From NCBI GenBank assembly GCA_965279525.1, contig CBDIIB010000004.1, forward strand, positions 928,001-992,000: DNA of 64,000 bases, given 5' to 3'. Origin of the DNA: Tagaea sp. Lineage in GTDB: Bacteria; Pseudomonadota; Alphaproteobacteria; CACIAM-22H2. The notes under the pieces were generated by a model that saw only the letters and a program-made list of their open reading frames with translations, did not search any database and was not told where the DNA came from. The position numbers and the translations under genes were made by a program. Within the stretch, counting starts at the first letter, position 1. The number at the start of each line of letters is the position of its first letter. Of the stretch, positions 1 through 64,000 are shown piece by piece.

Positions 1-2
1 CC

Positions 3-908
3 CTCGAGCCGCTTGACGCGATGCTCACCGGCTGGGCCGGAACCGGAGACATCCCCGACACCGTGTGGAACCTTCACAAGGCAGGCGACGGAAAGAGCTA
101 CTACCTGCCGCTCCAGTATGTCGTGCTCTATCTCTATTACCGTGCCGACCTATTCCAACAGGCGGGTGTCCAGCCACCAAAGACCTTTCCCGAGTTCCTT
201 GCCGCCGCCAAGGCAACGACGAAGGGCGACATCGCCGGCTTCGGCATGCGCGGCGGCGGCGGCGGTCATGATCATTGGGGCACTTTCGTGCTCGGTGGCG
301 GCGCCTCGTTCGACAAGGGCGGCATGGTTAGCCCGAAAGCACTCGCCGCCAACCGCTGGTTCGTGGGCCTAGGCCGCGAGCACAAGGTCTTTCCGGCGTC
401 GGCGCCTGGCGACGGCTTCCGCCAGATCGTCGACAACTTCAAGGCCGGCCGCACGGCAATGACGATCCACCATATCGGTTCGGCCAACGAGATGGTCCAA
501 GCGCTTGGCGACAAGGTCTCGGCTGTACCCGTACCGCGGGGACCGGACGGCAAGGGCTGGACTTCGTTCGGCGACGAGTCGAACGCCGTCTTCGCGGCGA
601 GCCGCAACAAGGCGGCGGCTTTCAGGTGGATATCCTTCCTGTCCACGGGTGCCAACAATGTCGAGTTCAACAGGTTCACCGGCCAGCTGACGGTCACGAA
701 GTCGGGAGCGGCGAACTGGACGCTGCATCCCAAACGCTTCGTCGACGCCACGTTCGACTCGGTACCGTTCGCGGCAGCACTGCCGAACGTCACCGCAACG
801 GCCGATTTCGTTCGCACGGTGTGGCCGACGAACATGCAGCGCGCGCTTCTTGGCCAGATCGAACCGGACGAGATGATGCGGAATATCGAAAAGCACTATC
901 ACGGCTGA
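3..908 (+). CDS. Carbohydrate ABC transporter substrate-binding protein (5'-truncated by window edge)
   Basis: Frame open from position 3 through ORF 21..908; LYYRADLF and FKAGRTAM segments typical of sugar SBPs; followed by two permeases. Confidence 0.85.
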   Translation, partial: LEPLDAMLTGWAGTGDIPDTVWNLHKAGDGKSYYLPLQYVVLYLYYRADLFQQAGVQPPKTFPEFLAAAKATTKGDIAGFGMRGGGGGHDHWGTFVLGGGASFDKGGMVSPKALAANRWFVGLGREHKVFPASAPGDGFRQIVDNFKAGRTAMTIHHIGSANEMVQALGDKVSAVPVPRGPDGKGWTSFGDESNAVFAASRNKAAAFRWISFLSTGANNVEFNRFTGQLTVTKSGAANWTLHPKRFVDATFDSVPFAAALPNVTATADFVRTVWPTNMQRALLGQIEPDEMMRNIEKHYHG

Positions 909-920
909 GAAATGCGTCCG

Positions 921-944
921 GCCCGGCGGAGCGATCCGCCGGGC
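921..944 (+). terminator. Intercistronic stem-loop after SBP gene
   Basis: GCCCGGCGGA-GCGA-TCCGCCGGGC: perfect 10-bp stem with GNRA loop, no U-tract. Confidence 0.6.
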
Positions 945-957
945 TAGACACGCTGCC

Positions 958-1833
958 ATGATCGTCAAGCCCTCGACACCCTATCTTTTTCTCGCCCCGG
1001 CGCTGATCGCGACGGCAGCGATCGTCCTGTATCCGGTCGCCTCGACCGTTTGGATGAGTCTCCAAGACTATGTCCTGTTCCGTCCGCATGACATCCGCTT
1101 TGTTGGCTTCGGAAACTTCGCGCGCCTCGCTGCCGACGAGGTGTTCTGGATCTCGCTCTGGAACTCGTTCGTCTGGGTCGGATTGGCGGTCGGGCTCCAG
1201 TTCGCCCTTGGCCTTGGTGCAGCCCTGCTTCTCAACGAAAGCTTCTACTGGCGCAGTCTCGCACGCGCCGCGATCGTGATCCCGTGGGCTTTGCCGTCGG
1301 TGATCATCGGGCTCATGTTCACATGGGTCTACGACTACAACCTCGGCGTCCTGAACGACCTGCTGCTGCGCCTTGGACTGATCGACGGGCCGGTGGCATG
1401 GCTGGCACGCCCCGACAGCGCACTGCTCGCCGTGGTTGCCGCCCTCGTCTGGCAGGGCTTTCCGTTCTTCGCTGTCGTGATCCTCGCAGGACTCCAGGCG
1501 ATCCCGGCCGACCTGCACGAGGCAGCGGAAATCGACGGTGCCACGCGCCTGCAGCGATTCCGCCACGTTGTGTGGCCTGGCCTTGCAGGCGTGATCCTGA
1601 CGGCCCTGCTGCTGCGCACGATCTGGGTCGCCAACTCGCTAGATGTCATTCTCGTGATGACTGGTGGCGGGCCGGGCTATGCCACGCACACGCTCCCGCT
1701 CTACGCTTTCCTGCGCGCCTACAGCGGAATGGAGTTCGGCTACGGCTCGGCGCTCGCCGTCGTGCTCACGCTATTCCTGATGGCGGTCGCCGCGGTCTAT
1801 GTCAGGCGGACAATGCGCGAGGCGTTCAGATGA
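958..1833 (+). CDS. Carbohydrate ABC permease (MalF-like)
   Basis: Hydrophobic; EAA loop LHEAAEIDGA. Confidence 0.92.
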   Translation: MIVKPSTPYLFLAPALIATAAIVLYPVASTVWMSLQDYVLFRPHDIRFVGFGNFARLAADEVFWISLWNSFVWVGLAVGLQFALGLGAALLLNESFYWRSLARAAIVIPWALPSVIIGLMFTWVYDYNLGVLNDLLLRLGLIDGPVAWLARPDSALLAVVAALVWQGFPFFAVVILAGLQAIPADLHEAAEIDGATRLQRFRHVVWPGLAGVILTALLLRTIWVANSLDVILVMTGGGPGYATHTLPLYAFLRAYSGMEFGYGSALAVVLTLFLMAVAAVYVRRTMREAFR

Positions 1834-2666
1834 TCGATCGCCGTTCGTCACTTCGCCGCTTCGCCGAAGTCGAGATCCCCGCTCTCCTCCTCGTGGTGCT
1901 TGCACTCGCCCCCTATGCGTGGATGGTGTTGACCTCGATCAAGCCGACGATCGAGATCGCGAAGTTCCCCGTCGTATACTGGCCGGACGTACCCACACTG
2001 TCGCACTATGCCGACCTTTTCGCGCGCACGACTTTCCCGCAGAATCTCGCTGACAGCCTCATCGTCGCGGTATCCGCCTGTGCACTCGGCCTCGCTATCA
2101 GCGTGCCCGCGGCATATGCCTTCTCGCGCTTCGGATTCGCCGGTCGGCGCTTCCTGATGACGCAGTTCCTGACCATCAACATGTTCCCGATCGTGCTGAT
2201 GATCATTCCGCTGTTCGTCGCGTTCCGCTCGTTCGGCCTGCTCGATACGGTCCTCGGCGTCGTGCTCGGCCACGCCACATTCGCCATCCCGTTCGCGATC
2301 TGGATGCTGACAAGCTATCTGAACGGTATTCCACGCGAACTGGATGAGGCAGCAATGGTCGACGGGGCAAGCCGCCTCGTGACGATCCGGCTGATCCTGC
2401 TACCGCTCGCAGCTCCCGGCATCGTATCGACAGGAATCTACATCTTCGTCGCGTCCTGGAACGAGTATCTGTTCGCGATGATGCTGTCGGGGCAGAACGT
2501 GCGCACCGTGACGGTGGCACTCCAGCTTTTCATCGGCGAGTACACAATCCAGTGGGGTTTGCTGACCGCGGGCGGCACGCTTGTCGCCCTACCCGTCACG
2601 ATCCTCTTTCTATTCGTCCAACGGCATCTTGTTGGCGGTCTGACGGCAGGAGCCGTGAAAGCATGA
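1830..2666 (+). CDS. Carbohydrate ABC permease (MalG-like)
   Basis: ATG at 1830 overlaps upstream stop (ATGA); LDEAAMVDGA; C-terminal GLTAGAVK. Confidence 0.92.
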   Translation: MIDRRSSLRRFAEVEIPALLLVVLALAPYAWMVLTSIKPTIEIAKFPVVYWPDVPTLSHYADLFARTTFPQNLADSLIVAVSACALGLAISVPAAYAFSRFGFAGRRFLMTQFLTINMFPIVLMIIPLFVAFRSFGLLDTVLGVVLGHATFAIPFAIWMLTSYLNGIPRELDEAAMVDGASRLVTIRLILLPLAAPGIVSTGIYIFVASWNEYLFAMMLSGQNVRTVTVALQLFIGEYTIQWGLLTAGGTLVALPVTILFLFVQRHLVGGLTAGAVKA

Positions 2667-3550
2667 GCAAGAATCCCATCGGCATAATCTCGATGTTCTA
2701 CGCGCGGCCGTTCGAGAAGTCACATTTCGGATGCTTTGCGCGTGCGCGCGAGGCCGGCATGAAGTTCGTCGAACTTCTCGTCCCTGAACCGGGTGAACTG
2801 GACCCGGTCGATACGAAAACGGCCCTCAAGGAGGCAGGTCTCGATGTCGTGTTCGCCGCGCGCGTCAACCTGCAGCGCGACCTCGCAAGCCCCGACGAGG
2901 CGGCGCGCAAGGCCGGGCTCGACTATCTTCTCGGCTGCGTGGAAACGGCGAAAGCCTTCGGAGCGAAAATCGTCGGCGGTCCGCTCTACGGCGCCCCGCT
3001 CGTCTTCGCGGGCCGCCCGCCCGCACCGGTCGATGCGGCCGCGCGCGAGCGGCGCATCAGCTGGGTCGTCGACGGGCTGGCGAAGGCCGCCAGGCGCGCG
3101 GCCGACAACGGCATCGTCTTCGGCCTCGAACCGCTCAACCGCTTCGAGACCGACATCGCGAACACGACGGAGCATGCGCTCGCTCTCGTCGACGCGGTCG
3201 GTTCGCCTGCCCTTGGCGCCATGCTCGACACGTTCCACATGAACATGGAGGACCGCGACATCGCCGCCGCGATCCGCAAGGCCGGCAAGCGAATGGTCCA
3301 TTTCCAGGCGAACGAGAACCATCGCGGCTTCGTCGGCGACGGGCATATCGACTGGCCGGCGGTCGCGCGCGCCATCGTCGCCGTTGGCTATGACGGCCCG
3401 ATCACGCTGGAACCGTTCCGGCGCGACGACGTGGCGCCGGGTGTCTGCGTGGCGCAGTGGCGCGCCCCGCACCGCAACGAAGACAAGGAGCTGGCCGCGA
3501 GCCGCGCATTCCTCGAAGCGGCCCTCGACTCCGCGCGGAGGTCGGCATGA
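2663..3550 (+). CDS. Sugar-phosphate isomerase/epimerase, D-tagatose/D-psicose 3-epimerase-like
   Basis: ATGA-coupled start; EPLNRFE, LDTFHMN, HFQANENHRG and LEPF metal/catalytic motifs. Confidence 0.85.
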   Translation: MSKNPIGIISMFYARPFEKSHFGCFARAREAGMKFVELLVPEPGELDPVDTKTALKEAGLDVVFAARVNLQRDLASPDEAARKAGLDYLLGCVETAKAFGAKIVGGPLYGAPLVFAGRPPAPVDAAARERRISWVVDGLAKAARRAADNGIVFGLEPLNRFETDIANTTEHALALVDAVGSPALGAMLDTFHMNMEDRDIAAAIRKAGKRMVHFQANENHRGFVGDGHIDWPAVARAIVAVGYDGPITLEPFRRDDVAPGVCVAQWRAPHRNEDKELAASRAFLEAALDSARRSA

Positions 3551-4563
3551 AGATCGGCTGGATCGGCTGCGGCACGCATGCCGGCGAGATGCTGCTGCCG
3601 CAACTCGCACGCCTCGGCGTGAAGATCGCCGCCCTTGCCGATGTCGATGCCGGGCGGCTGGCGACCATCGCCGGTCGGCATGGCGTCGCCGCCGCCGATT
3701 GCCATGCGGACGCACTTGCCCTGATCGCGCGCACGGACATCGACGCGGTCGGCATGGCGATCGGTCCGAAGGCGCATCTGGAACTTGGCACGGCCGCACT
3801 CGAACGCGGACTGCCGGTGTTCATGGAGAAGCCGCCGGGGGCGAACGCCGCCGACGCGCGTCGTCTGGAAGCTGCGTCGCGCAAGTCGGGCAAGCCGCTC
3901 GTGCTGGGCTTCATGAAGCGCTATTCGACGGCCAACCGCATCGCGCTCAACATCGTGCGCGGCGGCGAATTCGGCGCGCCCGCGAGTTTCCTCGGCGAGT
4001 ACATGACCGCCCCCACCTATTTCAAGGGCGACCCGGACTATACGGGCTTCTACCTGCACCATTGCGTGCACTACATGGACCTCGTGCCGCGCCTGATGGG
4101 GAGGCCGATCGAGCTCCACGCCCGCCGGCACGAACTTGCCCCCGGCAAGCTACTGCTGCATGTCGATTTCCGCTTCGCCGGCGGCGGGCTCGCCACGCTG
4201 GTGATGGGTACCAACCAGTCGCGCGCCACGCCGATGGAATGGTGGCAGGTGATGGGCGACCACCGCCGCGTGGAAGTGCGCAACGTGCATGAGGTGCGCT
4301 ATTTCCGCGCGCCAAAATTCAAGGTCGATGATCTTGCCGCTACGCTTTCCGACGATGTCGACACACTGGTCTGGGAACCGAACCTGACCGTGGCCGCCAA
4401 CGAGGATCACAAGGGCTATCACGCCCTGCTGGGTGACTTTGTCGCGCGTGTGGAAGGTCGCCCCAGCACCGCGCCCGAGATCGGCGATGGCGTCGCCGCC
4501 ATGGCCGTTCTCGACGCGATGATCGCCTCGGCCGATACCGGCCGGGCGATCAGGCTGGACTGA
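3547..4563 (+). CDS. Gfo/Idh/MocA family oxidoreductase
   Basis: MKIGWIGCG Rossmann start, MEKP motif; ATGA overlap. Confidence 0.88.
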   Translation: MKIGWIGCGTHAGEMLLPQLARLGVKIAALADVDAGRLATIAGRHGVAAADCHADALALIARTDIDAVGMAIGPKAHLELGTAALERGLPVFMEKPPGANAADARRLEAASRKSGKPLVLGFMKRYSTANRIALNIVRGGEFGAPASFLGEYMTAPTYFKGDPDYTGFYLHHCVHYMDLVPRLMGRPIELHARRHELAPGKLLLHVDFRFAGGGLATLVMGTNQSRATPMEWWQVMGDHRRVEVRNVHEVRYFRAPKFKVDDLAATLSDDVDTLVWEPNLTVAANEDHKGYHALLGDFVARVEGRPSTAPEIGDGVAAMAVLDAMIASADTGRAIRLD

Positions 4564-4566
4564 AGC

Positions 4567-6015
4567 CTACTTCGCGAAGCTGTAGGCGGTCTTGACGGTC
4601 GTATAGAACTCCTTGGCGTACGCACCCTGCTCGCGCGGGCCGTAGCTGGAGCCTTTCCGGCCGCCGAACGGGACGTGATAGTCCACGCCCGCCGTCGGCA
4701 GGTTGACCATCACCATGCCGGCCTCGCTGTTGCGCTTGAAGTGCGTGGCGTGCTTCAAGCTCGACGTGCAGATGCCTGCCGACAGGCCGAACTCAGTGTC
4801 GTTCGCCACCGCCAGCGCCTCGTCGTAATCCTTGACGCGGATCACGTTGGCAACCGGTCCGAAGACCTCTTCGCGCGAGATGCGCATCGCATTCGTCGTC
4901 TCCGAGAACAGCGCCGGCTGGAGATAGAAGCCCGGCGTCGAGCGGTTGAGGAGCTCGCCACCCCAGACGAGCTTGGCGCCCTCGGACTGCGCGATCTTGA
5001 TGTACTCAAGGTCAGTGTCGAGCTGCGACTTGTCGACGACGGGGCCGATATGGGTGCCTGCCTTCAGCGCATCATCAACAACCAGGCCCTTCAGGCGCTC
5101 GACCGTCGCGGCGACAAACTTGTCATGAATGCCGGCCTGGACGATCAGGCGTGAAGACGCCGTGCAGCGCTGTCCCGTGGAGAAGTAGGCACCATTGACG
5201 GCACATTCGACGGCAGTCGCGAGGTCGGCATCGTCGAGCACGACGAGCGGGTTCTTGCCACCCATCTCGAGCTGTACCTTCTTCATCGGGTTCGACGCGA
5301 TGCACGCTGCCGCCACCTTGCGGCCCGTACCCACAGAACCGGTGAAGCTGATTGCCGCGATGTCCTTGTGCTCGAGCAGCGCCTGGCCGACGACGGAACC
5401 GCGACCCATGACGAGATTGAGCACGCCCTTGGGCAGGCCGGCACGGTTGAGGATGTCGACCAGCGCCCAGGCGCAGGCCGGCGTCAGATCGGCGGGCTTC
5501 ATGACGACGCAGTTGCCGTAGGCAAGCGCCGGGGCGGCCTTCCAGGCCGGGATCGCGATGGGAAAGTTCCAAGGCGTGATCAAGCCGACGACGCCGATAG
5601 GCTCGCGCGTCACTTCCACGCCCACGCCAGGACGGATCGACGGGATCGCTTCGCCGCCGAGGCGCACGCACTCGCCAGCGAAGAAGGCCAGAATCTGACC
5701 CGCACGCGTGGCTTCGCCAATGCCCTCGGGCAACGTCTTGCCTTCTTCACGCGACAGGAGCTTGCCCAGTTCTTCGCGCCGGGCGAGCACCTCGTCCGAT
5801 GCCTTTTTCAGGATCTCGTAGCGCTCCTGACCCGTCGTGCGGCTCCAGGCCGGAAAGGCGGCCTTTGCAGCGGCGACGGCCGCATTGAGGTCGGCGACAG
5901 TGCCTTGCGCGTAGTCGTTCACGACGTCGTTCGTGTTCGACGGATTGATGTCCTTGGAGGCGTTACCGCCAGCCGTCCATTCGCCGCCAATCAGGTTCTT
6001 GAGCATCTCGGTCAT
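4567..6015 (-). CDS. Aldehyde dehydrogenase, probable alpha-ketoglutarate semialdehyde (2,5-dioxovalerate) dehydrogenase
   Basis: PWNFP, FTGS, LEMGGKN, GQRCTA, EEVFGP; specificity inferred from the XylX-like neighbour. Confidence 0.85.
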   Translation of the reverse strand: MTEMLKNLIGGEWTAGGNASKDINPSNTNDVVNDYAQGTVADLNAAVAAAKAAFPAWSRTTGQERYEILKKASDEVLARREELGKLLSREEGKTLPEGIGEATRAGQILAFFAGECVRLGGEAIPSIRPGVGVEVTREPIGVVGLITPWNFPIAIPAWKAAPALAYGNCVVMKPADLTPACAWALVDILNRAGLPKGVLNLVMGRGSVVGQALLEHKDIAAISFTGSVGTGRKVAAACIASNPMKKVQLEMGGKNPLVVLDDADLATAVECAVNGAYFSTGQRCTASSRLIVQAGIHDKFVAATVERLKGLVVDDALKAGTHIGPVVDKSQLDTDLEYIKIAQSEGAKLVWGGELLNRSTPGFYLQPALFSETTNAMRISREEVFGPVANVIRVKDYDEALAVANDTEFGLSAGICTSSLKHATHFKRNSEAGMVMVNLPTAGVDYHVPFGGRKGSSYGPREQGAYAKEFYTTVKTAYSFAK

Positions 6016-6031
6016 AGAAAAGACTCCGTCT

Positions 6032-7210
6032 TTACTGTTTGAGAAGGCCGCGCTTGGCCAGGTTTCGATAAAGATGGCTCACGCCGAACATCCACGGCGG
6101 CGCCTTGTCGGACGTCGCGATCCTGTTCGTGAGCGCGCCGAGCTTGGATGCTGAAATCGTCACGATATCGCCGACCTTGTGCGTGAAGCCCTGCCCGGGC
6201 CCCTCGCGGTCCTGCACGGGTGCGAACATCGTGCCGAGAAAGAGAACAAGTCCATCCGGATACTGGTGGCTGGCGCCGATCGCCTGTCCGGCGATGTCCG
6301 CAGGATCGCGGCTGATCAGCTTGAGCGATGACATGCCCTCCATCCGGAAATTGTCTTCGCCTGCGACAACAAGCTCGACATCCATCCGGCGCACGTCGTC
6401 GAGCGTGAAGCTGCCGTCGAAAAGGCGGACGAACGGGCCGATCGCGCAGCTCGCGTTATTGTCCTTCGCCTTGCCAAGAAGCAGTGCCGACCTGCCTTCG
6501 ACATCGCGCAGGTTGACATCGTTGCCGAGTGTCGCGCCAACGATGCGGCCGGAAGACGCGATCACGAGAACGACTTCGGGCTCAGGATTGTTCCAGCGCG
6601 ACACCGGATGGATGCCGGCGGTTGCCCCCGTGCCGACCGACGACATCGGTTGCGACTTCGTGAAAATCTCGGCGTCCGGACCAATGCCGACTTCCAGATA
6701 CTGGCTCCACGCATTCTTGGCGATCAGCCACTCTTTCAGCTTTGCGGCTTCCGCCGAGCCGGGCTTCAGGCGCTGGAGATCGCCGCCGATCAGGTCGAGC
6801 ACTTCCTTGCGCGCGGCGGCGGCAAGTTCCGGTGCCCCGCGCGTGCGTTCTTCGATGACGCGTTCGAGCATCGAGGCGACGAACGTCACGCCGGCAGCCT
6901 TGACGGCCTGAAGGTCGATGGGGGCAATGAACCAGGGTTTTTTCGGATCGCGCTTCGCCTCGTCGCCGTTGGCGAGGAGAGCCTCCACCGTGCCGATCAA
7001 ATCGCCCTTCGCCTTTGCGAGCGCAGTAGCCGGGTCAGCCTGCTCGCACAGGTCGCGAACGGTCGGAAAGATCGCGGTCACGTCGACGACGTCGCCACCT
7101 CGGATCGCGACGACGCTGGGCCCGTCCGCCTCCGGTCGCCATACCCGCCCGACAAGTGTCGCCGTTGCGGAATCCTTCGGAAGTGTTCCTGAAAAATCGA
7201 TCGGTTTCAT
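6032..7210 (-). CDS. Fumarylacetoacetate hydrolase family protein, XylX-like 2-keto-3-deoxypentonate dehydratase
   Basis: WNNPEPE, GNDVNLRDVEGRSALLLGKAKDN, HQYPDG..LGTMFAP; start taken at MKPIDF. Confidence 0.8.
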   Translation of the reverse strand: MKPIDFSGTLPKDSATATLVGRVWRPEADGPSVVAIRGGDVVDVTAIFPTVRDLCEQADPATALAKAKGDLIGTVEALLANGDEAKRDPKKPWFIAPIDLQAVKAAGVTFVASMLERVIEERTRGAPELAAAARKEVLDLIGGDLQRLKPGSAEAAKLKEWLIAKNAWSQYLEVGIGPDAEIFTKSQPMSSVGTGATAGIHPVSRWNNPEPEVVLVIASSGRIVGATLGNDVNLRDVEGRSALLLGKAKDNNASCAIGPFVRLFDGSFTLDDVRRMDVELVVAGEDNFRMEGMSSLKLISRDPADIAGQAIGASHQYPDGLVLFLGTMFAPVQDREGPGQGFTHKVGDIVTISASKLGALTNRIATSDKAPPWMFGVSHLYRNLAKRGLLKQ

Positions 7211-7341
7211 CCCTCGCGGCCTCACAGTTTTGACAATCCGGTTCCAGGCTGGCGCAGTTGCCCCATACATCGCTTGCGCGCCAATGGCCATCTTCGTGGC
7301 TTTCCCAGCATCGAATATCAGGATTCAAGCTGCATTTCTTC

Positions 7342-7359
7342 GAAAATCGCATGATTTTC
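7342..7359. promoter_or_regulatory. Palindrome GAAAATC-N4-GATTTTC upstream of XylX-like gene, possible operator
   Basis: Perfect 7-bp arms in an AT-richer intergenic region. Confidence 0.4.
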
Positions 7360-7419
7360 AGTTTACTGGCGCATGCCGACGATAGCGGCAATGCGGCCCG
7401 ACCCAAGACGCAACTCCGC

Positions 7420-10335
7420 CTAGCGGAATCGCTCGATCCGGAAGGGTGTGACGTCGAAATCCGGATCGCGGCCGGCGATCAGCGATGCGGTAAGACGTCC
7501 CACGATCGGGCCCAGCGTATAGCCGTTGGAAGTGACGGCATTGTAGAAGCCGGGGACACCCGGGACTTCACCGACTAGCGGTGCACCGTCCAGATTTACA
7601 TTCATCGCCGCCCATCCGCGCAGGATGTTGTAGCCGTCGAGTGCCGGAACGACGCGTCGGGCAACCCAGAGATTTCCCTCAAGCGAGCCGCGCAGCACGC
7701 GCGGCAGGCCCGTGGCCGGTTCGGCCGCCGCCGTCCAGCCCCCACCGATGACAAAGCCGCCGGTGTCGGCCTGCTTGAGGGTCAAATGGCGGTCGGCATG
7801 TGCGACGAGTTGAGTGACGATCTTGGGACCCGGCGTCGTCACGACGATCTGGAGCGGTGCACCCTTGACCGGCACGTCAATGCCGACCATCCGGCCGATC
7901 CGCGGGCTCCACGGTCCGGCAGCGTTGACGATTCGCCGGCATTCGATATCGCCTCGCCCCGTCCGAACGAGAAACCCGCGCGACTTCCGCTCGATGGCGA
8001 TCACATCGGCGCCACTCCGGAATTGAGCACCATGTGCCTTGGCAAGCCGAACGACGGCATAGGTCGCAATCGCCGGATTGATCTTTCCCTCAAGCGGGCA
8101 ATAGGCCGCACCGACCAGTCGCTCGGAAAGCGCCGGAGCCAGAGACCGAAGTTCATTGCGCCCGATGACCTCGCATTCGACTCCATGGCTTCGCTCGAGA
8201 GCGACCTTCGCGGCAAGAAACGCCATATCTCGGTCGGTCTCGGCAACCATCAGGCCGCCAGTCGTCCGTATTTCCAGATCGATACCGGATGCATCGCCTA
8301 TCGAACGCCATAGCTCAATCGCAGCAGGGCCAAGGGCGAGCGTCTTGGCTGCAGGACCGCCGCCGGCCTGCGCCTTGGCCCCGAAGTCGAAAGAGAGAAG
8401 CTGTACATGCAGGCTTCCGGCATTGGCACCCGAGGCCTGAAGATTCGGCTCGTCGCGCTCGACGACGATCGTCTCGATGCCGGCCTGTGCGAGCGCCAAC
8501 GCGCAAGACGATCCGAGGATGCCACCACCGATAACAAGTGCATCTGTCGAGAGGTCCTCGCAATCAGACGCATGTGCAGACTGCGTGCGCTCGGCGATCG
8601 GCAACGGCGCTTCGACCTCCCGGTGCCCGCCCCATTCCGCTTGCTCGAACGCAAGTGCCGACAAGGGAACGGGCTTCGCCGGCACGCGTGGCGCAAACAG
8701 GTCGAATTCCCCCGGCAGACGCCCGGTCTTGGACTGGACAAACCTTGCGAGGGTTGCCGCACAGTTTCGCCCCTGGCAGCGTCCCATGCCGGCACGTGTC
8801 TGGCGCTTGACGGCGCCGAGCGACTGCTCGCCGTCCTCAAGGCATGTGCGGACGGCACCGGCTGTCACCTCCTCGCACCTGCAGACGATCGCGGAATCGG
8901 GGATCGCGGCCACGTCGAAGGGCGGCTGGCCGTAAATCCGCCATAGCACCTGCTGGAACCGGGTCGCCCCAGCAAGCGACCGGCGCGCACTTTCAATCCC
9001 GCCGATCGGCACGGATTTTCCGAGTGCTTCGCATACGGCAGCGCCTGCCAGAATTCCGCGAGCGATGGCAATTCGCGAACCACCGATGTCCGCACCGTCG
9101 CCGATCACATACACGCCGGGGACATTGGTTGCGCCGCAATCGTCTGTCTGTGCGGCAAGATAGCCGACATGCCGATCGACGAAACGGTGAGCCACACCAA
9201 GCTGCCGGGATATCTCGCTTGATGGGACAAATCCATAACCCATTGCGAGAACGTCGCCCGACAGGAGGCTTCCGTCATCAAGCCTTACTGATCCAAACGT
9301 TCCGACTGCATTCGCATCGATGGCCACGACCCGCCGCCCCCAGAGTACGGGAACGCCGGAAGCCTTCAGCCGTCGAAGCATGGAGACCCCGTCTCGCACC
9401 AGATCCGGCGCCGCCGCGAACAGCCGCAAAGCGTCCGGGAAGCTGCCGATTCCAGGTTGGTCCGCGACCTCGACAACCGCCACGACCTCAGCACCCCCCT
9501 CGATCAACTCGACGGCCGTCTGGATGTTGAGGGGACCGTTCCCTGCCACGATCGTCCGCCTCCCCGGCGCCACGCGATAGCTCCGCGCCAGCGTCTGCGC
9601 GGCACCCGTCGTCATGACCCCGGGGATCGTCCATCCGGGAACCGGAACGGGCCGTTCATAGGCTCCCGCGGCGATCACAACCCGTCGGGCGTTAAAGAGC
9701 ACCGCACGTCCATCCACGATTGCCGCTATCTCATCGACCGCGAATGCGCCCCAGACGACCGCGTCAGAGATGATCTCCACGCCAGCCGTTCGGACATCCA
9801 ACTCGAGTTCGGTGCCGGCGAGAAACTGCTTGTCCGCTCCGCCTTCAGCGAATGCATGCGACGGGCCCAGTGGCTTGAAATACTGCCCGCCCGGATGCGG
9901 GCGCTCGTCGAGCAGGATGACCGAAAGCCCGGCCTTGGCGGCGACCAGGGCGGCATTGAGGCCGGCGGGCCCTGCCCCGACGACGAGCAGATCGACCGCC
10001 CGTGCTTCCGGTGCCTCCGACGGCGGTGGGACAAGCGACTGCGGGTCGGCTGGGGCGTTCGACGATACCTTCATGCCGTCGACGACCTTGACGAGACAGG
10101 CACGCTGCTCCGGCCGGCCATCGACCGTCACGACACATTCGAAGCATGCCCCCATGCCGCACCACAGGCCGCGCGGCGCGCCCGATCTGGCGCTGCGCAG
10201 CGTCAGGATGCCGGCTGCAGTCAACGCTGCTGCGACGGTCTCTCCTTCGATCGCCGGTAAATCACGTTCGTCAAAGCGGAACGCAATGTCACGACCGACG
10301 GGCCGGACCCGTCGACTTGCAAGGCGAAGCTTCAA
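7420..10335 (-). CDS. Fused [2Fe-2S] + FAD/NAD(P) oxidoreductase + BFD-like Fe-S + DAO-family flavoprotein (HcnABC / opine or D-hydroxyproline dehydrogenase-like)
   Basis: CGMGACFEC..RAC; VGAGPAG; CRCEEV..GMGRCQGRNC; second IGGGILG and ASGANAG; 971 aa uninterrupted. Confidence 0.85.
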   Translation of the reverse strand: MKLRLASRRVRPVGRDIAFRFDERDLPAIEGETVAAALTAAGILTLRSARSGAPRGLWCGMGACFECVVTVDGRPEQRACLVKVVDGMKVSSNAPADPQSLVPPPSEAPEARAVDLLVVGAGPAGLNAALVAAKAGLSVILLDERPHPGGQYFKPLGPSHAFAEGGADKQFLAGTELELDVRTAGVEIISDAVVWGAFAVDEIAAIVDGRAVLFNARRVVIAAGAYERPVPVPGWTIPGVMTTGAAQTLARSYRVAPGRRTIVAGNGPLNIQTAVELIEGGAEVVAVVEVADQPGIGSFPDALRLFAAAPDLVRDGVSMLRRLKASGVPVLWGRRVVAIDANAVGTFGSVRLDDGSLLSGDVLAMGYGFVPSSEISRQLGVAHRFVDRHVGYLAAQTDDCGATNVPGVYVIGDGADIGGSRIAIARGILAGAAVCEALGKSVPIGGIESARRSLAGATRFQQVLWRIYGQPPFDVAAIPDSAIVCRCEEVTAGAVRTCLEDGEQSLGAVKRQTRAGMGRCQGRNCAATLARFVQSKTGRLPGEFDLFAPRVPAKPVPLSALAFEQAEWGGHREVEAPLPIAERTQSAHASDCEDLSTDALVIGGGILGSSCALALAQAGIETIVVERDEPNLQASGANAGSLHVQLLSFDFGAKAQAGGGPAAKTLALGPAAIELWRSIGDASGIDLEIRTTGGLMVAETDRDMAFLAAKVALERSHGVECEVIGRNELRSLAPALSERLVGAAYCPLEGKINPAIATYAVVRLAKAHGAQFRSGADVIAIERKSRGFLVRTGRGDIECRRIVNAAGPWSPRIGRMVGIDVPVKGAPLQIVVTTPGPKIVTQLVAHADRHLTLKQADTGGFVIGGGWTAAAEPATGLPRVLRGSLEGNLWVARRVVPALDGYNILRGWAAMNVNLDGAPLVGEVPGVPGFYNAVTSNGYTLGPIVGRLTASLIAGRDPDFDVTPFRIERFR

Positions 10336-11213
10336 AGTCGCGTCCCGTGCCAGCCGGCTTCGCGCTTGCTCCAGTAAAGTTCGTTGAGCTTGCGCGTGAT
10401 CGGTCCTGGAGCTCCACCGCGGACCATGCGGCCGGCGACCTCTCGCACACCGAGTGCCGCCCCGGATGTCGAGCAGGTAAAGACCTCATCGGCGACAAAC
10501 AGGTCGAACGCCGTTATGGCAGCACCCTCCACGGGAATGCGCAGCTCCTCCGCCAGATCGAAAAAGGTCCGACGGGTAATGCCGTGCAATACGCCGAGTG
10601 CGGGCGTCCGCAGCACGCCATCCTTGACGAGAAATACGTTTGAACGGGGCGCTTCCTCGACAAAGCCTTGCGCCGAAAGCCAGACGACATCGTCGAAACC
10701 GGAATCCAGCGCCTCGATCTTCGCGAGCTGATACTGCAGTCGCGCGGTGTGCTTGTATCGCGGGTCGAGCGTATCCGGTGCCATGCCGCGCTGATGGCCG
10801 ATCTGCAGCCGGATACCTTTCTCGCGCTGTTCCGGTGTTCCGAGGTGGGCATAGGGTGTGGCGAACGCCCGAACACTCGGCGTGGCCATCCGGGGATCGG
10901 TATTGCCCTGCTTCAGGAGACCACGCGTGACGATGATCTTGATCGCGGCGTCCTGCAGGTTGTTGCGCCGGGCGGTCTCGCAGACGACGGCACTCCATCT
11001 GTCCCGATCGAGGCCGGTCTCGATCCTTGCAGCATGCAGCGTATCGACGAGCCGGGCGACATGGGCCTCGAGCTGAAAAACGAAACCTTTCCATGCCGAC
11101 ACGACCTCGTAGACTCCATCGCCGAACTGGACGCCCAGGTCGAACGGAGAAAGTCGCGCCTGGCTTTCCGGAACATACGCACCGTCGCAGTAGAGAATGG
11201 GTTCGCTGGACAT
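10332..11213 (-). CDS. PLP fold-type IV aminotransferase (BCAT/D-amino acid aminotransferase family)
   Basis: FGDGVYEV, HVARL, PRYKH Lys, EEAPRSNVF, LHGITR, DEVF; start MSSEPI. Confidence 0.88.
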   Translation of the reverse strand: MSSEPILYCDGAYVPESQARLSPFDLGVQFGDGVYEVVSAWKGFVFQLEAHVARLVDTLHAARIETGLDRDRWSAVVCETARRNNLQDAAIKIIVTRGLLKQGNTDPRMATPSVRAFATPYAHLGTPEQREKGIRLQIGHQRGMAPDTLDPRYKHTARLQYQLAKIEALDSGFDDVVWLSAQGFVEEAPRSNVFLVKDGVLRTPALGVLHGITRRTFFDLAEELRIPVEGAAITAFDLFVADEVFTCSTSGAALGVREVAGRMVRGGAPGPITRKLNELYWSKREAGWHGTRL

Positions 11214-11230
11214 CGTTTCCGGTTCCTGTC

Positions 11231-12253
11231 TCAGGCGCCGCCGGTCAGGAAGCGGCGCGGATTGTCGCGCATAAGGGTGTCGATCTCGGCTGCGGTGAAC
11301 CCACGGTCGCGCATCAGCCCGGTGACGTTCGCCGGCAGATGTGCGTAGCCATGGCCGCCGAATGCGCCCAGACGGGTCCGTGTGCAAATGTCGTGCGACA
11401 GCAGCACGCGTCCGCCAAATCCTTCCGCAATGGCCTGCCGCACGTAGCGCAGGCGCATCCAGTCCGTCGGCAGGTCGGCGACCCCGAACCAGTAGTTCGA
11501 AGTCTCGATGCCGAAGAAGTCGAACTCGATCCAGCATCCGCGCGCCGCCAGGGCCGCTATTGAAGGAAAATCGAAATACGTCCGATCGACATGGCTTATC
11601 GCCACGCGCGCCGGGTCGGCCCCCGACCTTTCAAGAATGTCGAGGATCTCGTGCGGCGCGTCCGGATGGCGTCCCGGATGCACGTTGATCGACAGTCCGG
11701 TCCGGCGTTGTGCGATCGCAGAGGCCTCAAGTGACCGGCGCTCGAAATCGGCCAGCGGCCAACTGCAGCCGACCTCGCCGATCAGGCCGGCACGGATACC
11801 GGTTGCGAGAAAGCCCTCGCTTGCCTGGAGTTCGATCCGGTCGGCGAGCCACGCCACATCCCGCGACCGCGTGCCGGAATCGACGAAGTCTGCCGTGTAG
11901 AACCCGGCGCCGGCGACGATCGCCACGCCGGTCTTGCGCGACAGTTCCACAAGCCCGGCCGGATCCGGTCCGATTCCATCGGTCGTCAATTCGAAGATCG
12001 TGTTGCCGCCGGCCGAAGCGAAAGCGTGCAATTCGCCTTCCGCCACATCGCGCTGGGACAGTCGATGGTTGCCCTTGAATGCCGTCGGCCGGTAGGCGAT
12101 CGCGTGGGTATTCCCAAGGGTAATCTCGACGTCGCGAATTGCCGGGTCGCGAAGCGCAAGTGGCGTGACATCGCAAAGCACATGTTCGTGCGGAAGCACG
12201 AGGCCGAGCCGTGAAGCCGGCATTTCCCCGAGAACGGTCATTACCTTGGTCAT
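11231..12253 (-). CDS. Phosphotriesterase-related amidohydrolase (PTER-like)
   Basis: HEH, IGEVGCSWPL, VHPGR, SHVDRT, LSHDI, GGHGY binuclear-metal motifs. Confidence 0.88.
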   Translation of the reverse strand: MTKVMTVLGEMPASRLGLVLPHEHVLCDVTPLALRDPAIRDVEITLGNTHAIAYRPTAFKGNHRLSQRDVAEGELHAFASAGGNTIFELTTDGIGPDPAGLVELSRKTGVAIVAGAGFYTADFVDSGTRSRDVAWLADRIELQASEGFLATGIRAGLIGEVGCSWPLADFERRSLEASAIAQRRTGLSINVHPGRHPDAPHEILDILERSGADPARVAISHVDRTYFDFPSIAALAARGCWIEFDFFGIETSNYWFGVADLPTDWMRLRYVRQAIAEGFGGRVLLSHDICTRTRLGAFGGHGYAHLPANVTGLMRDRGFTAAEIDTLMRDNPRRFLTGGA

Positions 12254-12317
12254 GCCGCCTCGGGCCCGAATCCTGCACTTGCGAAGTGTCGCCTGTTGAC
12301 GACAGTATCCTCCCGAA

Positions 12318-12327
12318 TGTCATACAA
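12318..12327. promoter_or_regulatory. Putative GntR/FadR-type operator TGTCATACAA in a divergent promoter region
   Basis: Imperfect TGT..ACA dyad between divergent starts 12253 and 12340; TTGACG at 12296-12301. Confidence 0.45.
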
Positions 12328-12339
12328 CTGGCTTGGAAA

Positions 12340-13224
12340 ATGGCGAAGAAATTCCGCGGCACATTTACGGTCCTGATCACGCCTTTCAGCGATGACGGCC
12401 GGACAGTCGATCTCAAGGCGTTGACCGACCTCGTCAATTGGCAGATCGAGCAGGGCATTCACGGGCTTATCCCGCTTGGCTCGACGGGCGAGTTCCTGTC
12501 GCTGACGGATGCCGAAGCCGAAGCCGTCGCCGAGACGACAATCAAGGCGGCTGCCGGGCGCGTGCCGGTGCTGATCGGTACGGGTGCCGAGTTTACGGAC
12601 GAGTCGATCCGCCTTTCCCGGCGCGCCGAGAAACTGGGCGCGGACGGCGTGATGATCATCCCGCCCTTCTATTCGACTCCGACCGACGACGAGCTGTTCG
12701 TTCACTACCGGCGTATCGGCGAGGCCATCGGCATCCCGATCATGATCTACAACAATCCTGCGACGGCGAATGTCGACATGCGACCACCGACGGTCCAGCG
12801 GCTCAGCCAGATCGACAATGTCCGCTACATCAAGGAATCGACGCTCGAAGTGACGCGGGTCCGCGACATCATCGAGCTGTGCGGCGACCGGATGACGGTT
12901 TTCGCCGGAATCCTCGGATACGAGTCGTTCTGGCTCGGGGCACAAGGCTGGGTCGCCGTCTGCTCGAACCTGATGCCGAAGGAATCCGCGCGACTTTTCG
13001 AGCTTGTCGCCGATGCGAAAGACCAGCCGGCGGCACTCGCCGCCTACCGCCGCATGCTCCCGATCGTCCGTTGGGTCGGCGGGCAACGCTACGTCTCGGC
13101 CACAAAAGCCGGGTTCGCCATGATGGGGCGCCCGGTCGGGCCGCCACGCCCGCCCCGCCTGCCGCTGCCGGCCGAAGATGCCGCCGTCCTGCGGAAGGAC
13201 CTCGCCTCGCTCGGCCTTGTCTGA
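12340..13224 (+). CDS. DHDPS/NAL family lyase (not housekeeping DapA)
   Basis: GSTGEF, YNNP, Schiff-base Lys in YIKES; start MAKKF. Confidence 0.88.
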   Translation: MAKKFRGTFTVLITPFSDDGRTVDLKALTDLVNWQIEQGIHGLIPLGSTGEFLSLTDAEAEAVAETTIKAAAGRVPVLIGTGAEFTDESIRLSRRAEKLGADGVMIIPPFYSTPTDDELFVHYRRIGEAIGIPIMIYNNPATANVDMRPPTVQRLSQIDNVRYIKESTLEVTRVRDIIELCGDRMTVFAGILGYESFWLGAQGWVAVCSNLMPKESARLFELVADAKDQPAALAAYRRMLPIVRWVGGQRYVSATKAGFAMMGRPVGPPRPPRLPLPAEDAAVLRKDLASLGLV

Positions 13225-13237
13225 TCCGTTCCCCGGA

Positions 13238-14131
13238 TCAGCCGGCGGATTGGCCGAGATACCAATCGAGAATCTCCTCGCCCGTCCACATGACGACGTC
13301 CTTGTGGCCGAGAATGTGATCGTAGAGCTTTTCAAGATAGCCGATGCGGTGCGGAACGCCAGTCAGGTAGGGATGGATCGAGATCGCCATCACGCGCGGG
13401 ATGCTCGCACCCTCCAGATAGAGCCGGTCGAACTGGTCTCGTCCCCTGCGGAAAATCTCGTCGGACGGCTGATGCTGCAGTGCCGACATCATCACGTCGT
13501 TGATCTCGACCGTATAGGGGATCGACGTGATCTTGCCCGTGCGGGTGCGCATCGCGACGGGCTGGTCGTCCAGCACCCAATCGGCGACGTACTCGATCCC
13601 CGCTTCGGCGAGGAGGTCGAGGGTCTCGTCCGTCTCCGTCAGCCCAGGACTTTCCCAGCCGCGCGGCGGCCTGCCGGTGAACGCGCGGATTGCGGCGATC
13701 GTATCGGCAATGGCTCCTCGCTGGTCTTCGACCTTGTGCATGGGTTTTTGCACGAACCCGTGCCCCATGAATTCCCAGCCGGCACGCAGGGCCGCGGCAC
13801 AGGCTTTTTCGTAGACGCGGCAGGCCGAGCCATTGACCGCCATCGTCGCCTTTAGACCACGCGCCGACAGAACATCCAGAAAGCGCCAGAATCCGACCCG
13901 CATTCCGTACTCGTGCCACGACCAGTTCGGAACGTCGGGTAGCAGTGTCTGGCCCATCGGCGGCGGAACCACCGTCCGCGGCATCGGTGCCGTCGGACTC
14001 CAGTTCTCGACATTGACGATCGTCCAGACGGCGACCCGTGCGCCGCCCGGCAGCACAAGCTTCGGACGTTCCGTTATCGGCGAATAGCCGACACGGCCGG
14101 CGACAGTGGACCCAATCTGGAATTCGGTCAT
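13238..14131 (-). CDS. Polysaccharide deacetylase family (PuuE/allantoinase-like) hydrolase
   Basis: HEYGMRVGFWR, EFMGHG, PRGWESP, DDQP, SIHPYLTG. Confidence 0.85.
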   Translation of the reverse strand: MTEFQIGSTVAGRVGYSPITERPKLVLPGGARVAVWTIVNVENWSPTAPMPRTVVPPPMGQTLLPDVPNWSWHEYGMRVGFWRFLDVLSARGLKATMAVNGSACRVYEKACAAALRAGWEFMGHGFVQKPMHKVEDQRGAIADTIAAIRAFTGRPPRGWESPGLTETDETLDLLAEAGIEYVADWVLDDQPVAMRTRTGKITSIPYTVEINDVMMSALQHQPSDEIFRRGRDQFDRLYLEGASIPRVMAISIHPYLTGVPHRIGYLEKLYDHILGHKDVVMWTGEEILDWYLGQSAG

Positions 14132-14156
14132 CGTTGCGCCTTCCCGGCGAAAGGCG

Positions 14157-14187
14157 GGCGGCGCGGCGTATCAGGCGCCGCGCCGCC
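14157..14187 (-). terminator. Intercistronic stem-loop after SBP gene
   Basis: GGCGGCGCGGCG-N7-CGCCGCGCCGCC, perfect 12-bp stem. Confidence 0.55.
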
Positions 14188-14193
14188 GCCAGC

Positions 14194-15075
14194 TCATGCC
14201 GGCCCGGGCCCCTTGATGCCGAACTGCGTCATGGTGAGCTTCAGGACGCCATATTTGTCCATCAGCGCGTCGTAGAACCCGTCCTTCTTCATGTCGGTCA
14301 GAACGCCGGCGACGGTCTCGGCGAGCGGCTTGCTCGTGAACGCAAGGCAGGCCTCCTGCGCGAAAAGCCCGCTGACCGCACGCGTGAAGTCGCCCCGGGT
14401 CTGCATGAACATCGCCGTCGCGTCGGCGGCGGTCGTTCCTTCGACCTGGCCGGCGCGCAGGGCCTGGAACGCCTCGGAGAAGTTGTTGAACGAACGGACC
14501 TCGATCGCCTTCAGGCCCTTGGCGACGAGCATGTCGGACAGTTCCTTCGTGCGCCGCTCCTCGATCGAACCCTGCTCGCACGAGATGCGCTTGCCTGCGA
14601 AATCGTCGACCGTCTTGATGTTCTGAGGATTGCCGCGCTGCACGAGGATGCTGAGCGCGACGCCTTCGTAGGGCACCATGTACATAATTTTCGAGCGCTC
14701 TTCGGTCCAGAAGATGCCGGTATTGATCATGTCCCAGCGCTTCGCGGCCAGGCCCGGTATCATCGTCGTCACGCCATCGATGCGGAAATACTCGGGAACC
14801 AGGCCAAGACGCTTGGCCGTCTCGTTGCCGAGTTCGGCACGCAGACCCTGGATCTCGCCCTTGTCGTTGATGAACTGCAGCGGCGGCAGCGTCGGATTGA
14901 TCGACATCATGAGCGTACCCGCCTTGATGATGACGGGCGGAGCCACCTTCGCCTGCGCACGTGCGGCACGCGGGATCTGGGTGGCGGCGACAGCCGCACC
15001 GGCGCTGGCAAGGAGCCAGCGACGGGTCAGCCCGTTGCCGTTCGCGATTGTGCGGGCGGGGCGTTTGCTGGTCAT
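14194..15075 (-). CDS. Polar amino-acid ABC substrate-binding protein with Tat signal
   Basis: LTRRWLL..ARA signal; PPLQF, MIPGLAAKRWD and ALRAGQVE family-3 SBP motifs; GGGAGA RBS. Confidence 0.85.
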   Translation of the reverse strand: MTSKRPARTIANGNGLTRRWLLASAGAAVAATQIPRAARAQAKVAPPVIIKAGTLMMSINPTLPPLQFINDKGEIQGLRAELGNETAKRLGLVPEYFRIDGVTTMIPGLAAKRWDMINTGIFWTEERSKIMYMVPYEGVALSILVQRGNPQNIKTVDDFAGKRISCEQGSIEERRTKELSDMLVAKGLKAIEVRSFNNFSEAFQALRAGQVEGTTAADATAMFMQTRGDFTRAVSGLFAQEACLAFTSKPLAETVAGVLTDMKKDGFYDALMDKYGVLKLTMTQFGIKGPGPA

Positions 15076-15151
15076 CTTGTGTCTCCCGTTGAAGTGATAG
15101 TCGGCGTGACGGACGCCGGCCGAGCGGAATTGAGCAAGTTTGGTGCCAGCC

Positions 15152-16087
15152 CTAGGAGGCGCTTTTCTGGAGAAGCCCACCTGCGGCCAGGATGCCCCGG
15201 AGGGCATCCAAAGCCGCGGCATCGTCGATGGGCAACAACGGCGGCCGCGTCCAGCCGCCGGGCTGCCCCAGCATGTTCATCGCCGCCTTGATCTGCGACT
15301 GCGGAGAGCCAAATCGGCCACTCCAGTCCGGGTTGATCAGTTGCCCCATGATCGCGGCATAAGTCTCGGCGTGGGCAAGGGCGGCCTTCGTGTCGCCGCG
15401 CCAATGCGCCTCGTAGAAGGACACCGCGTACTGACCGGCAACGGCACCGCCGTCGATGGATCCGTCACCGCCCATCGTCCGCAAAAGCGCGTAGCCCAGG
15501 CGGTTCGCGAAGCCTCCGAATACCCGCAGCTTGTCGCCGACCTCTTCCAGGGTGCGGATTGCCTGCAGGCGGTTCGTCGTGCTGTCCTTCAGTGCCACCA
15601 CGCGATCGATGCGCGCCAGTTCCGCCGCCGTTTCCCACGTGATCTCGACCTGCGTGCCGCGCGCCCAGTTGTAAACCATCAGCGGCAGGTCAACCGCTTC
15701 GCAAACGGTGCGGAAAAAGGCGACGATCTCGCGCGAGGTCGGTGCCGCATAGGGCGGCGGCGTCGACAGCACGCCGTCGGCACCAAGGCTGCGGGCGTGA
15801 AGTGCCAATTCGATCGTCTGCCGGGCGGTATAGGTCGTGCAGCCGATCACGACCGGAATCTTGCCCTTCAGTTCCTCGACGGCGATCTCGGCAACGCGCT
15901 TGCGCTCTGCGTCGGACTGGGAAAACCACTCTCCGGTCGTGCCGTTGACCAGCACGCCATGCACGCCCATCTTCAGATAGTGGCGAAGCCCCGCCCGCCA
16001 GGCCGCCTCGTCTACCGCGCCATCGCGGGTGAAAGGCGTGGGTGCAGCGACCCAATAGCCCTTCCAGTCGACGTCATTGCGGTCCAT
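15152..16087 (-). CDS. DHDPS/NAL family lyase
   Basis: GTTGEW, VYNW, ALKDS Schiff-base Lys. Confidence 0.87.
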   Translation of the reverse strand: MDRNDVDWKGYWVAAPTPFTRDGAVDEAAWRAGLRHYLKMGVHGVLVNGTTGEWFSQSDAERKRVAEIAVEELKGKIPVVIGCTTYTARQTIELALHARSLGADGVLSTPPPYAAPTSREIVAFFRTVCEAVDLPLMVYNWARGTQVEITWETAAELARIDRVVALKDSTTNRLQAIRTLEEVGDKLRVFGGFANRLGYALLRTMGGDGSIDGGAVAGQYAVSFYEAHWRGDTKAALAHAETYAAIMGQLINPDWSGRFGSPQSQIKAAMNMLGQPGGWTRPPLLPIDDAAALDALRGILAAGGLLQKSAS

Positions 16088-16138
16088 CTCCGGAACTCCG
16101 ATCGCTGGCCGAATTCGTTGAATGTATTGAGTAGGTAA

Positions 16139-16984
16139 CTATTGTAGGCCGTCGCCCGGGAAATCAAGGGTCGCCTGGTAGCCATTTCCGCTCAAGTTTG
16201 AGGCCCGACGTGCCGCTGCCTCGCGCTGTGCAGCCAATGCAGCGGCATCCATGTCTGACGTAGGACGCGGTTCCGGATCGAAATGTCCGAACGCATCGTG
16301 GCCGCGCACAAGCATTGCCGATTCCCGCCCCCGGAGCTGCCGCACATGGGTCGGAACGAAGCGTGCAGCGATGCCGATCCGCGATTGGGTCCATCGGTTC
16401 GGCGCCGACGAATGCAGCGCCCGCGTATGGTGGAAAACAGCCTCTCCGGCACTAAGAACGGCTTCGATAGCCCGGCCTTCGTCGACACCACGGGCAATCT
16501 GCCCGCTATGGAGCAGATTGTCCGGATGCGGTCGAAGATCGATGGGATAGCGTTCCGCCGAATGGCTGCCGGGAATATACCGGACCGGCCCGCTTTCGGA
16601 GGGCACGTCGCTGAGCGCGATCCAGGCCGTAACCTCCGTCGGCGGATCGAGGTGCCAGTACGTGTCGTCCTGGTGCCATGAAATATATTTACCCGTGCCG
16701 GCCGGCTTATCGAAGAGCTCCGTCGACCAAAGCAGGAAGTCCGGCCCGATGATGTCCTCAACTGCATCAAGCAGTCGTGCGTCATGTACCAAGGCGTCCA
16801 CCCAGGTCAGCAGAAGGTGGATCTTCTGCGTACGGCTGCCGGTAAAGGATCCGAATTTTGCCTGACTTGAAAAGTAGCAGCCCCGATACCGCTCGGCTTC
16901 TGTCGTATCGAGAACTCGTACGGGAAAAAGGAACCCGTCCGCTTGGTATCGCGCAAGCTCGGCAGGCGTCAGCTTCCTGTGCAC
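16139..16984 (-). CDS. Phytanoyl-CoA dioxygenase (PhyH) family Fe(II)/2-oxoglutarate dioxygenase
   Basis: WHQD, AWIAL, PGSH, LHSSAPN..R. Confidence 0.88.
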   Translation of the reverse strand: MHRKLTPAELARYQADGFLFPVRVLDTTEAERYRGCYFSSQAKFGSFTGSRTQKIHLLLTWVDALVHDARLLDAVEDIIGPDFLLWSTELFDKPAGTGKYISWHQDDTYWHLDPPTEVTAWIALSDVPSESGPVRYIPGSHSAERYPIDLRPHPDNLLHSGQIARGVDEGRAIEAVLSAGEAVFHHTRALHSSAPNRWTQSRIGIAARFVPTHVRQLRGRESAMLVRGHDAFGHFDPEPRPTSDMDAAALAAQREAAARRASNLSGNGYQATLDFPGDGLQ

Positions 16985-16996
16985 GGGCCAATTCCC

Positions 16997-17803
16997 TTAA
17001 AGTCGGATCGAAGCGGCACGATGTCGCAGCGGACCGAGCGCCGACCAGGCCGTGTAGTCGGCGCAGTCCTCGATCGGGTCCGGATCGGTACCATCGATGA
17101 ACAGTCGGCAGTGTCCCGGCGTTGCCCAGATTTCCAGCTCATGTCGGGTCACCTGGCCGACGGGATCGGCGAACAGCTCGACCTCCGTGCGCTCGAAACC
17201 CAGACCGGCAAGCGCGATGCCGACGGAAAGGTTCAGGTTGCGCGGAAAATGGCGGGACAGATCGCGCACCGATCCGCGCAGGATCATCGTTTCTCGTTCA
17301 ATCTTGTCGAGATCGACGAGCGATGCCGCAGCGTTCGCACGCCAAACCCGGAGCGGTTTCGCCGTCCTGTAGACGATCCGGGAAAGGCCGGAATCACGTG
17401 CCGCAGCGACCAGATCAAGCGTACCGATCGCGCCCGGAGCGATGAAGACCTTTCCCGAGCCTGGCTGCCCGCTCGCATGCCGCAGCCGCTCAAGGACCTT
17501 CTCGTCCAGCAGGGCGCAAAGCGAGAGCGGGACAAGGTCGATTCCGCGAGCGACGATCTGATGGCCATACTCGGCCAGCGCTTCGGGACTCGCACATTCA
17601 AGGACGATTTCGGGCCGCCGGTCGAAAAACTCGGACAGCAAGGCCGTCGAACGAAACGGTCCGCCGTTGCGGGTCAGGACCGCGACGAGTTCGGCGTCCG
17701 GGCCGAGATTGGCTGCGACGCGCGCGCCGATCTTGCCCCAGCCCACGATCCCGACGCGGGTCGGCCGGACAGCACAACCGGCACCGGCGTCAACGATCGT
17801 CAC
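16997..17803 (-). CDS. L-aspartate dehydrogenase-like protein (divergent); start uncertain
   Basis: VGIVGWGKIG, LECAS, PGAIGTLD, FPRNLN, RHELE; GTG start overlapping the permease end assumed. Confidence 0.72.
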   Translation of the reverse strand: MTIVDAGAGCAVRPTRVGIVGWGKIGARVAANLGPDAELVAVLTRNGGPFRSTALLSEFFDRRPEIVLECASPEALAEYGHQIVARGIDLVPLSLCALLDEKVLERLRHASGQPGSGKVFIAPGAIGTLDLVAAARDSGLSRIVYRTAKPLRVWRANAAASLVDLDKIERETMILRGSVRDLSRHFPRNLNLSVGIALAGLGFERTEVELFADPVGQVTRHELEIWATPGHCRLFIDGTDPDPIEDCADYTAWSALGPLRHRAASIRL

Positions 17804-18500
17804 GCGCCAACTGCTTGGTTTCGACGTTGCCAAGCGGCTTGGCATAGTGGGCCTCGATACGGCGTTGGACAAAGTCCCAACAGGTCGTCATCGCGAGATA
17901 GATGATCGCCACCACGAGGAACACCTCGAGCACGTCGAAGCGCTGCTGCATGAGGCTCTGGCCGCGCCGCATCAGCTCTTCCATCGAGATCACCGACGCG
18001 ATCGAAGTGGTCTTGAGCAGTCCGTTCACCGAGTTGCCCAGCGGCGGGATGATGACGCGCAGTGCCTGCGGCATGACGACGAGCCAGAAAATCTGGAAGC
18101 CGCTGAGTCCAAGGGAACGGGCCGCTTCGGTCTGGCCTTTCGGAACGGCAAGAATGCCGGCGCGCAGGATCTCGGAAAGGTAGGCTGCCTCATTGAGCGC
18201 AAGACCGATAAGCGCCGACTGGATGACCGACAGTCGGATTCCGAACTGCGGCAACCCGGTATAGATGATGACCAACTGCACGAGCAGCGGCGTGCCGCGG
18301 AAAATCCAGACATAGCCGTGCGACACCATCTGCAGTGTCTTGTATTTCGACATCCGCAGGACGGCGATGAACAGGCCCAAAATGAGGCCGAAAAACAGGG
18401 TGATGACGGTGAGCGCAAGGGTCCAGAGCGCCCCCTCGAGCAGGTATAGGTTGGTGAAATAATTGAAGAATCCGGCCCAGTCGAACTTCATTTTCTCCAT
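17790..18500 (-). CDS. Polar amino-acid ABC permease (His/Glu/Gln/Arg/opine family)
   Basis: FRGTPLLVQL, SEILRAGI, GQTEAARSLG, LKTTS. Confidence 0.92.
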   Translation of the reverse strand: MEKMKFDWAGFFNYFTNLYLLEGALWTLALTVITLFFGLILGLFIAVLRMSKYKTLQMVSHGYVWIFRGTPLLVQLVIIYTGLPQFGIRLSVIQSALIGLALNEAAYLSEILRAGILAVPKGQTEAARSLGLSGFQIFWLVVMPQALRVIIPPLGNSVNGLLKTTSIASVISMEELMRRGQSLMQQRFDVLEVFLVVAIIYLAMTTCWDFVQRRIEAHYAKPLGNVETKQLARDDR

Positions 18501-18636
18501 CCCCTCGCACGCGGCAGCGCTTCAGTCTGCAAGTTTCGTGCGATAGGGGATGTTGTAGCCCGAAATCGGCGGCGGCGGGCAAACGGCTTTGAAATACTCG
18601 AAACCATCTGCCCGCCGGGCACCGCATCGCATCGTC

Positions 18637-19467
18637 TCAAGGCCGCAAAGGCGCCTTCCAGTTTTTCAGGCTGCTGAAATCGGCCGTGTACTCGGCCGAA
18701 GCGAACGTTCCGCCCTGATAGAAATCTCCGACGGGTTCGGCGGCGATCGCCGCCTGTCCTGCCTTGGCTGCTGCTAGCTGCCCTTCCGAGTCGTGTTTGG
18801 GACTGTAACCAAGTTCGTGCGCACGCCGGTTGTCCCACCAGGCGCGCTTGTTGGCGGACGCGCCATAGAGCACCTCGAAGACGATGTCGGGATGGTCGAG
18901 ACCGATCCGGATCAACTGAACGAGATCCTCGGGATGCAGCATGATCGCCATCCGGCGCATGTCGAGCGGCGTCTCGTTCACATTGCCGATGCGAAGGCAT
19001 GTCACGCGGAGGCCGTGCTTCATCGCGTACATCGCGCCAAGCGCTTCGCCGAATGCCTTGGAAACGCCGTACCGGCTGTCGGGGAGGACCGTCACGTCAT
19101 GCGGAATCTTCGTCGTGCGCGGATAGTATCCGACCGCATGGTTCGACGAGGCGAAGATCACCCGCTTCACGCCCGCCGCACGCGCGGTCTCGAACAGGTT
19201 GTAGCAGCCGACGATATTGGCATTGAGGATCGACTCCCAGGGCCCCTCGACCGAATAGCCGCCCAAATGCACGATACCGTCTATTCCGGCGACCGCCGCG
19301 GCCGTCTCCGACACGCTGGCAAGATCCGCCTTGACGAATTGCAGCCCGTGCAGATCCGCAGGTGCCTTCAGGTCCGACAGGACGAGTTCGGGATAGGCAG
19401 CCTTCAACATCGGCGTGATGCGCCGCCCGACATCGCCCGCAGCTCCGGTCAGCAGAACTCTTTTCAT
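18637..19467 (-). CDS. udh: NAD-dependent epimerase/dehydratase family, probable uronate dehydrogenase
   Basis: LLTGAAG, ASSNHAVG, PDSRYGVSKAFGE, WWDN..A.ELGY characteristic of Udh. Confidence 0.78.
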   Translation of the reverse strand: MKRVLLTGAAGDVGRRITPMLKAAYPELVLSDLKAPADLHGLQFVKADLASVSETAAAVAGIDGIVHLGGYSVEGPWESILNANIVGCYNLFETARAAGVKRVIFASSNHAVGYYPRTTKIPHDVTVLPDSRYGVSKAFGEALGAMYAMKHGLRVTCLRIGNVNETPLDMRRMAIMLHPEDLVQLIRIGLDHPDIVFEVLYGASANKRAWWDNRRAHELGYSPKHDSEGQLAAAKAGQAAIAAEPVGDFYQGGTFASAEYTADFSSLKNWKAPLRP

Positions 19468-19526
19468 CGATTCTCTCTCTTCCGATCTGAAACGCACGGC
19501 CACCAGGCCGGATTTCCGCATGCGGC

Positions 19527-20315
19527 CTAGGCGGCTTCGCTGGCCTTTGCCGATCCTGAAAACTTGCGATAACGGGCGGCCGCGCGCGTAAGGTGCTCGC
19601 GCATCGCCATGCGCGCCGCGTCGGCGTCCCGCGCCACGATCGCCGCTTCGATGCGGGCGTGCTCGTCGAGTATCCGCGCGAGGTACTCCGTCTGGCGCGA
19701 CATGGTCATGTTCCAGACCCGCTTGTCCTGTCGCGGAATCACGAATGTGCCGAGAAACCGCAGGAATTCGGGAAACTGCGGATTGCCGGTTGCCGTCGCG
19801 ATGGCGACGTGGAACGCGAAATCCTCGTCAGCACCGGAATCGCCCCGCCCGATCGCCTTCGCGAACTCCGCGTGCGCCGCGCGCACGGCACGCATTCCGG
19901 CAGCCGAGGCGCGCTCGCAAGCCAGTCCGGCCGCTTCCGTTTCGAGCGCCTGGCGCAGTTCGAGGACATCAATGGCGGAATCTAGCGAACGCAGGATTTC
20001 GGGATCCAGCTTGAACGAGCGGCGCGGCGGAACGGTGCTCACGAACGCACCCGATCCCTGCCGTGTCGTCACGAGCCCCCTCGCCTTGAGGGCCGCAACG
20101 GCCTCGCGAACGACCGTGCGGCTGACCTTCATTGCCGAAACCATCTCGAGCTCGGTCGGCAGACGCTGTCCTGCGGTCAAGCGCCCGCTTGAGATCTCGT
20201 CCGTGAGCCGCGAGACCACGGCTTCGGTGAGGTTGCGCGTCGGCTTCACCGGCGTGAGGATTTCCGGTTCGCGTCGAGCCTGCGATTCCGATCTAGACTT
20301 TTGTTGTCGGGTCAT
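19527..20315 (-). CDS. FadR/GntR family transcriptional regulator
   Basis: LPTE..VSRTVVREA..RQGSG HTH; FCD domain DFAFH..N. Confidence 0.9.
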   Translation of the reverse strand: MTRQQKSRSESQARREPEILTPVKPTRNLTEAVVSRLTDEISSGRLTAGQRLPTELEMVSAMKVSRTVVREAVAALKARGLVTTRQGSGAFVSTVPPRRSFKLDPEILRSLDSAIDVLELRQALETEAAGLACERASAAGMRAVRAAHAEFAKAIGRGDSGADEDFAFHVAIATATGNPQFPEFLRFLGTFVIPRQDKRVWNMTMSRQTEYLARILDEHARIEAAIVARDADAARMAMREHLTRAAARYRKFSGSAKASEAA

Positions 20316-20322
20316 CGTACAA
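20311..20322. promoter_or_regulatory. Putative FadR operator GTCATCGTACAA overlapping the regulator start
   Basis: GntR-like motif at the divergent FadR/dctP junction. Confidence 0.45.
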
Positions 20323-20445
20323 ATTCGTACCACGGCGTCCAGCCTGAACGCAATCGCGTGACAGGCGGCTGTCGCAAGATTGCGGTCCGTCAAGGATCGT
20401 CCGGCAGGAAGACCCCTGCACCTGCTTTAGGGAGGAGACAAAAGA

Positions 20446-21441
20446 ATGAAGCGTCGCGAATTCATGGCGGTCACGGCGGCCGCCGCAGCCGCAGCATCGA
20501 CCGGCAGCCTGCCGGCATTGGCCCAGGCCAAGATGGTACTCAAGGCAACTGACGTCCATCCGCTCGGTTATCCGACGGTCGAAGCCGTCGTGCGCATGGG
20601 CAAGAAACTCGAGACGGCGACCAACGGCCGGCTGTCGATCCAGATGTATCCGTCGATGCAGCTCGGCGGCGAGAAGGAAATGATCGAGCAGGCGCAGGTC
20701 GGCGCGCTGCAGATCGCCCGCATTTCGGTCGGTCCGATGGGCCCGCTGGTGCCGGAAATGAACGTCTTCAACCTGCCCTTCATGTTCCGCGACAACGCGC
20801 ACATGGAGAAGGTCATCGACGGGCCGATCGGCGAAGAGCTGATGAAGAAGCTCACTGACCACCCGACATCGAACTTGGTCGGCCTGTGCTGGATGAACGC
20901 CGGCACGCGCAACGTCTATAACGCCAAGAAGCCGATCACGCAGCTTTCCGACCTCAAGGGGTTGAAGATCCGCATGATGGGCAACCCGCTGTTCGTCGAC
21001 ACGATGAACGCGCTGGGCGGCAACGGCGTGGCCATGGGCTTCGACCAGCTCATCAACGCGATGCAGACCGGCGTCGTCGACGGTGCCGAGAACAACGAGC
21101 CGAGCTACGATAGCGGCCAGCACTACCGCTACGCGAAGTACTACTCGAAGACCGGCCACCTGATGATCCCCGAGATCCTGGTATTCTCGCGGAAGACCTG
21201 GAACGAGCTGACGCCGGCGGACCGGACCCTGATCGCGCGCATGTCCAAGGAAGCGCAGCAGGAACAGCGCAAGCTCTGGTACGAAGGCGAGGCCGAGGCA
21301 CTGAAAAAGATGCTCGCGGCCGGCGCCGTCGTGAACGAGGTCGGCAACAAGAAGGAGTTCCAAGAGGCTGTGAAGCCGGTGTGGGACAAGTATGCCGGCC
21401 CGCTCAAGCCGCTCATCGAGCGGATCCAGGCCGTCAACTAA
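20446..21441 (+). CDS. dctP: TRAP transporter solute-binding protein (Tat signal)
   Basis: MKRREF signal, QLGGEKE, GLKIR, GVVDGAEN; GGAGGAG RBS. Confidence 0.93.
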   Translation: MKRREFMAVTAAAAAAASTGSLPALAQAKMVLKATDVHPLGYPTVEAVVRMGKKLETATNGRLSIQMYPSMQLGGEKEMIEQAQVGALQIARISVGPMGPLVPEMNVFNLPFMFRDNAHMEKVIDGPIGEELMKKLTDHPTSNLVGLCWMNAGTRNVYNAKKPITQLSDLKGLKIRMMGNPLFVDTMNALGGNGVAMGFDQLINAMQTGVVDGAENNEPSYDSGQHYRYAKYYSKTGHLMIPEILVFSRKTWNELTPADRTLIARMSKEAQQEQRKLWYEGEAEALKKMLAAGAVVNEVGNKKEFQEAVKPVWDKYAGPLKPLIERIQAVN

Positions 21442-21461
21442 GCGGTCGATCGCGGAAATCC

Positions 21462-21499
21462 GGCAGGTCGGTTGCCATGCAAACGGCAACCGACCTGCC
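21462..21499 (+). terminator. Intercistronic stem-loop dctP-dctQ
   Basis: GGCAGGTCGGTTGCC-N8-GGCAACCGACCTGCC, perfect 15-bp stem, then AATTTT. Confidence 0.7.
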
Positions 21500-21529
21500 A
21501 ATTTTCCCGAACTCGGGCAAATTGCGGCA

Positions 21530-22051
21530 ATGATCCAAACTTTCTATCGCGCGATGGACGCGCTGCATCGCGCCTGCGTCGTCCTTGCGGGTGTGGCTCT
21601 TGTCATCATCACGCTGATCATCCCGTGGGGCGTTTTCACGCGCTACGTGCTCAACAGCGCATCGTCGTGGCCCGAGCCCCTCGCCATCCTGACGATGATC
21701 TGGCTGTCGTTCCTGTCTGCGCTCGTGTGCTATCGCGAACACCTACACATAGGTGTTGGCATGCTTCCCAACGTGCTCGAAGGCCGCGCTCGACAGATTC
21801 TCGGGGTCTTCGTCGAAATCGGGATGCTCGTCACCAACCTGTTTCTACTCTGGTATGGCATCAAGCTCATCCAGGTCACCTGGTATCAGAGCATCGCCGA
21901 ATTCCCGATTGTGTCGGTAGGCGTATCGTACCTGCCCGTCCCGCTTGGCGGGGCCATCACCTCGCTCTTCATCATCGAGCGATTCCTCAAGGGAAACTAT
22001 TTCCCGCCCCCGCACGAACTCGACGTCCACGAAACCATTTCGAGCGAATGA
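21530..22051 (+). CDS. dctQ: TRAP transporter small permease
   Basis: VFTRYVLN..WPE; about 4 TM segments; between dctP and dctM. Confidence 0.9.
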   Translation: MIQTFYRAMDALHRACVVLAGVALVIITLIIPWGVFTRYVLNSASSWPEPLAILTMIWLSFLSALVCYREHLHIGVGMLPNVLEGRARQILGVFVEIGMLVTNLFLLWYGIKLIQVTWYQSIAEFPIVSVGVSYLPVPLGGAITSLFIIERFLKGNYFPPPHELDVHETISSE

Positions 22052-22072
22052 ACGCCGAAGGCTAGCGCACAT

Positions 22073-23356
22073 ATGGATATCCTCGTCCTCCTCGGCTCGT
22101 TCACCGTCTTCTGCCTGATGGCCATGCCGGTCGCCTATGCGCTTGGTCTCTCGGCGATCTGCGCGGCGCTGTGGATGGGTATTCCGCTCGAAGCCATCGC
22201 ACTGAAGACATCCGACGGGATGGACGACTTCCCGCTGCTTGCGATCCCGTTCTTCATCCTCGCCGGCGCGATCATGGCTGAAGGCGGCATGGCCGAGCGG
22301 ATCATCAACCTTGCAAAGATTTTCGTCGGGTTCATCCGGGGCGGGCTTGCACTCGTCAACATCCTCGCATCGACGATGTTCGGGTGCATTTCGGGTTCGT
22401 CGGTTGCCGATACGGCATCGATCGGCTCGGTCATGATCCCGCAGATGATCAAGAGCGGCTATCCGCGGCTATTTGCGGTCAACGTCACGATCTCGGGTTC
22501 GCTGCAGCCGCTGCTCATCCCGCCATCGCACAACATGGTCATCTATTCGCTCGCTGCGGGCGGCTCGGTGTCGGTGGCGCACTTGTTCATGGCGGGCATC
22601 ATACCAGGGGTGCTGCTTGGCGCATCGCTCATGGCGCTTTGCCTCGTCATTGCGCATCGCAAGAAATTTCCGAAGGGCGAAGCGATCACGCTGCGCCAGG
22701 CAGGGCGTATCGCCTATGAAGCCGTCTGGGGCCTCATCACCGTAATCATCATCATGGGCGGCATCCTTTCGGGCATCTTCACGCCGACGGAAAGTGCGGC
22801 CGTCGCCTGCATTTGGGCGTTCCTTGTCACGGTCTTCGTCTATCGCGACTACAAGATCCGGGAGCTGCCGCATCTGATTGGCCGGGTCGTCCGCACCGTT
22901 GGCATGGTCATGATCATGATCGGCTTCTCGGTCTCGTTCGCCTACATGATGACGCTGATGCGGATTCCGGCCACAATCGCGGAGTTCTTCATCGCGATCG
23001 CAAGCGACAAGTATACGTTCCTGTTCTATGTGAACATCCTGCTCCTGATACTCGGCACGTTCATGGATCTGGCGCCCATGCTGCTGATCTGCACGCCGAT
23101 CTTCCTTCCGATAATCAGCAAGTTCGGCGTTGATCCGGTGCATTTCGGGATCATCATGATCTTCAATCTGGGTATCGGACTGCTGACTCCGCCGGTGGGA
23201 CCGACTCTCGCGGTCGGATGCGCCATCGGCAAAGTATCGATGGAACAGGTCTCGCGTTCGATCATGGTCTTTTACATCCCAATGCTGATCGTGCTCGGAC
23301 TGGTCACGTACATCCCTGCCCTGACTCTCTGGCTCCCCAACCTCCTCTTGCGCTAG
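22073..23356 (+). CDS. dctM: TRAP transporter large permease
   Basis: LLAIPFFILAG, ISGSSVAD, LIPPS, FTPTE, DPVHFG, TPPVG. Confidence 0.94.
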   Translation: MDILVLLGSFTVFCLMAMPVAYALGLSAICAALWMGIPLEAIALKTSDGMDDFPLLAIPFFILAGAIMAEGGMAERIINLAKIFVGFIRGGLALVNILASTMFGCISGSSVADTASIGSVMIPQMIKSGYPRLFAVNVTISGSLQPLLIPPSHNMVIYSLAAGGSVSVAHLFMAGIIPGVLLGASLMALCLVIAHRKKFPKGEAITLRQAGRIAYEAVWGLITVIIIMGGILSGIFTPTESAAVACIWAFLVTVFVYRDYKIRELPHLIGRVVRTVGMVMIMIGFSVSFAYMMTLMRIPATIAEFFIAIASDKYTFLFYVNILLLILGTFMDLAPMLLICTPIFLPIISKFGVDPVHFGIIMIFNLGIGLLTPPVGPTLAVGCAIGKVSMEQVSRSIMVFYIPMLIVLGLVTYIPALTLWLPNLLLR

Positions 23357-23359
23357 AAA

Positions 23360-23881
23360 ATGTCCGTGAGGATCGAAGCGCTGACCGTCGCGCCGGAAGT
23401 CAGCCGGATGCTCGGCGAGTTGCTTGTCGGCGTGGTCGCGAGCGGCGGCTCGGTCAGCTTCATGCATCCGCTTTCGCCAGAGTCCGCCCGCGCTTTCTGG
23501 GATGAGGCCCTGGCCGCCGCCCAACGCGGTGAACGGGTGGTCTTTGGCGCCTGGATCGATGGATTGCTGGTCGGGACCGTAAGCCTCCTGCTCGACTTGC
23601 CACCGAACCAGCCGCATCGGGCCGAAATCGCCAAGATGATGACCCACCCGGCGCATCGCGGCCGGGGCATCGCGACGGCACTCCTTCACGCGGCAGAAGC
23701 AGAAGCCGCACGCCAGTCGCGCACCCTTCTCGTTCTCGATACCGCGACCGACGGTGGCGCATCGACCTTATACGAGCGGCTCGGATACACGTTGGCCGGA
23801 GAAATCCCCGATTTCGCATTGAAACCGCATGGCGGACTGACCGGAACAAAATTGTACTGGAAACGCCTCGCCGCCGGCTGA
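23360..23881 (+). CDS. GNAT acetyltransferase (tabtoxin-resistance Ttr-like subfamily)
   Basis: SVSFMHP, PNQPHRAEIAK, RGRGIA, LLVLDT, LYERLGY. Confidence 0.85.
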   Translation: MSVRIEALTVAPEVSRMLGELLVGVVASGGSVSFMHPLSPESARAFWDEALAAAQRGERVVFGAWIDGLLVGTVSLLLDLPPNQPHRAEIAKMMTHPAHRGRGIATALLHAAEAEAARQSRTLLVLDTATDGGASTLYERLGYTLAGEIPDFALKPHGGLTGTKLYWKRLAAG

Positions 23882-23952
23882 CGGCGCGATACGACCAGAG
23901 CGGGCGCGGGAAACCTCAAAAAGAAACGGATAGCCCCCGGGACGAAAATCGC

Positions 23953-23964
23953 TGTAACGTTACA
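23953..23964. promoter_or_regulatory. LacI-type operator palindrome TGTAACGTTACA
   Basis: Perfect 12-bp palindrome with central CG, about 65 bp upstream of a sugar ABC operon. Confidence 0.65.
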
Positions 23965-24030
23965 CCATAGGGCGGCCGTTTCAGCGGTCGACCGACGGAC
24001 GGGTCAACCGTCCGCGTGCAGGGAGGGAAT

Positions 24031-25083
<1,053 letters not shown>

Positions 25084-25121
25084 ACCGCAATCAAGACGGT
25101 AGAAAAAGAGGGAGAAAAGAG

Positions 25122-26462
25122 ATGGCAAACGTCATTACGCGCCGGAGCATTCTTGCCGCCGGCGCAGGCATAGCGGCACTTTCCGCCGGCGCGCAGCAAG
25201 CGTTCGCTCAGGCGACGCGCGTCACTGGCGCCAACGTGGCGGCACCGAACCTGCCGATCGAAAGCGGCGCAACCCTTCGCCTGCTGCGTCCCGTTCGCTT
25301 CGTCCAGCCGGACGAGGATGTGTTCCGCGCGAACGCGGCGAAGTTCACGGCGAAGACCGGTGTCCAGGTCCGCGTCGATTTCGTCGGCTGGGAAGACATC
25401 ACCCAGCAGACGGCCGTCACCGCCAATACCGGCGCGGGCCCCGACATCATCATCGGCTTCTCGGACGGGCCGCACATCTTCGCCCAAAAGCTGATCGAGC
25501 TCACCGACGTCGCCGAGTATCTGGGCAAGCGCTATGGCGGCTGGCTCGTCATGGCGGAGAAATACGGCAAGCGGCACGGGTCGAACAATTGGATCGGCCT
25601 GCCCTTCGGCGCGTCGGGCGGTCCGGTCGTCTACCGCAAGTCGGCGGTCAACGCGGTCGGCTTCCAGTCGATCCCCAACGATCACGCGGGCTTTCTCGAC
25701 CTCTGCAAGAAGCTCAAGGCGGCAGGCAAGCCCTCCGGCTTCGCGCTCGGCAACGCCGTCGGTGACGGCAACTCGTTCTGCAACTGGCTCATCTGGTCGC
25801 ATGGCGGCTTCCTGGTCGACGAGGCCGGCAAGGTCGCGATCAACAGCAAGGAAACGATCGACGCGCTCAACTACCTGAAGGAGCTCCATGCAGCCTTCAT
25901 CCCGGGCACGACGGCGTGGAACGACATCTCGAACAATCGTGCCTATGCCGCCCAGGAACTGTGGCTGACGTCCAACGGCGTTTCGCTCTACTTCTCGCTC
26001 AAGAACGACCCCGCGACCGCCGCGATTGCGGCGGACACCGAGCATCAGTTGATGCCGCATGGCCGCCTTACCCTGCCGGCAATGACGGGCCTCACGATGA
26101 ACGCGATGGTGTTCCGGCACAGCCGATTCCCCAACGCGGCGAAGGCGTTCCTGCAATTCATGCTGGAACACGAGCAGCACGAGCCGTGGCTGAACGCCAA
26201 TCTCGGCTACTGGGCGCACCCGCTCGCGGCTTACGATGCCGCCGAGGTGTGGGGCGGGGATCCGCGCGTCTCGCTCTTCAAGAACACGATGCGCTCGCCC
26301 TTCTGGAACGGTTACAAGGGACCGATCTCGGAAGCTTCGGGGCAGGCAAACGCGGAGTACGTGACCGTGCAGATGTGCGCGGCCGTGGCCTCCGGCCAGT
26401 CGACCCCGCAGGAAGCGGTGCGCGAGGCCGAGCGCCGCGCGCAGCGCATCTTCCGCAACTGA
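25122..26462 (+). CDS. Sugar ABC substrate-binding protein (Tat signal)
   Basis: ITRRSIL..AFA signal; operon context. Confidence 0.88.
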   Translation: MANVITRRSILAAGAGIAALSAGAQQAFAQATRVTGANVAAPNLPIESGATLRLLRPVRFVQPDEDVFRANAAKFTAKTGVQVRVDFVGWEDITQQTAVTANTGAGPDIIIGFSDGPHIFAQKLIELTDVAEYLGKRYGGWLVMAEKYGKRHGSNNWIGLPFGASGGPVVYRKSAVNAVGFQSIPNDHAGFLDLCKKLKAAGKPSGFALGNAVGDGNSFCNWLIWSHGGFLVDEAGKVAINSKETIDALNYLKELHAAFIPGTTAWNDISNNRAYAAQELWLTSNGVSLYFSLKNDPATAAIAADTEHQLMPHGRLTLPAMTGLTMNAMVFRHSRFPNAAKAFLQFMLEHEQHEPWLNANLGYWAHPLAAYDAAEVWGGDPRVSLFKNTMRSPFWNGYKGPISEASGQANAEYVTVQMCAAVASGQSTPQEAVREAERRAQRIFRN

Positions 26463-26471
26463 CGTGAAGTG

Positions 26472-26501
26472 CCGCGGCGCCGGTCTGATCCGGCGCCGCG
26501 G
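26472..26501 (+). terminator. Intercistronic stem-loop after SBP gene
   Basis: CCGCGGCGCCGG-TCTGAT-CCGGCGCCGCGG, perfect 12-bp stem. Confidence 0.6.
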
Positions 26502-26520
26502 TATCCTCCGGAGCATCTGA

Positions 26521-27477
26521 ATGGAAGCAGTCAACGCCGCACGTTGGGTACGTCCCAAGAAGGAGCTCGGGCTTGTTGCCCGGCTGTTCGACTGGAAGCC
26601 GTTCCTGATCGTGATCTGTCTTGCCCCCGCCGTCGGCTTGCTGCTGGTGTTTTTGACCTATCCGCTGGGGCTGGGCATCTTCCTCGCGTTCACCGACACG
26701 ACAATTGGGCGCAGCGGGAAGTGGGTTGGACTGGAGAATTTCGAGTTCCTGCTGGAAGACCGGCTCTGGTGGAATGCCGTCTTCTACAGCGTGTTCTATA
26801 CGGGAATCGCGACGATCCTGAAATTCGGACTCGGCCTGTGGCTGGCGTTGCTGCTCAACAACCACCTGCCGTTCAAGAGCATCCTACGCGCCATCATCTT
26901 GCTGCCGTGGATCGTGCCGACCGTACTGTCGGCGATCGCTTTCTGGTGGATCTACGATCCGCAGTTCAGCATCATCTCGTACCTGCTGACCGATGTGTTC
27001 GGCTGGCGCACCACGAATGTCGACTTCATCAACACGCCATGGTCGGCCCGCTGGTCGCTGATCGCCGCCAACGTGTGGCGCGGCATCCCGTTCGTGGCGA
27101 TCTCGCTTCTGGCCGGCCTGCAGACGATCTCGCCCTCCCTCTACGAGGCGGCGATGCTCGACGGCACGACGCCCTGGCAGCGCTTCTGCTACATCACCTT
27201 CCCGATGCTGCTGCCGATCCTCGCCATCGTGATGACATTTAGCATCATCTTCACCTTTACCGACTTCCAGCTCGTCTACGCGATCACGCGCGGCGGGCCG
27301 GTGAATTCGACGCACCTGCTGGCGACTCTCGCATTCCAGCGCGGCATTCCCGGCGGCCAGCTGGGCGAAGGTGCCGCGATCGCCGTTTCGATGATCCCGT
27401 TCCTCGTTTTTGCCACGCTGTTCAGCTATTTCGCACTGGCACGCCGCAAGTGGCAGCAGGGAGAAGGCGATGACTGA
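26521..27477 (+). CDS. Sugar ABC permease
   Basis: LYEAAMLDG EAA loop; multiple TM segments. Confidence 0.92.
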   Translation: MEAVNAARWVRPKKELGLVARLFDWKPFLIVICLAPAVGLLLVFLTYPLGLGIFLAFTDTTIGRSGKWVGLENFEFLLEDRLWWNAVFYSVFYTGIATILKFGLGLWLALLLNNHLPFKSILRAIILLPWIVPTVLSAIAFWWIYDPQFSIISYLLTDVFGWRTTNVDFINTPWSARWSLIAANVWRGIPFVAISLLAGLQTISPSLYEAAMLDGTTPWQRFCYITFPMLLPILAIVMTFSIIFTFTDFQLVYAITRGGPVNSTHLLATLAFQRGIPGGQLGEGAAIAVSMIPFLVFATLFSYFALARRKWQQGEGDD

Positions 27478-28399
27478 GCCCCGCTTGTCCACACTCGACG
27501 ATCCCGAAGACATCGCGCCCTCCAAGGCGGCCGCGGCAGCAGCTGCGGCGGAAACGATGGCTTGGGACAGCCGCTCGCGGCGCATGGTCACGATTTACCT
27601 GCCGCTCGCCTGCTTCGTCCTGATCCTTCTTTTTCCGTTCTATTGGATGACCGTGACGGCGTTCAAGCCGAACGCGGAACTCTACGACTACAAGACCTAC
27701 AACCCGTTCTGGATCGGCTCGCCCACGCTCGACCACATCAAGCACCTGCTGTTCGGCACCGCCTATCCGACGTGGCTGCTGACGACGATGACCGTGGCCG
27801 TGTGCGCCACCTTCCTGTCGCTCGTCTCGAGCACGCTTGCGGCCTATGCGATCCAGCGCCTGCGCTTCAAGGGGAGCCAGTATGTGGGTCTGGCGATCTA
27901 CCTTGCGTATCTCGTGCCGCCGTCAATCCTGTTCATCCCGTTGGCGATGATGGTGAACTGGCTCGGCCTGTTCGATACGCCGCTGGCACTCATTCTCGTC
28001 TACCCAACGTTCCTGATCCCGTTCTGCACATGGCTGCTGATCGGGTATTTCAAGTCGATCCCCTACGAGCTTGAGGAGTGCGCGCTGATCGACGGCGCCA
28101 CGCGCCTTCAGATCCTGCGCGAGATCACCCTGCCGCTCGCCGTGCCGGGCCTGATCAGCGCCGGCATCTTCAGCTTCACGCTTTCGTGGAACGAGTTCAT
28201 CTATGCGCTCGCCTTCATCCAGTCGAGCGAGAAGAAGACCGTTCCTGTCGCGATCCTGACCGAACTTGTCACGGGCGACGTCTACCAGTGGGGCGCCTTG
28301 ATGGCAGGTTCGCTTCTCGGCTCCATACCGGTGGCGCTGTTCTACTCCCTGTTCGTCGACTATTACGTCTCGTCGCTGACGGGTGCGGTCAAGGAATAG
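27470..28399 (+). CDS. Sugar ABC permease
   Basis: LEECALIDGA, WNEF, LTGAVKE; start overlaps upstream gene. Confidence 0.92.
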   Translation: MTEPRLSTLDDPEDIAPSKAAAAAAAAETMAWDSRSRRMVTIYLPLACFVLILLFPFYWMTVTAFKPNAELYDYKTYNPFWIGSPTLDHIKHLLFGTAYPTWLLTTMTVAVCATFLSLVSSTLAAYAIQRLRFKGSQYVGLAIYLAYLVPPSILFIPLAMMVNWLGLFDTPLALILVYPTFLIPFCTWLLIGYFKSIPYELEECALIDGATRLQILREITLPLAVPGLISAGIFSFTLSWNEFIYALAFIQSSEKKTVPVAILTELVTGDVYQWGALMAGSLLGSIPVALFYSLFVDYYVSSLTGAVKE

Positions 28400-28407
28400 C
28401 CGCGCCG

Positions 28408-30156
28408 TCAGTGGCTTTCGCGCGCCACATCGGCGCCCGACTTGCCGACGAGAAAATCGAGATCGGCACCCCGGTCGGCCTGCAGGACGTGGTCGACATA
28501 GAGCCGGTAGTAGCCGCGCTCCGACGGCCGTTCGGGCGCCTTCCATCCGGCACGGCGGCGCTCGAGTTCCGCATCGCTGACGTCGAGGTGCAGTCGGCGT
28601 GCGGCCACGTCCACCTCGATCATGTCGCCGTTCCTGACGAGTGCTATCGGCCCGCCTGCAGCGGCCTCAGGCGCCGTGTGGAGGATCGTCGTGCCATAGG
28701 CGGTGCCCGACATGCGTGCGTCGGAAATGCGCACCATGTCGCGGATGCCCTTCTTCAGCAGTTTGGTCGGCAGCGCGAAGTTCCCGACCTCCGGAAACCC
28801 GGGATAGCCCTTCGGCCCGCACCCCTTCAGCACCATGATGCAGTTCTCGTCGACATCGAGATCGGGCGTGTCTATGCGGGCGTCGTAATCCTCGATCGAT
28901 TCGAAGACGACGGCCCGTCCGCGATGCTTCATCAGGTGCGGACTTGCGGCCGACGGCTTCAGGACCGCGCCGTTCGGCGCCAGGTTCCCGCGCAACACGG
29001 CGATTCCGCCTTCCGGCTTGAACGGCTTGTCGAACGGGAAGATGACGTCGTGGCTGTGGTTCTTCGCGTCCTTGTTGTTCTCGCCGATCGACTTGCCGGT
29101 GACGGTCAGCGCGTCGAGATGGAGCTTGTGCTTGATCTCCGAAATCACGGCCGGTATCCCGCCGGCGTAATAGAACTCTTCCATCAGGAACTTGCCCGAC
29201 GGCATCAGGTTGACGAGACAGGGCATGTCGCGCCCGAGACGGTCCCAGTCGTCGAGCGACAGGTCGACGCCGACGCGCCCGGCCATCGCCAACAGATGCA
29301 CGACGGCATTGGTCGAACCCCCGATGGCGCCGTTGACCATGATCGCGTTCTCGAAGGCCTGCTTGGTCAGGACCTTCGACAGGCGCAGGTCCTCCTTGAC
29401 CATCTCGACGATGCGCCGGCCCGCCATGTGCGACAGCGCATAGCGCCGCGCGTCCACGCCAGGAATCGCTGCGTTCGTGGGAAGCGCTATGCCCAGCGCC
29501 TCGACCATCGAGGCCATCGTCGAAGCGGTCCCCATCGTCATGCAATGGCCGGAGGAGCGCGACATCGCCGCCTCCGCCTGCGCCAGATCGTCCATCGTCA
29601 TCTCACCGGTCTTCAGCCGCTCGGTGAAAATCCAGCTATGCGTTCCGGATCCGACAAGCTCGCCGCGAAAGCGCCCGTTGAGCATCGGACCGCCGGATAC
29701 GACCAGCGTCGGAAGGTCGCAGCTTGCCGCACCCATGACGAGCGCGGGCGTCGTCTTGTCGCAACCGGTAAGCAGCACGACGCCGTCCATCGGCTGGCCG
29801 CGGATCGACTCCTCGACATCCATCGACGCGAGATTGCGATAGAGCATCGCCGTCGGGCGGAGCAGGACCTCGGAAAGGCTCGTGACCGGAAATTCGAGCG
29901 GGAAGCCGCCCATCTCGTAGACACCGCGCTTCACGTAGTCCGCGATCTGCCGGAAATGTCCGTTGCACGGCGTGAATTCCGACCAGGTATTGCAGATGCC
30001 GATGACCGGCCGGCCGTCGAAGAGGTGGTCCACCCGCCCCTGGTTCTTCATCCAGCTCCGGCGCCCGAATCCGTCGCGATCCTGGCGCTTCAGCCACGCG
30101 TTCGAGCGCAGGCGGTAATTGCGGGTATCGTGCCCTTTTTCGGATTTGTCGGCCAA
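28408..30156 (-). CDS. IlvD/Edd family dehydratase, L-arabinonate/D-xylonate dehydratase-like
   Basis: PCN, GCDKTTP, GHCMTMGTAST, GGSTN, ISDARMSGT; TTG start with GGGGAGAAG RBS assumed. Confidence 0.88.
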   Translation of the reverse strand: MADKSEKGHDTRNYRLRSNAWLKRQDRDGFGRRSWMKNQGRVDHLFDGRPVIGICNTWSEFTPCNGHFRQIADYVKRGVYEMGGFPLEFPVTSLSEVLLRPTAMLYRNLASMDVEESIRGQPMDGVVLLTGCDKTTPALVMGAASCDLPTLVVSGGPMLNGRFRGELVGSGTHSWIFTERLKTGEMTMDDLAQAEAAMSRSSGHCMTMGTASTMASMVEALGIALPTNAAIPGVDARRYALSHMAGRRIVEMVKEDLRLSKVLTKQAFENAIMVNGAIGGSTNAVVHLLAMAGRVGVDLSLDDWDRLGRDMPCLVNLMPSGKFLMEEFYYAGGIPAVISEIKHKLHLDALTVTGKSIGENNKDAKNHSHDVIFPFDKPFKPEGGIAVLRGNLAPNGAVLKPSAASPHLMKHRGRAVVFESIEDYDARIDTPDLDVDENCIMVLKGCGPKGYPGFPEVGNFALPTKLLKKGIRDMVRISDARMSGTAYGTTILHTAPEAAAGGPIALVRNGDMIEVDVAARRLHLDVSDAELERRRAGWKAPERPSERGYYRLYVDHVLQADRGADLDFLVGKSGADVARESH

Positions 30157-30298
30157 CCTGCTTCTCCCCGGGATTGCCGCCTTCAGGCGGTCATTCTGGA
30201 TCGCGAAAATCAACACTACTATATCGGTGCGCCGGGGGGATTTCGAGTGTTCGTCGGCTTCGGATTGTCCGGCTATCGGTCGTGAAGCGCCCTTGCCT

Positions 30299-31225
30299 CT
30301 ACTTCCGCCGCATTCCCGGCATCAACCCCGGCGAAGCCCTGCGGACCTGCTCGCGCAGCATCCGTACGAAACCCTCCGCTGCCGGTGTCGACGCCCGGCC
30401 TGCGGCCCGGATGATCGAGATATCGCGGGATATCCGCGGATCCAGCAGCGGGCGTACCACGACCTGGCGGTCGCGCGCGAAAGCCCATGCGATTGCCGGC
30501 AGAACGGCAATCCCCAGCCCTGCCTCGACAAGCGCAACGGCAGTCGTCACCTGTGCGACCTCGTAGGCCGGTCGCGCCGGACGGCCCAGCGATCCGAAGC
30601 CCATCTCGACAAGTGCGCGCAGCCCGCTTTCGCGCGTCATGGCGATCAAGGGCTCGGTCGCGATGTCCGGCCAACGCACGCTGCGCCTGCGTGCCACCGC
30701 GGCGGAACGGCTGGCGAAGAGCATCAGCGTGTCCGTCATCAGCCGCTCCCGGTTGATGCCCGGCTCGCCTTCGGAGAATGTCCCGATCCCCAAGTCTGCC
30801 TCGCCTGAGCGCACCTTGTCGACGATCTGGTCGGTGCGCGCGTCGATGATCGAAATGCGGATTCCAGGATGCTTCCGGACATGGCGCTCCACGATCCGCG
30901 GCAGCATGACACTGGCAAGCAGAGGCGAGCAGGCCACGGCGACATGTCCGCGCACGCGGGCCGCGATGTCGTGCAGGCCTTGCAGTGCCGCATCGAGGTC
31001 GCCGACCATCTTGGCCGCACTCGGGAGAAACTCGCGACCTGCCAGCGAGATCTCGACGCGCCGTGTCGTCCGGTCGAAGAGCCGGAGCCCGACCTCGCGT
31101 TCCAGGTCGCGGATCATCGCCGACAGGGCCGGCTGGCTGACGCGAAGCCGGTCGGCCGCGCGCCGGAAGCTGGAAAGCTCGGCAACGGCCAGGAATGCGC
31201 GCAAGTGCTTAACGGTGACATTCAT
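30299..31225 (-). CDS. LysR family regulator
   Basis: SFRRAADRLRVSQPALS..LFDRTTR HTH; LVEAGLGI. Confidence 0.93.
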   Translation of the reverse strand: MNVTVKHLRAFLAVAELSSFRRAADRLRVSQPALSAMIRDLEREVGLRLFDRTTRRVEISLAGREFLPSAAKMVGDLDAALQGLHDIAARVRGHVAVACSPLLASVMLPRIVERHVRKHPGIRISIIDARTDQIVDKVRSGEADLGIGTFSEGEPGINRERLMTDTLMLFASRSAAVARRRSVRWPDIATEPLIAMTRESGLRALVEMGFGSLGRPARPAYEVAQVTTAVALVEAGLGIAVLPAIAWAFARDRQVVVRPLLDPRISRDISIIRAAGRASTPAAEGFVRMLREQVRRASPGLMPGMRRK

Positions 31226-31238
31226 AACAAGATATTAT
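31224..31238. promoter_or_regulatory. LysR box ATAA-N7-TTAT overlapping the LysR start codon
   Basis: ATAACAAGATATTAT T-N11-A dyad in the divergent promoter. Confidence 0.7.
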
Positions 31239-31309
31239 CAATCGATCCGAAATTTCCGTCTAGTTTTCCACTCGCGGCTCGCATCAGATAGTGCCGGAGG
31301 GAGTCCAGC

Positions 31310-33460
31310 GTGCTCGTCCGCGTATCGCCCCGTACCGCAGCACTGAAGGCCGGAACAGGCATCGCCCGCCGCCGCGTCGAGGACGACCGTCTGCTGCGTG
31401 GCGAGGGCCGGTTTGTCGCCGATCTTCGTCCGGAAGGCTGCCTCCATCTCGAGTTCGCGCGCGCTATTGCCGCCCCTGCCCGTATTGCCGCCATCGAGGT
31501 CGACCGGGCAAGTGCCTTGCCGGACGTCATGCTCGTGCTTACCGGCATCGACACCCGCGATCTCGGCCGTGCGAGCGTCAATCCGCTGGTACCGGGGCTG
31601 ACCCTCGCAGACTGGCCGGTGCTGGCCGACCGGACAGTCGGTGCCGTCGGGCAGCCCGTGGCGGCTGTCGTGGCAAGGACGGTCGAAGCCGCACGCGACG
31701 GAGCGGAGGCGATACGCATCCAACTCGAGGCGAACGGTCCGAAGATCCGGCCGGATGCGTTCACGCAGCATTGGAGCACAGGCGACGTCGACGCCGCCTT
31801 CGAACGGGCCGCCTGCATCGTCGATCTGGAAATCGTCCACGCGCGCCTGGCGCCGATGGCGCTCGAGCCACGCGCCGCACTCGCCGAATATGATGCCGAC
31901 GCGGATCTGCTGACGGTCTGGCTCTCGACGCAGACACCCCACCGTGCGCGTGCGGACCTCGCCGCCATACTGCAGCGCCCGGAGACCGGGATCCGCGTGG
32001 TCGCACCGGATGTCGGCGGTGCGTTCGGCGGCAAGGCCTCGCTCTATCCGGAAGAGGCCGCGGTCGCACTTGCCGCACTTCGGCTGCACCGGCCGGTCGC
32101 TTGGACCGCCACCCGATCGGACGAATTCCTTGCCGCAACGCATGGGCGCGGATCGACGACGCACGGCTCGCTTGCGCTCGCTGAAGACGGAACGATGCTC
32201 GGGCTGAAAGCGAGCATCGCATCGCCACTCGGGCACTGGATGTCGTATTCGGCTGTCGTGCCGGCCCGCAACGCGGCGCGCATCCTGCCCGGACCGTATC
32301 GCGTTCCGGCTGTCGCCCTGTCTGCAAACGGCAGATGCGATGCGCATGCACCTGTCGGCATCTATCGCGGCGCCGGCCGCCCGGAGGCCGCGATGCTGAT
32401 GGAGCGGCTCGTCGAAACGGCCGCCCGTGACCTCGGCATGGACCCCGCCGAGTTGCGCCGCATCAATATGGTGCGCCCGGCAGATCTCCCTGCGGCGCTG
32501 CCGGCCGGTGGCAAACTCGACTCGGGCGATTTTCCAGCACTGCTGGACGATGCGCTGCGCCTGGCCGGTTACGCGGATGCGCGCGCCCGGATCGATATGC
32601 GCCGCGCGAAAAACGAGATCTGCGGCATCGGACTGGCGCTCTACGTCGAACCGTGCGGCCAGGGCTGGGAAAGCGCCACGCTCCGCCACGACGGCGGCGG
32701 GCAGTTCACGCTCCTGACAGGTTCGACGGCGCAAGGGCAAGGGCGCGAGACGGCTTTCGCGCAGATCGCGGCCGAAGCGCTGGATGTACCTCTCGAGGCG
32801 ATCACCGTGCGCCATGGCGACACGTCGGTGTCGCCGCCTGGCATCGGCGCGCTGGCAAGCCGCTCGACCGCGATCGGCGGAAGCGCCATCGTGCGCGCGG
32901 CCGAAACCCTGATCGCTTCGCTGGGCGGGCGACCGGCAAGCGGCTGGTCGTCGGCACCTGCCGGCGAGGCCGCGATCGTCTATGAAGCCGCTGGCGAAGC
33001 CTGGAGCAGCGGCTGCTGCATCGCCTTCGTCGCGATAGACCGGGACACAGGCGCCCTGACAGTCGAGAATGTCGTCTGGGTCGACGATGCCGGGACCGTG
33101 ATCAATCCGATGCTCGTCGAGGGCCAGTTGCGTGGCGGCCTCGCCCAGGGTCTCGGCGAGGCGCTCATGGAACGGATCGTCTATGACGCCGACGGACAGC
33201 TCCTGACCGGTTCGCTGATGGACTATGCGGTTCCGCGCGCTCGCGATATTCCGCCGACCGTTCTGGCGAGCCGCTCGTCCCCTTCGCCGGCCAACCTGCT
33301 TGGCGCAAAGGGCGTGGGCGAGGCCGGCTGCATCGGCATTCCGGCGGCGATCGTCAACGCCGCCGTCGACGCGCTGGCACGATTTGGCATACGACATCTC
33401 GACATGCCGTTGAGCGCCGAGAAGCTTTGGCGTGTGATCGATTCTGGAGAAAAGCGATGA
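31310..33460 (+). CDS. Xanthine-dehydrogenase-family molybdopterin-binding subunit (CoxL-like)
   Basis: RVEDDRLLRGEG, DVGGAFGGK, YRGAGRPEA, QGQG, INPMLVEGQ..GG, KGVGE. Confidence 0.88.
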   Translation: MLVRVSPRTAALKAGTGIARRRVEDDRLLRGEGRFVADLRPEGCLHLEFARAIAAPARIAAIEVDRASALPDVMLVLTGIDTRDLGRASVNPLVPGLTLADWPVLADRTVGAVGQPVAAVVARTVEAARDGAEAIRIQLEANGPKIRPDAFTQHWSTGDVDAAFERAACIVDLEIVHARLAPMALEPRAALAEYDADADLLTVWLSTQTPHRARADLAAILQRPETGIRVVAPDVGGAFGGKASLYPEEAAVALAALRLHRPVAWTATRSDEFLAATHGRGSTTHGSLALAEDGTMLGLKASIASPLGHWMSYSAVVPARNAARILPGPYRVPAVALSANGRCDAHAPVGIYRGAGRPEAAMLMERLVETAARDLGMDPAELRRINMVRPADLPAALPAGGKLDSGDFPALLDDALRLAGYADARARIDMRRAKNEICGIGLALYVEPCGQGWESATLRHDGGGQFTLLTGSTAQGQGRETAFAQIAAEALDVPLEAITVRHGDTSVSPPGIGALASRSTAIGGSAIVRAAETLIASLGGRPASGWSSAPAGEAAIVYEAAGEAWSSGCCIAFVAIDRDTGALTVENVVWVDDAGTVINPMLVEGQLRGGLAQGLGEALMERIVYDADGQLLTGSLMDYAVPRARDIPPTVLASRSSPSPANLLGAKGVGEAGCIGIPAAIVNAAVDALARFGIRHLDMPLSAEKLWRVIDSGEKR

Positions 33461-34416
33461 TCTACAGCCGTGCGGATGCCAAGCGCCATGCGCGCGCCAA
33501 CCTCAAGGGTATCTGGGCTGCCGCCCTTACGCCGTTCAAGGCGGGCGATGGCGCGATCGACGAGGGCGGATTCCGGCGGAACATCGATCATTGGATCGGC
33601 GATCTCGGGATCGACGGCCTTTTCATCGCCGGAAAGCAGGGCGAGTTCTTTTCCATGTCGCTTGCCGAGCGCAAGCGGACCTTTGAGATCGCGGTGGACG
33701 CCGTCGGCGGCCGCGCCGGCACGATCATGTCGTGCTCGGACCAGAACATGGATGTCGTGATCGATCTGGCCCGTCACGCGCAGAAGGTCGGTGCCCAATA
33801 TATCGTCGTGCATGCGCCCGTCCTGCATTTCCTCAAGGAGCGCGACGAGACTCTGTTCGCCTACTACAGCCACATCGCCAGCCAGGTCGATATCGGCATC
33901 GCCCTGTGGAGCCATCCGGACTCGGGCTACCTGATGAGCCCGCAGCTCTGCGCCCGTCTTGCGGAGATCCCGAACGTGGTCGCCATCAAATACTCCGTTC
34001 CCCGACCGATGTACGCCGAGCTGACGCGGCTTGCAGGAGATCGGCTGATCGTGTCGACCGCGTCGGAAGAAGAATGGTTCGACAACGTCGTCGAACTCAA
34101 ATGGCAGGTTTATCTGTGTTCCAACCCGCCATTCCTTTTCCAGACGAAAGCGGACCGCCGCATGCGGGACTATACCGATCTTGCGTTTGCCGGACGGACC
34201 GGGGAGGCGCGCGCGATGCGCGACAGCCTGGAGCCGGTGCGCGAGGCGTTCCGCAAGACGCGCCCGGCCGAAAAGCCCCATGCGCATGCGAAGTACTGGC
34301 AGGATCTGCTGGGCCAGACCGGCGGCAGCGTCCGCCGCCCGATGCTGGACCTGACATCCGCCGAGAAGGACGCCATCACGCGCGCCATCGCCGATTGCGG
34401 CCTTGTTCGCGGCTGA
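33457..34416 (+). CDS. DHDPS-family protein with non-canonical active site
   Basis: LTPF, GKQGEF, WSHP, AIKYS; ATGA coupling. Confidence 0.8.
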   Translation: MIYSRADAKRHARANLKGIWAAALTPFKAGDGAIDEGGFRRNIDHWIGDLGIDGLFIAGKQGEFFSMSLAERKRTFEIAVDAVGGRAGTIMSCSDQNMDVVIDLARHAQKVGAQYIVVHAPVLHFLKERDETLFAYYSHIASQVDIGIALWSHPDSGYLMSPQLCARLAEIPNVVAIKYSVPRPMYAELTRLAGDRLIVSTASEEEWFDNVVELKWQVYLCSNPPFLFQTKADRRMRDYTDLAFAGRTGEARAMRDSLEPVREAFRKTRPAEKPHAHAKYWQDLLGQTGGSVRRPMLDLTSAEKDAITRAIADCGLVRG

Positions 34417-34434
34417 TACGGAGGGACATCACGC

Positions 34435-34995
34435 ATGCCGACGCCCATGGATCTGCCCTTCTCGAAGCCCTTCAATTTCTCGAGTTGGATCGAGGAGAAC
34501 CGCCATCTTCTCAAGCCGCCGGTCGGGAACAAGCAGCTGTTCACCGGTACGGACATGATCGCGATGGTCGTCGGCGGTCCCAATTCGCGCGTCGACTTCC
34601 ACGACGACCCGGCTGAGGAGTTCTTCCACCAGATCAAGGGCGACATGCTCCTCAAGATCGCCGACCGCGGAAAGATCTACGACTTGCCGATCCGGGAAGG
34701 CGAAGTCTTCATGCTGCCGGCCCATGTCCGCCATTCGCCGCAGCGCCCGGTTGCGGGATCGGTCGGACTCGTGGTCGAGGGGCGCCGCCGTCCGGGCGAT
34801 CGCGACGGATTCGAGTGGTTCTGTTTCGGCTGCGGAGCCCTGATCCACCGGGTCGAGATCGACCTCAAGGATATCGTCAAGGACTTGCCGCCGCTGTTCG
34901 AAGCCTTCTACGCCGACACGCATGCGCGAAGGTGCCAGGCCTGCGGCACGGTGCACCCCGGCAAGACGCCGCCGGCCGGTTGGGTAGCGGCGTGA
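34435..34995 (+). CDS. nbaC: 3-hydroxyanthranilate 3,4-dioxygenase
   Basis: LLKPPVGNK, VGGPNSRVDFH, EEFF, HSPQR, GLVVE; rubredoxin-like CFGC and CQAC. Confidence 0.9.
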   Translation: MPTPMDLPFSKPFNFSSWIEENRHLLKPPVGNKQLFTGTDMIAMVVGGPNSRVDFHDDPAEEFFHQIKGDMLLKIADRGKIYDLPIREGEVFMLPAHVRHSPQRPVAGSVGLVVEGRRRPGDRDGFEWFCFGCGALIHRVEIDLKDIVKDLPPLFEAFYADTHARRCQACGTVHPGKTPPAGWVAA

Positions 34996-35092
34996 TTCCG
35001 GATAGCGGGCATCGGCCGCGGAATTGCAAGCGGACCGATGCACGCCTACAGTCCTTCCAGATAGTTCCTCGTACCCCGGAGACTGACGCGAC

Positions 35093-36586
35093 ATGAACAG
35101 CCCGATGCGCGAACCGCAGGTCGCCGTCACCCGGTATGGGAAGCTCAAGGGCACGATCGAGAACGGGGTCGAGGCATATCGTGCCGTGCCCTACGCGATG
35201 CCGCCGACCGGCGAACGCCGCTTCCGCCCGCCGGAGCCGCCGGCCGCGTGGACGGGCGAGCGCGACGCGACCGTGCACGGGCCCGTCGCACCGCAGAACC
35301 GTTCGCGTCTCGCGATCCCGATGGGCGATTTCGTCCGGCCGCAGGGCGAAGACTGCCTGACACTGACGGTCTGGACTCCGGCCGCCGACGGGAAACGCCG
35401 TCCCGTGCTGGTCTGGCACCACGGCGGCGCTTTCGTCAGCGGTGCCGGCTCGCTCGACTGGTATTCGGGCGCAAGTCTCGCGAAGCACTGCGACGTCGTC
35501 GTCGTCGGCGTCAACTACCGGCTCGGCGTCCTCGGTTTCATGCACAAGCCGGGACTTTCGGAAACCAATCTGGGCCTGCGCGACCAGATCGCGGCACTCG
35601 AGTTCGTCCACGCCAACATCGCTTCGTTCGGCGGCGATCCCGACGCGATCTCGGTCGGCGGGCAGTCGGCCGGCGGCATGTCGGTGATGGCGCTGCTTGC
35701 GATTCCGGCCACCCGGAAATTGTTCAAGCGCGCGCTGATCCAGAGTTCGCCTTTCGGACGCGATCTGCGTTCGGTCGACGAAGCTGCGGCCACCGCCGCC
35801 AAGGTCGAGGAATTCCTCGGCATCAAGAGCGACGCACAGTGGCGCGATGCGGCCCCGGCCGACATCCTCGCCGCGCAGATGAAGACCATGATGCACCATG
35901 CCAAGTTCGCCGACGCGTCGTCGCCGTTCTGGCCCGTCGCCGACCGCGAGCTGTTCGGCGTCGACATGGCGGCATCGGCCCTCGCCGGGGCTGCCGACCG
36001 CGAAGTGATCGTCGGCTATACGCGCCACGAGTCGACGGCGTTCTTCGCCAAGAACGAACAGGTCCTCAAGGCCGACGATGCGGCCGTCGAGCGCCGGTTC
36101 CGCGACTATTTCGGCGCGGATGCAAGGGCTGCCATGGCCGAGTACGCGGCACGCACCGGCGAAACGAGCGCGGTCACGCTGCTCTCCGAGATGGTCGGTG
36201 ATGCGGCACTTGCCGCCAAGTCGATCGAGTTCTGCGACCGCCTGTCGACGATCGGCAAGCCCGCCTATGTCTACCGATTCGACTGGGCGGCACCGGGAAA
36301 TCCGTTCCGCGCGTGCCACTGCATCGAACTGCCCTTCATGTTCGATTCCCTGCCCCACTGGTCGGCTCCGATGCTTGAAGGCGGCGATCCGGCCGGCATG
36401 GCGGCATTGGCGGCACAGATGCGCGACAGCTGGGCCGCCTTCGTGAGGACAGGCAACCCCAACGTGGCCGGACTGCCGGAGTGGCCGCGCTACGATACGG
36501 CCACGCGCCGGACGATGCTGTTCGACGTTCCCTCCCGGGTCGCGGACGATCCGGCCGGGCGCAAGCGCTGGCGCTACTGGCCGTGA
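35093..36586 (+). CDS. Type-B carboxylesterase (p-nitrobenzyl esterase-like)
   Basis: EDCL, HGGAF, NYRLG, GQSAG nucleophile, ACHCIE. Confidence 0.9.
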   Translation: MNSPMREPQVAVTRYGKLKGTIENGVEAYRAVPYAMPPTGERRFRPPEPPAAWTGERDATVHGPVAPQNRSRLAIPMGDFVRPQGEDCLTLTVWTPAADGKRRPVLVWHHGGAFVSGAGSLDWYSGASLAKHCDVVVVGVNYRLGVLGFMHKPGLSETNLGLRDQIAALEFVHANIASFGGDPDAISVGGQSAGGMSVMALLAIPATRKLFKRALIQSSPFGRDLRSVDEAAATAAKVEEFLGIKSDAQWRDAAPADILAAQMKTMMHHAKFADASSPFWPVADRELFGVDMAASALAGAADREVIVGYTRHESTAFFAKNEQVLKADDAAVERRFRDYFGADARAAMAEYAARTGETSAVTLLSEMVGDAALAAKSIEFCDRLSTIGKPAYVYRFDWAAPGNPFRACHCIELPFMFDSLPHWSAPMLEGGDPAGMAALAAQMRDSWAAFVRTGNPNVAGLPEWPRYDTATRRTMLFDVPSRVADDPAGRKRWRYWP

Positions 36587-37365
36587 GCGCCGCCGCGATC
36601 TCGTTTGAAGATGTGCGCCTGACGCTCGGCGGCGACCGGATCTACGATTCGGTCGATTTTTCCGTTCGTCCGGGCGAATTCGTCTGCCTGCTCGGGCCCT
36701 CCGGATGCGGCAAGTCGACATCGCTCCGGATCATCGGGGACCTCATCGCGCCGGACTCCGGTACGGTCAAGGTTCTCGGCCGCCCGCCGAAGGAGTCGTG
36801 GTCGGATGTCGCGTTCGTCTTCCAGTCCCCGCGATTGGTTGCCTGGCGTACCGCCATTGCCAATGTCCTTCTGGGTGTTGAACTGCGCTTCGGCAAGGCC
36901 GAGGCGCGCACGCGGGCAGACAAGGCGCGCGCCCTTCTCGCGATGGTCGGACTTGCCGACAGTGCTGGAAAGTATCCGCTCATGCTGTCCGGCGGCGAGC
37001 GCCAGCGCGTCGCCATCGCGCGCGCACTCGCGGTGGATCCGACCATCGTGCTGATGGACGAGCCGTTTTCGGCACTCGATCCGAACACGCGCCGGCGGCT
37101 GCGCGGCGAGATCGAGCGCATCTGGCAGGAAACCGGAAAGACGGTGCTGTTCGTCACGCACGACATCGACGAGGCGCTGACCCTCGCCGACCGTATCGTG
37201 CTGCTTTCGAACAAGCCGACCCGGGTGCTCGAGATCGTCGACGTCCCGGCCGCGCGGCCGCGCGCGCTCAAGTCCGATCCGGCACTTGTCGCCTTGCACG
37301 AACGCCTGAATTCCCTGTTCCGCTCTCTCGAACCCGATGCTCCAACCGAGGACCCCCAGCCATGA
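36583..37365 (+). CDS. NitT/TauT family ABC ATP-binding protein
   Basis: GPSGCGKS, LSGGERQR, MDEPFSALD, THDIDEA; GTGA overlap. Confidence 0.92.
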   Translation: MSAAAISFEDVRLTLGGDRIYDSVDFSVRPGEFVCLLGPSGCGKSTSLRIIGDLIAPDSGTVKVLGRPPKESWSDVAFVFQSPRLVAWRTAIANVLLGVELRFGKAEARTRADKARALLAMVGLADSAGKYPLMLSGGERQRVAIARALAVDPTIVLMDEPFSALDPNTRRRLRGEIERIWQETGKTVLFVTHDIDEALTLADRIVLLSNKPTRVLEIVDVPAARPRALKSDPALVALHERLNSLFRSLEPDAPTEDPQP

Positions 37366-38363
37366 CCGCGATCCGTCCGACCCGCCGTGCGATCCTCGCC
37401 GGCACAGCTGCTACCCTGCTCGCCGCACCGGCCGCCCTGCGCGCGCAGACAAAGCCCAAAGTGACCTATGCGTATCTGCTCGATCCGGCCTACGACGCGG
37501 TCACGTGGGCGATCAAGAACGGCAAGGTGCGCTCCGACACGATCGACGTCGAGGCGACCGGCATGAACATCCCCACGCTCCTGCAGGTCACGGCGACCCG
37601 CCAGTACGACGTGGTGATGACCGCCGTGATCGGCGTGCCTGCGGCGATCGCACGGGGGCTGGATCTGCGCATCCTGTCGGCGGCGCTCTACACGTCGCCG
37701 GCCGGCGAAGGTGGCGGCGTGTGGGTCAACAAGGGCAGCACGCTCCGTGATCCGCGTGAACTCAAGGGAAAGACGCTCGGCTCCTACGGCCTTCGTGCGA
37801 CCGGCTACATGTTCGTGCGCGAGGCATTGGCCAAGCGCTTCGGGCTCAACATGGCGCTCGAGGGCGGCGACGTCCGCCAGGTCGAGATCGCGGCCCCCAA
37901 CCTGCCTGCCGCACTTTCGACGAACCGCGTGGAAGCCGCCACGCTGATCCACTCGCAGGCCTATCGCGCGATCGAGACGGGCGAGTACGTGAACATCTGC
38001 GAGTCTGCCGCGATCAACAACGAGATCCACGGGCGCCTCGTCTCGGCCGTCAATGTCGGTTATGCTGACCGCCTCGGCGAGCGCGCGGCGCAATTCCGCG
38101 AGTTCAACCGCCTGCTGAAGGCGTCCGTCACCTACGCACTTGCCAACCGCGACGAGGTATTCGGCGATGTTGCCAAGCAGGCCAACATCGACCGGAAGTT
38201 CTTCGACTGGTGGTTCGACCGCACGACCGACGTACCGGCCATTTTCGCCGCAGAGCATGCCTCGGCCGTGACGAAGGCCTGGAACATCGGCCTCGGCTTC
38301 GGGATGATCCAGGCCGTTCCGGCAGTCGACACGCTGACATGGGACCAGACCTTGCGGGCCTGA
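37362..38363 (+). CDS. NitT/TauT family ABC substrate-binding protein (Tat signal)
   Basis: PTRRAIL..LRA signal; ELKGKTLG; operon context. Confidence 0.82.
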   Translation: MTAIRPTRRAILAGTAATLLAAPAALRAQTKPKVTYAYLLDPAYDAVTWAIKNGKVRSDTIDVEATGMNIPTLLQVTATRQYDVVMTAVIGVPAAIARGLDLRILSAALYTSPAGEGGGVWVNKGSTLRDPRELKGKTLGSYGLRATGYMFVREALAKRFGLNMALEGGDVRQVEIAAPNLPAALSTNRVEAATLIHSQAYRAIETGEYVNICESAAINNEIHGRLVSAVNVGYADRLGERAAQFREFNRLLKASVTYALANRDEVFGDVAKQANIDRKFFDWWFDRTTDVPAIFAAEHASAVTKAWNIGLGFGMIQAVPAVDTLTWDQTLRA

Positions 38364-38367
38364 CGGC

Positions 38368-39144
38368 GTGCGCGCGAGATCCGACACGGTAAAGGCAGGC
38401 GTTGCGGCACTCTTCCTGGCAGTCCTGATGGGCGCCTGGATGATCATGGCCGCACGTCTGCCGCCTTACATGCTGCCGCCGCCGGAGCGCGTGCTTCAAG
38501 CGGCCGGCCGGTTCTTCACCTCTTCGCGCCAGCTCGGCCATCTGACGGCCACGCTGTTCAATGTCGGCACGTCGATCGTCGTGGCATTCGGACTTGGCGG
38601 CACGCTCGCCCTGCTGGCGCACTACCTGCGACCGTCGGCACCGACGATCCACGGGCGCCTCAGCCCCTTCCTGAACGCGTTTCCGGGAGTCGGCTGGACG
38701 CTGCTTGCGGTCATCTGGTTCGGCGTCTCGACGACATCGGTCGTCTTCTCGATCACCGTCGTCCTTCTGCCGTTCGCACTGGTGAACCTGCGCGAGGGTC
38801 TCGCCGCACTCGACCGGGAGATCGACGAGATGGCGCGCAGCTTTGGACGCGACGGGCGGCGCCTGTTTTTCGCGATCGTCCTGCCGGCGCTGGCACCGTT
38901 CGCCGCGGCCACCTTGCGGATCATGTTCGGCGTCGCGTGGAAGGTGACGCTGACGGCCGAACTTTTCGGCGGCAGCGAGGGGCTGGGTTACCTCATCAAC
39001 ATCGCGCGACAGGAATACGACACCGAGACTATTTTCACCGTCGTGCTGACGATCGTCGTCGCGGTCTATCTCGCCGACCGCTTCCTGTTCGCACCGATGG
39101 AGCGGGCCACCGCCCGCCAGTTCGGACTGGAACGGCGGCGATGA
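38368..39144 (+). CDS. NitT/TauT ABC permease
   Basis: LPPP, EMARSFG, AWK..AELFG. Confidence 0.88.
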   Translation: MRARSDTVKAGVAALFLAVLMGAWMIMAARLPPYMLPPPERVLQAAGRFFTSSRQLGHLTATLFNVGTSIVVAFGLGGTLALLAHYLRPSAPTIHGRLSPFLNAFPGVGWTLLAVIWFGVSTTSVVFSITVVLLPFALVNLREGLAALDREIDEMARSFGRDGRRLFFAIVLPALAPFAAATLRIMFGVAWKVTLTAELFGGSEGLGYLINIARQEYDTETIFTVVLTIVVAVYLADRFLFAPMERATARQFGLERRR

Positions 39145-39899
39145 GCTATCTCCGGCAGCCTTGGCCCGTCTGGGCCGCCAATGCCGCCGTCGCTGCGGCA
39201 CTTGGCGCATGGGCCTTTGGCGCCGGCAGCCTGCCCGAATTCGTGCTGCCCGGTCCCTTGGCGGTCGGCAAGCGGTTGGTCGCACTATTCACCGAACCGA
39301 CGTTCCTGTCGCACACGCTGGCATCGGTGACGCGGGTCCTGCTGTCCGTCGCACTTGCCCTGGCGATCGGCGGCGGGCTCGCGCTCCTCAATCGCGCCGT
39401 TCCGGCGGTCGACTGGGTGGTGCGCGGCATGGTGCTGCCGTTCTTCAGTTCGTTCCCGTCGATCGGCTGGGCGATCCTCGCCGCCATCTGGTTCCAGCCG
39501 GGCCATTTCGCGGTCGTCTTCGTGCAGGTCGCGATCCTGATCCCGTTCTGCCTGATCAACATCGCCGAGGGCCTTCGCCAGATCGACCGCGAAACGGTCG
39601 AAATGGCCGACAGTTTCACGCGCAATCGGTCGCGTATCGTCCTGTGGGTGATGGCGCCGCTGTTGCTGCCCTATGTCCTTGGCGCGTTGCGCATCGCCTA
39701 TGGCATCGCGTGGAAGATCGCACTGGTGGCGGAACTTCTGGGCGCGACGTCCGGGTTGGGATTCCTGATGCTCCAGTCGCAGGGCTCGGCCGACATGCCG
39801 ACCGTCATGGCAGCATGCGCCGCCGTTGTCCTGCTGTTCGTTGCCGGCGAAAAGCTGATCCTCGATCCGATCGCGCGGAAGTTTTCGGTTCGTGGATAA
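39141..39899 (+). CDS. NitT/TauT ABC permease
   Basis: LPGP, EMADSF, AWK..AELLG; ATGA overlap. Confidence 0.88.
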   Translation: MSYLRQPWPVWAANAAVAAALGAWAFGAGSLPEFVLPGPLAVGKRLVALFTEPTFLSHTLASVTRVLLSVALALAIGGGLALLNRAVPAVDWVVRGMVLPFFSSFPSIGWAILAAIWFQPGHFAVVFVQVAILIPFCLINIAEGLRQIDRETVEMADSFTRNRSRIVLWVMAPLLLPYVLGALRIAYGIAWKIALVAELLGATSGLGFLMLQSQGSADMPTVMAACAAVVLLFVAGEKLILDPIARKFSVRG

Positions 39900-39944
39900 T
39901 CGTAAAAAACGATAATTATATTTAATACTATCGATTTTCTAGAA
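39899..39944. promoter_or_regulatory. AT-rich OxyR/LysR-like site upstream of katG
   Basis: ATCG-N7-CGAT (39899-39913) plus ATCG-N7-AGAA (39930-39944), resembling ATAG-N7-CTAT repeats. Confidence 0.5.
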
Positions 39945-40001
39945 TTTGTTTTCTGGAATACCTTCGCGACAGGTCGATACGGCTTAAAGAAGTCGCATTG
40001 A

Positions 40002-42239
<2,238 letters not shown>

Positions 42240-42263
42240 TCGGAAAGCAGCTCGCTAGGACGC

Positions 42264-42300
42264 AGGGGACTTCGTGGCCACCCGCCATGAAGTCCCCTTT
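42264..42300 (+). terminator. Intrinsic terminator of katG
   Basis: GGGGACTTCGTGGC-CACCC-GCCATGAAGTCCCC-TTT. Confidence 0.8.
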
Positions 42301-42305
42301 CGGCC

Positions 42306-42334
42306 TTGACTCTATATTTTATAAAAAATAATTT
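42306..42334 (+). promoter_or_regulatory. Sigma70 promoter TTGACT-N17-TAATTT with a palindromic operator in the spacer
   Basis: Near-perfect dyad TATATTTTATAAAAAATA at 42313-42330; -10 element ends at 42334, ATG at 42341. Confidence 0.7.
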
Positions 42335-42340
42335 AAGGCG

Positions 42341-43516
42341 ATGAAGATCGCTCAAATCGAAGTCGTTCCGCTCGAGGCCACCTTCGCCCGCCAGTTCGGG
42401 GGAATCGACAAGGTTCCGCCGCAACTCCTTCGTCCCGCAGCACATTTCCAGAAAATCGTGCGCGCCGGCCAGTATGCCACGCTTGCTTTCATCCGCGCCG
42501 AGGACGGGACGACCGGTGTGGGCGAGGCGTTCGGCCTGCCCCATCCGGCGCCGACGGCGCTGCTGATCGAGCGTGTCATAGCACCCGGGTTGATCGGCCT
42601 GCCGATCGGCGATCCGACCGAGATGCTTGCCGAATACACCGAGTATTTCGCCGCGATGGGCCATGGCCGCGGCATGCCGGCCGAAGCGATGAGCGCCATC
42701 GACATGGCGCTCTGGGACCTCAAGGCGAAGCTCGCCGGCAAGCCGCTGTGCGAACTGCTCGGCGGTTCGCCGGGGCCAGTACCCCTCTACGCCAGCCCCG
42801 TCCCCTTCCTGCCGACGCTCGAAGCCTCCGCGACGGCCGCCAAGGCGCTGGTGGCGCAAGGCTACAACGCGATCAAGCTGAAGGTCGGCCGCGGTGCCGG
42901 CATCGATCTCGACCATATCGGCGCCGTGCGCGCGGCCATCGGCCCCGCGATCGGACTGATGCTCGACGTGAATTGCGGATACGACGAACCCACGGCGATC
43001 GAGGTCGGCAGGCAGCTGTCGCGCCACGCGGTCACGTGGTTCGAGGAGCCGATCCCGCCCGGCGATCCGGCGGCACTGGCACGGGTACGCGCGAAATCCA
43101 CCGCACCGATCGCAGCCGGCGAAAACGAATTCGCCATGCACGATTTCCAGGCGCTGGCTGAAGCCGGTGCGGTCGACGTGCTGATGCCGAACATCGCGCG
43201 CGCCGGCGGCGTCAGCGGGCTGATGGCGCTGGGCCGCCTGTGCGCCAGGCACGGCATCAAGCTCGGCCCGCATGGCGTGGGCACCTGTGTCGCGGTCGCG
43301 GCGGCGCTGCATGTCTGCCGAGCGACCGAGGGTTTCGGCATCTACGAAGCCAACCGCCTGCTCAACCCGCTGCGTGACGACATGCCCCGGCAGAAGCTCG
43401 TCCTCGCCGACGGCGCCTTCCTGACGCCCGGCGGACCCGGCCATGGCGGCGATCCGCGGCCCGACGTGATGAACAGCTACCGCCTTGCGATTTCCGTCGC
43501 GTCGAGCGCTGCCTGA
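42341..43516 (+). CDS. Mandelate racemase/muconate lactonizing enzyme family (enolase superfamily), probable acid-sugar dehydratase or isomerase
   Basis: DMALWDLKAK, KLKVG, LDVN, FEEP, GEN, PH. Confidence 0.88.
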   Translation: MKIAQIEVVPLEATFARQFGGIDKVPPQLLRPAAHFQKIVRAGQYATLAFIRAEDGTTGVGEAFGLPHPAPTALLIERVIAPGLIGLPIGDPTEMLAEYTEYFAAMGHGRGMPAEAMSAIDMALWDLKAKLAGKPLCELLGGSPGPVPLYASPVPFLPTLEASATAAKALVAQGYNAIKLKVGRGAGIDLDHIGAVRAAIGPAIGLMLDVNCGYDEPTAIEVGRQLSRHAVTWFEEPIPPGDPAALARVRAKSTAPIAAGENEFAMHDFQALAEAGAVDVLMPNIARAGGVSGLMALGRLCARHGIKLGPHGVGTCVAVAAALHVCRATEGFGIYEANRLLNPLRDDMPRQKLVLADGAFLTPGGPGHGGDPRPDVMNSYRLAISVASSAA

Positions 43517-43518
43517 CG

Positions 43519-44259
43519 ATGGATGTCGCGGCAATCAAGACGACCGGGGAACTTGGCGAACTTGTCGGCCATCCCGGCGAAACGCTGACCGCGACGCTGA
43601 AACGCACGATCCTCGAAATGATCCTCTTTGGATATTTCGCCGACGAGACCCGCCTCTACCCCCACGAACTCGCCGAACGCTTCGGCGTGAGCCAGACGCC
43701 GGTGCGCGAAGCGCTCATGCAGCTCGCCAGCGAAGGGCTGGTCGAGGCGACGCCTCGGCGCGGCTATCGCATCCGCACGCCGACCGCCGAACAGGTCACC
43801 GACCTGTGGCAGGTCCGCAGCGGCCTGGAAATTACCGCGGCCGAGCGCGTGATCGCGCGGCTTGCCACCGGCGCGCTATCCGATGCCGACCTCGCGCCGC
43901 TCGAAGCGCTGCAACAGCGGCGCGACAGGCTCGGCAAGCGCATGACGACGAAGGAACACATCGAGACGAACTCGGCGTTCCACCGCACGATCGTCGAGCT
44001 CAGCGGCAACCGCCTGCTGAACTCGGTGTTCGGCTCGATCCAGCAGCAGCTGATCGCCGCCTGGGTCCAGCGCGGGATCGACTCCTGGCGCGAACGGCTG
44101 GCGGACGATGGCGTGGAACATCACGGCATCATCGACGCGTTCAAGGCGCGCGACGTCGAGAAATGCCGCGCGGTGATGGCCAAGCATGTCGGCCGCTCGC
44201 TGAACGGCGCGCTCGCCGATCTCGAATTCAAGCGCGCGGCCACGGCCGCGAAGATCTGA
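43519..44259 (+). CDS. GntR family regulator (FCD domain)
   Basis: LAERFGVSQTPVREAL; NSAFH..SGN. Confidence 0.9.
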   Translation: MDVAAIKTTGELGELVGHPGETLTATLKRTILEMILFGYFADETRLYPHELAERFGVSQTPVREALMQLASEGLVEATPRRGYRIRTPTAEQVTDLWQVRSGLEITAAERVIARLATGALSDADLAPLEALQQRRDRLGKRMTTKEHIETNSAFHRTIVELSGNRLLNSVFGSIQQQLIAAWVQRGIDSWRERLADDGVEHHGIIDAFKARDVEKCRAVMAKHVGRSLNGALADLEFKRAATAAKI

Positions 44260-44296
44260 ACCGAAGGACCGGAAAATCCGGCAGAGGGAGGAAGAC

Positions 44297-45601
44297 ATGA
44301 AATTCTCGAAGACGCTCAAGGGTGCCCTGTTCGGACTGGCGGCATTTGCTGCCGGCCTCGGCGCGACGGCGGCCGAAGCGCAGACGATCCGGATGTGGAC
44401 GTTTCTCAACCCGGCCGGCAACGCCCCGCGCGAAAAGGCTCTCGCCGAAATCATCTCCAAGTTCGAGAGCGCCAATCCCGGCGTCAAGATATCGGTCGAG
44501 CCGCAGGTCTGGGACCAGATGACGCCAAAGTTCCTCGCGGCCCATCGTGCCGGAAACGCGCCCGATATCGTCTGGGTCGTGACCGATCTGCTCGGCGACG
44601 CGCTCAAGACCGGATCGCTTGCAGATCTCGGCGAGCTGTTCGTCAACAAGTGGCCTGCGGCCGCACGCGACGAGCGCAAGGATGGCTACTGGTCGCGCTG
44701 CGCGCAGGGCAACAAGGTCCACTGCCTTTTCCACTCGCGCAACTACTACGGCGTGATCTACCGGACCGACTTCCTCAAGGAAGCCGGCGTGGATCCGGCG
44801 AAGCTGACGACCTGGCCCGCTTTCATCGAGGCGGCCAAGAAGCTGACGGTCAAGGACGCATCGGGCAACGTCGTGCGCTGGGGCTTCGGCCAGCAGTTCA
44901 GCGAGGACCGCGCGGACTCGCAGATGATGACGTCGCTGATGCTGTCGCGCCAGGGCGACCTGTTCGACGCGAAGGGCGTGGCGAAGTGGGCCAACGCGAC
45001 GGGTGCCGAAGCACTCAAGCTCCAGACCGATATGGTCACGGTGCATGGCGTGACGCCGCGCCAGGCGGTGACGTGGAGTGCCGAAGACCTCTACGAGCAG
45101 TTCGCCGCGGGGCGCATCGCGATGTTCACCGGAGCTGTCGTGCGCATCTCGACCATGCAGGCCAAGGTCGGAAACGACAACGTGGGCTTCATGATCTGGC
45201 CGGGAATCGACGGCAAGCCGCACTCGCCTGCCGTGATGGCCGGCTGGGCGGTCGGCGTATGGTCGGGCGGCAAGAACAAGGCAATGGCCGGAAAGTTCCT
45301 CGAGCACATGTCGACCGGCGAGTCCGACCGGCTCTGGGTCGAGGTGGGGGGCCAGCTCCCGGGTGCGCCTTCGACGCTCACGAGCATGAAGGACTTTACC
45401 GCCAAGCCCGCCAATGCCTACCTGACGACGTCGGCACTGGGCGTGGCCAAGTACGGCTGGATCCCCTCGGTCGAGTACGGCGTCGGCGGCTATCGCCAGG
45501 CGCTGAACAAGGCGGCCCAAGACGTCATCGTCGGGAACGTCGATCCGATGGCGGCCCTCGTGGCGGCCGAACGGCGCTTCAACCAGCAGAACAACCGATA
45601 G
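44297..45601 (+). CDS. Sugar ABC substrate-binding protein
   Basis: Sec signal ..AEA, NPGVKI, APDI, YRTDFLKEAG, FAAGRIAM. Confidence 0.88.
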   Translation: MKFSKTLKGALFGLAAFAAGLGATAAEAQTIRMWTFLNPAGNAPREKALAEIISKFESANPGVKISVEPQVWDQMTPKFLAAHRAGNAPDIVWVVTDLLGDALKTGSLADLGELFVNKWPAAARDERKDGYWSRCAQGNKVHCLFHSRNYYGVIYRTDFLKEAGVDPAKLTTWPAFIEAAKKLTVKDASGNVVRWGFGQQFSEDRADSQMMTSLMLSRQGDLFDAKGVAKWANATGAEALKLQTDMVTVHGVTPRQAVTWSAEDLYEQFAAGRIAMFTGAVVRISTMQAKVGNDNVGFMIWPGIDGKPHSPAVMAGWAVGVWSGGKNKAMAGKFLEHMSTGESDRLWVEVGGQLPGAPSTLTSMKDFTAKPANAYLTTSALGVAKYGWIPSVEYGVGGYRQALNKAAQDVIVGNVDPMAALVAAERRFNQQNNR

Positions 45602-45641
45602 AATCCGAAGGCGTGCGCGCGAACCGCATCCGATAGACCCC

Positions 45642-46499
45642 ATGCGGGACACGCGCACGCCCTTCGTCCTGTTCGCCCCGGCATTCGCGCTGCTGGGGTT
45701 CGTGCTGCTGTCGCCGGTCGTCTACGCGGGCTGGTTCAGCCTGCAGCGCATCGAGTACGGTGCGCCGACCGGCTTTGCCGGTCTCTACAATTTCCGCCGC
45801 CTGTTCGACAGCGACTCGCTCGGCGAGACGTTCGGCCGCACCGCACTGCATACCGGCCTGTCGGTCGCGTTCACGATCATCATCGCGTTGGCGCTCGCCG
45901 TGTGGATCGACAGGCTGCGGCCGCGGTTCGGCTTCATCGTGCAGACGATCGTCATCGTGCCGTGGATCATCTCGACGGTCGTCGCCACACTTCTGTTCCG
46001 CTGGGTGTTCGTCAACGACATCGGCATCGCCGCCTACCTCATCGGGACCATGACCGGTGGCGTCAGCGGCATGCTCGCCGAGCCCGGCGGCGCGATGGGT
46101 CTGCTCGTGGTCGTGTCGGTGTGGAAGCGCATCGGCTACGCGGTCATCGTCCTGCTTGCCGGTCTCAAGAGCATTCCCGACGAACTGGAAGAGGCTGCGC
46201 GCATCGATGGTGCAGGCGGCTGGCAGATCTTCCGGCGCATCACGCTGCCGCTGCTCAAGACGCCGCTGCTGCTGACCGCCGTCGTGCTGACGCTGTCCAA
46301 CATCAATACGGTCGAAACGCCGCTGATCCTGACCGGCGGCGGCCCGCGCGACGCGACCCGCGTGCTGGCGATCGACGTCTACGAGCGCGCCTTCGCGATC
46401 TTCGATCTGGGTTCGGCGACCGCCCTCGCCCTCGTCATGTTCGCGGGCAACATCCTGCTGGTCCTCGCTTACGTGAAGCTGTCGCGGTGGCGCGCATGA
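45642..46499 (+). CDS. Sugar ABC permease
   Basis: LEEAARIDGA; TGGGP. Confidence 0.9.
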   Translation: MRDTRTPFVLFAPAFALLGFVLLSPVVYAGWFSLQRIEYGAPTGFAGLYNFRRLFDSDSLGETFGRTALHTGLSVAFTIIIALALAVWIDRLRPRFGFIVQTIVIVPWIISTVVATLLFRWVFVNDIGIAAYLIGTMTGGVSGMLAEPGGAMGLLVVVSVWKRIGYAVIVLLAGLKSIPDELEEAARIDGAGGWQIFRRITLPLLKTPLLLTAVVLTLSNINTVETPLILTGGGPRDATRVLAIDVYERAFAIFDLGSATALALVMFAGNILLVLAYVKLSRWRA

Positions 46500-47350
46500 C
46501 CGCACCCGCTTCCCGGCGCCATGTCGGGCGCATCGCGCGCACGGCGATCACGGGCCTCCTCTGCCTGCTGGTGCTTGCCAACCTGCTGCCGCTGGTCTGG
46601 GGGATCCTGACGTCGTTCAAGCCGGACGCCGACCTGTTCCGCTTCCCGCCGACGTTCCTGGATTTCACGCCGACGCTGGAGCACTACGAGCGCGTCGTCG
46701 CCAGCGGCTTCCTCCATAGCATCGGAGCGAGCGTCTTCTACGCCGCCGTCTCGGTGAGTGCGACGCTCGCCCTCGCCCTGCCGGCCGCCTACGCCTTCGA
46801 CCGGTTCGAGTTCCCGTTCCGCCAGACGCTGTTCATGCTGGTCGTCGCCAGCATCCCGCTTTCGCTGGGCGCGGCGGCACTCCTCATTCCCAACTATGTC
46901 TATTTCGTCCAGATCGGCCTGACGAACACGTGGTTCGTGCTGCCGCTGATCTACACGGCTCACCAGCTACCGATGGCCATCTGGATCGTCAAGGGCGTGA
47001 TCGAGGGCATCCCGCGCGAACTCGACGAGGCGGCGATCGTCGACGGTGGCACGCATGTCGACATCCTGCGCTTCGTGATGCTGCCGCTGGCGCGCCCGGC
47101 GCTGGGGGCGGCCGGCGTGCTCGCCTTCGTCGGCTCGTGGAACGAGTTCGTCGCCGGCTCGGTCATGGTAGACGCCCCCGAACTCAAGCCCGTGCAGCCG
47201 ATGATCTACAGCTTCATCGGCTTTTTCGGCCGCGAGTGGGGACCGCTGACGGCGTCGGCCACCCTTGCCATCGTGCCGATCCTCATCGCCTTCGCGCTCC
47301 TCGGCCGGCACATCGTCTCGGGCCTGACGAAGGGCGCGGTCAAGGGATAG
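46496..47350 (+). CDS. Sugar ABC permease
   Basis: LDEAAIVDG, WNEF, GLTKGAVKG; ATGA overlap. Confidence 0.9.
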   Translation: MTAPASRRHVGRIARTAITGLLCLLVLANLLPLVWGILTSFKPDADLFRFPPTFLDFTPTLEHYERVVASGFLHSIGASVFYAAVSVSATLALALPAAYAFDRFEFPFRQTLFMLVVASIPLSLGAAALLIPNYVYFVQIGLTNTWFVLPLIYTAHQLPMAIWIVKGVIEGIPRELDEAAIVDGGTHVDILRFVMLPLARPALGAAGVLAFVGSWNEFVAGSVMVDAPELKPVQPMIYSFIGFFGREWGPLTASATLAIVPILIAFALLGRHIVSGLTKGAVKG

Positions 47351-47354
47351 CGCG

Positions 47355-49058
47355 ATGGACGGAATCGAAGCGGCAGACTGGGACATCGTCGTCGTCGGCG
47401 GCGGCAGTGCGGGATGCGTGCTGGCGAACCGGCTGTCGCGGGATCCGGCACGCCGGGTCCTGCTTGTCGAAGCGGGCCGCGACGTGCCACCCGGCGAGGA
47501 AGGATCGGCGATCCGGGACATGTATCCGGGTCGTGCCGCGTTCGATCCGGCCAATCACTGGGAAGATGTCGCGGCACACTTCGTGCCCGTCGGCCACAAC
47601 GCGCCCGACCGTCCCGCACCGCGGCACTACGAGCAGGCCAAGCTGATCGGCGGCGGCTCGTCGATCAACGGGCAGGTCGCCAATCGCGGCACGCCCGAGG
47701 ACTACGACGAATGGGCCGGTCTGGGTGCTGCCGGCTGGGACTGGCAAAGCGTGCTGCCCTTTTTCCGAAAGCTCGAGCGCGATCTGGATTTTTCGGGCCC
47801 GCTGCACGGCGCCGACGGCCCGATCCCGATCCACCGGATTCCGCCGGAAAAATGGCCACTCTATTCGACCGCTGCGGCGAAGGCGCTTGGGGCCCTCGGC
47901 TACGCCGACATCCGCGACCAGAACGGCAGCTTCGGCGACGGCTATTTCGCGCAGTCGCTTTCCAACGACGGGACACACCGCGTTTCTGCCGCGATGGCCT
48001 ATCTGGACCGAGAGACGCGCAAGAGGCCCAATCTTGCGATCCTCGCCGAGACCCATGTCGCCGGCCTTGTCGTCGAGGGCAGGCGCATCTGCGGCATCGA
48101 GGCGATCCGCCACGGCCGGCGGTTCACGATCAAGGCACGCGAGACGATCCTGTCGGCAGGTGCCATCCACTCGCCGGCCATCCTGATGCGGGCGGGCATC
48201 GGGCCCGGCGATGCGTCGATGCGCCTGGGAATCCCGGTCGTCGCCGACCTGCCCGGGATCGGGCGGAACCTGCAGGAGCATCCGGGCATCTCGGTCTCGG
48301 CGTTCCTGAAGCCGGAGGCTCGTCTGCGCGCGACGCGCCGTCACATCCACGTCTCGCTCCGCTACAGCTCGAACCATCCCGATTGCCCGCGCTCGGACAT
48401 GTACTTGATGGTCGTCGCCAAGTCGGCCTGGCACCCGCTGGGCCCGCGGATCGGCTCGCTCGTGTCGTGGTTAAACAAGATCCACTCCCGGGGGACGGTG
48501 ACGCTCCGGTCCTCCGATCCGACCGTCGGCCCCCTCGCCCAGTTCAATTTCCTTGCCGATCCACGCGATGCCGCACGCCTCATCGATAGCGTGCGGTTCA
48601 TGGCACGGATCATGGGCCAGGCGCCGCTTGCCGGTTTGGTCGAGCATCCGTCGCCGTCGAGCTATTCCGGCTTCGCGCGAGCTCTGGGACGGCAGAACTT
48701 GCGCAATCTTCTGCTGACGGCGCCGACGGCAGTCGCACTCGACCACATACCTGCCTTCCGGAAATTCCTGTTTGACCGGTTCGTGTCCGGCGGCACGAAT
48801 CTCGCCGACCTGGTCCGCGACGCCGACGCGCTGGAAACCTATGTGCGCGCTCGCGCCTTCGGACAGTGGCACGCCTGCGGCACGTGCCGGATGGGGCCGG
48901 CGACTGATCGCGATTGCGTCATCGATCCGCACAGCGCACGCGTGCACGGAATTTCGGGCCTGCGGGTCGTCGATGCGTCGGTCATGCCGGCCGCACCGCG
49001 AGCGAACCTCAACATTCCGGTCCTGATGATCGCCGAGAAGTTCTCGGCGGCGATCTAG
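47355..49058 (+). CDS. GMC oxidoreductase (HMF-oxidase/choline dehydrogenase-like)
   Basis: GGGSAG..RLS, GGGSSING, NLQEH, WHACGTCRMG, RVVDASVMP..ANLN. Confidence 0.9.
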   Translation: MDGIEAADWDIVVVGGGSAGCVLANRLSRDPARRVLLVEAGRDVPPGEEGSAIRDMYPGRAAFDPANHWEDVAAHFVPVGHNAPDRPAPRHYEQAKLIGGGSSINGQVANRGTPEDYDEWAGLGAAGWDWQSVLPFFRKLERDLDFSGPLHGADGPIPIHRIPPEKWPLYSTAAAKALGALGYADIRDQNGSFGDGYFAQSLSNDGTHRVSAAMAYLDRETRKRPNLAILAETHVAGLVVEGRRICGIEAIRHGRRFTIKARETILSAGAIHSPAILMRAGIGPGDASMRLGIPVVADLPGIGRNLQEHPGISVSAFLKPEARLRATRRHIHVSLRYSSNHPDCPRSDMYLMVVAKSAWHPLGPRIGSLVSWLNKIHSRGTVTLRSSDPTVGPLAQFNFLADPRDAARLIDSVRFMARIMGQAPLAGLVEHPSPSSYSGFARALGRQNLRNLLLTAPTAVALDHIPAFRKFLFDRFVSGGTNLADLVRDADALETYVRARAFGQWHACGTCRMGPATDRDCVIDPHSARVHGISGLRVVDASVMPAAPRANLNIPVLMIAEKFSAAI

Positions 49059-49060
49059 GA

Positions 49061-49522
49061 TCAGGTCGTGTCGAAGTGCGAAACGTTGACGATGATCTTC
49101 ACGTCCGGACCGCCGTTGGTGAACGGAAGCAGGATCCTGGCGTAGCCGCGATAGTCGCGATGCATCCAGAACAGGCTGCGCTCGACATAATGGGGCGAGC
49201 CAGTCCGCACGACGCCATCATACTCGGGTTGGATCGTGGCGTTGTGGACACCGTGAAACGCCGACATGTCGATGCCGGTCATCTCGCGCCCGTGAACCTC
49301 GACCATCTTCGTTCCAGCCAGGCGACAGCGATATCCCGCCGGCAGGACATCCCACATCACCACATGGGGCATGATGTCGGGAAGGTCGATCGGGTCGAAG
49401 TCAGCGCGATCCGGGACGCGCCGCCCGCCCTTCTTCGCTTGCCAGTACGCCAACGCGCGCAGGATGCGATCGCTTTTGATCCTGGATGCATCGAATGGCG
49501 GCGAGCTTGCGTCCTGGAGCAT
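49061..49522 (-). CDS. Stand-alone PAS-like domain protein (PAS_5 type)
   Basis: YW..VPDRADFDP, RLAGT, YARILLP signature. Confidence 0.72.
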   Translation of the reverse strand: MLQDASSPPFDASRIKSDRILRALAYWQAKKGGRRVPDRADFDPIDLPDIMPHVVMWDVLPAGYRCRLAGTKMVEVHGREMTGIDMSAFHGVHNATIQPEYDGVVRTGSPHYVERSLFWMHRDYRGYARILLPFTNGGPDVKIIVNVSHFDTT

Positions 49523-49683
49523 CCTTCTATCCCTACACCGAAAGCGGAACCCGGCGCGGCTCGGCGACGATATTCGGCTTTCGGTACGCTGATCCGGGAG
49601 GCCGATCAAGATAGCCTAGCACTTGATTTGGGGAGCTTGTCCCCCGCTGTCGCAAATCGTACGTCAATACCTCGACGGCGCGA

Positions 49684-50535
49684 TCACGGCTTTGCGTCAG
49701 CACTCTCATAAAGCGGACCGCGCTGGGCCCCGGCATACCGCAGCTTCGCCTGCCAGCCGAGCATATGCGAATGGAACGATACGGCGTCGGCGTCGAAGTC
49801 CGACACGGGAACCGGCTCGGGTTCAAAATGCCGATAGACATCTGTACCGCGAACCAGCGTGGCGCTGTCCTGCGCGCCTGACATCTGGCGCACCCGGGTC
49901 GGGATATAGCGGACAGTGAAGCCGATCCGCGGTTGCGTACCCATGTTCGCCTTCGATCCATGGATGATGCGCACGTGGTGCAGCGACATCTCACCCGGCT
50001 CCAGGACGACGTCGAGCGCATCGCGCTCGTCGACCTCGACGGCGACTTCCTGTCCCCGGCTCAGCATGTTGCCGTCGGCGAAGGTGTCGGCATGAGGAAG
50101 TTGGTCGCGCAGATGGCTGCCGGGGACCACGCGCATGCAGCCGTTCGCCGGGTTCGACGGCGTGAAAGCGATCCACGCGCTGACCACGTCGGGCGAGGAC
50201 AGGCCCCAGTAAGTCGAATCCTGGTGCCAGGAGACAAAGCCGCCATCGCCCGGTTTCTTGGCGAAGAACCCGGACTGCCATACCAGGATGTCCGGTCCGA
50301 TCAGCGCCTCGACGGAATCGAGGATCGCGGGTTCGCGCATCAGATCGTTCAGCCAGCGCATCAGCAGGTGCGGCTTCTCGTTGTGGCGCTTGAGCAGGCT
50401 ACCGCCGTCGCGCCGCTCGGCAGCCGCGAACCGCTCGGCATACGCAGCCATCGCCTCGGCGGGAAAGCAGCGCAACGGGAAGACGATGCCGTCGCGCTCG
50501 AACCGGGCGACCTGCTCCTGGGACAATGCGGCCAT
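49684..50535 (-). CDS. PhyH family Fe(II)/2OG dioxygenase
   Basis: SWHQDSTYW, GCMRVVPGSH, IHGSKAN..RIG. Confidence 0.9.
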   Translation of the reverse strand: MAALSQEQVARFERDGIVFPLRCFPAEAMAAYAERFAAAERRDGGSLLKRHNEKPHLLMRWLNDLMREPAILDSVEALIGPDILVWQSGFFAKKPGDGGFVSWHQDSTYWGLSSPDVVSAWIAFTPSNPANGCMRVVPGSHLRDQLPHADTFADGNMLSRGQEVAVEVDERDALDVVLEPGEMSLHHVRIIHGSKANMGTQPRIGFTVRYIPTRVRQMSGAQDSATLVRGTDVYRHFEPEPVPVSDFDADAVSFHSHMLGWQAKLRYAGAQRGPLYESADAKP

Positions 50536-50566
50536 TGACGTTCCTCCCGTGACCAGGTGCAGCGGT

Positions 50567-52066
50567 TCAGGTCGACGACATGTACTTCCGCGTGCCGATG
50601 AAACGCGGCCACATCAGCATCATCAGAAGCCCCGCCGCGACGATCAGCAGGCCGAGCGCGATCGGGCGCTCGACGAAGATGAGATAGTCGCCACCCGACT
50701 GGATCAGCGCCTTGCGAAGGTTCGTTTCCATCAGCTTGCCGAGAACGAAGCCGAGCAGCAGCGGGGCCGGCTCGAAGCCGAAGCGATAGAGGACCACGCC
50801 CACGATGCCGAAAAAGATCGTGAAATAGACGTCCAGCACGCTGTTGTTGACCGTGTAGACGCCGATCACCGTGAACACGAGGATGCCGACATAGATCGCG
50901 CGATAAGGGATGCGCAGCAGCGAGATCCATATCTTGATCAGCGGCAGATTGATGATCAGCAGCATCACATTGCCGACGAACATGCTGACCAGCAGGCCCC
51001 AGAAGACCTTCGCGTTGAGTGTCAGGAGATGCGGACCCGGCTGGATGCCATGGATGGTGAGGGCCCCCATCATCATCGCCATCAAGGCGTTGGCCGGGAT
51101 GCCGAGCGTCAGCATCGGGATGAAGTTCGTCTGTGCGGCGGCGTTGTTGGCGCTTTCCGGACCGGCAACGCCCTCGATGGCGCCCTTGCCGAAGCGCGAG
51201 GGGTCGCGCGCGATCTTCTTCTCGGTGATGTACGACGCGAACGAAGCCAGGCCCGCACCGCCGCCCGGCAGGATGCCGAGCAGCGAGCCGACCGCGGTGC
51301 CGCGGATCGAGGCCGGTATCGAACGCCTGATGTCGTCGCGCGTCGGCATCCAGCTTCCGATATGCGACGGCGTTCCCAGCCTGCCGTCCGTCCGGCACAG
51401 TTCGCGGACCACGTCGGCCACGCCGAACAGGCCGACCGCAACGGGAACGAAGTCGAGGCCGTCGGCCAATGTCGTGATGCCGAACGTGAACCGCCAGACT
51501 GCCGTGTCGATGTCGATGCCGATCAGGCCGAACATGATGCCCACCGCCACCATCGCGATGGCCTTGAGCGCCGATCCCTGGGCCAGCACGACGGCGCCGA
51601 TCAGTCCCAGCAGCATAAGGGCGAAATACTCCGGCGCACCGAAACTGGCGCCAATATAGGCGAGCGGAATCGCAAGCATCGCCGTCAGCGCGATGCCGAC
51701 CGTGCCGGCGAAGAACGATCCGAGTGCGGCAACGACGAGGGCCGGGCCGGCCCGCCCCTGCTTCGCCATCGGGTGGCCGTCCAGGCAGGTGACGATCGAA
51801 GACGTTTCACCGGGGATGTTCAGCAGGATCGCGGTCGTCGAGCCGCCATACTGGGCGCCATAGTAGATTCCGGCGATCATGATCAGTCCATCCGCCGGAC
51901 TTAACTGGAAGGTGAGCGGAATCAGCATCGCAATCGTCGAAACCGGACCAACGCCGGGAAGGACCCCGACCAGGGTCCCGAGCAGACAGCCCAGAAAGCA
52001 GTACATCAGTCCGTTCGCGGTCAACGCGACCGATGCGCCCAAGGCGAGGTTTGCGAAAGTATCCAA
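50567..52066 (-). CDS. tctA: Tripartite tricarboxylate transporter large permease
   Basis: GVLPGVG, YGGSTTAILLNIPG, PESANNA, LTLGIP; TTG start. Confidence 0.92.
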   Translation of the reverse strand: MDTFANLALGASVALTANGLMYCFLGCLLGTLVGVLPGVGPVSTIAMLIPLTFQLSPADGLIMIAGIYYGAQYGGSTTAILLNIPGETSSIVTCLDGHPMAKQGRAGPALVVAALGSFFAGTVGIALTAMLAIPLAYIGASFGAPEYFALMLLGLIGAVVLAQGSALKAIAMVAVGIMFGLIGIDIDTAVWRFTFGITTLADGLDFVPVAVGLFGVADVVRELCRTDGRLGTPSHIGSWMPTRDDIRRSIPASIRGTAVGSLLGILPGGGAGLASFASYITEKKIARDPSRFGKGAIEGVAGPESANNAAAQTNFIPMLTLGIPANALMAMMMGALTIHGIQPGPHLLTLNAKVFWGLLVSMFVGNVMLLIINLPLIKIWISLLRIPYRAIYVGILVFTVIGVYTVNNSVLDVYFTIFFGIVGVVLYRFGFEPAPLLLGFVLGKLMETNLRKALIQSGGDYLIFVERPIALGLLIVAAGLLMMLMWPRFIGTRKYMSST

Positions 52067-52068
52067 CG

Positions 52069-52542
52069 TCAGAACTTTCCAACGAGCGGTACGGAAATCT
52101 GCACCAAATTCCACATGGCCAGCGTCATTCCTTCCATGACGATGACGATCGCCACGATCTCCCAGAATCGCCGCTTGGGTATCGCAAGACAGCAGATCAC
52201 GATCAGCAGCCCGATCGCCGGCAGCAACCCGATCGTCGACAGCGTCAATCCGAACACGATGAAAGCAGCCGAAACCGCGATCAGCGGCCGGAGCTTGAGG
52301 CGCTCCTCGGAGGACTCCGCCTGCTCGACGCGCAGCAGGCCGTTGCCGGCAAGAGCAAGCCCCAGAATGGCGACGACGTAGCACAGTCCGCGGGGAAAAT
52401 AACCGGGCCCCATGCTGTCTGCGGTGCCAACGGGATAATTGCGCGCAACGTAGTAAATGAATGCCGCAAACAGGATCAGCGCAATCCCGCTGAGAAAATC
52501 CTCGTTGCGCAGATACCTGCTTGTTGAATGCGGCGCGTTCAT
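52069..52542 (-). CDS. tctB: Tripartite tricarboxylate transporter small permease
   Basis: MGPGYFP motif; about 4 TM segments. Confidence 0.85.
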   Translation of the reverse strand: MNAPHSTSRYLRNEDFLSGIALILFAAFIYYVARNYPVGTADSMGPGYFPRGLCYVVAILGLALAGNGLLRVEQAESSEERLKLRPLIAVSAAFIVFGLTLSTIGLLPAIGLLIVICCLAIPKRRFWEIVAIVIVMEGMTLAMWNLVQISVPLVGKF

Positions 52543-52577
52543 ATCTGCAACCCGGATGCTCGTCGATCGGCTTCGGG

Positions 52578-52608
52578 AAAACGGGCCGCCCCCGAAGGGA
52601 GCGGCCCG
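52578..52608 (-). terminator. Terminator-like hairpin between tctC and tctB
   Basis: Minus strand CGGGCCGC-T-CCC-TTCG-GGG-GCGGCCCG-TTTT (C(UUCG)G loop). Confidence 0.65.
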
Positions 52609-52630
52609 CGGTACCCGAAGCGTACCCGCT

Positions 52631-53608
52631 TTATTCGACCGTGAGGCCCGAATTCTTGAAATTCGTGCGCCAGCGATCGACCTCGGACGCATTCCACTTT
52701 TTTGCGTCTTCGATCGACGGAGAAACGTAGGGGATCATCTGGTTGGAGCGGAAGCGTTCCTTGACCTCGGGGAGTTCCTGAGCCCGGTTGATCGCCTGCA
52801 GGAGCTTGGCGAGCACGGCCGGCGGCGTGGCCGCAGGCGCGTACATCGCACCCCAGTAGTTGGCGTTGAGCTCCGGCATGCCCAGCTCGGTCATCGTCGG
52901 CGTGTCCGGGAAGTCGGACAGGCGCGAGTCCGTCGTGATGATGATCGGCCGGATCTGGCCGGCTGCCACCATCGGACGTGCCTGGATGATGTTGAGCGAG
53001 CAGAAATGCAGATCGCCGTTGATCAGATCGGGTGCCGTCTGCCCGGTCGGATACGGCACGTGCGTGAAGCGCACGCCCTGCTTCTGCTGGAAGATGGTCT
53101 GTTCGATGTGCAGTGCCGTGCCCGGACCGGTCGAGCAGTAGCGCACGCGCCCCGGATTGGCCTTGGCGTAATCGATCAGCTCCTTGAAGTTCTTCACATC
53201 GAAGTTCTTTGCCGTGACGACGTAGACCGCCGGCACGTCAGCGACGCGACCCACGACCGTGACGTCGCGGTCGTAGTTGATGCTGAAGCGCTTCGGCTGC
53301 GTGGCGACGACCGCGCCGTTGACCATGCCGCTGCCCATCATCAGCGTGTAACCGTCGGGCGTCGACTTCGCCATTTCCTCGATCGCGATGATTCCGAGGC
53401 CACCGGGCTTGTTCTCGACGATGACCGGTTGGCCGAGGATCTTCTGCATGCCTTCGCCGATGATGCGCGCGGTCGTGTCGGTGGCACCGCCGGCGGCGAA
53501 CGGCACGACGATTCGGATCGGTTTGGTCGGGAAATCCTGTGCGACGGCGCTCGCGCTACCAATCGCGGCGATCCCGATCGCGGCCAATGCGGCGTACAGA
53601 GTTCTCAT
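52631..53608 (-). CDS. tctC: Tripartite tricarboxylate transporter substrate-binding protein (Bug/TctC)
   Basis: FPTKPIRIVVPFAAGGATD, VENKPG, PDGYTL, HVPY, PDTPT. Confidence 0.92.
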   Translation of the reverse strand: MRTLYAALAAIGIAAIGSASAVAQDFPTKPIRIVVPFAAGGATDTTARIIGEGMQKILGQPVIVENKPGGLGIIAIEEMAKSTPDGYTLMMGSGMVNGAVVATQPKRFSINYDRDVTVVGRVADVPAVYVVTAKNFDVKNFKELIDYAKANPGRVRYCSTGPGTALHIEQTIFQQKQGVRFTHVPYPTGQTAPDLINGDLHFCSLNIIQARPMVAAGQIRPIIITTDSRLSDFPDTPTMTELGMPELNANYWGAMYAPAATPPAVLAKLLQAINRAQELPEVKERFRSNQMIPYVSPSIEDAKKWNASEVDRWRTNFKNSGLTVE

Positions 53609-53662
53609 CGGTGCTTCCTCCCTAGGGTTTATTTTTCGAACTTGGGCTGCCGAGTTGCTCGG

Positions 53663-54562
53663 TCAGGTGGATTGGCGGCGCTCCGGCACCGCGGCGGGTG
53701 CCGGCGCAAAATAGCTTCGGTCCCCCGATTTCTGCATTTCGTAGATCGAACCCGTGCTTGCCGCAGGCGGCAACGGCATGCGAACCGGGACTGGCGCCAG
53801 ACGCGGCTCGATCGAGGACACGCCGGAGATCATCTGGGTGTCGAATGAGTCGAGCGTGCCTTCGATGCCCATCAAGGGCCATGCATCGGCCGCGCGATAC
53901 ATCAGCAGATAGAGACGCCGCTGCTTGCCCGATACGTTGGCTGCCGAGCCGTGCACGGTGCGCACGTGATGGATCGTGACGCTGCCGGCTTTTCCGGTCA
54001 GAGGTACGGCCTTCGACACGTCGATGCCGCAGGCCTTCGGGTCGATGGCGCCGCAGAAATGGCCGTCCTCGTGATGGTCGTGGATCGGACCCTTGTGCGA
54101 TCCCGGGATCATCAGCATCGGGCCGTTGGCGAGATCGCAGTCGTCGAGCATGACGCCGACGGCCGCCAGATCGTCGTTGGTATGCGGATAGAAGGCCCAG
54201 TCCTGATGCCACTGCACGGGCGCGCCGTATCCCGCAGACTTCATGTTGAGCTTGCTGGAGTCGAAGCGGATGTTCGGCCCCCAGAGATCTGTCAGCGCGC
54301 CGACGATGCCGGGATGCGTCATCGTCGCCGCGAAATCCGGATGGTGGCGATGCGGCGTCTTGATGCGGCGCACGCGCGGACTCTGCGGCGTGTGCGAATC
54401 TTCCAGATCGTAGATCTCGTCGTGGGACGACACATTGCGAGCGCCGTCGACGAAACCGTCCGCGCGATCGCGCAGGCGCTGGATCTCGGCCGGCGACAGC
54501 AGGCCGTGCAGGACGATGTAGCCGTCGCGGTCGTAAGCTTCCATTTGCGATCTATCGAGCAT
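53663..54562 (-). CDS. PhyH family Fe(II)/2OG dioxygenase
   Basis: KLNMK, WHQDW, PGSH, VHGSAAN..RR. Confidence 0.9.
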   Translation of the reverse strand: MLDRSQMEAYDRDGYIVLHGLLSPAEIQRLRDRADGFVDGARNVSSHDEIYDLEDSHTPQSPRVRRIKTPHRHHPDFAATMTHPGIVGALTDLWGPNIRFDSSKLNMKSAGYGAPVQWHQDWAFYPHTNDDLAAVGVMLDDCDLANGPMLMIPGSHKGPIHDHHEDGHFCGAIDPKACGIDVSKAVPLTGKAGSVTIHHVRTVHGSAANVSGKQRRLYLLMYRAADAWPLMGIEGTLDSFDTQMISGVSSIEPRLAPVPVRMPLPPAASTGSIYEMQKSGDRSYFAPAPAAVPERRQST

Positions 54563-54690
54563 TCTACCTCGATCTGGGAGGCGCATCGGGTTCCGTGATC
54601 GCTCGTTTTTCCGATCATCCGGTTGCCGACGCGTCGTACCCTCGACACGTTCATCCCTGCGATTCTCTTAAGGGAATCGTGCTGTTGTGA

Positions 54691-54711
54691 CCAATCAGTA
54701 AATGCGATTGG
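54691..54711. promoter_or_regulatory. LysR box CCAATC-N9-GATTGG
   Basis: Perfect 6-bp arms, T-N11-A, between divergent PhyH and LysR genes. Confidence 0.68.
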
Positions 54712-54838
54712 CCGCAGAACGTTTCATGATGTCGGCCGTCGCGCGAACTGGCACCATCCGCGACGATGGACTAACATCCTTTTCTCACCGAACCGGTATC
54801 GCAAGCGCACACAAGTCCCGCGCCGCAGGCCCCCCCGA

Positions 54839-55843
54839 ATGTCCCAGAGCATCCGCGATATCCGCGTCTTCGTCGCCGCCTACGAGGAACGCTCCTTCAC
54901 CGCCGCTGCCGTGCGCGAAAACGCCACCCAGTCCGGCGTTTCCCAGCATGTCCGCAAGCTCGAGGAGCGTTTCGGCGTCCGCCTGTTCTCCCGTACCAGC
55001 GGCAGCGTCGTGCCGACGGCGGCGGGCGACGTCTATTACCGCAACTGCATCGAGGTCCTGCGCGCCTACAACGCCTCGAAGGAGGCCATGCGTCCGTTCA
55101 GCGGTGCGGCCGACGGCGAGGTCGTCGTCGGCCTGATGCCGACCATGACGCGTTGTGCGCTCGCGCCCGCGCTCGAACGGTTTATTGCACTGCACCCAAA
55201 CGTCTCGATCCAGGTTGTCGAAGCATATAGCGGCGTGCTGACCGAGCAGGTGCGTGCCGGAATTCTCGCCTTTGCCGTCGTTCCCGCATTCGCCGGCGGG
55301 GCAGGACTTCGCCAGCGCCTGTTCGCCCGCACCCGCGAGGTGCTGGTCTCGCGGGCAACCGGCACGCGCGTCCATCTTGCGCCGGTGCGCCTCGCCGACC
55401 TGCCGCCGATGAAACTGGTCTTGCCGAAGCCGCAGAACTCTCGCCGCAAGACGGTCGAGACCTACATCACCTCGAACGGCGCGCCGGTCGAGCGGATGCT
55501 CGAACTCGACGCCATGATGGGCACGCTCGATTTTGTCGCGACGACGGATTGGGTCACGGTGTTACCCGGCCTGATGATGGCCTCGGACGTCGATCCGCGC
55601 CGCTTCACGGTCAACCCACTGGACGAGCCGCCGCTCTGGCTGGATCTCGTGCAGATCGAATCCGCGCACCATGCGATGACGCCGATGGCGCAGGCATTCT
55701 CGGAAGTACTCGCGGAGGAGACGAAGCGGCTGAACCAGCCGTGGAGCGAACAGCAGGTCGCCGACGACGAGGCGCGCGCCGCCGCCGCCGTCCTGCCGGC
55801 GAACGTCAAGTCTTATGGCCAACGCCGTCGATCACGCCCTTGA
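54839..55843 (+). CDS. LysR family regulator
   Basis: SFTAAA..TQSGVSQHVRKLEE..LFSR HTH; start MSQSI. Confidence 0.9.
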   Translation: MSQSIRDIRVFVAAYEERSFTAAAVRENATQSGVSQHVRKLEERFGVRLFSRTSGSVVPTAAGDVYYRNCIEVLRAYNASKEAMRPFSGAADGEVVVGLMPTMTRCALAPALERFIALHPNVSIQVVEAYSGVLTEQVRAGILAFAVVPAFAGGAGLRQRLFARTREVLVSRATGTRVHLAPVRLADLPPMKLVLPKPQNSRRKTVETYITSNGAPVERMLELDAMMGTLDFVATTDWVTVLPGLMMASDVDPRRFTVNPLDEPPLWLDLVQIESAHHAMTPMAQAFSEVLAEETKRLNQPWSEQQVADDEARAAAAVLPANVKSYGQRRRSRP

Positions 55844-56141
55844 CGCTGACCGCCTCGACGTCGTCCAGCATCTTCGTGCCGTGCGGCACGTTCGGCAGGA
55901 AATGGGCGGCCTGCCCGGGCCCGATGACGGTTTCCGACCCCTCGGTAAAGACCTTCATCCGGCCCTTGAGCACGTAGACGATCTGCTCGTGCGGATGCGC
56001 GTGCACTTCGGCACCCTGCCCCGCCTTGAAGCTGAGAATGCCGAATTCGACCTGGCTGCCGGTGATCAGGCGGCCGAGGGCGGTCGAATGCTTCGGAGTC
56101 ACCAGTTCCTGGGGCACATCCTGCAACGTGTAGAAGGGCAT
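55806..56141 (-). CDS. Cupin domain protein
   Basis: HAHPHEQ..PNVPH metal motifs; GGGAGA RBS. Confidence 0.85.
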   Translation of the reverse strand: MPFYTLQDVPQELVTPKHSTALGRLITGSQVEFGILSFKAGQGAEVHAHPHEQIVYVLKGRMKVFTEGSETVIGPGQAAHFLPNVPHGTKMLDDVEAVSVKGVIDGVGHKT

Positions 56142-56229
56142 CGTCTGTCTCCCTGCGGCATCGCGCCGTTTGCAGCGCTGGTCGTGAATTCTATACCGCG
56201 GGACGGCACTCCACGCCATGCGCAGTCCC

Positions 56230-56244
56230 ATTATCCTTGATAAT
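56230..56244. promoter_or_regulatory. Putative LysR box ATTATC-CTT-GATAAT
   Basis: Palindrome with T-N11-A between divergent cupin and SDR genes. Confidence 0.5.
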
Positions 56245-56334
56245 TCGGCGTAGTAGATCGTTTGATTGGGGCGACAATTCGCTTCTTGCCATAAACTCGA
56301 CGGCATCGGATGGCCATCGCCTGCGGAGGACGAG

Positions 56335-57087
56335 TTGAATTCACTCGAAGGGAAAGTCGCGATCATCACAGGCGGCACGCAGGGCCTCGGCGGCGCGTAC
56401 ACGTCCATGTTCGTGAAGTTCGGCGCCAAGGTCGTCGTCGCCGACATGCGCGATGAAGAAGGTCCCGCCAAGGTCGACGCGATCAACCGGCAGGCCGGCG
56501 ACAGGCGTGCCATCTACCGCCATCTCGACGTCACGAAATCCGCCGAGTGGCAGCACGTCGTCGAAGCTGCCGAGAGCGAGTTCGGGAAGCTGACGACCCT
56601 CGTCAACAACGCCGGCGTTCCGGGCCGCGACGGGATCGAGAGCACGACCGAAGAAAGCTGGGCGGGCACGATCGGCGTCGACCTCAAGGGAACCTGGCTC
56701 GGCATGAAATACTGCATCCCGGCGATGCGCCGGGCCGGGGGTGGATCGATCGTCAACACCTCGTCGACGTCGGGGCTCGTGGGAACGGGACGCGGCGCGC
56801 CCTATTGCAGTGCCAAGGGTGGAATCCACGCGTTGACGAAGACCGCGGCGGCGCAATACGGCGGCGAGAAGATCCGCGTGAACTCGATCCACCCGGGGCT
56901 CGTCGACACGCCGCGCAACAAGAACATCTCCGATGAATGGCGCCGGGAGATGCTGCGCGGAACGCCGCTGGGCCGCATGGCGCAGCCCGAGGAAATCGCC
57001 AACGCCGTCGCTTTCCTCGCCTCCGACGCCGCTTCCTTCATGACCGGGTCGGCCCTGATCGTCGACGGCGGAATGACCGCCATCTAG
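56335..57087 (+). CDS. Short-chain dehydrogenase/reductase
   Basis: TGGTQGLG, NNAG, YCSAK, IRVNSIHPG; TTG start after GGAGG. Confidence 0.9.
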   Translation: MNSLEGKVAIITGGTQGLGGAYTSMFVKFGAKVVVADMRDEEGPAKVDAINRQAGDRRAIYRHLDVTKSAEWQHVVEAAESEFGKLTTLVNNAGVPGRDGIESTTEESWAGTIGVDLKGTWLGMKYCIPAMRRAGGGSIVNTSSTSGLVGTGRGAPYCSAKGGIHALTKTAAAQYGGEKIRVNSIHPGLVDTPRNKNISDEWRREMLRGTPLGRMAQPEEIANAVAFLASDAASFMTGSALIVDGGMTAI

Positions 57088-57092
57088 CCGCG

Positions 57093-57917
57093 TCAGCGCG
57101 TCGTGAGACCGCCGTCGACCAGCACGTTCGAGCCGGTCATGAAGGCGGCCATGTCCGTCGTGCAGAAAAACACCACGCGCGCGACCTCGTCGGCCTCCGC
57201 TGCCCGTCCCATCGGGAACGTCGCGCGCAGTGCCTTCTCCATCGCCGCAACCGTATTTCCGTCGGTTTCCTTGGAGCGCGCAGCCGCCCGCATTTCCGCC
57301 ACGCCCGGCGTTTCCGCCATCGACGGCGTGACGCACAGGACGCGGATGCCGTGCTGCACGAGTTCCATCGAAGACGAACGCGTAAGACCCAGCACGCCGG
57401 CCTTGGCCGCGCTGTAGGCGCCCAGGCTCACGCGTCCGCGCACGCCGGCGACCGAGGCGATGTTGACGATGACGCGGCCGGGCCGGCCCGGTACGGCGAT
57501 CATGCGCCGGGCCGCGGCACGGCTGCCGAAGAACACGCCGCGAAGGTTGACGTCGTACATCGCCGTCCAGTCCTCGTCGGTCGTCTCGACCAGCGGCTCG
57601 CCGCGGAAAACGCCGGCATTGTTGATCCAGATGTCGAGCGCGCCCAGATCGCGCACCGCCTTGTCGGCCAGCGCTTCGACCGAGCCGACTTCGCGCACGT
57701 CGAGTTCGGCGCCGATCACCTTGGCGCCATACTGCTTGGCGAGTCTGGCGGCGGACTCCTTCGCTCCTTCGACGTTGCGATCGCCGATCAGCACCGACGC
57801 CCCCGCCTCGGCTAGCCGGGCGGCCGTGCAGTAGCCGATCCCGCGCGCCGCACCGGTGACAACCGCGGTGCGGCCTTTCAGCGAAACCAGATCCGAAAGC
57901 GTGGGCAATGTCGTCAT
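57093..57917 (-). CDS. Short-chain dehydrogenase/reductase
   Basis: TGAARGIG, NNAG, YSAAK. Confidence 0.9.
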   Translation of the reverse strand: MTTLPTLSDLVSLKGRTAVVTGAARGIGYCTAARLAEAGASVLIGDRNVEGAKESAARLAKQYGAKVIGAELDVREVGSVEALADKAVRDLGALDIWINNAGVFRGEPLVETTDEDWTAMYDVNLRGVFFGSRAAARRMIAVPGRPGRVIVNIASVAGVRGRVSLGAYSAAKAGVLGLTRSSSMELVQHGIRVLCVTPSMAETPGVAEMRAAARSKETDGNTVAAMEKALRATFPMGRAAEADEVARVVFFCTTDMAAFMTGSNVLVDGGLTTR

Positions 57918-57927
57918 GGGAGTTCCC

Positions 57928-58743
57928 TTACTTCTTTGCGAATAGCTTCTCCATCGACGCGTAGGCGCGCTTCGCGACCACCTTCGCGTCGAAGGTACGA
58001 TACGTGGCGTTGAAGACCTCGATCGCGAAATGGCCGCGATAGCCGGTCGCCAGGATCCGGTCGACATACTCGCGGACGGGCTGCACGCCTTCGCCGGGGA
58101 ACAGGCGGTAGTTGCGCAGCTGCTCGCGGATCGGCAGACGCGACTGGGCGAAATCGTTGATCTCGGCCAGGAAGATCTTGTCGCCCGGGATGTCGGAAAT
58201 GCCGTCCAGCGGATGGCCGGGCAGGAAGATGTGCGCGGTATCCAGCACCATGCCGACATGGCTGTGGTCGACTTCCTTGATCAGCTTCCAGCCGAGACGG
58301 TAATCGTTGATCCATTCGCTGAAGCACATCGGCTCGTAGCCGATGCGGACTCCCTCGGACTTGGCGAGATCGCCGAGTGCGCGGATCGAGGCGACGGCCC
58401 CCTTCCAGTCGTTCTTGTCGACCGGCGACATCGTCGAACCGAGGACGAGCATGTCGCCGCCGACGAGCTTGATCTGGCCGATCTGCTGGCGCGCGATGTC
58501 GAGCTTGCGGCGCTGGACGTCGGCGGGCATGCCCTCGTAGTCGCGCAGCAGCTGGTAGGCGGAGAGCTTCATTCCGCTGTTGCGGAACGACATGATCGAT
58601 CCGTCCGGATCGTCGAACAGCGGGAACAGGTCGCTGTGCCACAACGTGGCGGCGGGGAAGCCCGCCTCCTTCATCGCGGCGACCCGATCGGGAAACGTGC
58701 CCACGAGCGTGCCCGAATTTATGGACCAGAGATGATCGGTCAT
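57928..58743 (-). CDS. Sugar-phosphate isomerase/epimerase TIM barrel (IolE / dehydroshikimate dehydratase-like)
   Basis: YEPM, LDTAH, IND, RLFPGEG, IEVFN. Confidence 0.8.
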   Translation of the reverse strand: MTDHLWSINSGTLVGTFPDRVAAMKEAGFPAATLWHSDLFPLFDDPDGSIMSFRNSGMKLSAYQLLRDYEGMPADVQRRKLDIARQQIGQIKLVGGDMLVLGSTMSPVDKNDWKGAVASIRALGDLAKSEGVRIGYEPMCFSEWINDYRLGWKLIKEVDHSHVGMVLDTAHIFLPGHPLDGISDIPGDKIFLAEINDFAQSRLPIREQLRNYRLFPGEGVQPVREYVDRILATGYRGHFAIEVFNATYRTFDAKVVAKRAYASMEKLFAKK

Positions 58744-58769
58744 TGCGTCTCCTTGTCGAACGTTCCCGG

Positions 58770-59486
58770 TCAGGCGGCGGTGAATCCGCCGTCGACCACA
58801 AGCCCGGTGCCCGTGACGAAAGTCGCGAGGTCCGAGGCGAGAAATACATAGGCGTTGGCGATCTCGTCCGCACGGCCCAGACGCTTCATCGGCGTCATGT
58901 CGAGGAATGTCTTGCGCGTGCCCTCGTCGAGCCCGGCGAGGAGCGAGGGATCGACGGGCCCGGGCAGCACGGCGTTGATGCGGATGTTCTCGCCGGCATA
59001 CTCGATCGCGGCGGTGCGGGTGAGCATCAGCACGCCAGCCATGGCGCCGTGATACGCCGCCGAATGGCCCGTCCCCACGATCGCTGCCGTCGACGACGTG
59101 TTGACCACCGCCCCGCCACCCGCGGCACGGATCGCCGGGATGCAGGCCTTCATGCCGAGCCATGCCCCGCGCAGGTCTGCGTCGATCGTGCTGTCCCATT
59201 CGGCTTCGCTGGTCTGCTCGATGCCCGGCCGCCCGGCATCCGGCACGGTGTTGACAAGCGTCGTCAGGCCGCCGAACGCCGAGCGTGCGAGTGCGACCGC
59301 GCCATCCCAGTCGGCCGGATCGCGGGGATCCAGCCTCGCGATGCGCAGACGGTCCGATTCCGGATCGCCGAACGCGCCGCCGGCGACAACGCTGGCGCCG
59401 TGCTCGAGGAAGCGCCGGACGATCGCGGCCCCGAGTGCCGCATCGGCACCGGCGACGATCGCCGTCTTTCCCTTCAGGATTTCCAT
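58770..59486 (-). CDS. SDR homolog with degenerate catalytic motifs
   Basis: AGADAALG in place of TGxxxGxG; NTVP in place of NNAG; YHGAM in place of YxxxK; C-terminal SDR motifs intact. Confidence 0.8.
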   Translation of the reverse strand: MEILKGKTAIVAGADAALGAAIVRRFLEHGASVVAGGAFGDPESDRLRIARLDPRDPADWDGAVALARSAFGGLTTLVNTVPDAGRPGIEQTSEAEWDSTIDADLRGAWLGMKACIPAIRAAGGGAVVNTSSTAAIVGTGHSAAYHGAMAGVLMLTRTAAIEYAGENIRINAVLPGPVDPSLLAGLDEGTRKTFLDMTPMKRLGRADEIANAYVFLASDLATFVTGTGLVVDGGFTAA

Positions 59487-59563
59487 CGTCGCGTTTCCGT
59501 CGGTTTCGTTTCTGATTGGCCCCCGTCGGGGGACGTCAACATGGAGTGTCGGGGTCGATGCGG

Positions 59564-60376
59564 TCAATTCCGCCGTGCCGGCAGGCCGGCAAGGAACTCT
59601 GCCACAACGACATCGAAGGCCGCCGCGTTTTCCACGTTCGCGATATGGCTCGCATCGGGCAGAAGCGCGAAGCGTGAGTCCGGTACGGCGGACGCCATGT
59701 CCCGCATGGCGTCAGGTGGTGCGGCAAGGTCGTCGGCGCCCGCGACGAACAGGCTGGGTACCGCGATGCGGCCGAGATGGCGCCTGTAATCGAGCGCCAT
59801 CAATGCGGCGGCGCAGCCGCGATAGCCGTCGACGGGCATGGTGCGGATCGCCTCGGCGAAACGCGCCACGACCGCCGGCTGCGACGCGCGGAAACCGGCG
59901 CCGAACCAGCGCTCGATCGTGCCCGGCACGATCGCCGCCATGCCACCCGCCTCGATGGCCGCCAGGCGATCCTGCCAGCCTTTCACGTAGAGCGGCGGAG
60001 CGTCCGCACGCGCATCGCAGCAGATCAGCGCCTCGATGCGCTGCGGGTGGTCCAGCGCCACGCCGAGCCCGGTCATGCCACCCAGCGAAAGTCCCATGAA
60101 GACGGCCTTGCCGACCTCGTGGGCATCCATCACGGCAATCGCGTCGGCGACCAGATCGTCGAAGCCATAGGGCGCCGGCGGCACGCCGCTCGCCCCGTGG
60201 CCGCGCGTGTCGTAGCGCAGCACGTTGTGCGTCCGGACAAGTGCCGGAATCTGCGGATCCCACATGCGGTGGTCGGCCGCCAGACTGTTCGACAGCACGA
60301 TCCAGCCGGCTCCGGGACTTGCGGCACGGTCGACCCGCGCGAACAGCGCAAAGCCGCCTCTCGCCACTTCGGTCAT
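59564..60376 (-). CDS. Alpha/beta hydrolase, 3-oxoadipate enol-lactonase (PcaD)-like
   Basis: LSNSL, RYDTRGHG, GLSLGG, SHIANVE. Confidence 0.85.
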   Translation of the reverse strand: MTEVARGGFALFARVDRAASPGAGWIVLSNSLAADHRMWDPQIPALVRTHNVLRYDTRGHGASGVPPAPYGFDDLVADAIAVMDAHEVGKAVFMGLSLGGMTGLGVALDHPQRIEALICCDARADAPPLYVKGWQDRLAAIEAGGMAAIVPGTIERWFGAGFRASQPAVVARFAEAIRTMPVDGYRGCAAALMALDYRRHLGRIAVPSLFVAGADDLAAPPDAMRDMASAVPDSRFALLPDASHIANVENAAAFDVVVAEFLAGLPARRN

Positions 60377-61473
60377 GCGACGCGGGTCTTGCGTTCGGCA
60401 GCGTTGACCTTCGGCAGCACCTTCTCGGCAAGCAGAATCATCGACTGCCTGCCCAGATCCCGGCTGACCCAATCCTTGCCGGCATAAAGCAGCGTGCCGA
60501 AGTCCCCGACTTCCTCGCGGAACGCCAGCAGCTCCTCGGCCACCTTCGACGGCGAACCGTGGATGATCAGCTTCTCGCACACCATGTCGGTCGTCACCGC
60601 ATCGTCGGGCATATCGCGGCTCGACTTGAAGAGTTCGGCGCGGCCGTTCTTCTTCAGCTTGGTGACGAGCTGGTTGTAATAGTGGCGATACGGGCTGTTC
60701 GGCCCGGTCGCGTACTCGCGCGCCGTCCTGTCGTCTTCGGCGACGAACACGCTCTTGGCCACGCGCCAGTTCGCGGGATCGGCGCGGCGCCCGGCGCGCG
60801 TGCAGCCCTCGACATAGCTCGGCCAATGGGTCTTGACCCAGTTCGGCATCAGGAAGTTCGCGGAGATCGGCTCCCAGCCGCGCGCGGCGGCTTCGGTCAC
60901 GCCCTTGGAAAAGGGCGCCACGGCCGTCACGACGATTTCGGGATGCGGCCGCTGCAGCGGCCGGGGAACGTAGCCCTGCCCGATTTCTTCCATCAGCGTG
61001 CGGGCGGTCGATACGTTCCAGTACTTTCCATTGAGGTCGTACGGTGCCGCCTGCGACCAGAGTGCCAGGACATGATTGATGCACTCGAGGAACATCTCGT
61101 TGCGGTTGTTGGCGAGATTCCCGAAGGCTTCGGCATCCGAAAGGAGCCCCCCCGGGCTGATTCCGAAGATGAAACGGCCGTCGAGCAGATGGTCCAGCAT
61201 CGCGATCTGCGAGGCGACCGCCACGGGATGGCTGTTGGGCAGGTTCACGGTGCCCGTTCCAAGCCTGATGTTCTTCGTCGCGGAAGCGAGGCTTGCGAGG
61301 AACATCGTGCACGACGTGATGTTTTCGGACAGGTCGGTCGCGTGCTCGCCTGCATAGGCTTCGGCGAAGCCCAGCTCGTCGGCAAGCAGGAAAGCCTCGC
61401 GGTCCTCCCGGAGACACTGCCGCCAATCCTTGTCGATCGGATGGATCGGCATCGTGAAGAAACCGAGCTTCAT
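60373..61473 (-). CDS. Luciferase-like (LLM class) flavin-dependent monooxygenase
   Basis: MKLGFFTMP, ADELGF..GEH, IRLGTG, LDHLLDGR, PLQRPHP. Confidence 0.88.
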   Translation of the reverse strand: MKLGFFTMPIHPIDKDWRQCLREDREAFLLADELGFAEAYAGEHATDLSENITSCTMFLASLASATKNIRLGTGTVNLPNSHPVAVASQIAMLDHLLDGRFIFGISPGGLLSDAEAFGNLANNRNEMFLECINHVLALWSQAAPYDLNGKYWNVSTARTLMEEIGQGYVPRPLQRPHPEIVVTAVAPFSKGVTEAAARGWEPISANFLMPNWVKTHWPSYVEGCTRAGRRADPANWRVAKSVFVAEDDRTAREYATGPNSPYRHYYNQLVTKLKKNGRAELFKSSRDMPDDAVTTDMVCEKLIIHGSPSKVAEELLAFREEVGDFGTLLYAGKDWVSRDLGRQSMILLAEKVLPKVNAAERKTRVA

Positions 61474-61676
61474 TCGGGCGCCCCGCAGTTATATGGCGCT
61501 ATCAATGGCAGCGTTCGGCACGCGGTTGAAATCATCTGTTCTGAACGCGCACATCACGATTTTTACTGGACGTGAAGTCCCTTCGGCTTTGGAAGCGCGA
61601 CAAGCTGGGTGTATGGTCGCGTCAATGTCCGCCCGATTTCGAGTGTCGGCGCGCGAACGAACAAGCGAGGGAGAGA

Positions 61677-62153
61677 ATGCCGAACAAACCGAGCGCCGGC
61701 GGATCCAGTCAGATGACCCGCCGCCCGCCGCGCGGCGTCAAGGCCGGCAAGGGCAAGTATCTCTTCAAGATGGTCGGGCTCAACAGCGTCGAAGCCGGGC
61801 CCGACTACTCGACCGCACACGGCTCGGTCGTGGAGGGCGAGCGCTTCATGATGGGCCTGCTGCGCATGCCGAAGGGTACCGGTGCTGCAGCGCACAATCA
61901 TCCCAATGAACAATGGGTCTATATCATCGAAGGCACGCTGGCGTTCGAAGTCGACGGGAAGAAGGGTGTCGCCACACCCGGCTCGCTGCTCTATTTCCCG
62001 CCCAATGCGGTGCACGCGACGCAGGCTTCCGCCGATCGCGACGTCGTGTTCCTGACCGGGAAGGACCTCAGCCACGGCCTGTGGGGCAACCGGATCGGCA
62101 AGAAGCCGGCGGCACCCGCCGCGAAGACCAAGAAGCGCGTCCGCGCACGCTGA
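61677..62153 (+). CDS. Cupin domain protein
   Basis: HNHPNEQ..PNAVH; GAGGGAG RBS before ATG 61677. Confidence 0.82.
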   Translation: MPNKPSAGGSSQMTRRPPRGVKAGKGKYLFKMVGLNSVEAGPDYSTAHGSVVEGERFMMGLLRMPKGTGAAAHNHPNEQWVYIIEGTLAFEVDGKKGVATPGSLLYFPPNAVHATQASADRDVVFLTGKDLSHGLWGNRIGKKPAAPAAKTKKRVRAR

Positions 62154-62158
62154 CATCC

Positions 62159-62908
62159 ATGCGCTTGAAGGACAAAGTCGCGATCGTCACCGGTGCAGCA
62201 CACGGCATCGGCGCCGCAGTCGTACGCGCCTTCGCGCGCGAAGGGGCCAGGGTCATCGTCGGCGACATTCTCGACGACGAGGGCAGGAAGCTTGCCGACG
62301 ACGTCAACAGGGCGGCCGGCGCCGTCGTCGCCGTCTACATGAATTTCGACGTGACCAAGGCGGCACATTGGGACGATGCGGTCGCACTTGCGGAATCCAC
62401 GTTCGGCAAGCTCGACCTGCTGGTCAACAACGCCGGCGTCCCCGGCCGCCCGGGCGTGGAGGACACGACCGAGGAGAGCTGGAACCGCACGATGGACGTC
62501 GACCTAAAGGGAACCTGGCTCGGCATGAAGGCCTGCATGCCGGCATTCCGGCGGGCGGGCGGCGGTGCGGTCGTCAACACGTGCTCCAACTATGCGCTCG
62601 TCGCGTCGGGCCGTGCCGCGGTCTATCACAGCGCGAAAGGCGGCGTGCTGAGCCTGACGCGCGCCGCGGCGGTCGAGTATGCGCGCCAGAAGATCCGGGT
62701 GAACGCAGTGCTTCCGGGCGTGGTCGCGACACCGCGCAACGCATCCCTGCCGGCCGACTGGGCCAAGACGCTGATCGACCAGACGCCGCTGGGCCGCATC
62801 GCCCAACCCGACGAGATAGCACCGGCCTACGTGTTTCTCGCTTCCGACGAAGCCTCGTTCGTCACCGGCGCTTCGCTGGTCGTCGACGGCGGCTACACAT
62901 CCATCTGA
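62159..62908 (+). CDS. Short-chain dehydrogenase/reductase
   Basis: TGAAHGIG, NNAG, YHSAK. Confidence 0.9.
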   Translation: MRLKDKVAIVTGAAHGIGAAVVRAFAREGARVIVGDILDDEGRKLADDVNRAAGAVVAVYMNFDVTKAAHWDDAVALAESTFGKLDLLVNNAGVPGRPGVEDTTEESWNRTMDVDLKGTWLGMKACMPAFRRAGGGAVVNTCSNYALVASGRAAVYHSAKGGVLSLTRAAAVEYARQKIRVNAVLPGVVATPRNASLPADWAKTLIDQTPLGRIAQPDEIAPAYVFLASDEASFVTGASLVVDGGYTSI

Positions 62909-62920
62909 ACGGCGGAGCAT

Positions 62921-64000
62921 ATGGAAAAGACCGAAGTTCGCGACGGCATGCACGTCACGTGGGATACGCCGATCACGATGGATGACGGCCTCGTCGTGCG
63001 GGCCGACATCTTCCGGCCTCTCGCCCCGGGCCGCTATCCGGCAATCCTGACCTACGGGCCCTACGCCAAGGGCCTCGCTTTCCAGGACGGCTACCCCAGT
63101 GCCTGGAAGCTGCTTTCGGACCAGCATCCCGAAGCGCTCGCGGGGTCGAGCAACCTCTACCAGAGCTGGGAACTCGTCGATCCCGAGAAGTGGGTTCCGG
63201 ATGGCTATGTCTGCGTGCGCGTCGACTCGCGCGGTGCGGGCCGCTCGCAGGGCTTTCTCGATCCGTGGTGCCCGCGCGAGACGCGCGATTTCTACGAATG
63301 CATCGAATGGTGCGCGCGTCAGGACTGGTCGAACGGCAAGGTCGGGCTCAACGGCATCTCCTACTACGCGATCAACGCCTGGCAGGTCGCCTCGCTGCAG
63401 CCGCCGCACCTCACCGCCATGTGCGTGTGGGAAGGTGCTGCGGATTTCTACCGCGACATGACCTATCACGGCGGCATCCTGTCGACCTTCTTCGCCAACT
63501 GGTTCGACATGCAGGTGAAGACGGTGCAGCACGGCGTGGGCGAGCGCGGCAAGCGCAGCCGCGCCACCGGCGAGCTTGCCTGCGGGCCTGAAGTTCTGTC
63601 GGACGCCGAACTGGAGGCCAACCGCTCCGACTTCGGCGCCGACATCTTCGCCCATCCGTTCGACGACCAGTATCACCGCGACCGCTCGCCCGATTGGGAC
63701 AAGGTCGTCACGCCGTTCCTGTCGGCGGCAAGCTGGGCGGGCCAGGGCCTGCACCCGCGCGGAAACTTCGAAGGATTCATGCGCGCCAAGGCGCCGCAGA
63801 AGTGGCTCGAGATCCACGGGCTCGAGCACTGGACGCATTTCTACACGCCCTACGGCGAGGCGTTGCAGAAGAAGTTCTTCGGCCATTTCCTGAAAGGCGA
63901 GCGCAATGGCTGGGAAAGTCAGCCGCGCGTTCTGATGCAGGTCCGCCATCCCGGCGAGCGTTTCGTCGAGCGCCACGAGAGCGAATGGCCGCTGGCGCGC
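62921..64000 (+). CDS. CocE/NonD family serine hydrolase (3'-truncated; absent from the ORF track)
   Basis: Manual translation: MEKTEVRDG..MDDGLVVRADIFRP..GPYAK..DSRGAGRS..WSNGKVGLNGISYYA; no stop seen before the window end. Confidence 0.88.
   Translation, partial: MEKTEVRDGMHVTWDTPITMDDGLVVRADIFRPLAPGRYPAILTYGPYAKGLAFQDGYPSAWKLLSDQHPEALAGSSNLYQSWELVDPEKWVPDGYVCVRVDSRGAGRSQGFLDPWCPRETRDFYECIEWCARQDWSNGKVGLNGISYYAINAWQVASLQPPHLTAMCVWEGAADFYRDMTYHGGILSTFFANWFDMQVKTVQHGVGERGKRSRATGELACGPEVLSDAELEANRSDFGADIFAHPFDDQYHRDRSPDWDKVVTPFLSAASWAGQGLHPRGNFEGFMRAKAPQKWLEIHGLEHWTHFYTPYGEALQKKFFGHFLKGERNGWESQPRVLMQVRHPGERFVERHESEWPLAR

Follow-up and report, generated by a model that had tools for sequence, protein, structure and literature searches.

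According to PMC4575208, flavoenzymes of the family considered here act on D-hydroxyproline and on opines, and the opine dehydrogenase genes of Burkholderia thailandensis are arranged in the order C-A-B. Eukaryotic PTER has been described as an amidohydrolase of N-acetyltaurine (and N-acetyl-beta-alanine) in PMC11374699, PMC13311154 and PMC12873775. In addition, PA0223, a member of the DHDPS family, lacks DHDPS activity (PMC3281039). Relatives of these enzymes occur together in the 64,000-nucleotide stretch of DNA analyzed in this work, hereafter the window. As the original prediction had supposed, no published pathway or paper for this combination of genes was found in a literature search, and the gene set is real, partly conserved and undescribed. 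The reading that we favor, and to which we give about an even chance of being right, is that the block holding these genes is a horizontally placed and remodelled copy of a widespread catabolic module without a described function.

The ten predicted genes are all intact ORFs with a matching Pfam family, and they are indeed clustered and catabolic in character (Table 1). Blastn comparison with a sister species (G019, locus L121) showed that backbone homology stops at window position 7222 and restarts at 18633, with 90% identity before the block (3002-7222), 83% identity after it (18633-23346) and no island in between. In G019 the FAH/KGSADH genes are separated from the SDR/GntR/TRAP genes, which have the same order as in the window, by 3.8 kb that hold unrelated genes, for ArsR, AHSA1 and a sensor kinase. 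The FAH gene was found in 13 of 20 same-genus genomes, and FAH and aldehyde dehydrogenase genes adjoin each other at five loci of the genus (G019, G011, G018, G007 and G009), none of which is adjoined by the island. The island is a mosaic inserted in a conserved backbone. Neither flanking repeats nor mobile-element genes were seen at the island, promoter and terminator scans gave nothing exceeding shuffled expectation, and neither an ABC ATPase nor a regulator of its own is present inside it. The core copy of G019 itself sits elsewhere, beside a sugar ABC system whose ortholog in the window's genome is at C4:38972-43309, and is 74.8% identical to the island at the DNA level.

Table 1. Features of the island and its flanks (positions in the window).
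Feature	Position	Strand	Basis and remarks
KGSADH-like (alpha-ketoglutarate-semialdehyde-dehydrogenase-like) gene	4567-6015	-	Backbone flank, outside island
FAH-family 2-keto-3-deoxypentonate-dehydratase-like gene	6032-7291	-	Backbone flank, outside island; PDB 9kkt, E 5.3e-132, and 2q18 KdaD listed for FAH-ALDH pair
Variable block (island)	7223..18632	.	11.4 kb; holds all ten genes
Fused three-domain flavoenzyme, 971 aa	7420-10335	-	Pfam Fer2_4, Pyr_redox_2, BFD/SO_alpha_A3, DAO
Fold-type IV aminotransferase, ~293 aa from likely start	10332..11213	-	Aminotran_4, E 4.3e-46
PTER-like binuclear-metal amidohydrolase (phosphotriesterase family), 340 aa	11231-12253	-	PF02126, E 1e-62
DHDPS-like 2	12340-13224	+	PF00701, E 7.8e-64
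PuuE-like polysaccharide-deacetylase-fold hydrolase	13238-14131	-	PF01522, E 9.7e-11
Family-3 solute-binding protein (SBP), twin-arginine-type signal	14194..15078	-	SBP_bac_3 PF00497, E 7.2e-22
DHDPS-like 1	15152-16087	-	PF00701, E 3.5e-49; lineage-specific addition
PhyH-family Fe(II)/2-oxoglutarate dioxygenase	16139-16984	-	PF05721, E 2.6e-28
AspDH-like NAD(P) enzyme	16997-17872	-	Asp_DH_C, E 6.1e-15, and NAD_binding_3
Polar-amino-acid ABC permease, one copy	17790-18500	-	BPD_transp_1 PF00528, E 1.6e-26
SDR	18637-19521	-	Backbone flank; Pfam
GntR/FCD regulator	19527-20393	-	Backbone flank; Pfam
TRAP transporter DctPQM	20446-23356	+	Backbone flank; Pfam

The fused flavoenzyme, encoded by one copy in the genome, consists of 2Fe-2S (Fer2_4), Pyr_redox_2 with BFD/SO_alpha_A3, and DAO domains, an order that is the gamma-alpha-beta arrangement of enzymes like D-hydroxyproline/opine dehydrogenase, HCN synthase and sarcosine oxidase. 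In other loci it is likewise a single ORF (959-1014 aa), and in the PDB it best matches glycine oxidase 4ysh and the two chains of 1y56. The adjoining aminotransferase ORF was called as 10332-11537(-); its start is most likely MSSEPILY at about 11213, 18 nt past the stop of the PTER-like (PTE) gene, and its relatives are 299-306 aa long. It scores under the NCBIfam cut-offs of both the branched-chain and the D-amino-acid transaminase models. The second DHDPS-like lyase had been assigned to the minus strand; the gene is real and is located on the plus strand, and the minus-strand ORF 12250-13335 belongs to no family.

The score of DHDPS-like 2 near the cut-off of the dapA model (197 versus 206.15 bits), and the occurrence of PhyH enzymes in many natural-product pathways (PDB matches of the PhyH protein include CytC3, SyrB2, SnoK/SnoN and MysH), would suit biosynthesis, for instance a branch off lysine/diaminopimelate metabolism or a small pathway to a natural product, with roles for an aminotransferase, a hydroxylase and a DapA-like enzyme. 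Such a biosynthetic role is, however, highly improbable. The block encodes import functions (binding protein and permease), a dehydrogenase of the dye-linked type and several hydrolases; synthetase, ligase and exporter genes are all absent from it, and its relatives carry GntR/FCD regulators. Moreover, the nearest solved relative and best PDB match of DHDPS-like 2 is 3na8, which is the PA0223 protein mentioned above, and the enzyme reads YNNPATA at the place where Arg138 (E. coli numbering) would be expected.

The predicted likeness to PTER is real. The protein, encoded by a single gene copy in the genome, aligns end to end with its best solved relative, 9efa ("phosphotriesterase-related protein", E 3.9e-78); the stretch missing from bacterial phosphotriesterases such as E. 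coli PHP is present, and residues 1-57 fall outside the alignment to E. coli PHP. Because the five residues named in the PMC12873775 preprint fit the chain numbering shifted by two, 9efa is probably the sponge PTER N-acetyltaurine hydrolase of that work. Our protein retains the equivalents of Tyr131, Arg209 and Phe270, but two of the five active-site/substrate-channel residues highlighted there differ, Cys replacing His305 and Thr replacing Tyr69; this Cys is invariant across 25 aligned relatives. The genomic partners also set the enzyme apart from eukaryotic PTER, and point to an amino-acid-like substrate instead of taurine. In a quick tree, 30 of 32 core-linked PTE sequences (see below) fell in one 34-row group and those from other contexts in a separate 40-row clade (support 98); PTE sequences thus track their gene context.

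For the binding protein, whose ORF was called as 14194-15222(-), the most likely start is the internal Met that gives the shorter gene of Table 1. This Met is followed by LTRRWLLASAGAAVAA, a twin-arginine-type signal with a TRRWLL motif, so that the predicted Tat-exported binding protein stands. The permease domain scores above its cut-off (TIGR01726, 103.6 versus 42.2 bits); the nearest named models, cystine and ectoine permeases, are both under theirs. The AspDH-like enzyme reaches 160.5 bits with NF009828 (cut-off 177) and matches PDB entries 1j5p/2dc1.

To assess neighborhood conservation, 547 PTER-like relatives were confirmed and the best 80 loci were analyzed, to which all fractions of 80 and 26 given here refer. 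Core loci, defined by a fused enzyme of at least 40% identity together with a DHDPS-like 2 of at least 45%, numbered 26. DHDPS-like 2 adjoins the fused enzyme in 22 of these, less than 260 bp away. The other partners were a permease (24/26), a binding protein of at least 40% identity (23/26), an M20 deacylase (22/26), an ATPase (16/26), DUF3830 (12/26), DUF6282 (7/26) and a dihydropyrimidinase (6/26) that exceeds its NCBIfam cut-off (706.5 versus 647). Two kinds of function interchange among core loci. The NAD(P)H enzyme is either AspDH-like (11/26) or OCD/mu-crystallin-like (6/26), never both, with an extra PanE/ApbA-type reductase in locus L065, and the ring/amide hydrolase is a dihydropyrimidinase, DUF6282 or PuuE-like. 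The recurring core therefore comprises the binding protein, permease, PTER-like enzyme, DHDPS-like 2 and fused dehydrogenase, often with the AspDH-like enzyme. It is found across Alpha-, Beta- and Gammaproteobacteria (Rhodospirillales, Hyphomicrobiales, Rhodobacterales, Comamonadaceae and Acidiferrobacteraceae).

Two loci (L093 and L104) are compact single operons of M20, binding protein, permease, ATPase, PTE, DHDPS, fused enzyme and DUF3830, the last of which we take to be cyclophilin-like. A second, divergent version combines PTE and DHDPS-like genes with DUF6282, GntR, an ABC system of the same type, and Pyr_redox_2 and DAO genes that are not fused. Three annotated plasmids carry binding protein, permease, DHDPS, fused enzyme, ATPase, hydA and DUF3830; these operons are outside the PTE-centred core loci because they have no PTE gene. 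The M20 deacylase, DUF3830, ATPase and GntR regulator carried by most core loci are missing from the island, so that this version could be incomplete or could function in another way. Homologs of the M20 (60%) and DUF3830 (68%) proteins are encoded, unlinked, on contig C5 of the same genome. Together these results show that a sub-set of the genes is conserved in 26 of the 80 loci and in many families, and that for this part of the set the grouping exceeds chance. The idea of one conserved ten-step pathway fails, since, apart from the window's species, the full set was found in just one near-identical relative (G012/L031, ~93% identical), where it is kept gene for gene.

Nor do PhyH, the PuuE-like hydrolase and DHDPS-like 1 behave as the conserved members that they had been thought to be; all three are lineage-specific additions. 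The best NCBIfam match of the PuuE-like protein, allantoinase PuuE, is far under its cut-off (119.5 versus 424.6 bits; PDB 3cl6 PuuE allantoinase, E 6.2e-24), and its seven matches in the own genome are itself and six paralogs. Its homologs span 43-69% identity, six of them, at 59-69%, reading as orthologs; cluster genes were absent in 8/8 further loci, and clustering gave no common neighbor family of any kind. PhyH, which carries the H-x-D motif (WHQDD) and matches 6zyk best (E 7e-48), has three matches in its own genome, including two paralogs nearby on the same contig, and none of its homologs in 11 genomes (44-47% identical) has cluster genes nearby. DHDPS-like 1 is 33-35% identical to DHDPS-like 2, was found at 45% identity or more only in L041 among the 80 loci and, outside the window's species, only in the sister species. 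The aminotransferase was found with at least 40% identity in 4/80 loci.

These distributions, the paralogs and the uneven GC3 (0.65 for PhyH versus 0.84 for the binding protein) would be expected if there were no single pathway, the island combining two or three functions that are unrelated and share only a variable site, with the core as one unit and PhyH plus DHDPS-like 1, and the PuuE-like enzyme, as passengers. We consider this unlikely, if far from negligible. The genes are tightly packed (overlaps or gaps <100 nt) and all but one are co-directional. In another genus (G034), PhyH, a PuuE-like protein (54%) and a fold-IV aminotransferase (a 28% relative, adjoining the fused enzyme) are again grouped with PTE, two DHDPS-like 2 genes and the fused enzyme. 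PuuE-like genes (55-56%) also lie within ~5 kb of a PTE gene in three Methylomirabilota/Verrucomicrobiota loci, although these are one related lineage. PhyH, DHDPS-like 1 and the PuuE-like enzyme have no conserved linkage in most genomes searched, and that they share one pathway is a guess.

Returning to the remodelled catabolic module, gene content, island status and the degree to which the core and its gene order are conserved are observed, whereas every reaction and the substrate of the island route are inferred. None of the island enzymes reaches a curated NCBIfam cut-off, and statements on the substrate therefore rest on family likeness and neighborhood. We favor a derivative of a D-amino acid or of an imino acid (proline-like, N-substituted), which would suit the substrates of the fused enzyme's family as well as the accompanying D-hydantoinase-type enzyme and fold-IV aminotransferases. 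The N-acyl or cyclic amino-acid-like compound originally proposed fits the core's companions (M20 ArgE/DapE-type, dihydropyrimidinase/D-hydantoinase, DUF6282 and PuuE-like), and a binding protein of family 3 makes uncharged ring compounds less likely. The sulfonated or opine-like compound that had also been suggested is a guess. The polar-amino-acid ABC system (Tat-exported binding protein and permease), with an ATPase supplied from elsewhere in the genome, would import a small anionic or zwitterionic amino acid derivative in masked form, i.e. N-acylated, N-carbamoylated or ring-closed. Metal hydrolases would unmask it, the PTER-like and PuuE-like enzymes here and, in relatives, partners such as the M20 deacylase with dihydropyrimidinase/D-hydantoinase or DUF6282. 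The fused 2Fe-2S/FAD enzyme would then oxidize the freed amino or imino acid at the C-alpha-N bond; in this lineage, the fold-IV enzyme might alternatively transaminate it. The resulting 2-imino/2-oxo acid could be converted by the DHDPS-like enzyme, as deaminase/dehydratase or retro-aldolase, to pyruvate or alpha-ketoglutarate semialdehyde, or be reduced to an L-amino acid by the AspDH-like enzyme. PhyH and the second DHDPS-like enzyme may have been added here so that an analogue lacking the hydroxyl group can enter the same route, and the island presumably landed just upstream of the semialdehyde dehydrogenase. A semialdehyde product does not fit well, because core loci lack an aldehyde dehydrogenase (at least 50% identity in 1/26).

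Among described systems, the D-hydroxyproline branch shares with the core the 2Fe-2S, Pyr_redox_2/BFD and DAO components (in PMC4575208, the gamma, alpha and beta subunits of the dehydrogenase), an adjoining DHDPS-family gene, a GntR regulator and an ABC importer of the polar-amino-acid type. The island could then be a variant of this route, with the fused enzyme as single-chain D-hydroxyproline dehydrogenase, DHDPS-like 2 as pyrroline-4-hydroxy-2-carboxylate deaminase, the neighboring aldehyde dehydrogenase converting alpha-ketoglutarate semialdehyde to 2-oxoglutarate, and the hydrolases freeing (hydroxy)proline from peptides or N-acyl derivatives. This agrees with the presence, just downstream, of the KGSADH-like gene and of a dehydratase making the same semialdehyde, with the OCD-family genes of six loci (a family that includes pyrroline-2-carboxylate reductases) and with the accompanying DUF3830. 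We nevertheless regard it as improbable. No proline-racemase-family (epimerase) gene was found in the 80 PTE loci, and the KGSADH gene is backbone. Furthermore, DHDPS, DAO and Pro_racemase genes form a canonical cluster of their own, with a GntR/UTRA regulator, elsewhere in the genome (C4:165989-169331); the DHDPS of this cluster shares just 33% identity with DHDPS-like 2 across 138 residues. The core also differs from the described branch in that the three components are one chain here and that PTER-like and M20 hydrolases are constant partners.

The Weimberg-type tail resembles the locus in its 2-keto-3-deoxypentonate dehydratase and KGSA dehydrogenase, matched by the backbone pair directly downstream of the fused enzyme (538 bits with the GucD model, cut-off 770). 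This pair is, however, vertically inherited and found in relatives without the island, its link to the island being positional only. Likeness to hydantoin utilization and the reductive pyrimidine route is seen in the dihydropyrimidinase/D-hydantoinase, present also in the three plasmid operons, in the accompanying M20 deacylases and in the PuuE-like enzyme, which has the fold of the other, non-homologous allantoinase type. In contrast to those routes, the core lacks a nitrilase-type or AmaB-type carbamoylase, its M20 enzyme is of the ArgE/DapE type and under cut-off, and its dehydrogenase and DHDPS-like genes play no part in the known routes.

Finally, the compound might be an opine, an N-(carboxyalkyl) amino acid possibly imported as a lactam that a hydrolase opens; like OdhABC, Oox and Nox, the fused enzyme would split the secondary amine into amino acid and 2-oxo acid. 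If the opine derived from aspartate, a dehydrogenase of the aspartate type would make sense, and in Methylocystis (L059) the core is adjoined by an arginase and an OCD-family gene, the classical follow-up of arginine-derived opines. We think this quite improbable, as an arginase occurs in only 1/26 core loci (elsewhere a 27% match only), carriers of the core are mostly free-living aquatic and soil bacteria, and DHDPS-like 2, the most constant partner, is unnecessary for opine cleavage. The two-gene homologs on Ti plasmids are related to the fused enzyme, at an identity of just 31%, and the extra hydrolases and DHDPS-like partner distinguish the module from OdhABC, Oox and Nox; no opine synthase-like gene was seen. 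As described in PMC4575208, flavin opine dehydrogenases are built from these three components too and are encoded beside polar-amino-acid-type (occ/noc-type) importers; the module thus shares with them the enzyme family and the kind of importer, and the gene order of the B. thailandensis enzyme equals the domain order of the fused enzyme.

All ten genes that the original prediction had assigned to this locus, as one catabolic pathway for an N-acyl or cyclic amino-acid-like compound, were recovered by Pfam and NCBIfam scans of long ORFs. An internal methionine, followed by LTRRWLLASAGAAVAA, a twin-arginine-type signal, is the likely start of the binding protein; for the aminotransferase the likely start is MSSEPILY, 18 nt past the stop codon of the phosphotriesterase-family (PTE) gene. 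The minus-strand ORF opposite the DHDPS-like 2 gene gave no family match in the Pfam and NCBIfam scans. Because none of the island's enzymes reached a curated NCBIfam cut-off, none can be named as the ortholog of a characterised enzyme. GC3 was uneven within window 7420-18500, with low values for the PhyH (0.65), fused-enzyme (0.71) and AspDH-like (0.73) genes and higher ones for those of the binding protein (0.84), DHDPS-like 1 (0.81) and the permease (0.81).

Genes of the island, with window positions, strand and the scans or profiles that identified them
Feature	Position	Strand	Basis
Polar-amino-acid ABC permease	17790-18500	-	Pfam/NCBIfam
Aspartate-dehydrogenase-like (AspDH-like) protein	16997-17872	-	Pfam/NCBIfam
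PhyH dioxygenase	16139-16984	-	Pfam/NCBIfam
DHDPS-like 1	15152-16087	-	PF00701, E 3.5e-49
Family-3 binding protein	14194-15222 (ORF); 14194-15078 from likely start	-	Pfam/NCBIfam
PuuE-like polysaccharide-deacetylase-fold protein	13238-14131	-	Pfam/NCBIfam
DHDPS-like 2	12340-13224	+	PF00701, E 7.8e-64
Phosphotriesterase-family (PTE) protein	11231-12253	-	PF02126
Fold-IV aminotransferase	10332-11537 (ORF)	-	Pfam/NCBIfam
971-residue fusion: Fer2_4, Pyr_redox_2, BFD/SO_alpha_A3, DAO	7420-10335	-	Pfam

DNA homology with G019, a sister species without the block at this site, ends at window position 7222 and restarts at 18633. The block is therefore an island spanning 7223-18632, and the predicted limits (7420..18500) were nearly exact. 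The backbone on both sides is common to sister species and consists of a FAH-family gene and an aldehyde dehydrogenase (ALDH) gene on the left, and of SDR, GntR regulator and TRAP transporter genes on the right. The order in G019 is GFO, ALDH, FAH, a 3.8-kb spacer, SDR, GntR and DctPQM, the spacer holding ArsR, AHSA1 and sensor kinase genes. FAH homologs (65-94% identity) are present in 13 of 20 genomes of the genus. Neither flanking repeats nor mobile-element genes were seen at the island borders, and promoter and terminator scans stayed below shuffled expectation.

The backbone FAH protein matches PDB 9kkt very closely (E 5.3e-132) and is related to Sulfolobus 2-keto-3-deoxy-arabinonate dehydratase; the literature search found no paper on PDB 9KKT/9KKV, its nearest solved relatives. 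The models nearest to the adjacent ALDH are those of alpha-ketoglutarate semialdehyde dehydrogenase (KGSADH), with a score under the cut-off. This FAH/KGSADH-like pair (window 4567-7291, minus strand), directly upstream of which the island sits in the same orientation, resembles the tail of a Weimberg-type route and has been passed on vertically within the genus.

In G019 a separate set of the core genes (a core locus being here one with the PTE, DHDPS-like 2 and fused-enzyme genes) lies 1.6 Mb from this site and adjoins a sugar ABC system. In the genome under study the orthologous sugar system is at C4:38972-43309, on the contig bearing the window, with no core beside it. The island and the G019 core copy share 74.8% DNA identity, against 90% and 83% for the backbone flanks, and in a quick tree the PTE of the window joins that of Telmatospirillum before the other Tagaea copies (support 90). 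Our reading is that a related but foreign copy would have settled at this site while the original one disappeared; as an alternative origin, translocation of a copy that then evolved fast is possible.

The proposal that the ten genes form one pathway did not hold for the complete set, which is lineage-specific and partly mosaic and recurs only in G012, a near-identical relative species (loci L031/L041; protein identities 88-99%). Neighbourhoods of PTE relatives were obtained by alignment, and the best 80 of 547 confirmed loci in species-representative genomes were analyzed; since these were picked by PTE likeness, the counts reflect linkage of PTE relatives to the core and not its overall frequency. 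The fused enzyme and DHDPS-like 2 were found together in 26 of these best 80 of 547 loci, all keeping the fused form, and within 260 bp of each other in 22 of the 26. The expected co-occurrence elsewhere was thus borne out for the core, but for the full set only in the near-identical relative. The 26 core loci, which include related genomes and hence are not independent, also contain genes for the permease (24), the binding protein (23), an M20 peptidase (22), an ATPase (16), DUF3830 (12), DUF6282 (7), a dihydropyrimidinase (6) and a fold-IV aminotransferase (3); orthologs were called with fixed identity thresholds of our own choice, and genes of foreign loci with a crude GC3-based picker plus tblastn, which may miss genes. 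PuuE-like, PhyH, DHDPS-like 1, FAH, ALDH, SDR and backbone GntR genes each occur in one of the 26, that of a sister species. The interest of the locus lies mainly in the conserved core, not in the ten-gene set.

Carriers of the core include Tagaea, Stappia, Rhizobium, Agrobacterium albertimagni, Prosthecomicrobium, Methylocystis, Jiella, Ahrensia, Tropicimonas, Maritimibacter, an Inquilinaceae MAG, Hydrogenophaga and Acidiferrobacteraceae. In its most compact form (loci L093 and L104) it is a single operon of GntR, M20, binding-protein, permease, ATPase, PTE, DHDPS, fused-enzyme and DUF3830 genes. Operons devoid of PTE are present on plasmids of Azospirillum brasilense (p3, L128), Aureimonas sp. 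AU20 (pAU20b, L129) and Agrobacterium vitis (pAt, L130), where two GntR genes are followed by those for a binding protein, a permease, a DHDPS-family protein, a fused FAD enzyme (44-55% identical to that of the island), an ATPase, hydA (dihydropyrimidinase) and DUF3830, annotated only generically. Queried with the PTE protein, the plasmid collection yielded just seven distant matches (37-46% identity). In addition, there is a divergent second version, in which the Pyr_redox_2 and DAO genes are unfused and the DHDPS-like gene is a distant one; the PTE gene, an ABC system of the same type, DUF6282 and a GntR/FCD regulator complete it. An IS110-family transposase gene lies inside the core locus of Prosthecomicrobium hirschii (L057:12040-13413), with the PTE gene on one side and the DHDPS/fused-enzyme pair on the other.

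The PTE tree, a quick one, tracks gene context: 30 of the 32 core-linked sequences fall into one 34-member group, and AT3-linked, PuuE-only and other-context PTEs form a separate clade of 40 (support 98). A PTE ortholog is present in 9 of 20 genomes of the genus. At 11 loci (including L062 of Paraburkholderia, L063, L067 and L079) a PTE homolog stands with a class-III aminotransferase and TetR in place of the dehydrogenase-lyase pair, a context that would fit an omega-amine product, by analogy with PTER. Five Paraburkholderia/Caballeronia sequences so labelled (L062, L067, L079, L083 and L092, the last two labels being provisional) form their own clade in the quick tree.

That PhyH, DHDPS-like 1 and the PuuE-like protein are mere passengers of the island is supported by homolog neighbourhoods: none of the 11 around PhyH homologs contains a cluster gene, and of the 10 around PuuE-like homologs 8 share nothing else, G012 keeps the set and G034, from another genus, keeps part of it. 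The PuuE-like protein has seven matches in its own genome, six paralogs and itself; with this many, and with no neighbours common to its homologs, it was given up as an anchor. The passenger explanation is weakened by G034, in which PhyH, the PuuE-like protein and the fold-IV aminotransferase again accompany the core. In the partial cluster of G034 (L038, on its contig C66) the PhyH and PuuE-like genes flank others, for an acyl-CoA dehydrogenase, a CoA-transferase and a MaoC dehydratase.

The fused enzyme contains, according to Pfam, 2Fe-2S, Pyr_redox_2 with a BFD-type cluster domain, and DAO regions, in that order, in one chain, and its PDB matches are glycine oxidase and the two chains of 1y56, a Pyrococcus complex. 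The same component set is described for D-hydroxyproline and opine dehydrogenases in PMC4575208. Ordinary hydroxyproline catabolism, the simplest known candidate, does not explain the block: a Pro_racemase-family gene is absent from the island and from all of the best 80 of 547 PTE loci, and the only Pro_racemase-family member of the genome belongs to a canonical cluster elsewhere, which also has DHDPS and DAO genes and a regulator of its own. This trio lies outside the window at C4:165989-169331 (L142), with GntR/UTRA regulator and Fe-ADH genes beside it.

Both DHDPS-like proteins stay below the TIGR00674 (DapA) cut-off of 206.15, with scores of 197 (DHDPS-like 2) and 143.1 (DHDPS-like 1). 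The motif I/L-K-E/D-S, which contains the Schiff-base lysine, is present in both (YIKEST and ALKDST). DHDPS-like 2 reads IYNNPATANV, with Thr at the place expected for Arg138 (E. coli numbering; register by eye), the DapA residue that binds aspartate semialdehyde. Its nearest solved relative is 3na8, which is PA0223, a protein of unknown function for which PMC3281039 reports no DHDPS activity and lists Arg138 among the variable positions. A further DHDPS-family paralog (window 33505-34410, plus strand) is 27% identical to DHDPS-like 1.

The PuuE-like protein matches PuuE in the PDB (E 6.2e-24); it was rejected as an allantoinase ortholog, being of the same fold family but scoring far under the TIGR03212 cut-off (119.5 vs 424.6). 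The best model for the AspDH-like protein, in which both Pfam domains are present, is NF009828 (160.5, cut-off 177). The fold-IV aminotransferase passes neither branched-chain nor D-amino-acid transaminase cut-offs (PRK08320, 212 vs 363; ilvE_I, 174.3 vs 245.55; PRK06680 D-amino-acid transaminase, 141.1 vs 320). A His-x-Asp/Glu metal motif marks hydroxylases and His-x-Ala/Gly halogenases; PhyH reads WHQDD, an H-x-D motif, and its best NCBIfam match, 'chlorinating enzyme', scores 62.9 against a cut-off of 226.3. Among solved structures 6zyk, which bears no annotation, is its best match, and no paper on PDB 6ZYK/6ZYL was found in the literature search. Two PhyH paralogs, 39-42% identical to that of the island, lie at window 49729-50526 (minus strand) and, past the window end, at C4 994269-995072, the latter with one in-frame TGA in the search. 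Searches of solved structures with the binding protein, M20 and the AspDH-like protein returned generic relatives only.

The PTE protein scores 212.7 bits against PF02126 (cut-off 22.4) and aligns over its full length with PDB 9efa/9efb (E 3.9e-78), followed by Rsp3690-type 3k2g and Pmi1525. A 2026 preprint (PMC12873775) describes the structure of a sponge PTER, an N-acetyltaurine hydrolase, in its apo and product-bound states, and names residues Tyr131, Arg209, His305, Tyr69 and Phe270. The PDB code is absent from that text; we take 9efa to be this sponge PTER, because all five residues fit the 9efa chain when shifted by two. By eye and with this +2 chain offset, Y119, R195 and F256 are kept in the window protein, and His305 and Tyr69 correspond to C290 and T57, leaving the five-residue set for N-acetyltaurine hydrolysis incomplete. 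C290 is invariant in 25 relatives. As three of the five residues are kept, two are changed and C290 is invariant, the protein is PTER-like, with an anion-binding Arg kept and a likely different substrate.

Hydrolases and NAD(P)H enzymes swap around the fixed dehydrogenase-lyase pair. One swap hydrolase is a dihydropyrimidinase/D-hydantoinase above its curated cut-off (706.5 vs 647); another, DUF6282, owes its putative amidohydrolase nature to an HxH motif and invariant His and Asp columns, and matches the PTE profile weakly (hhalign probability 9.6%). The PuuE-like protein takes this place in the window and in G034. AspDH-like genes occur in 11 of the 26 core loci and OCD/mu-crystallin-like genes in 6, never together, and locus L065 bears a PanE/ApbA-type reductase. 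Because of this swapping, two roles, amide or ring opening and 2-imino/2-oxo acid reduction, seem to be fillable by different families. Opine breakdown by the core is kept alive by Methylocystis, where arginase and OCD genes adjoin it, although arginase is found in only this one of the 26 core loci.

The window version is without M20, DUF3830, ATPase and regulator, the last two giving no hit within the block in Pfam and NCBIfam scans of long ORFs, and its polar-amino-acid importer set is incomplete, having one binding protein, one permease and no ATPase. Unlinked homologs exist in the same genome: M20 (60% identity, at C5:685094, near binding-protein and permease paralogs), DUF3830 (68%) and candidate ATPases 51-57% identical to that of locus L053. 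The region around this M20 gene (C5:676163-686386, L127) is a second amino-acid-type cluster. It encodes SBP_bac_3 and permease proteins 50% and 59% identical to those of the island, a 385-aa protein of no assigned family, a TRAP system, a D-2-hydroxyacid dehydrogenase and the M20 deacylase, 60% identical to the M20 of the G019 core.

The sequences establish which genes are there, that they form an island and how far they are conserved; the chemistry that follows is our inference, to which we give about an even chance overall. A masked amino acid would be imported, and two hydrolases, one of them the PTER-like enzyme, would unmask it; C-alpha-N oxidation by the fused enzyme, or transamination in this lineage, would follow, and the product would pass to the adjacent DHDPS-like enzyme or be turned into the L-form by AspDH-like reduction. 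The D- or imino-acid flavour is suggested by the substrates already known for this dehydrogenase family, by the partner of D-hydantoinase type, and by the fold-IV aminotransferase and OCD-type partners. The additional genes at L038 hint that a released acyl group may be degraded there. Other substrates have a low probability: meso-diaminopimelate, broken down via reversed DapA/DapB, against which the missing Arg138 counterpart speaks; ectoine-like cyclic amidines; N-acyl-homoserine; orotate, dihydroorotate or carboxymethylhydantoin, converted to aspartate; and cyclic dipeptides, against which the charged-ligand binding protein speaks.

Tentatively, and with a probability we put slightly short of one half, the core would represent a catabolic pathway, widespread in bacteria and so far undescribed, by which a masked D-/imino-type amino acid is broken down. 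It would comprise a polar-amino-acid ABC importer, two hydrolases (a PTER-type amidohydrolase and an M20 deacylase), the dehydrogenase of HcnABC type in its single-chain form, a DHDPS-like enzyme, DUF3830 and a GntR regulator. If so, an unnamed nutrient pathway would extend across Alpha-, Beta- and Gammaproteobacteria of soil, fresh water and sea, the gene set being also on Azospirillum, Aureimonas and Agrobacterium vitis plasmids. It would connect the single-chain D-hydroxyproline/opine-type dehydrogenase, DUF3830, DUF6282 and the bacterial relatives of PTER, itself an enzyme now of medical interest, and would assign each of them a physiological role for the first time. The window would then illustrate rebuilding by gene swapping, a PuuE-like protein replacing the hydantoinase and a hydroxylase and second lyase being added, and the exchange of hydrolases and imine/2-oxo-acid reductases around a fixed pair offers a testable case of modular pathway evolution. 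If the reading is false, what remains is an accessory island of the ordinary kind, built from paralogous catabolic genes. Since several carriers are culturable, the substrate question is directly answerable.

The literature search, which covered mainly journals outside subscription, found no description of the combination, the single-chain dehydrogenase or the constant PTER-like partner, in line with the original prediction, to which no characterised pathway with this combination was known, and no paper on DUF3830. The parts themselves are of known kinds: hydroxyproline/opine dehydrogenases, hydantoin-type hydrolases and PTER. The window protein shares with eukaryotic PTER the end-to-end alignment and three of the five residues, whereas the counterparts of His305 and Tyr69 differ. 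Compared with the HcnABC-like D-hydroxyproline and opine dehydrogenases, the fused enzyme has all three components, here as a single chain.
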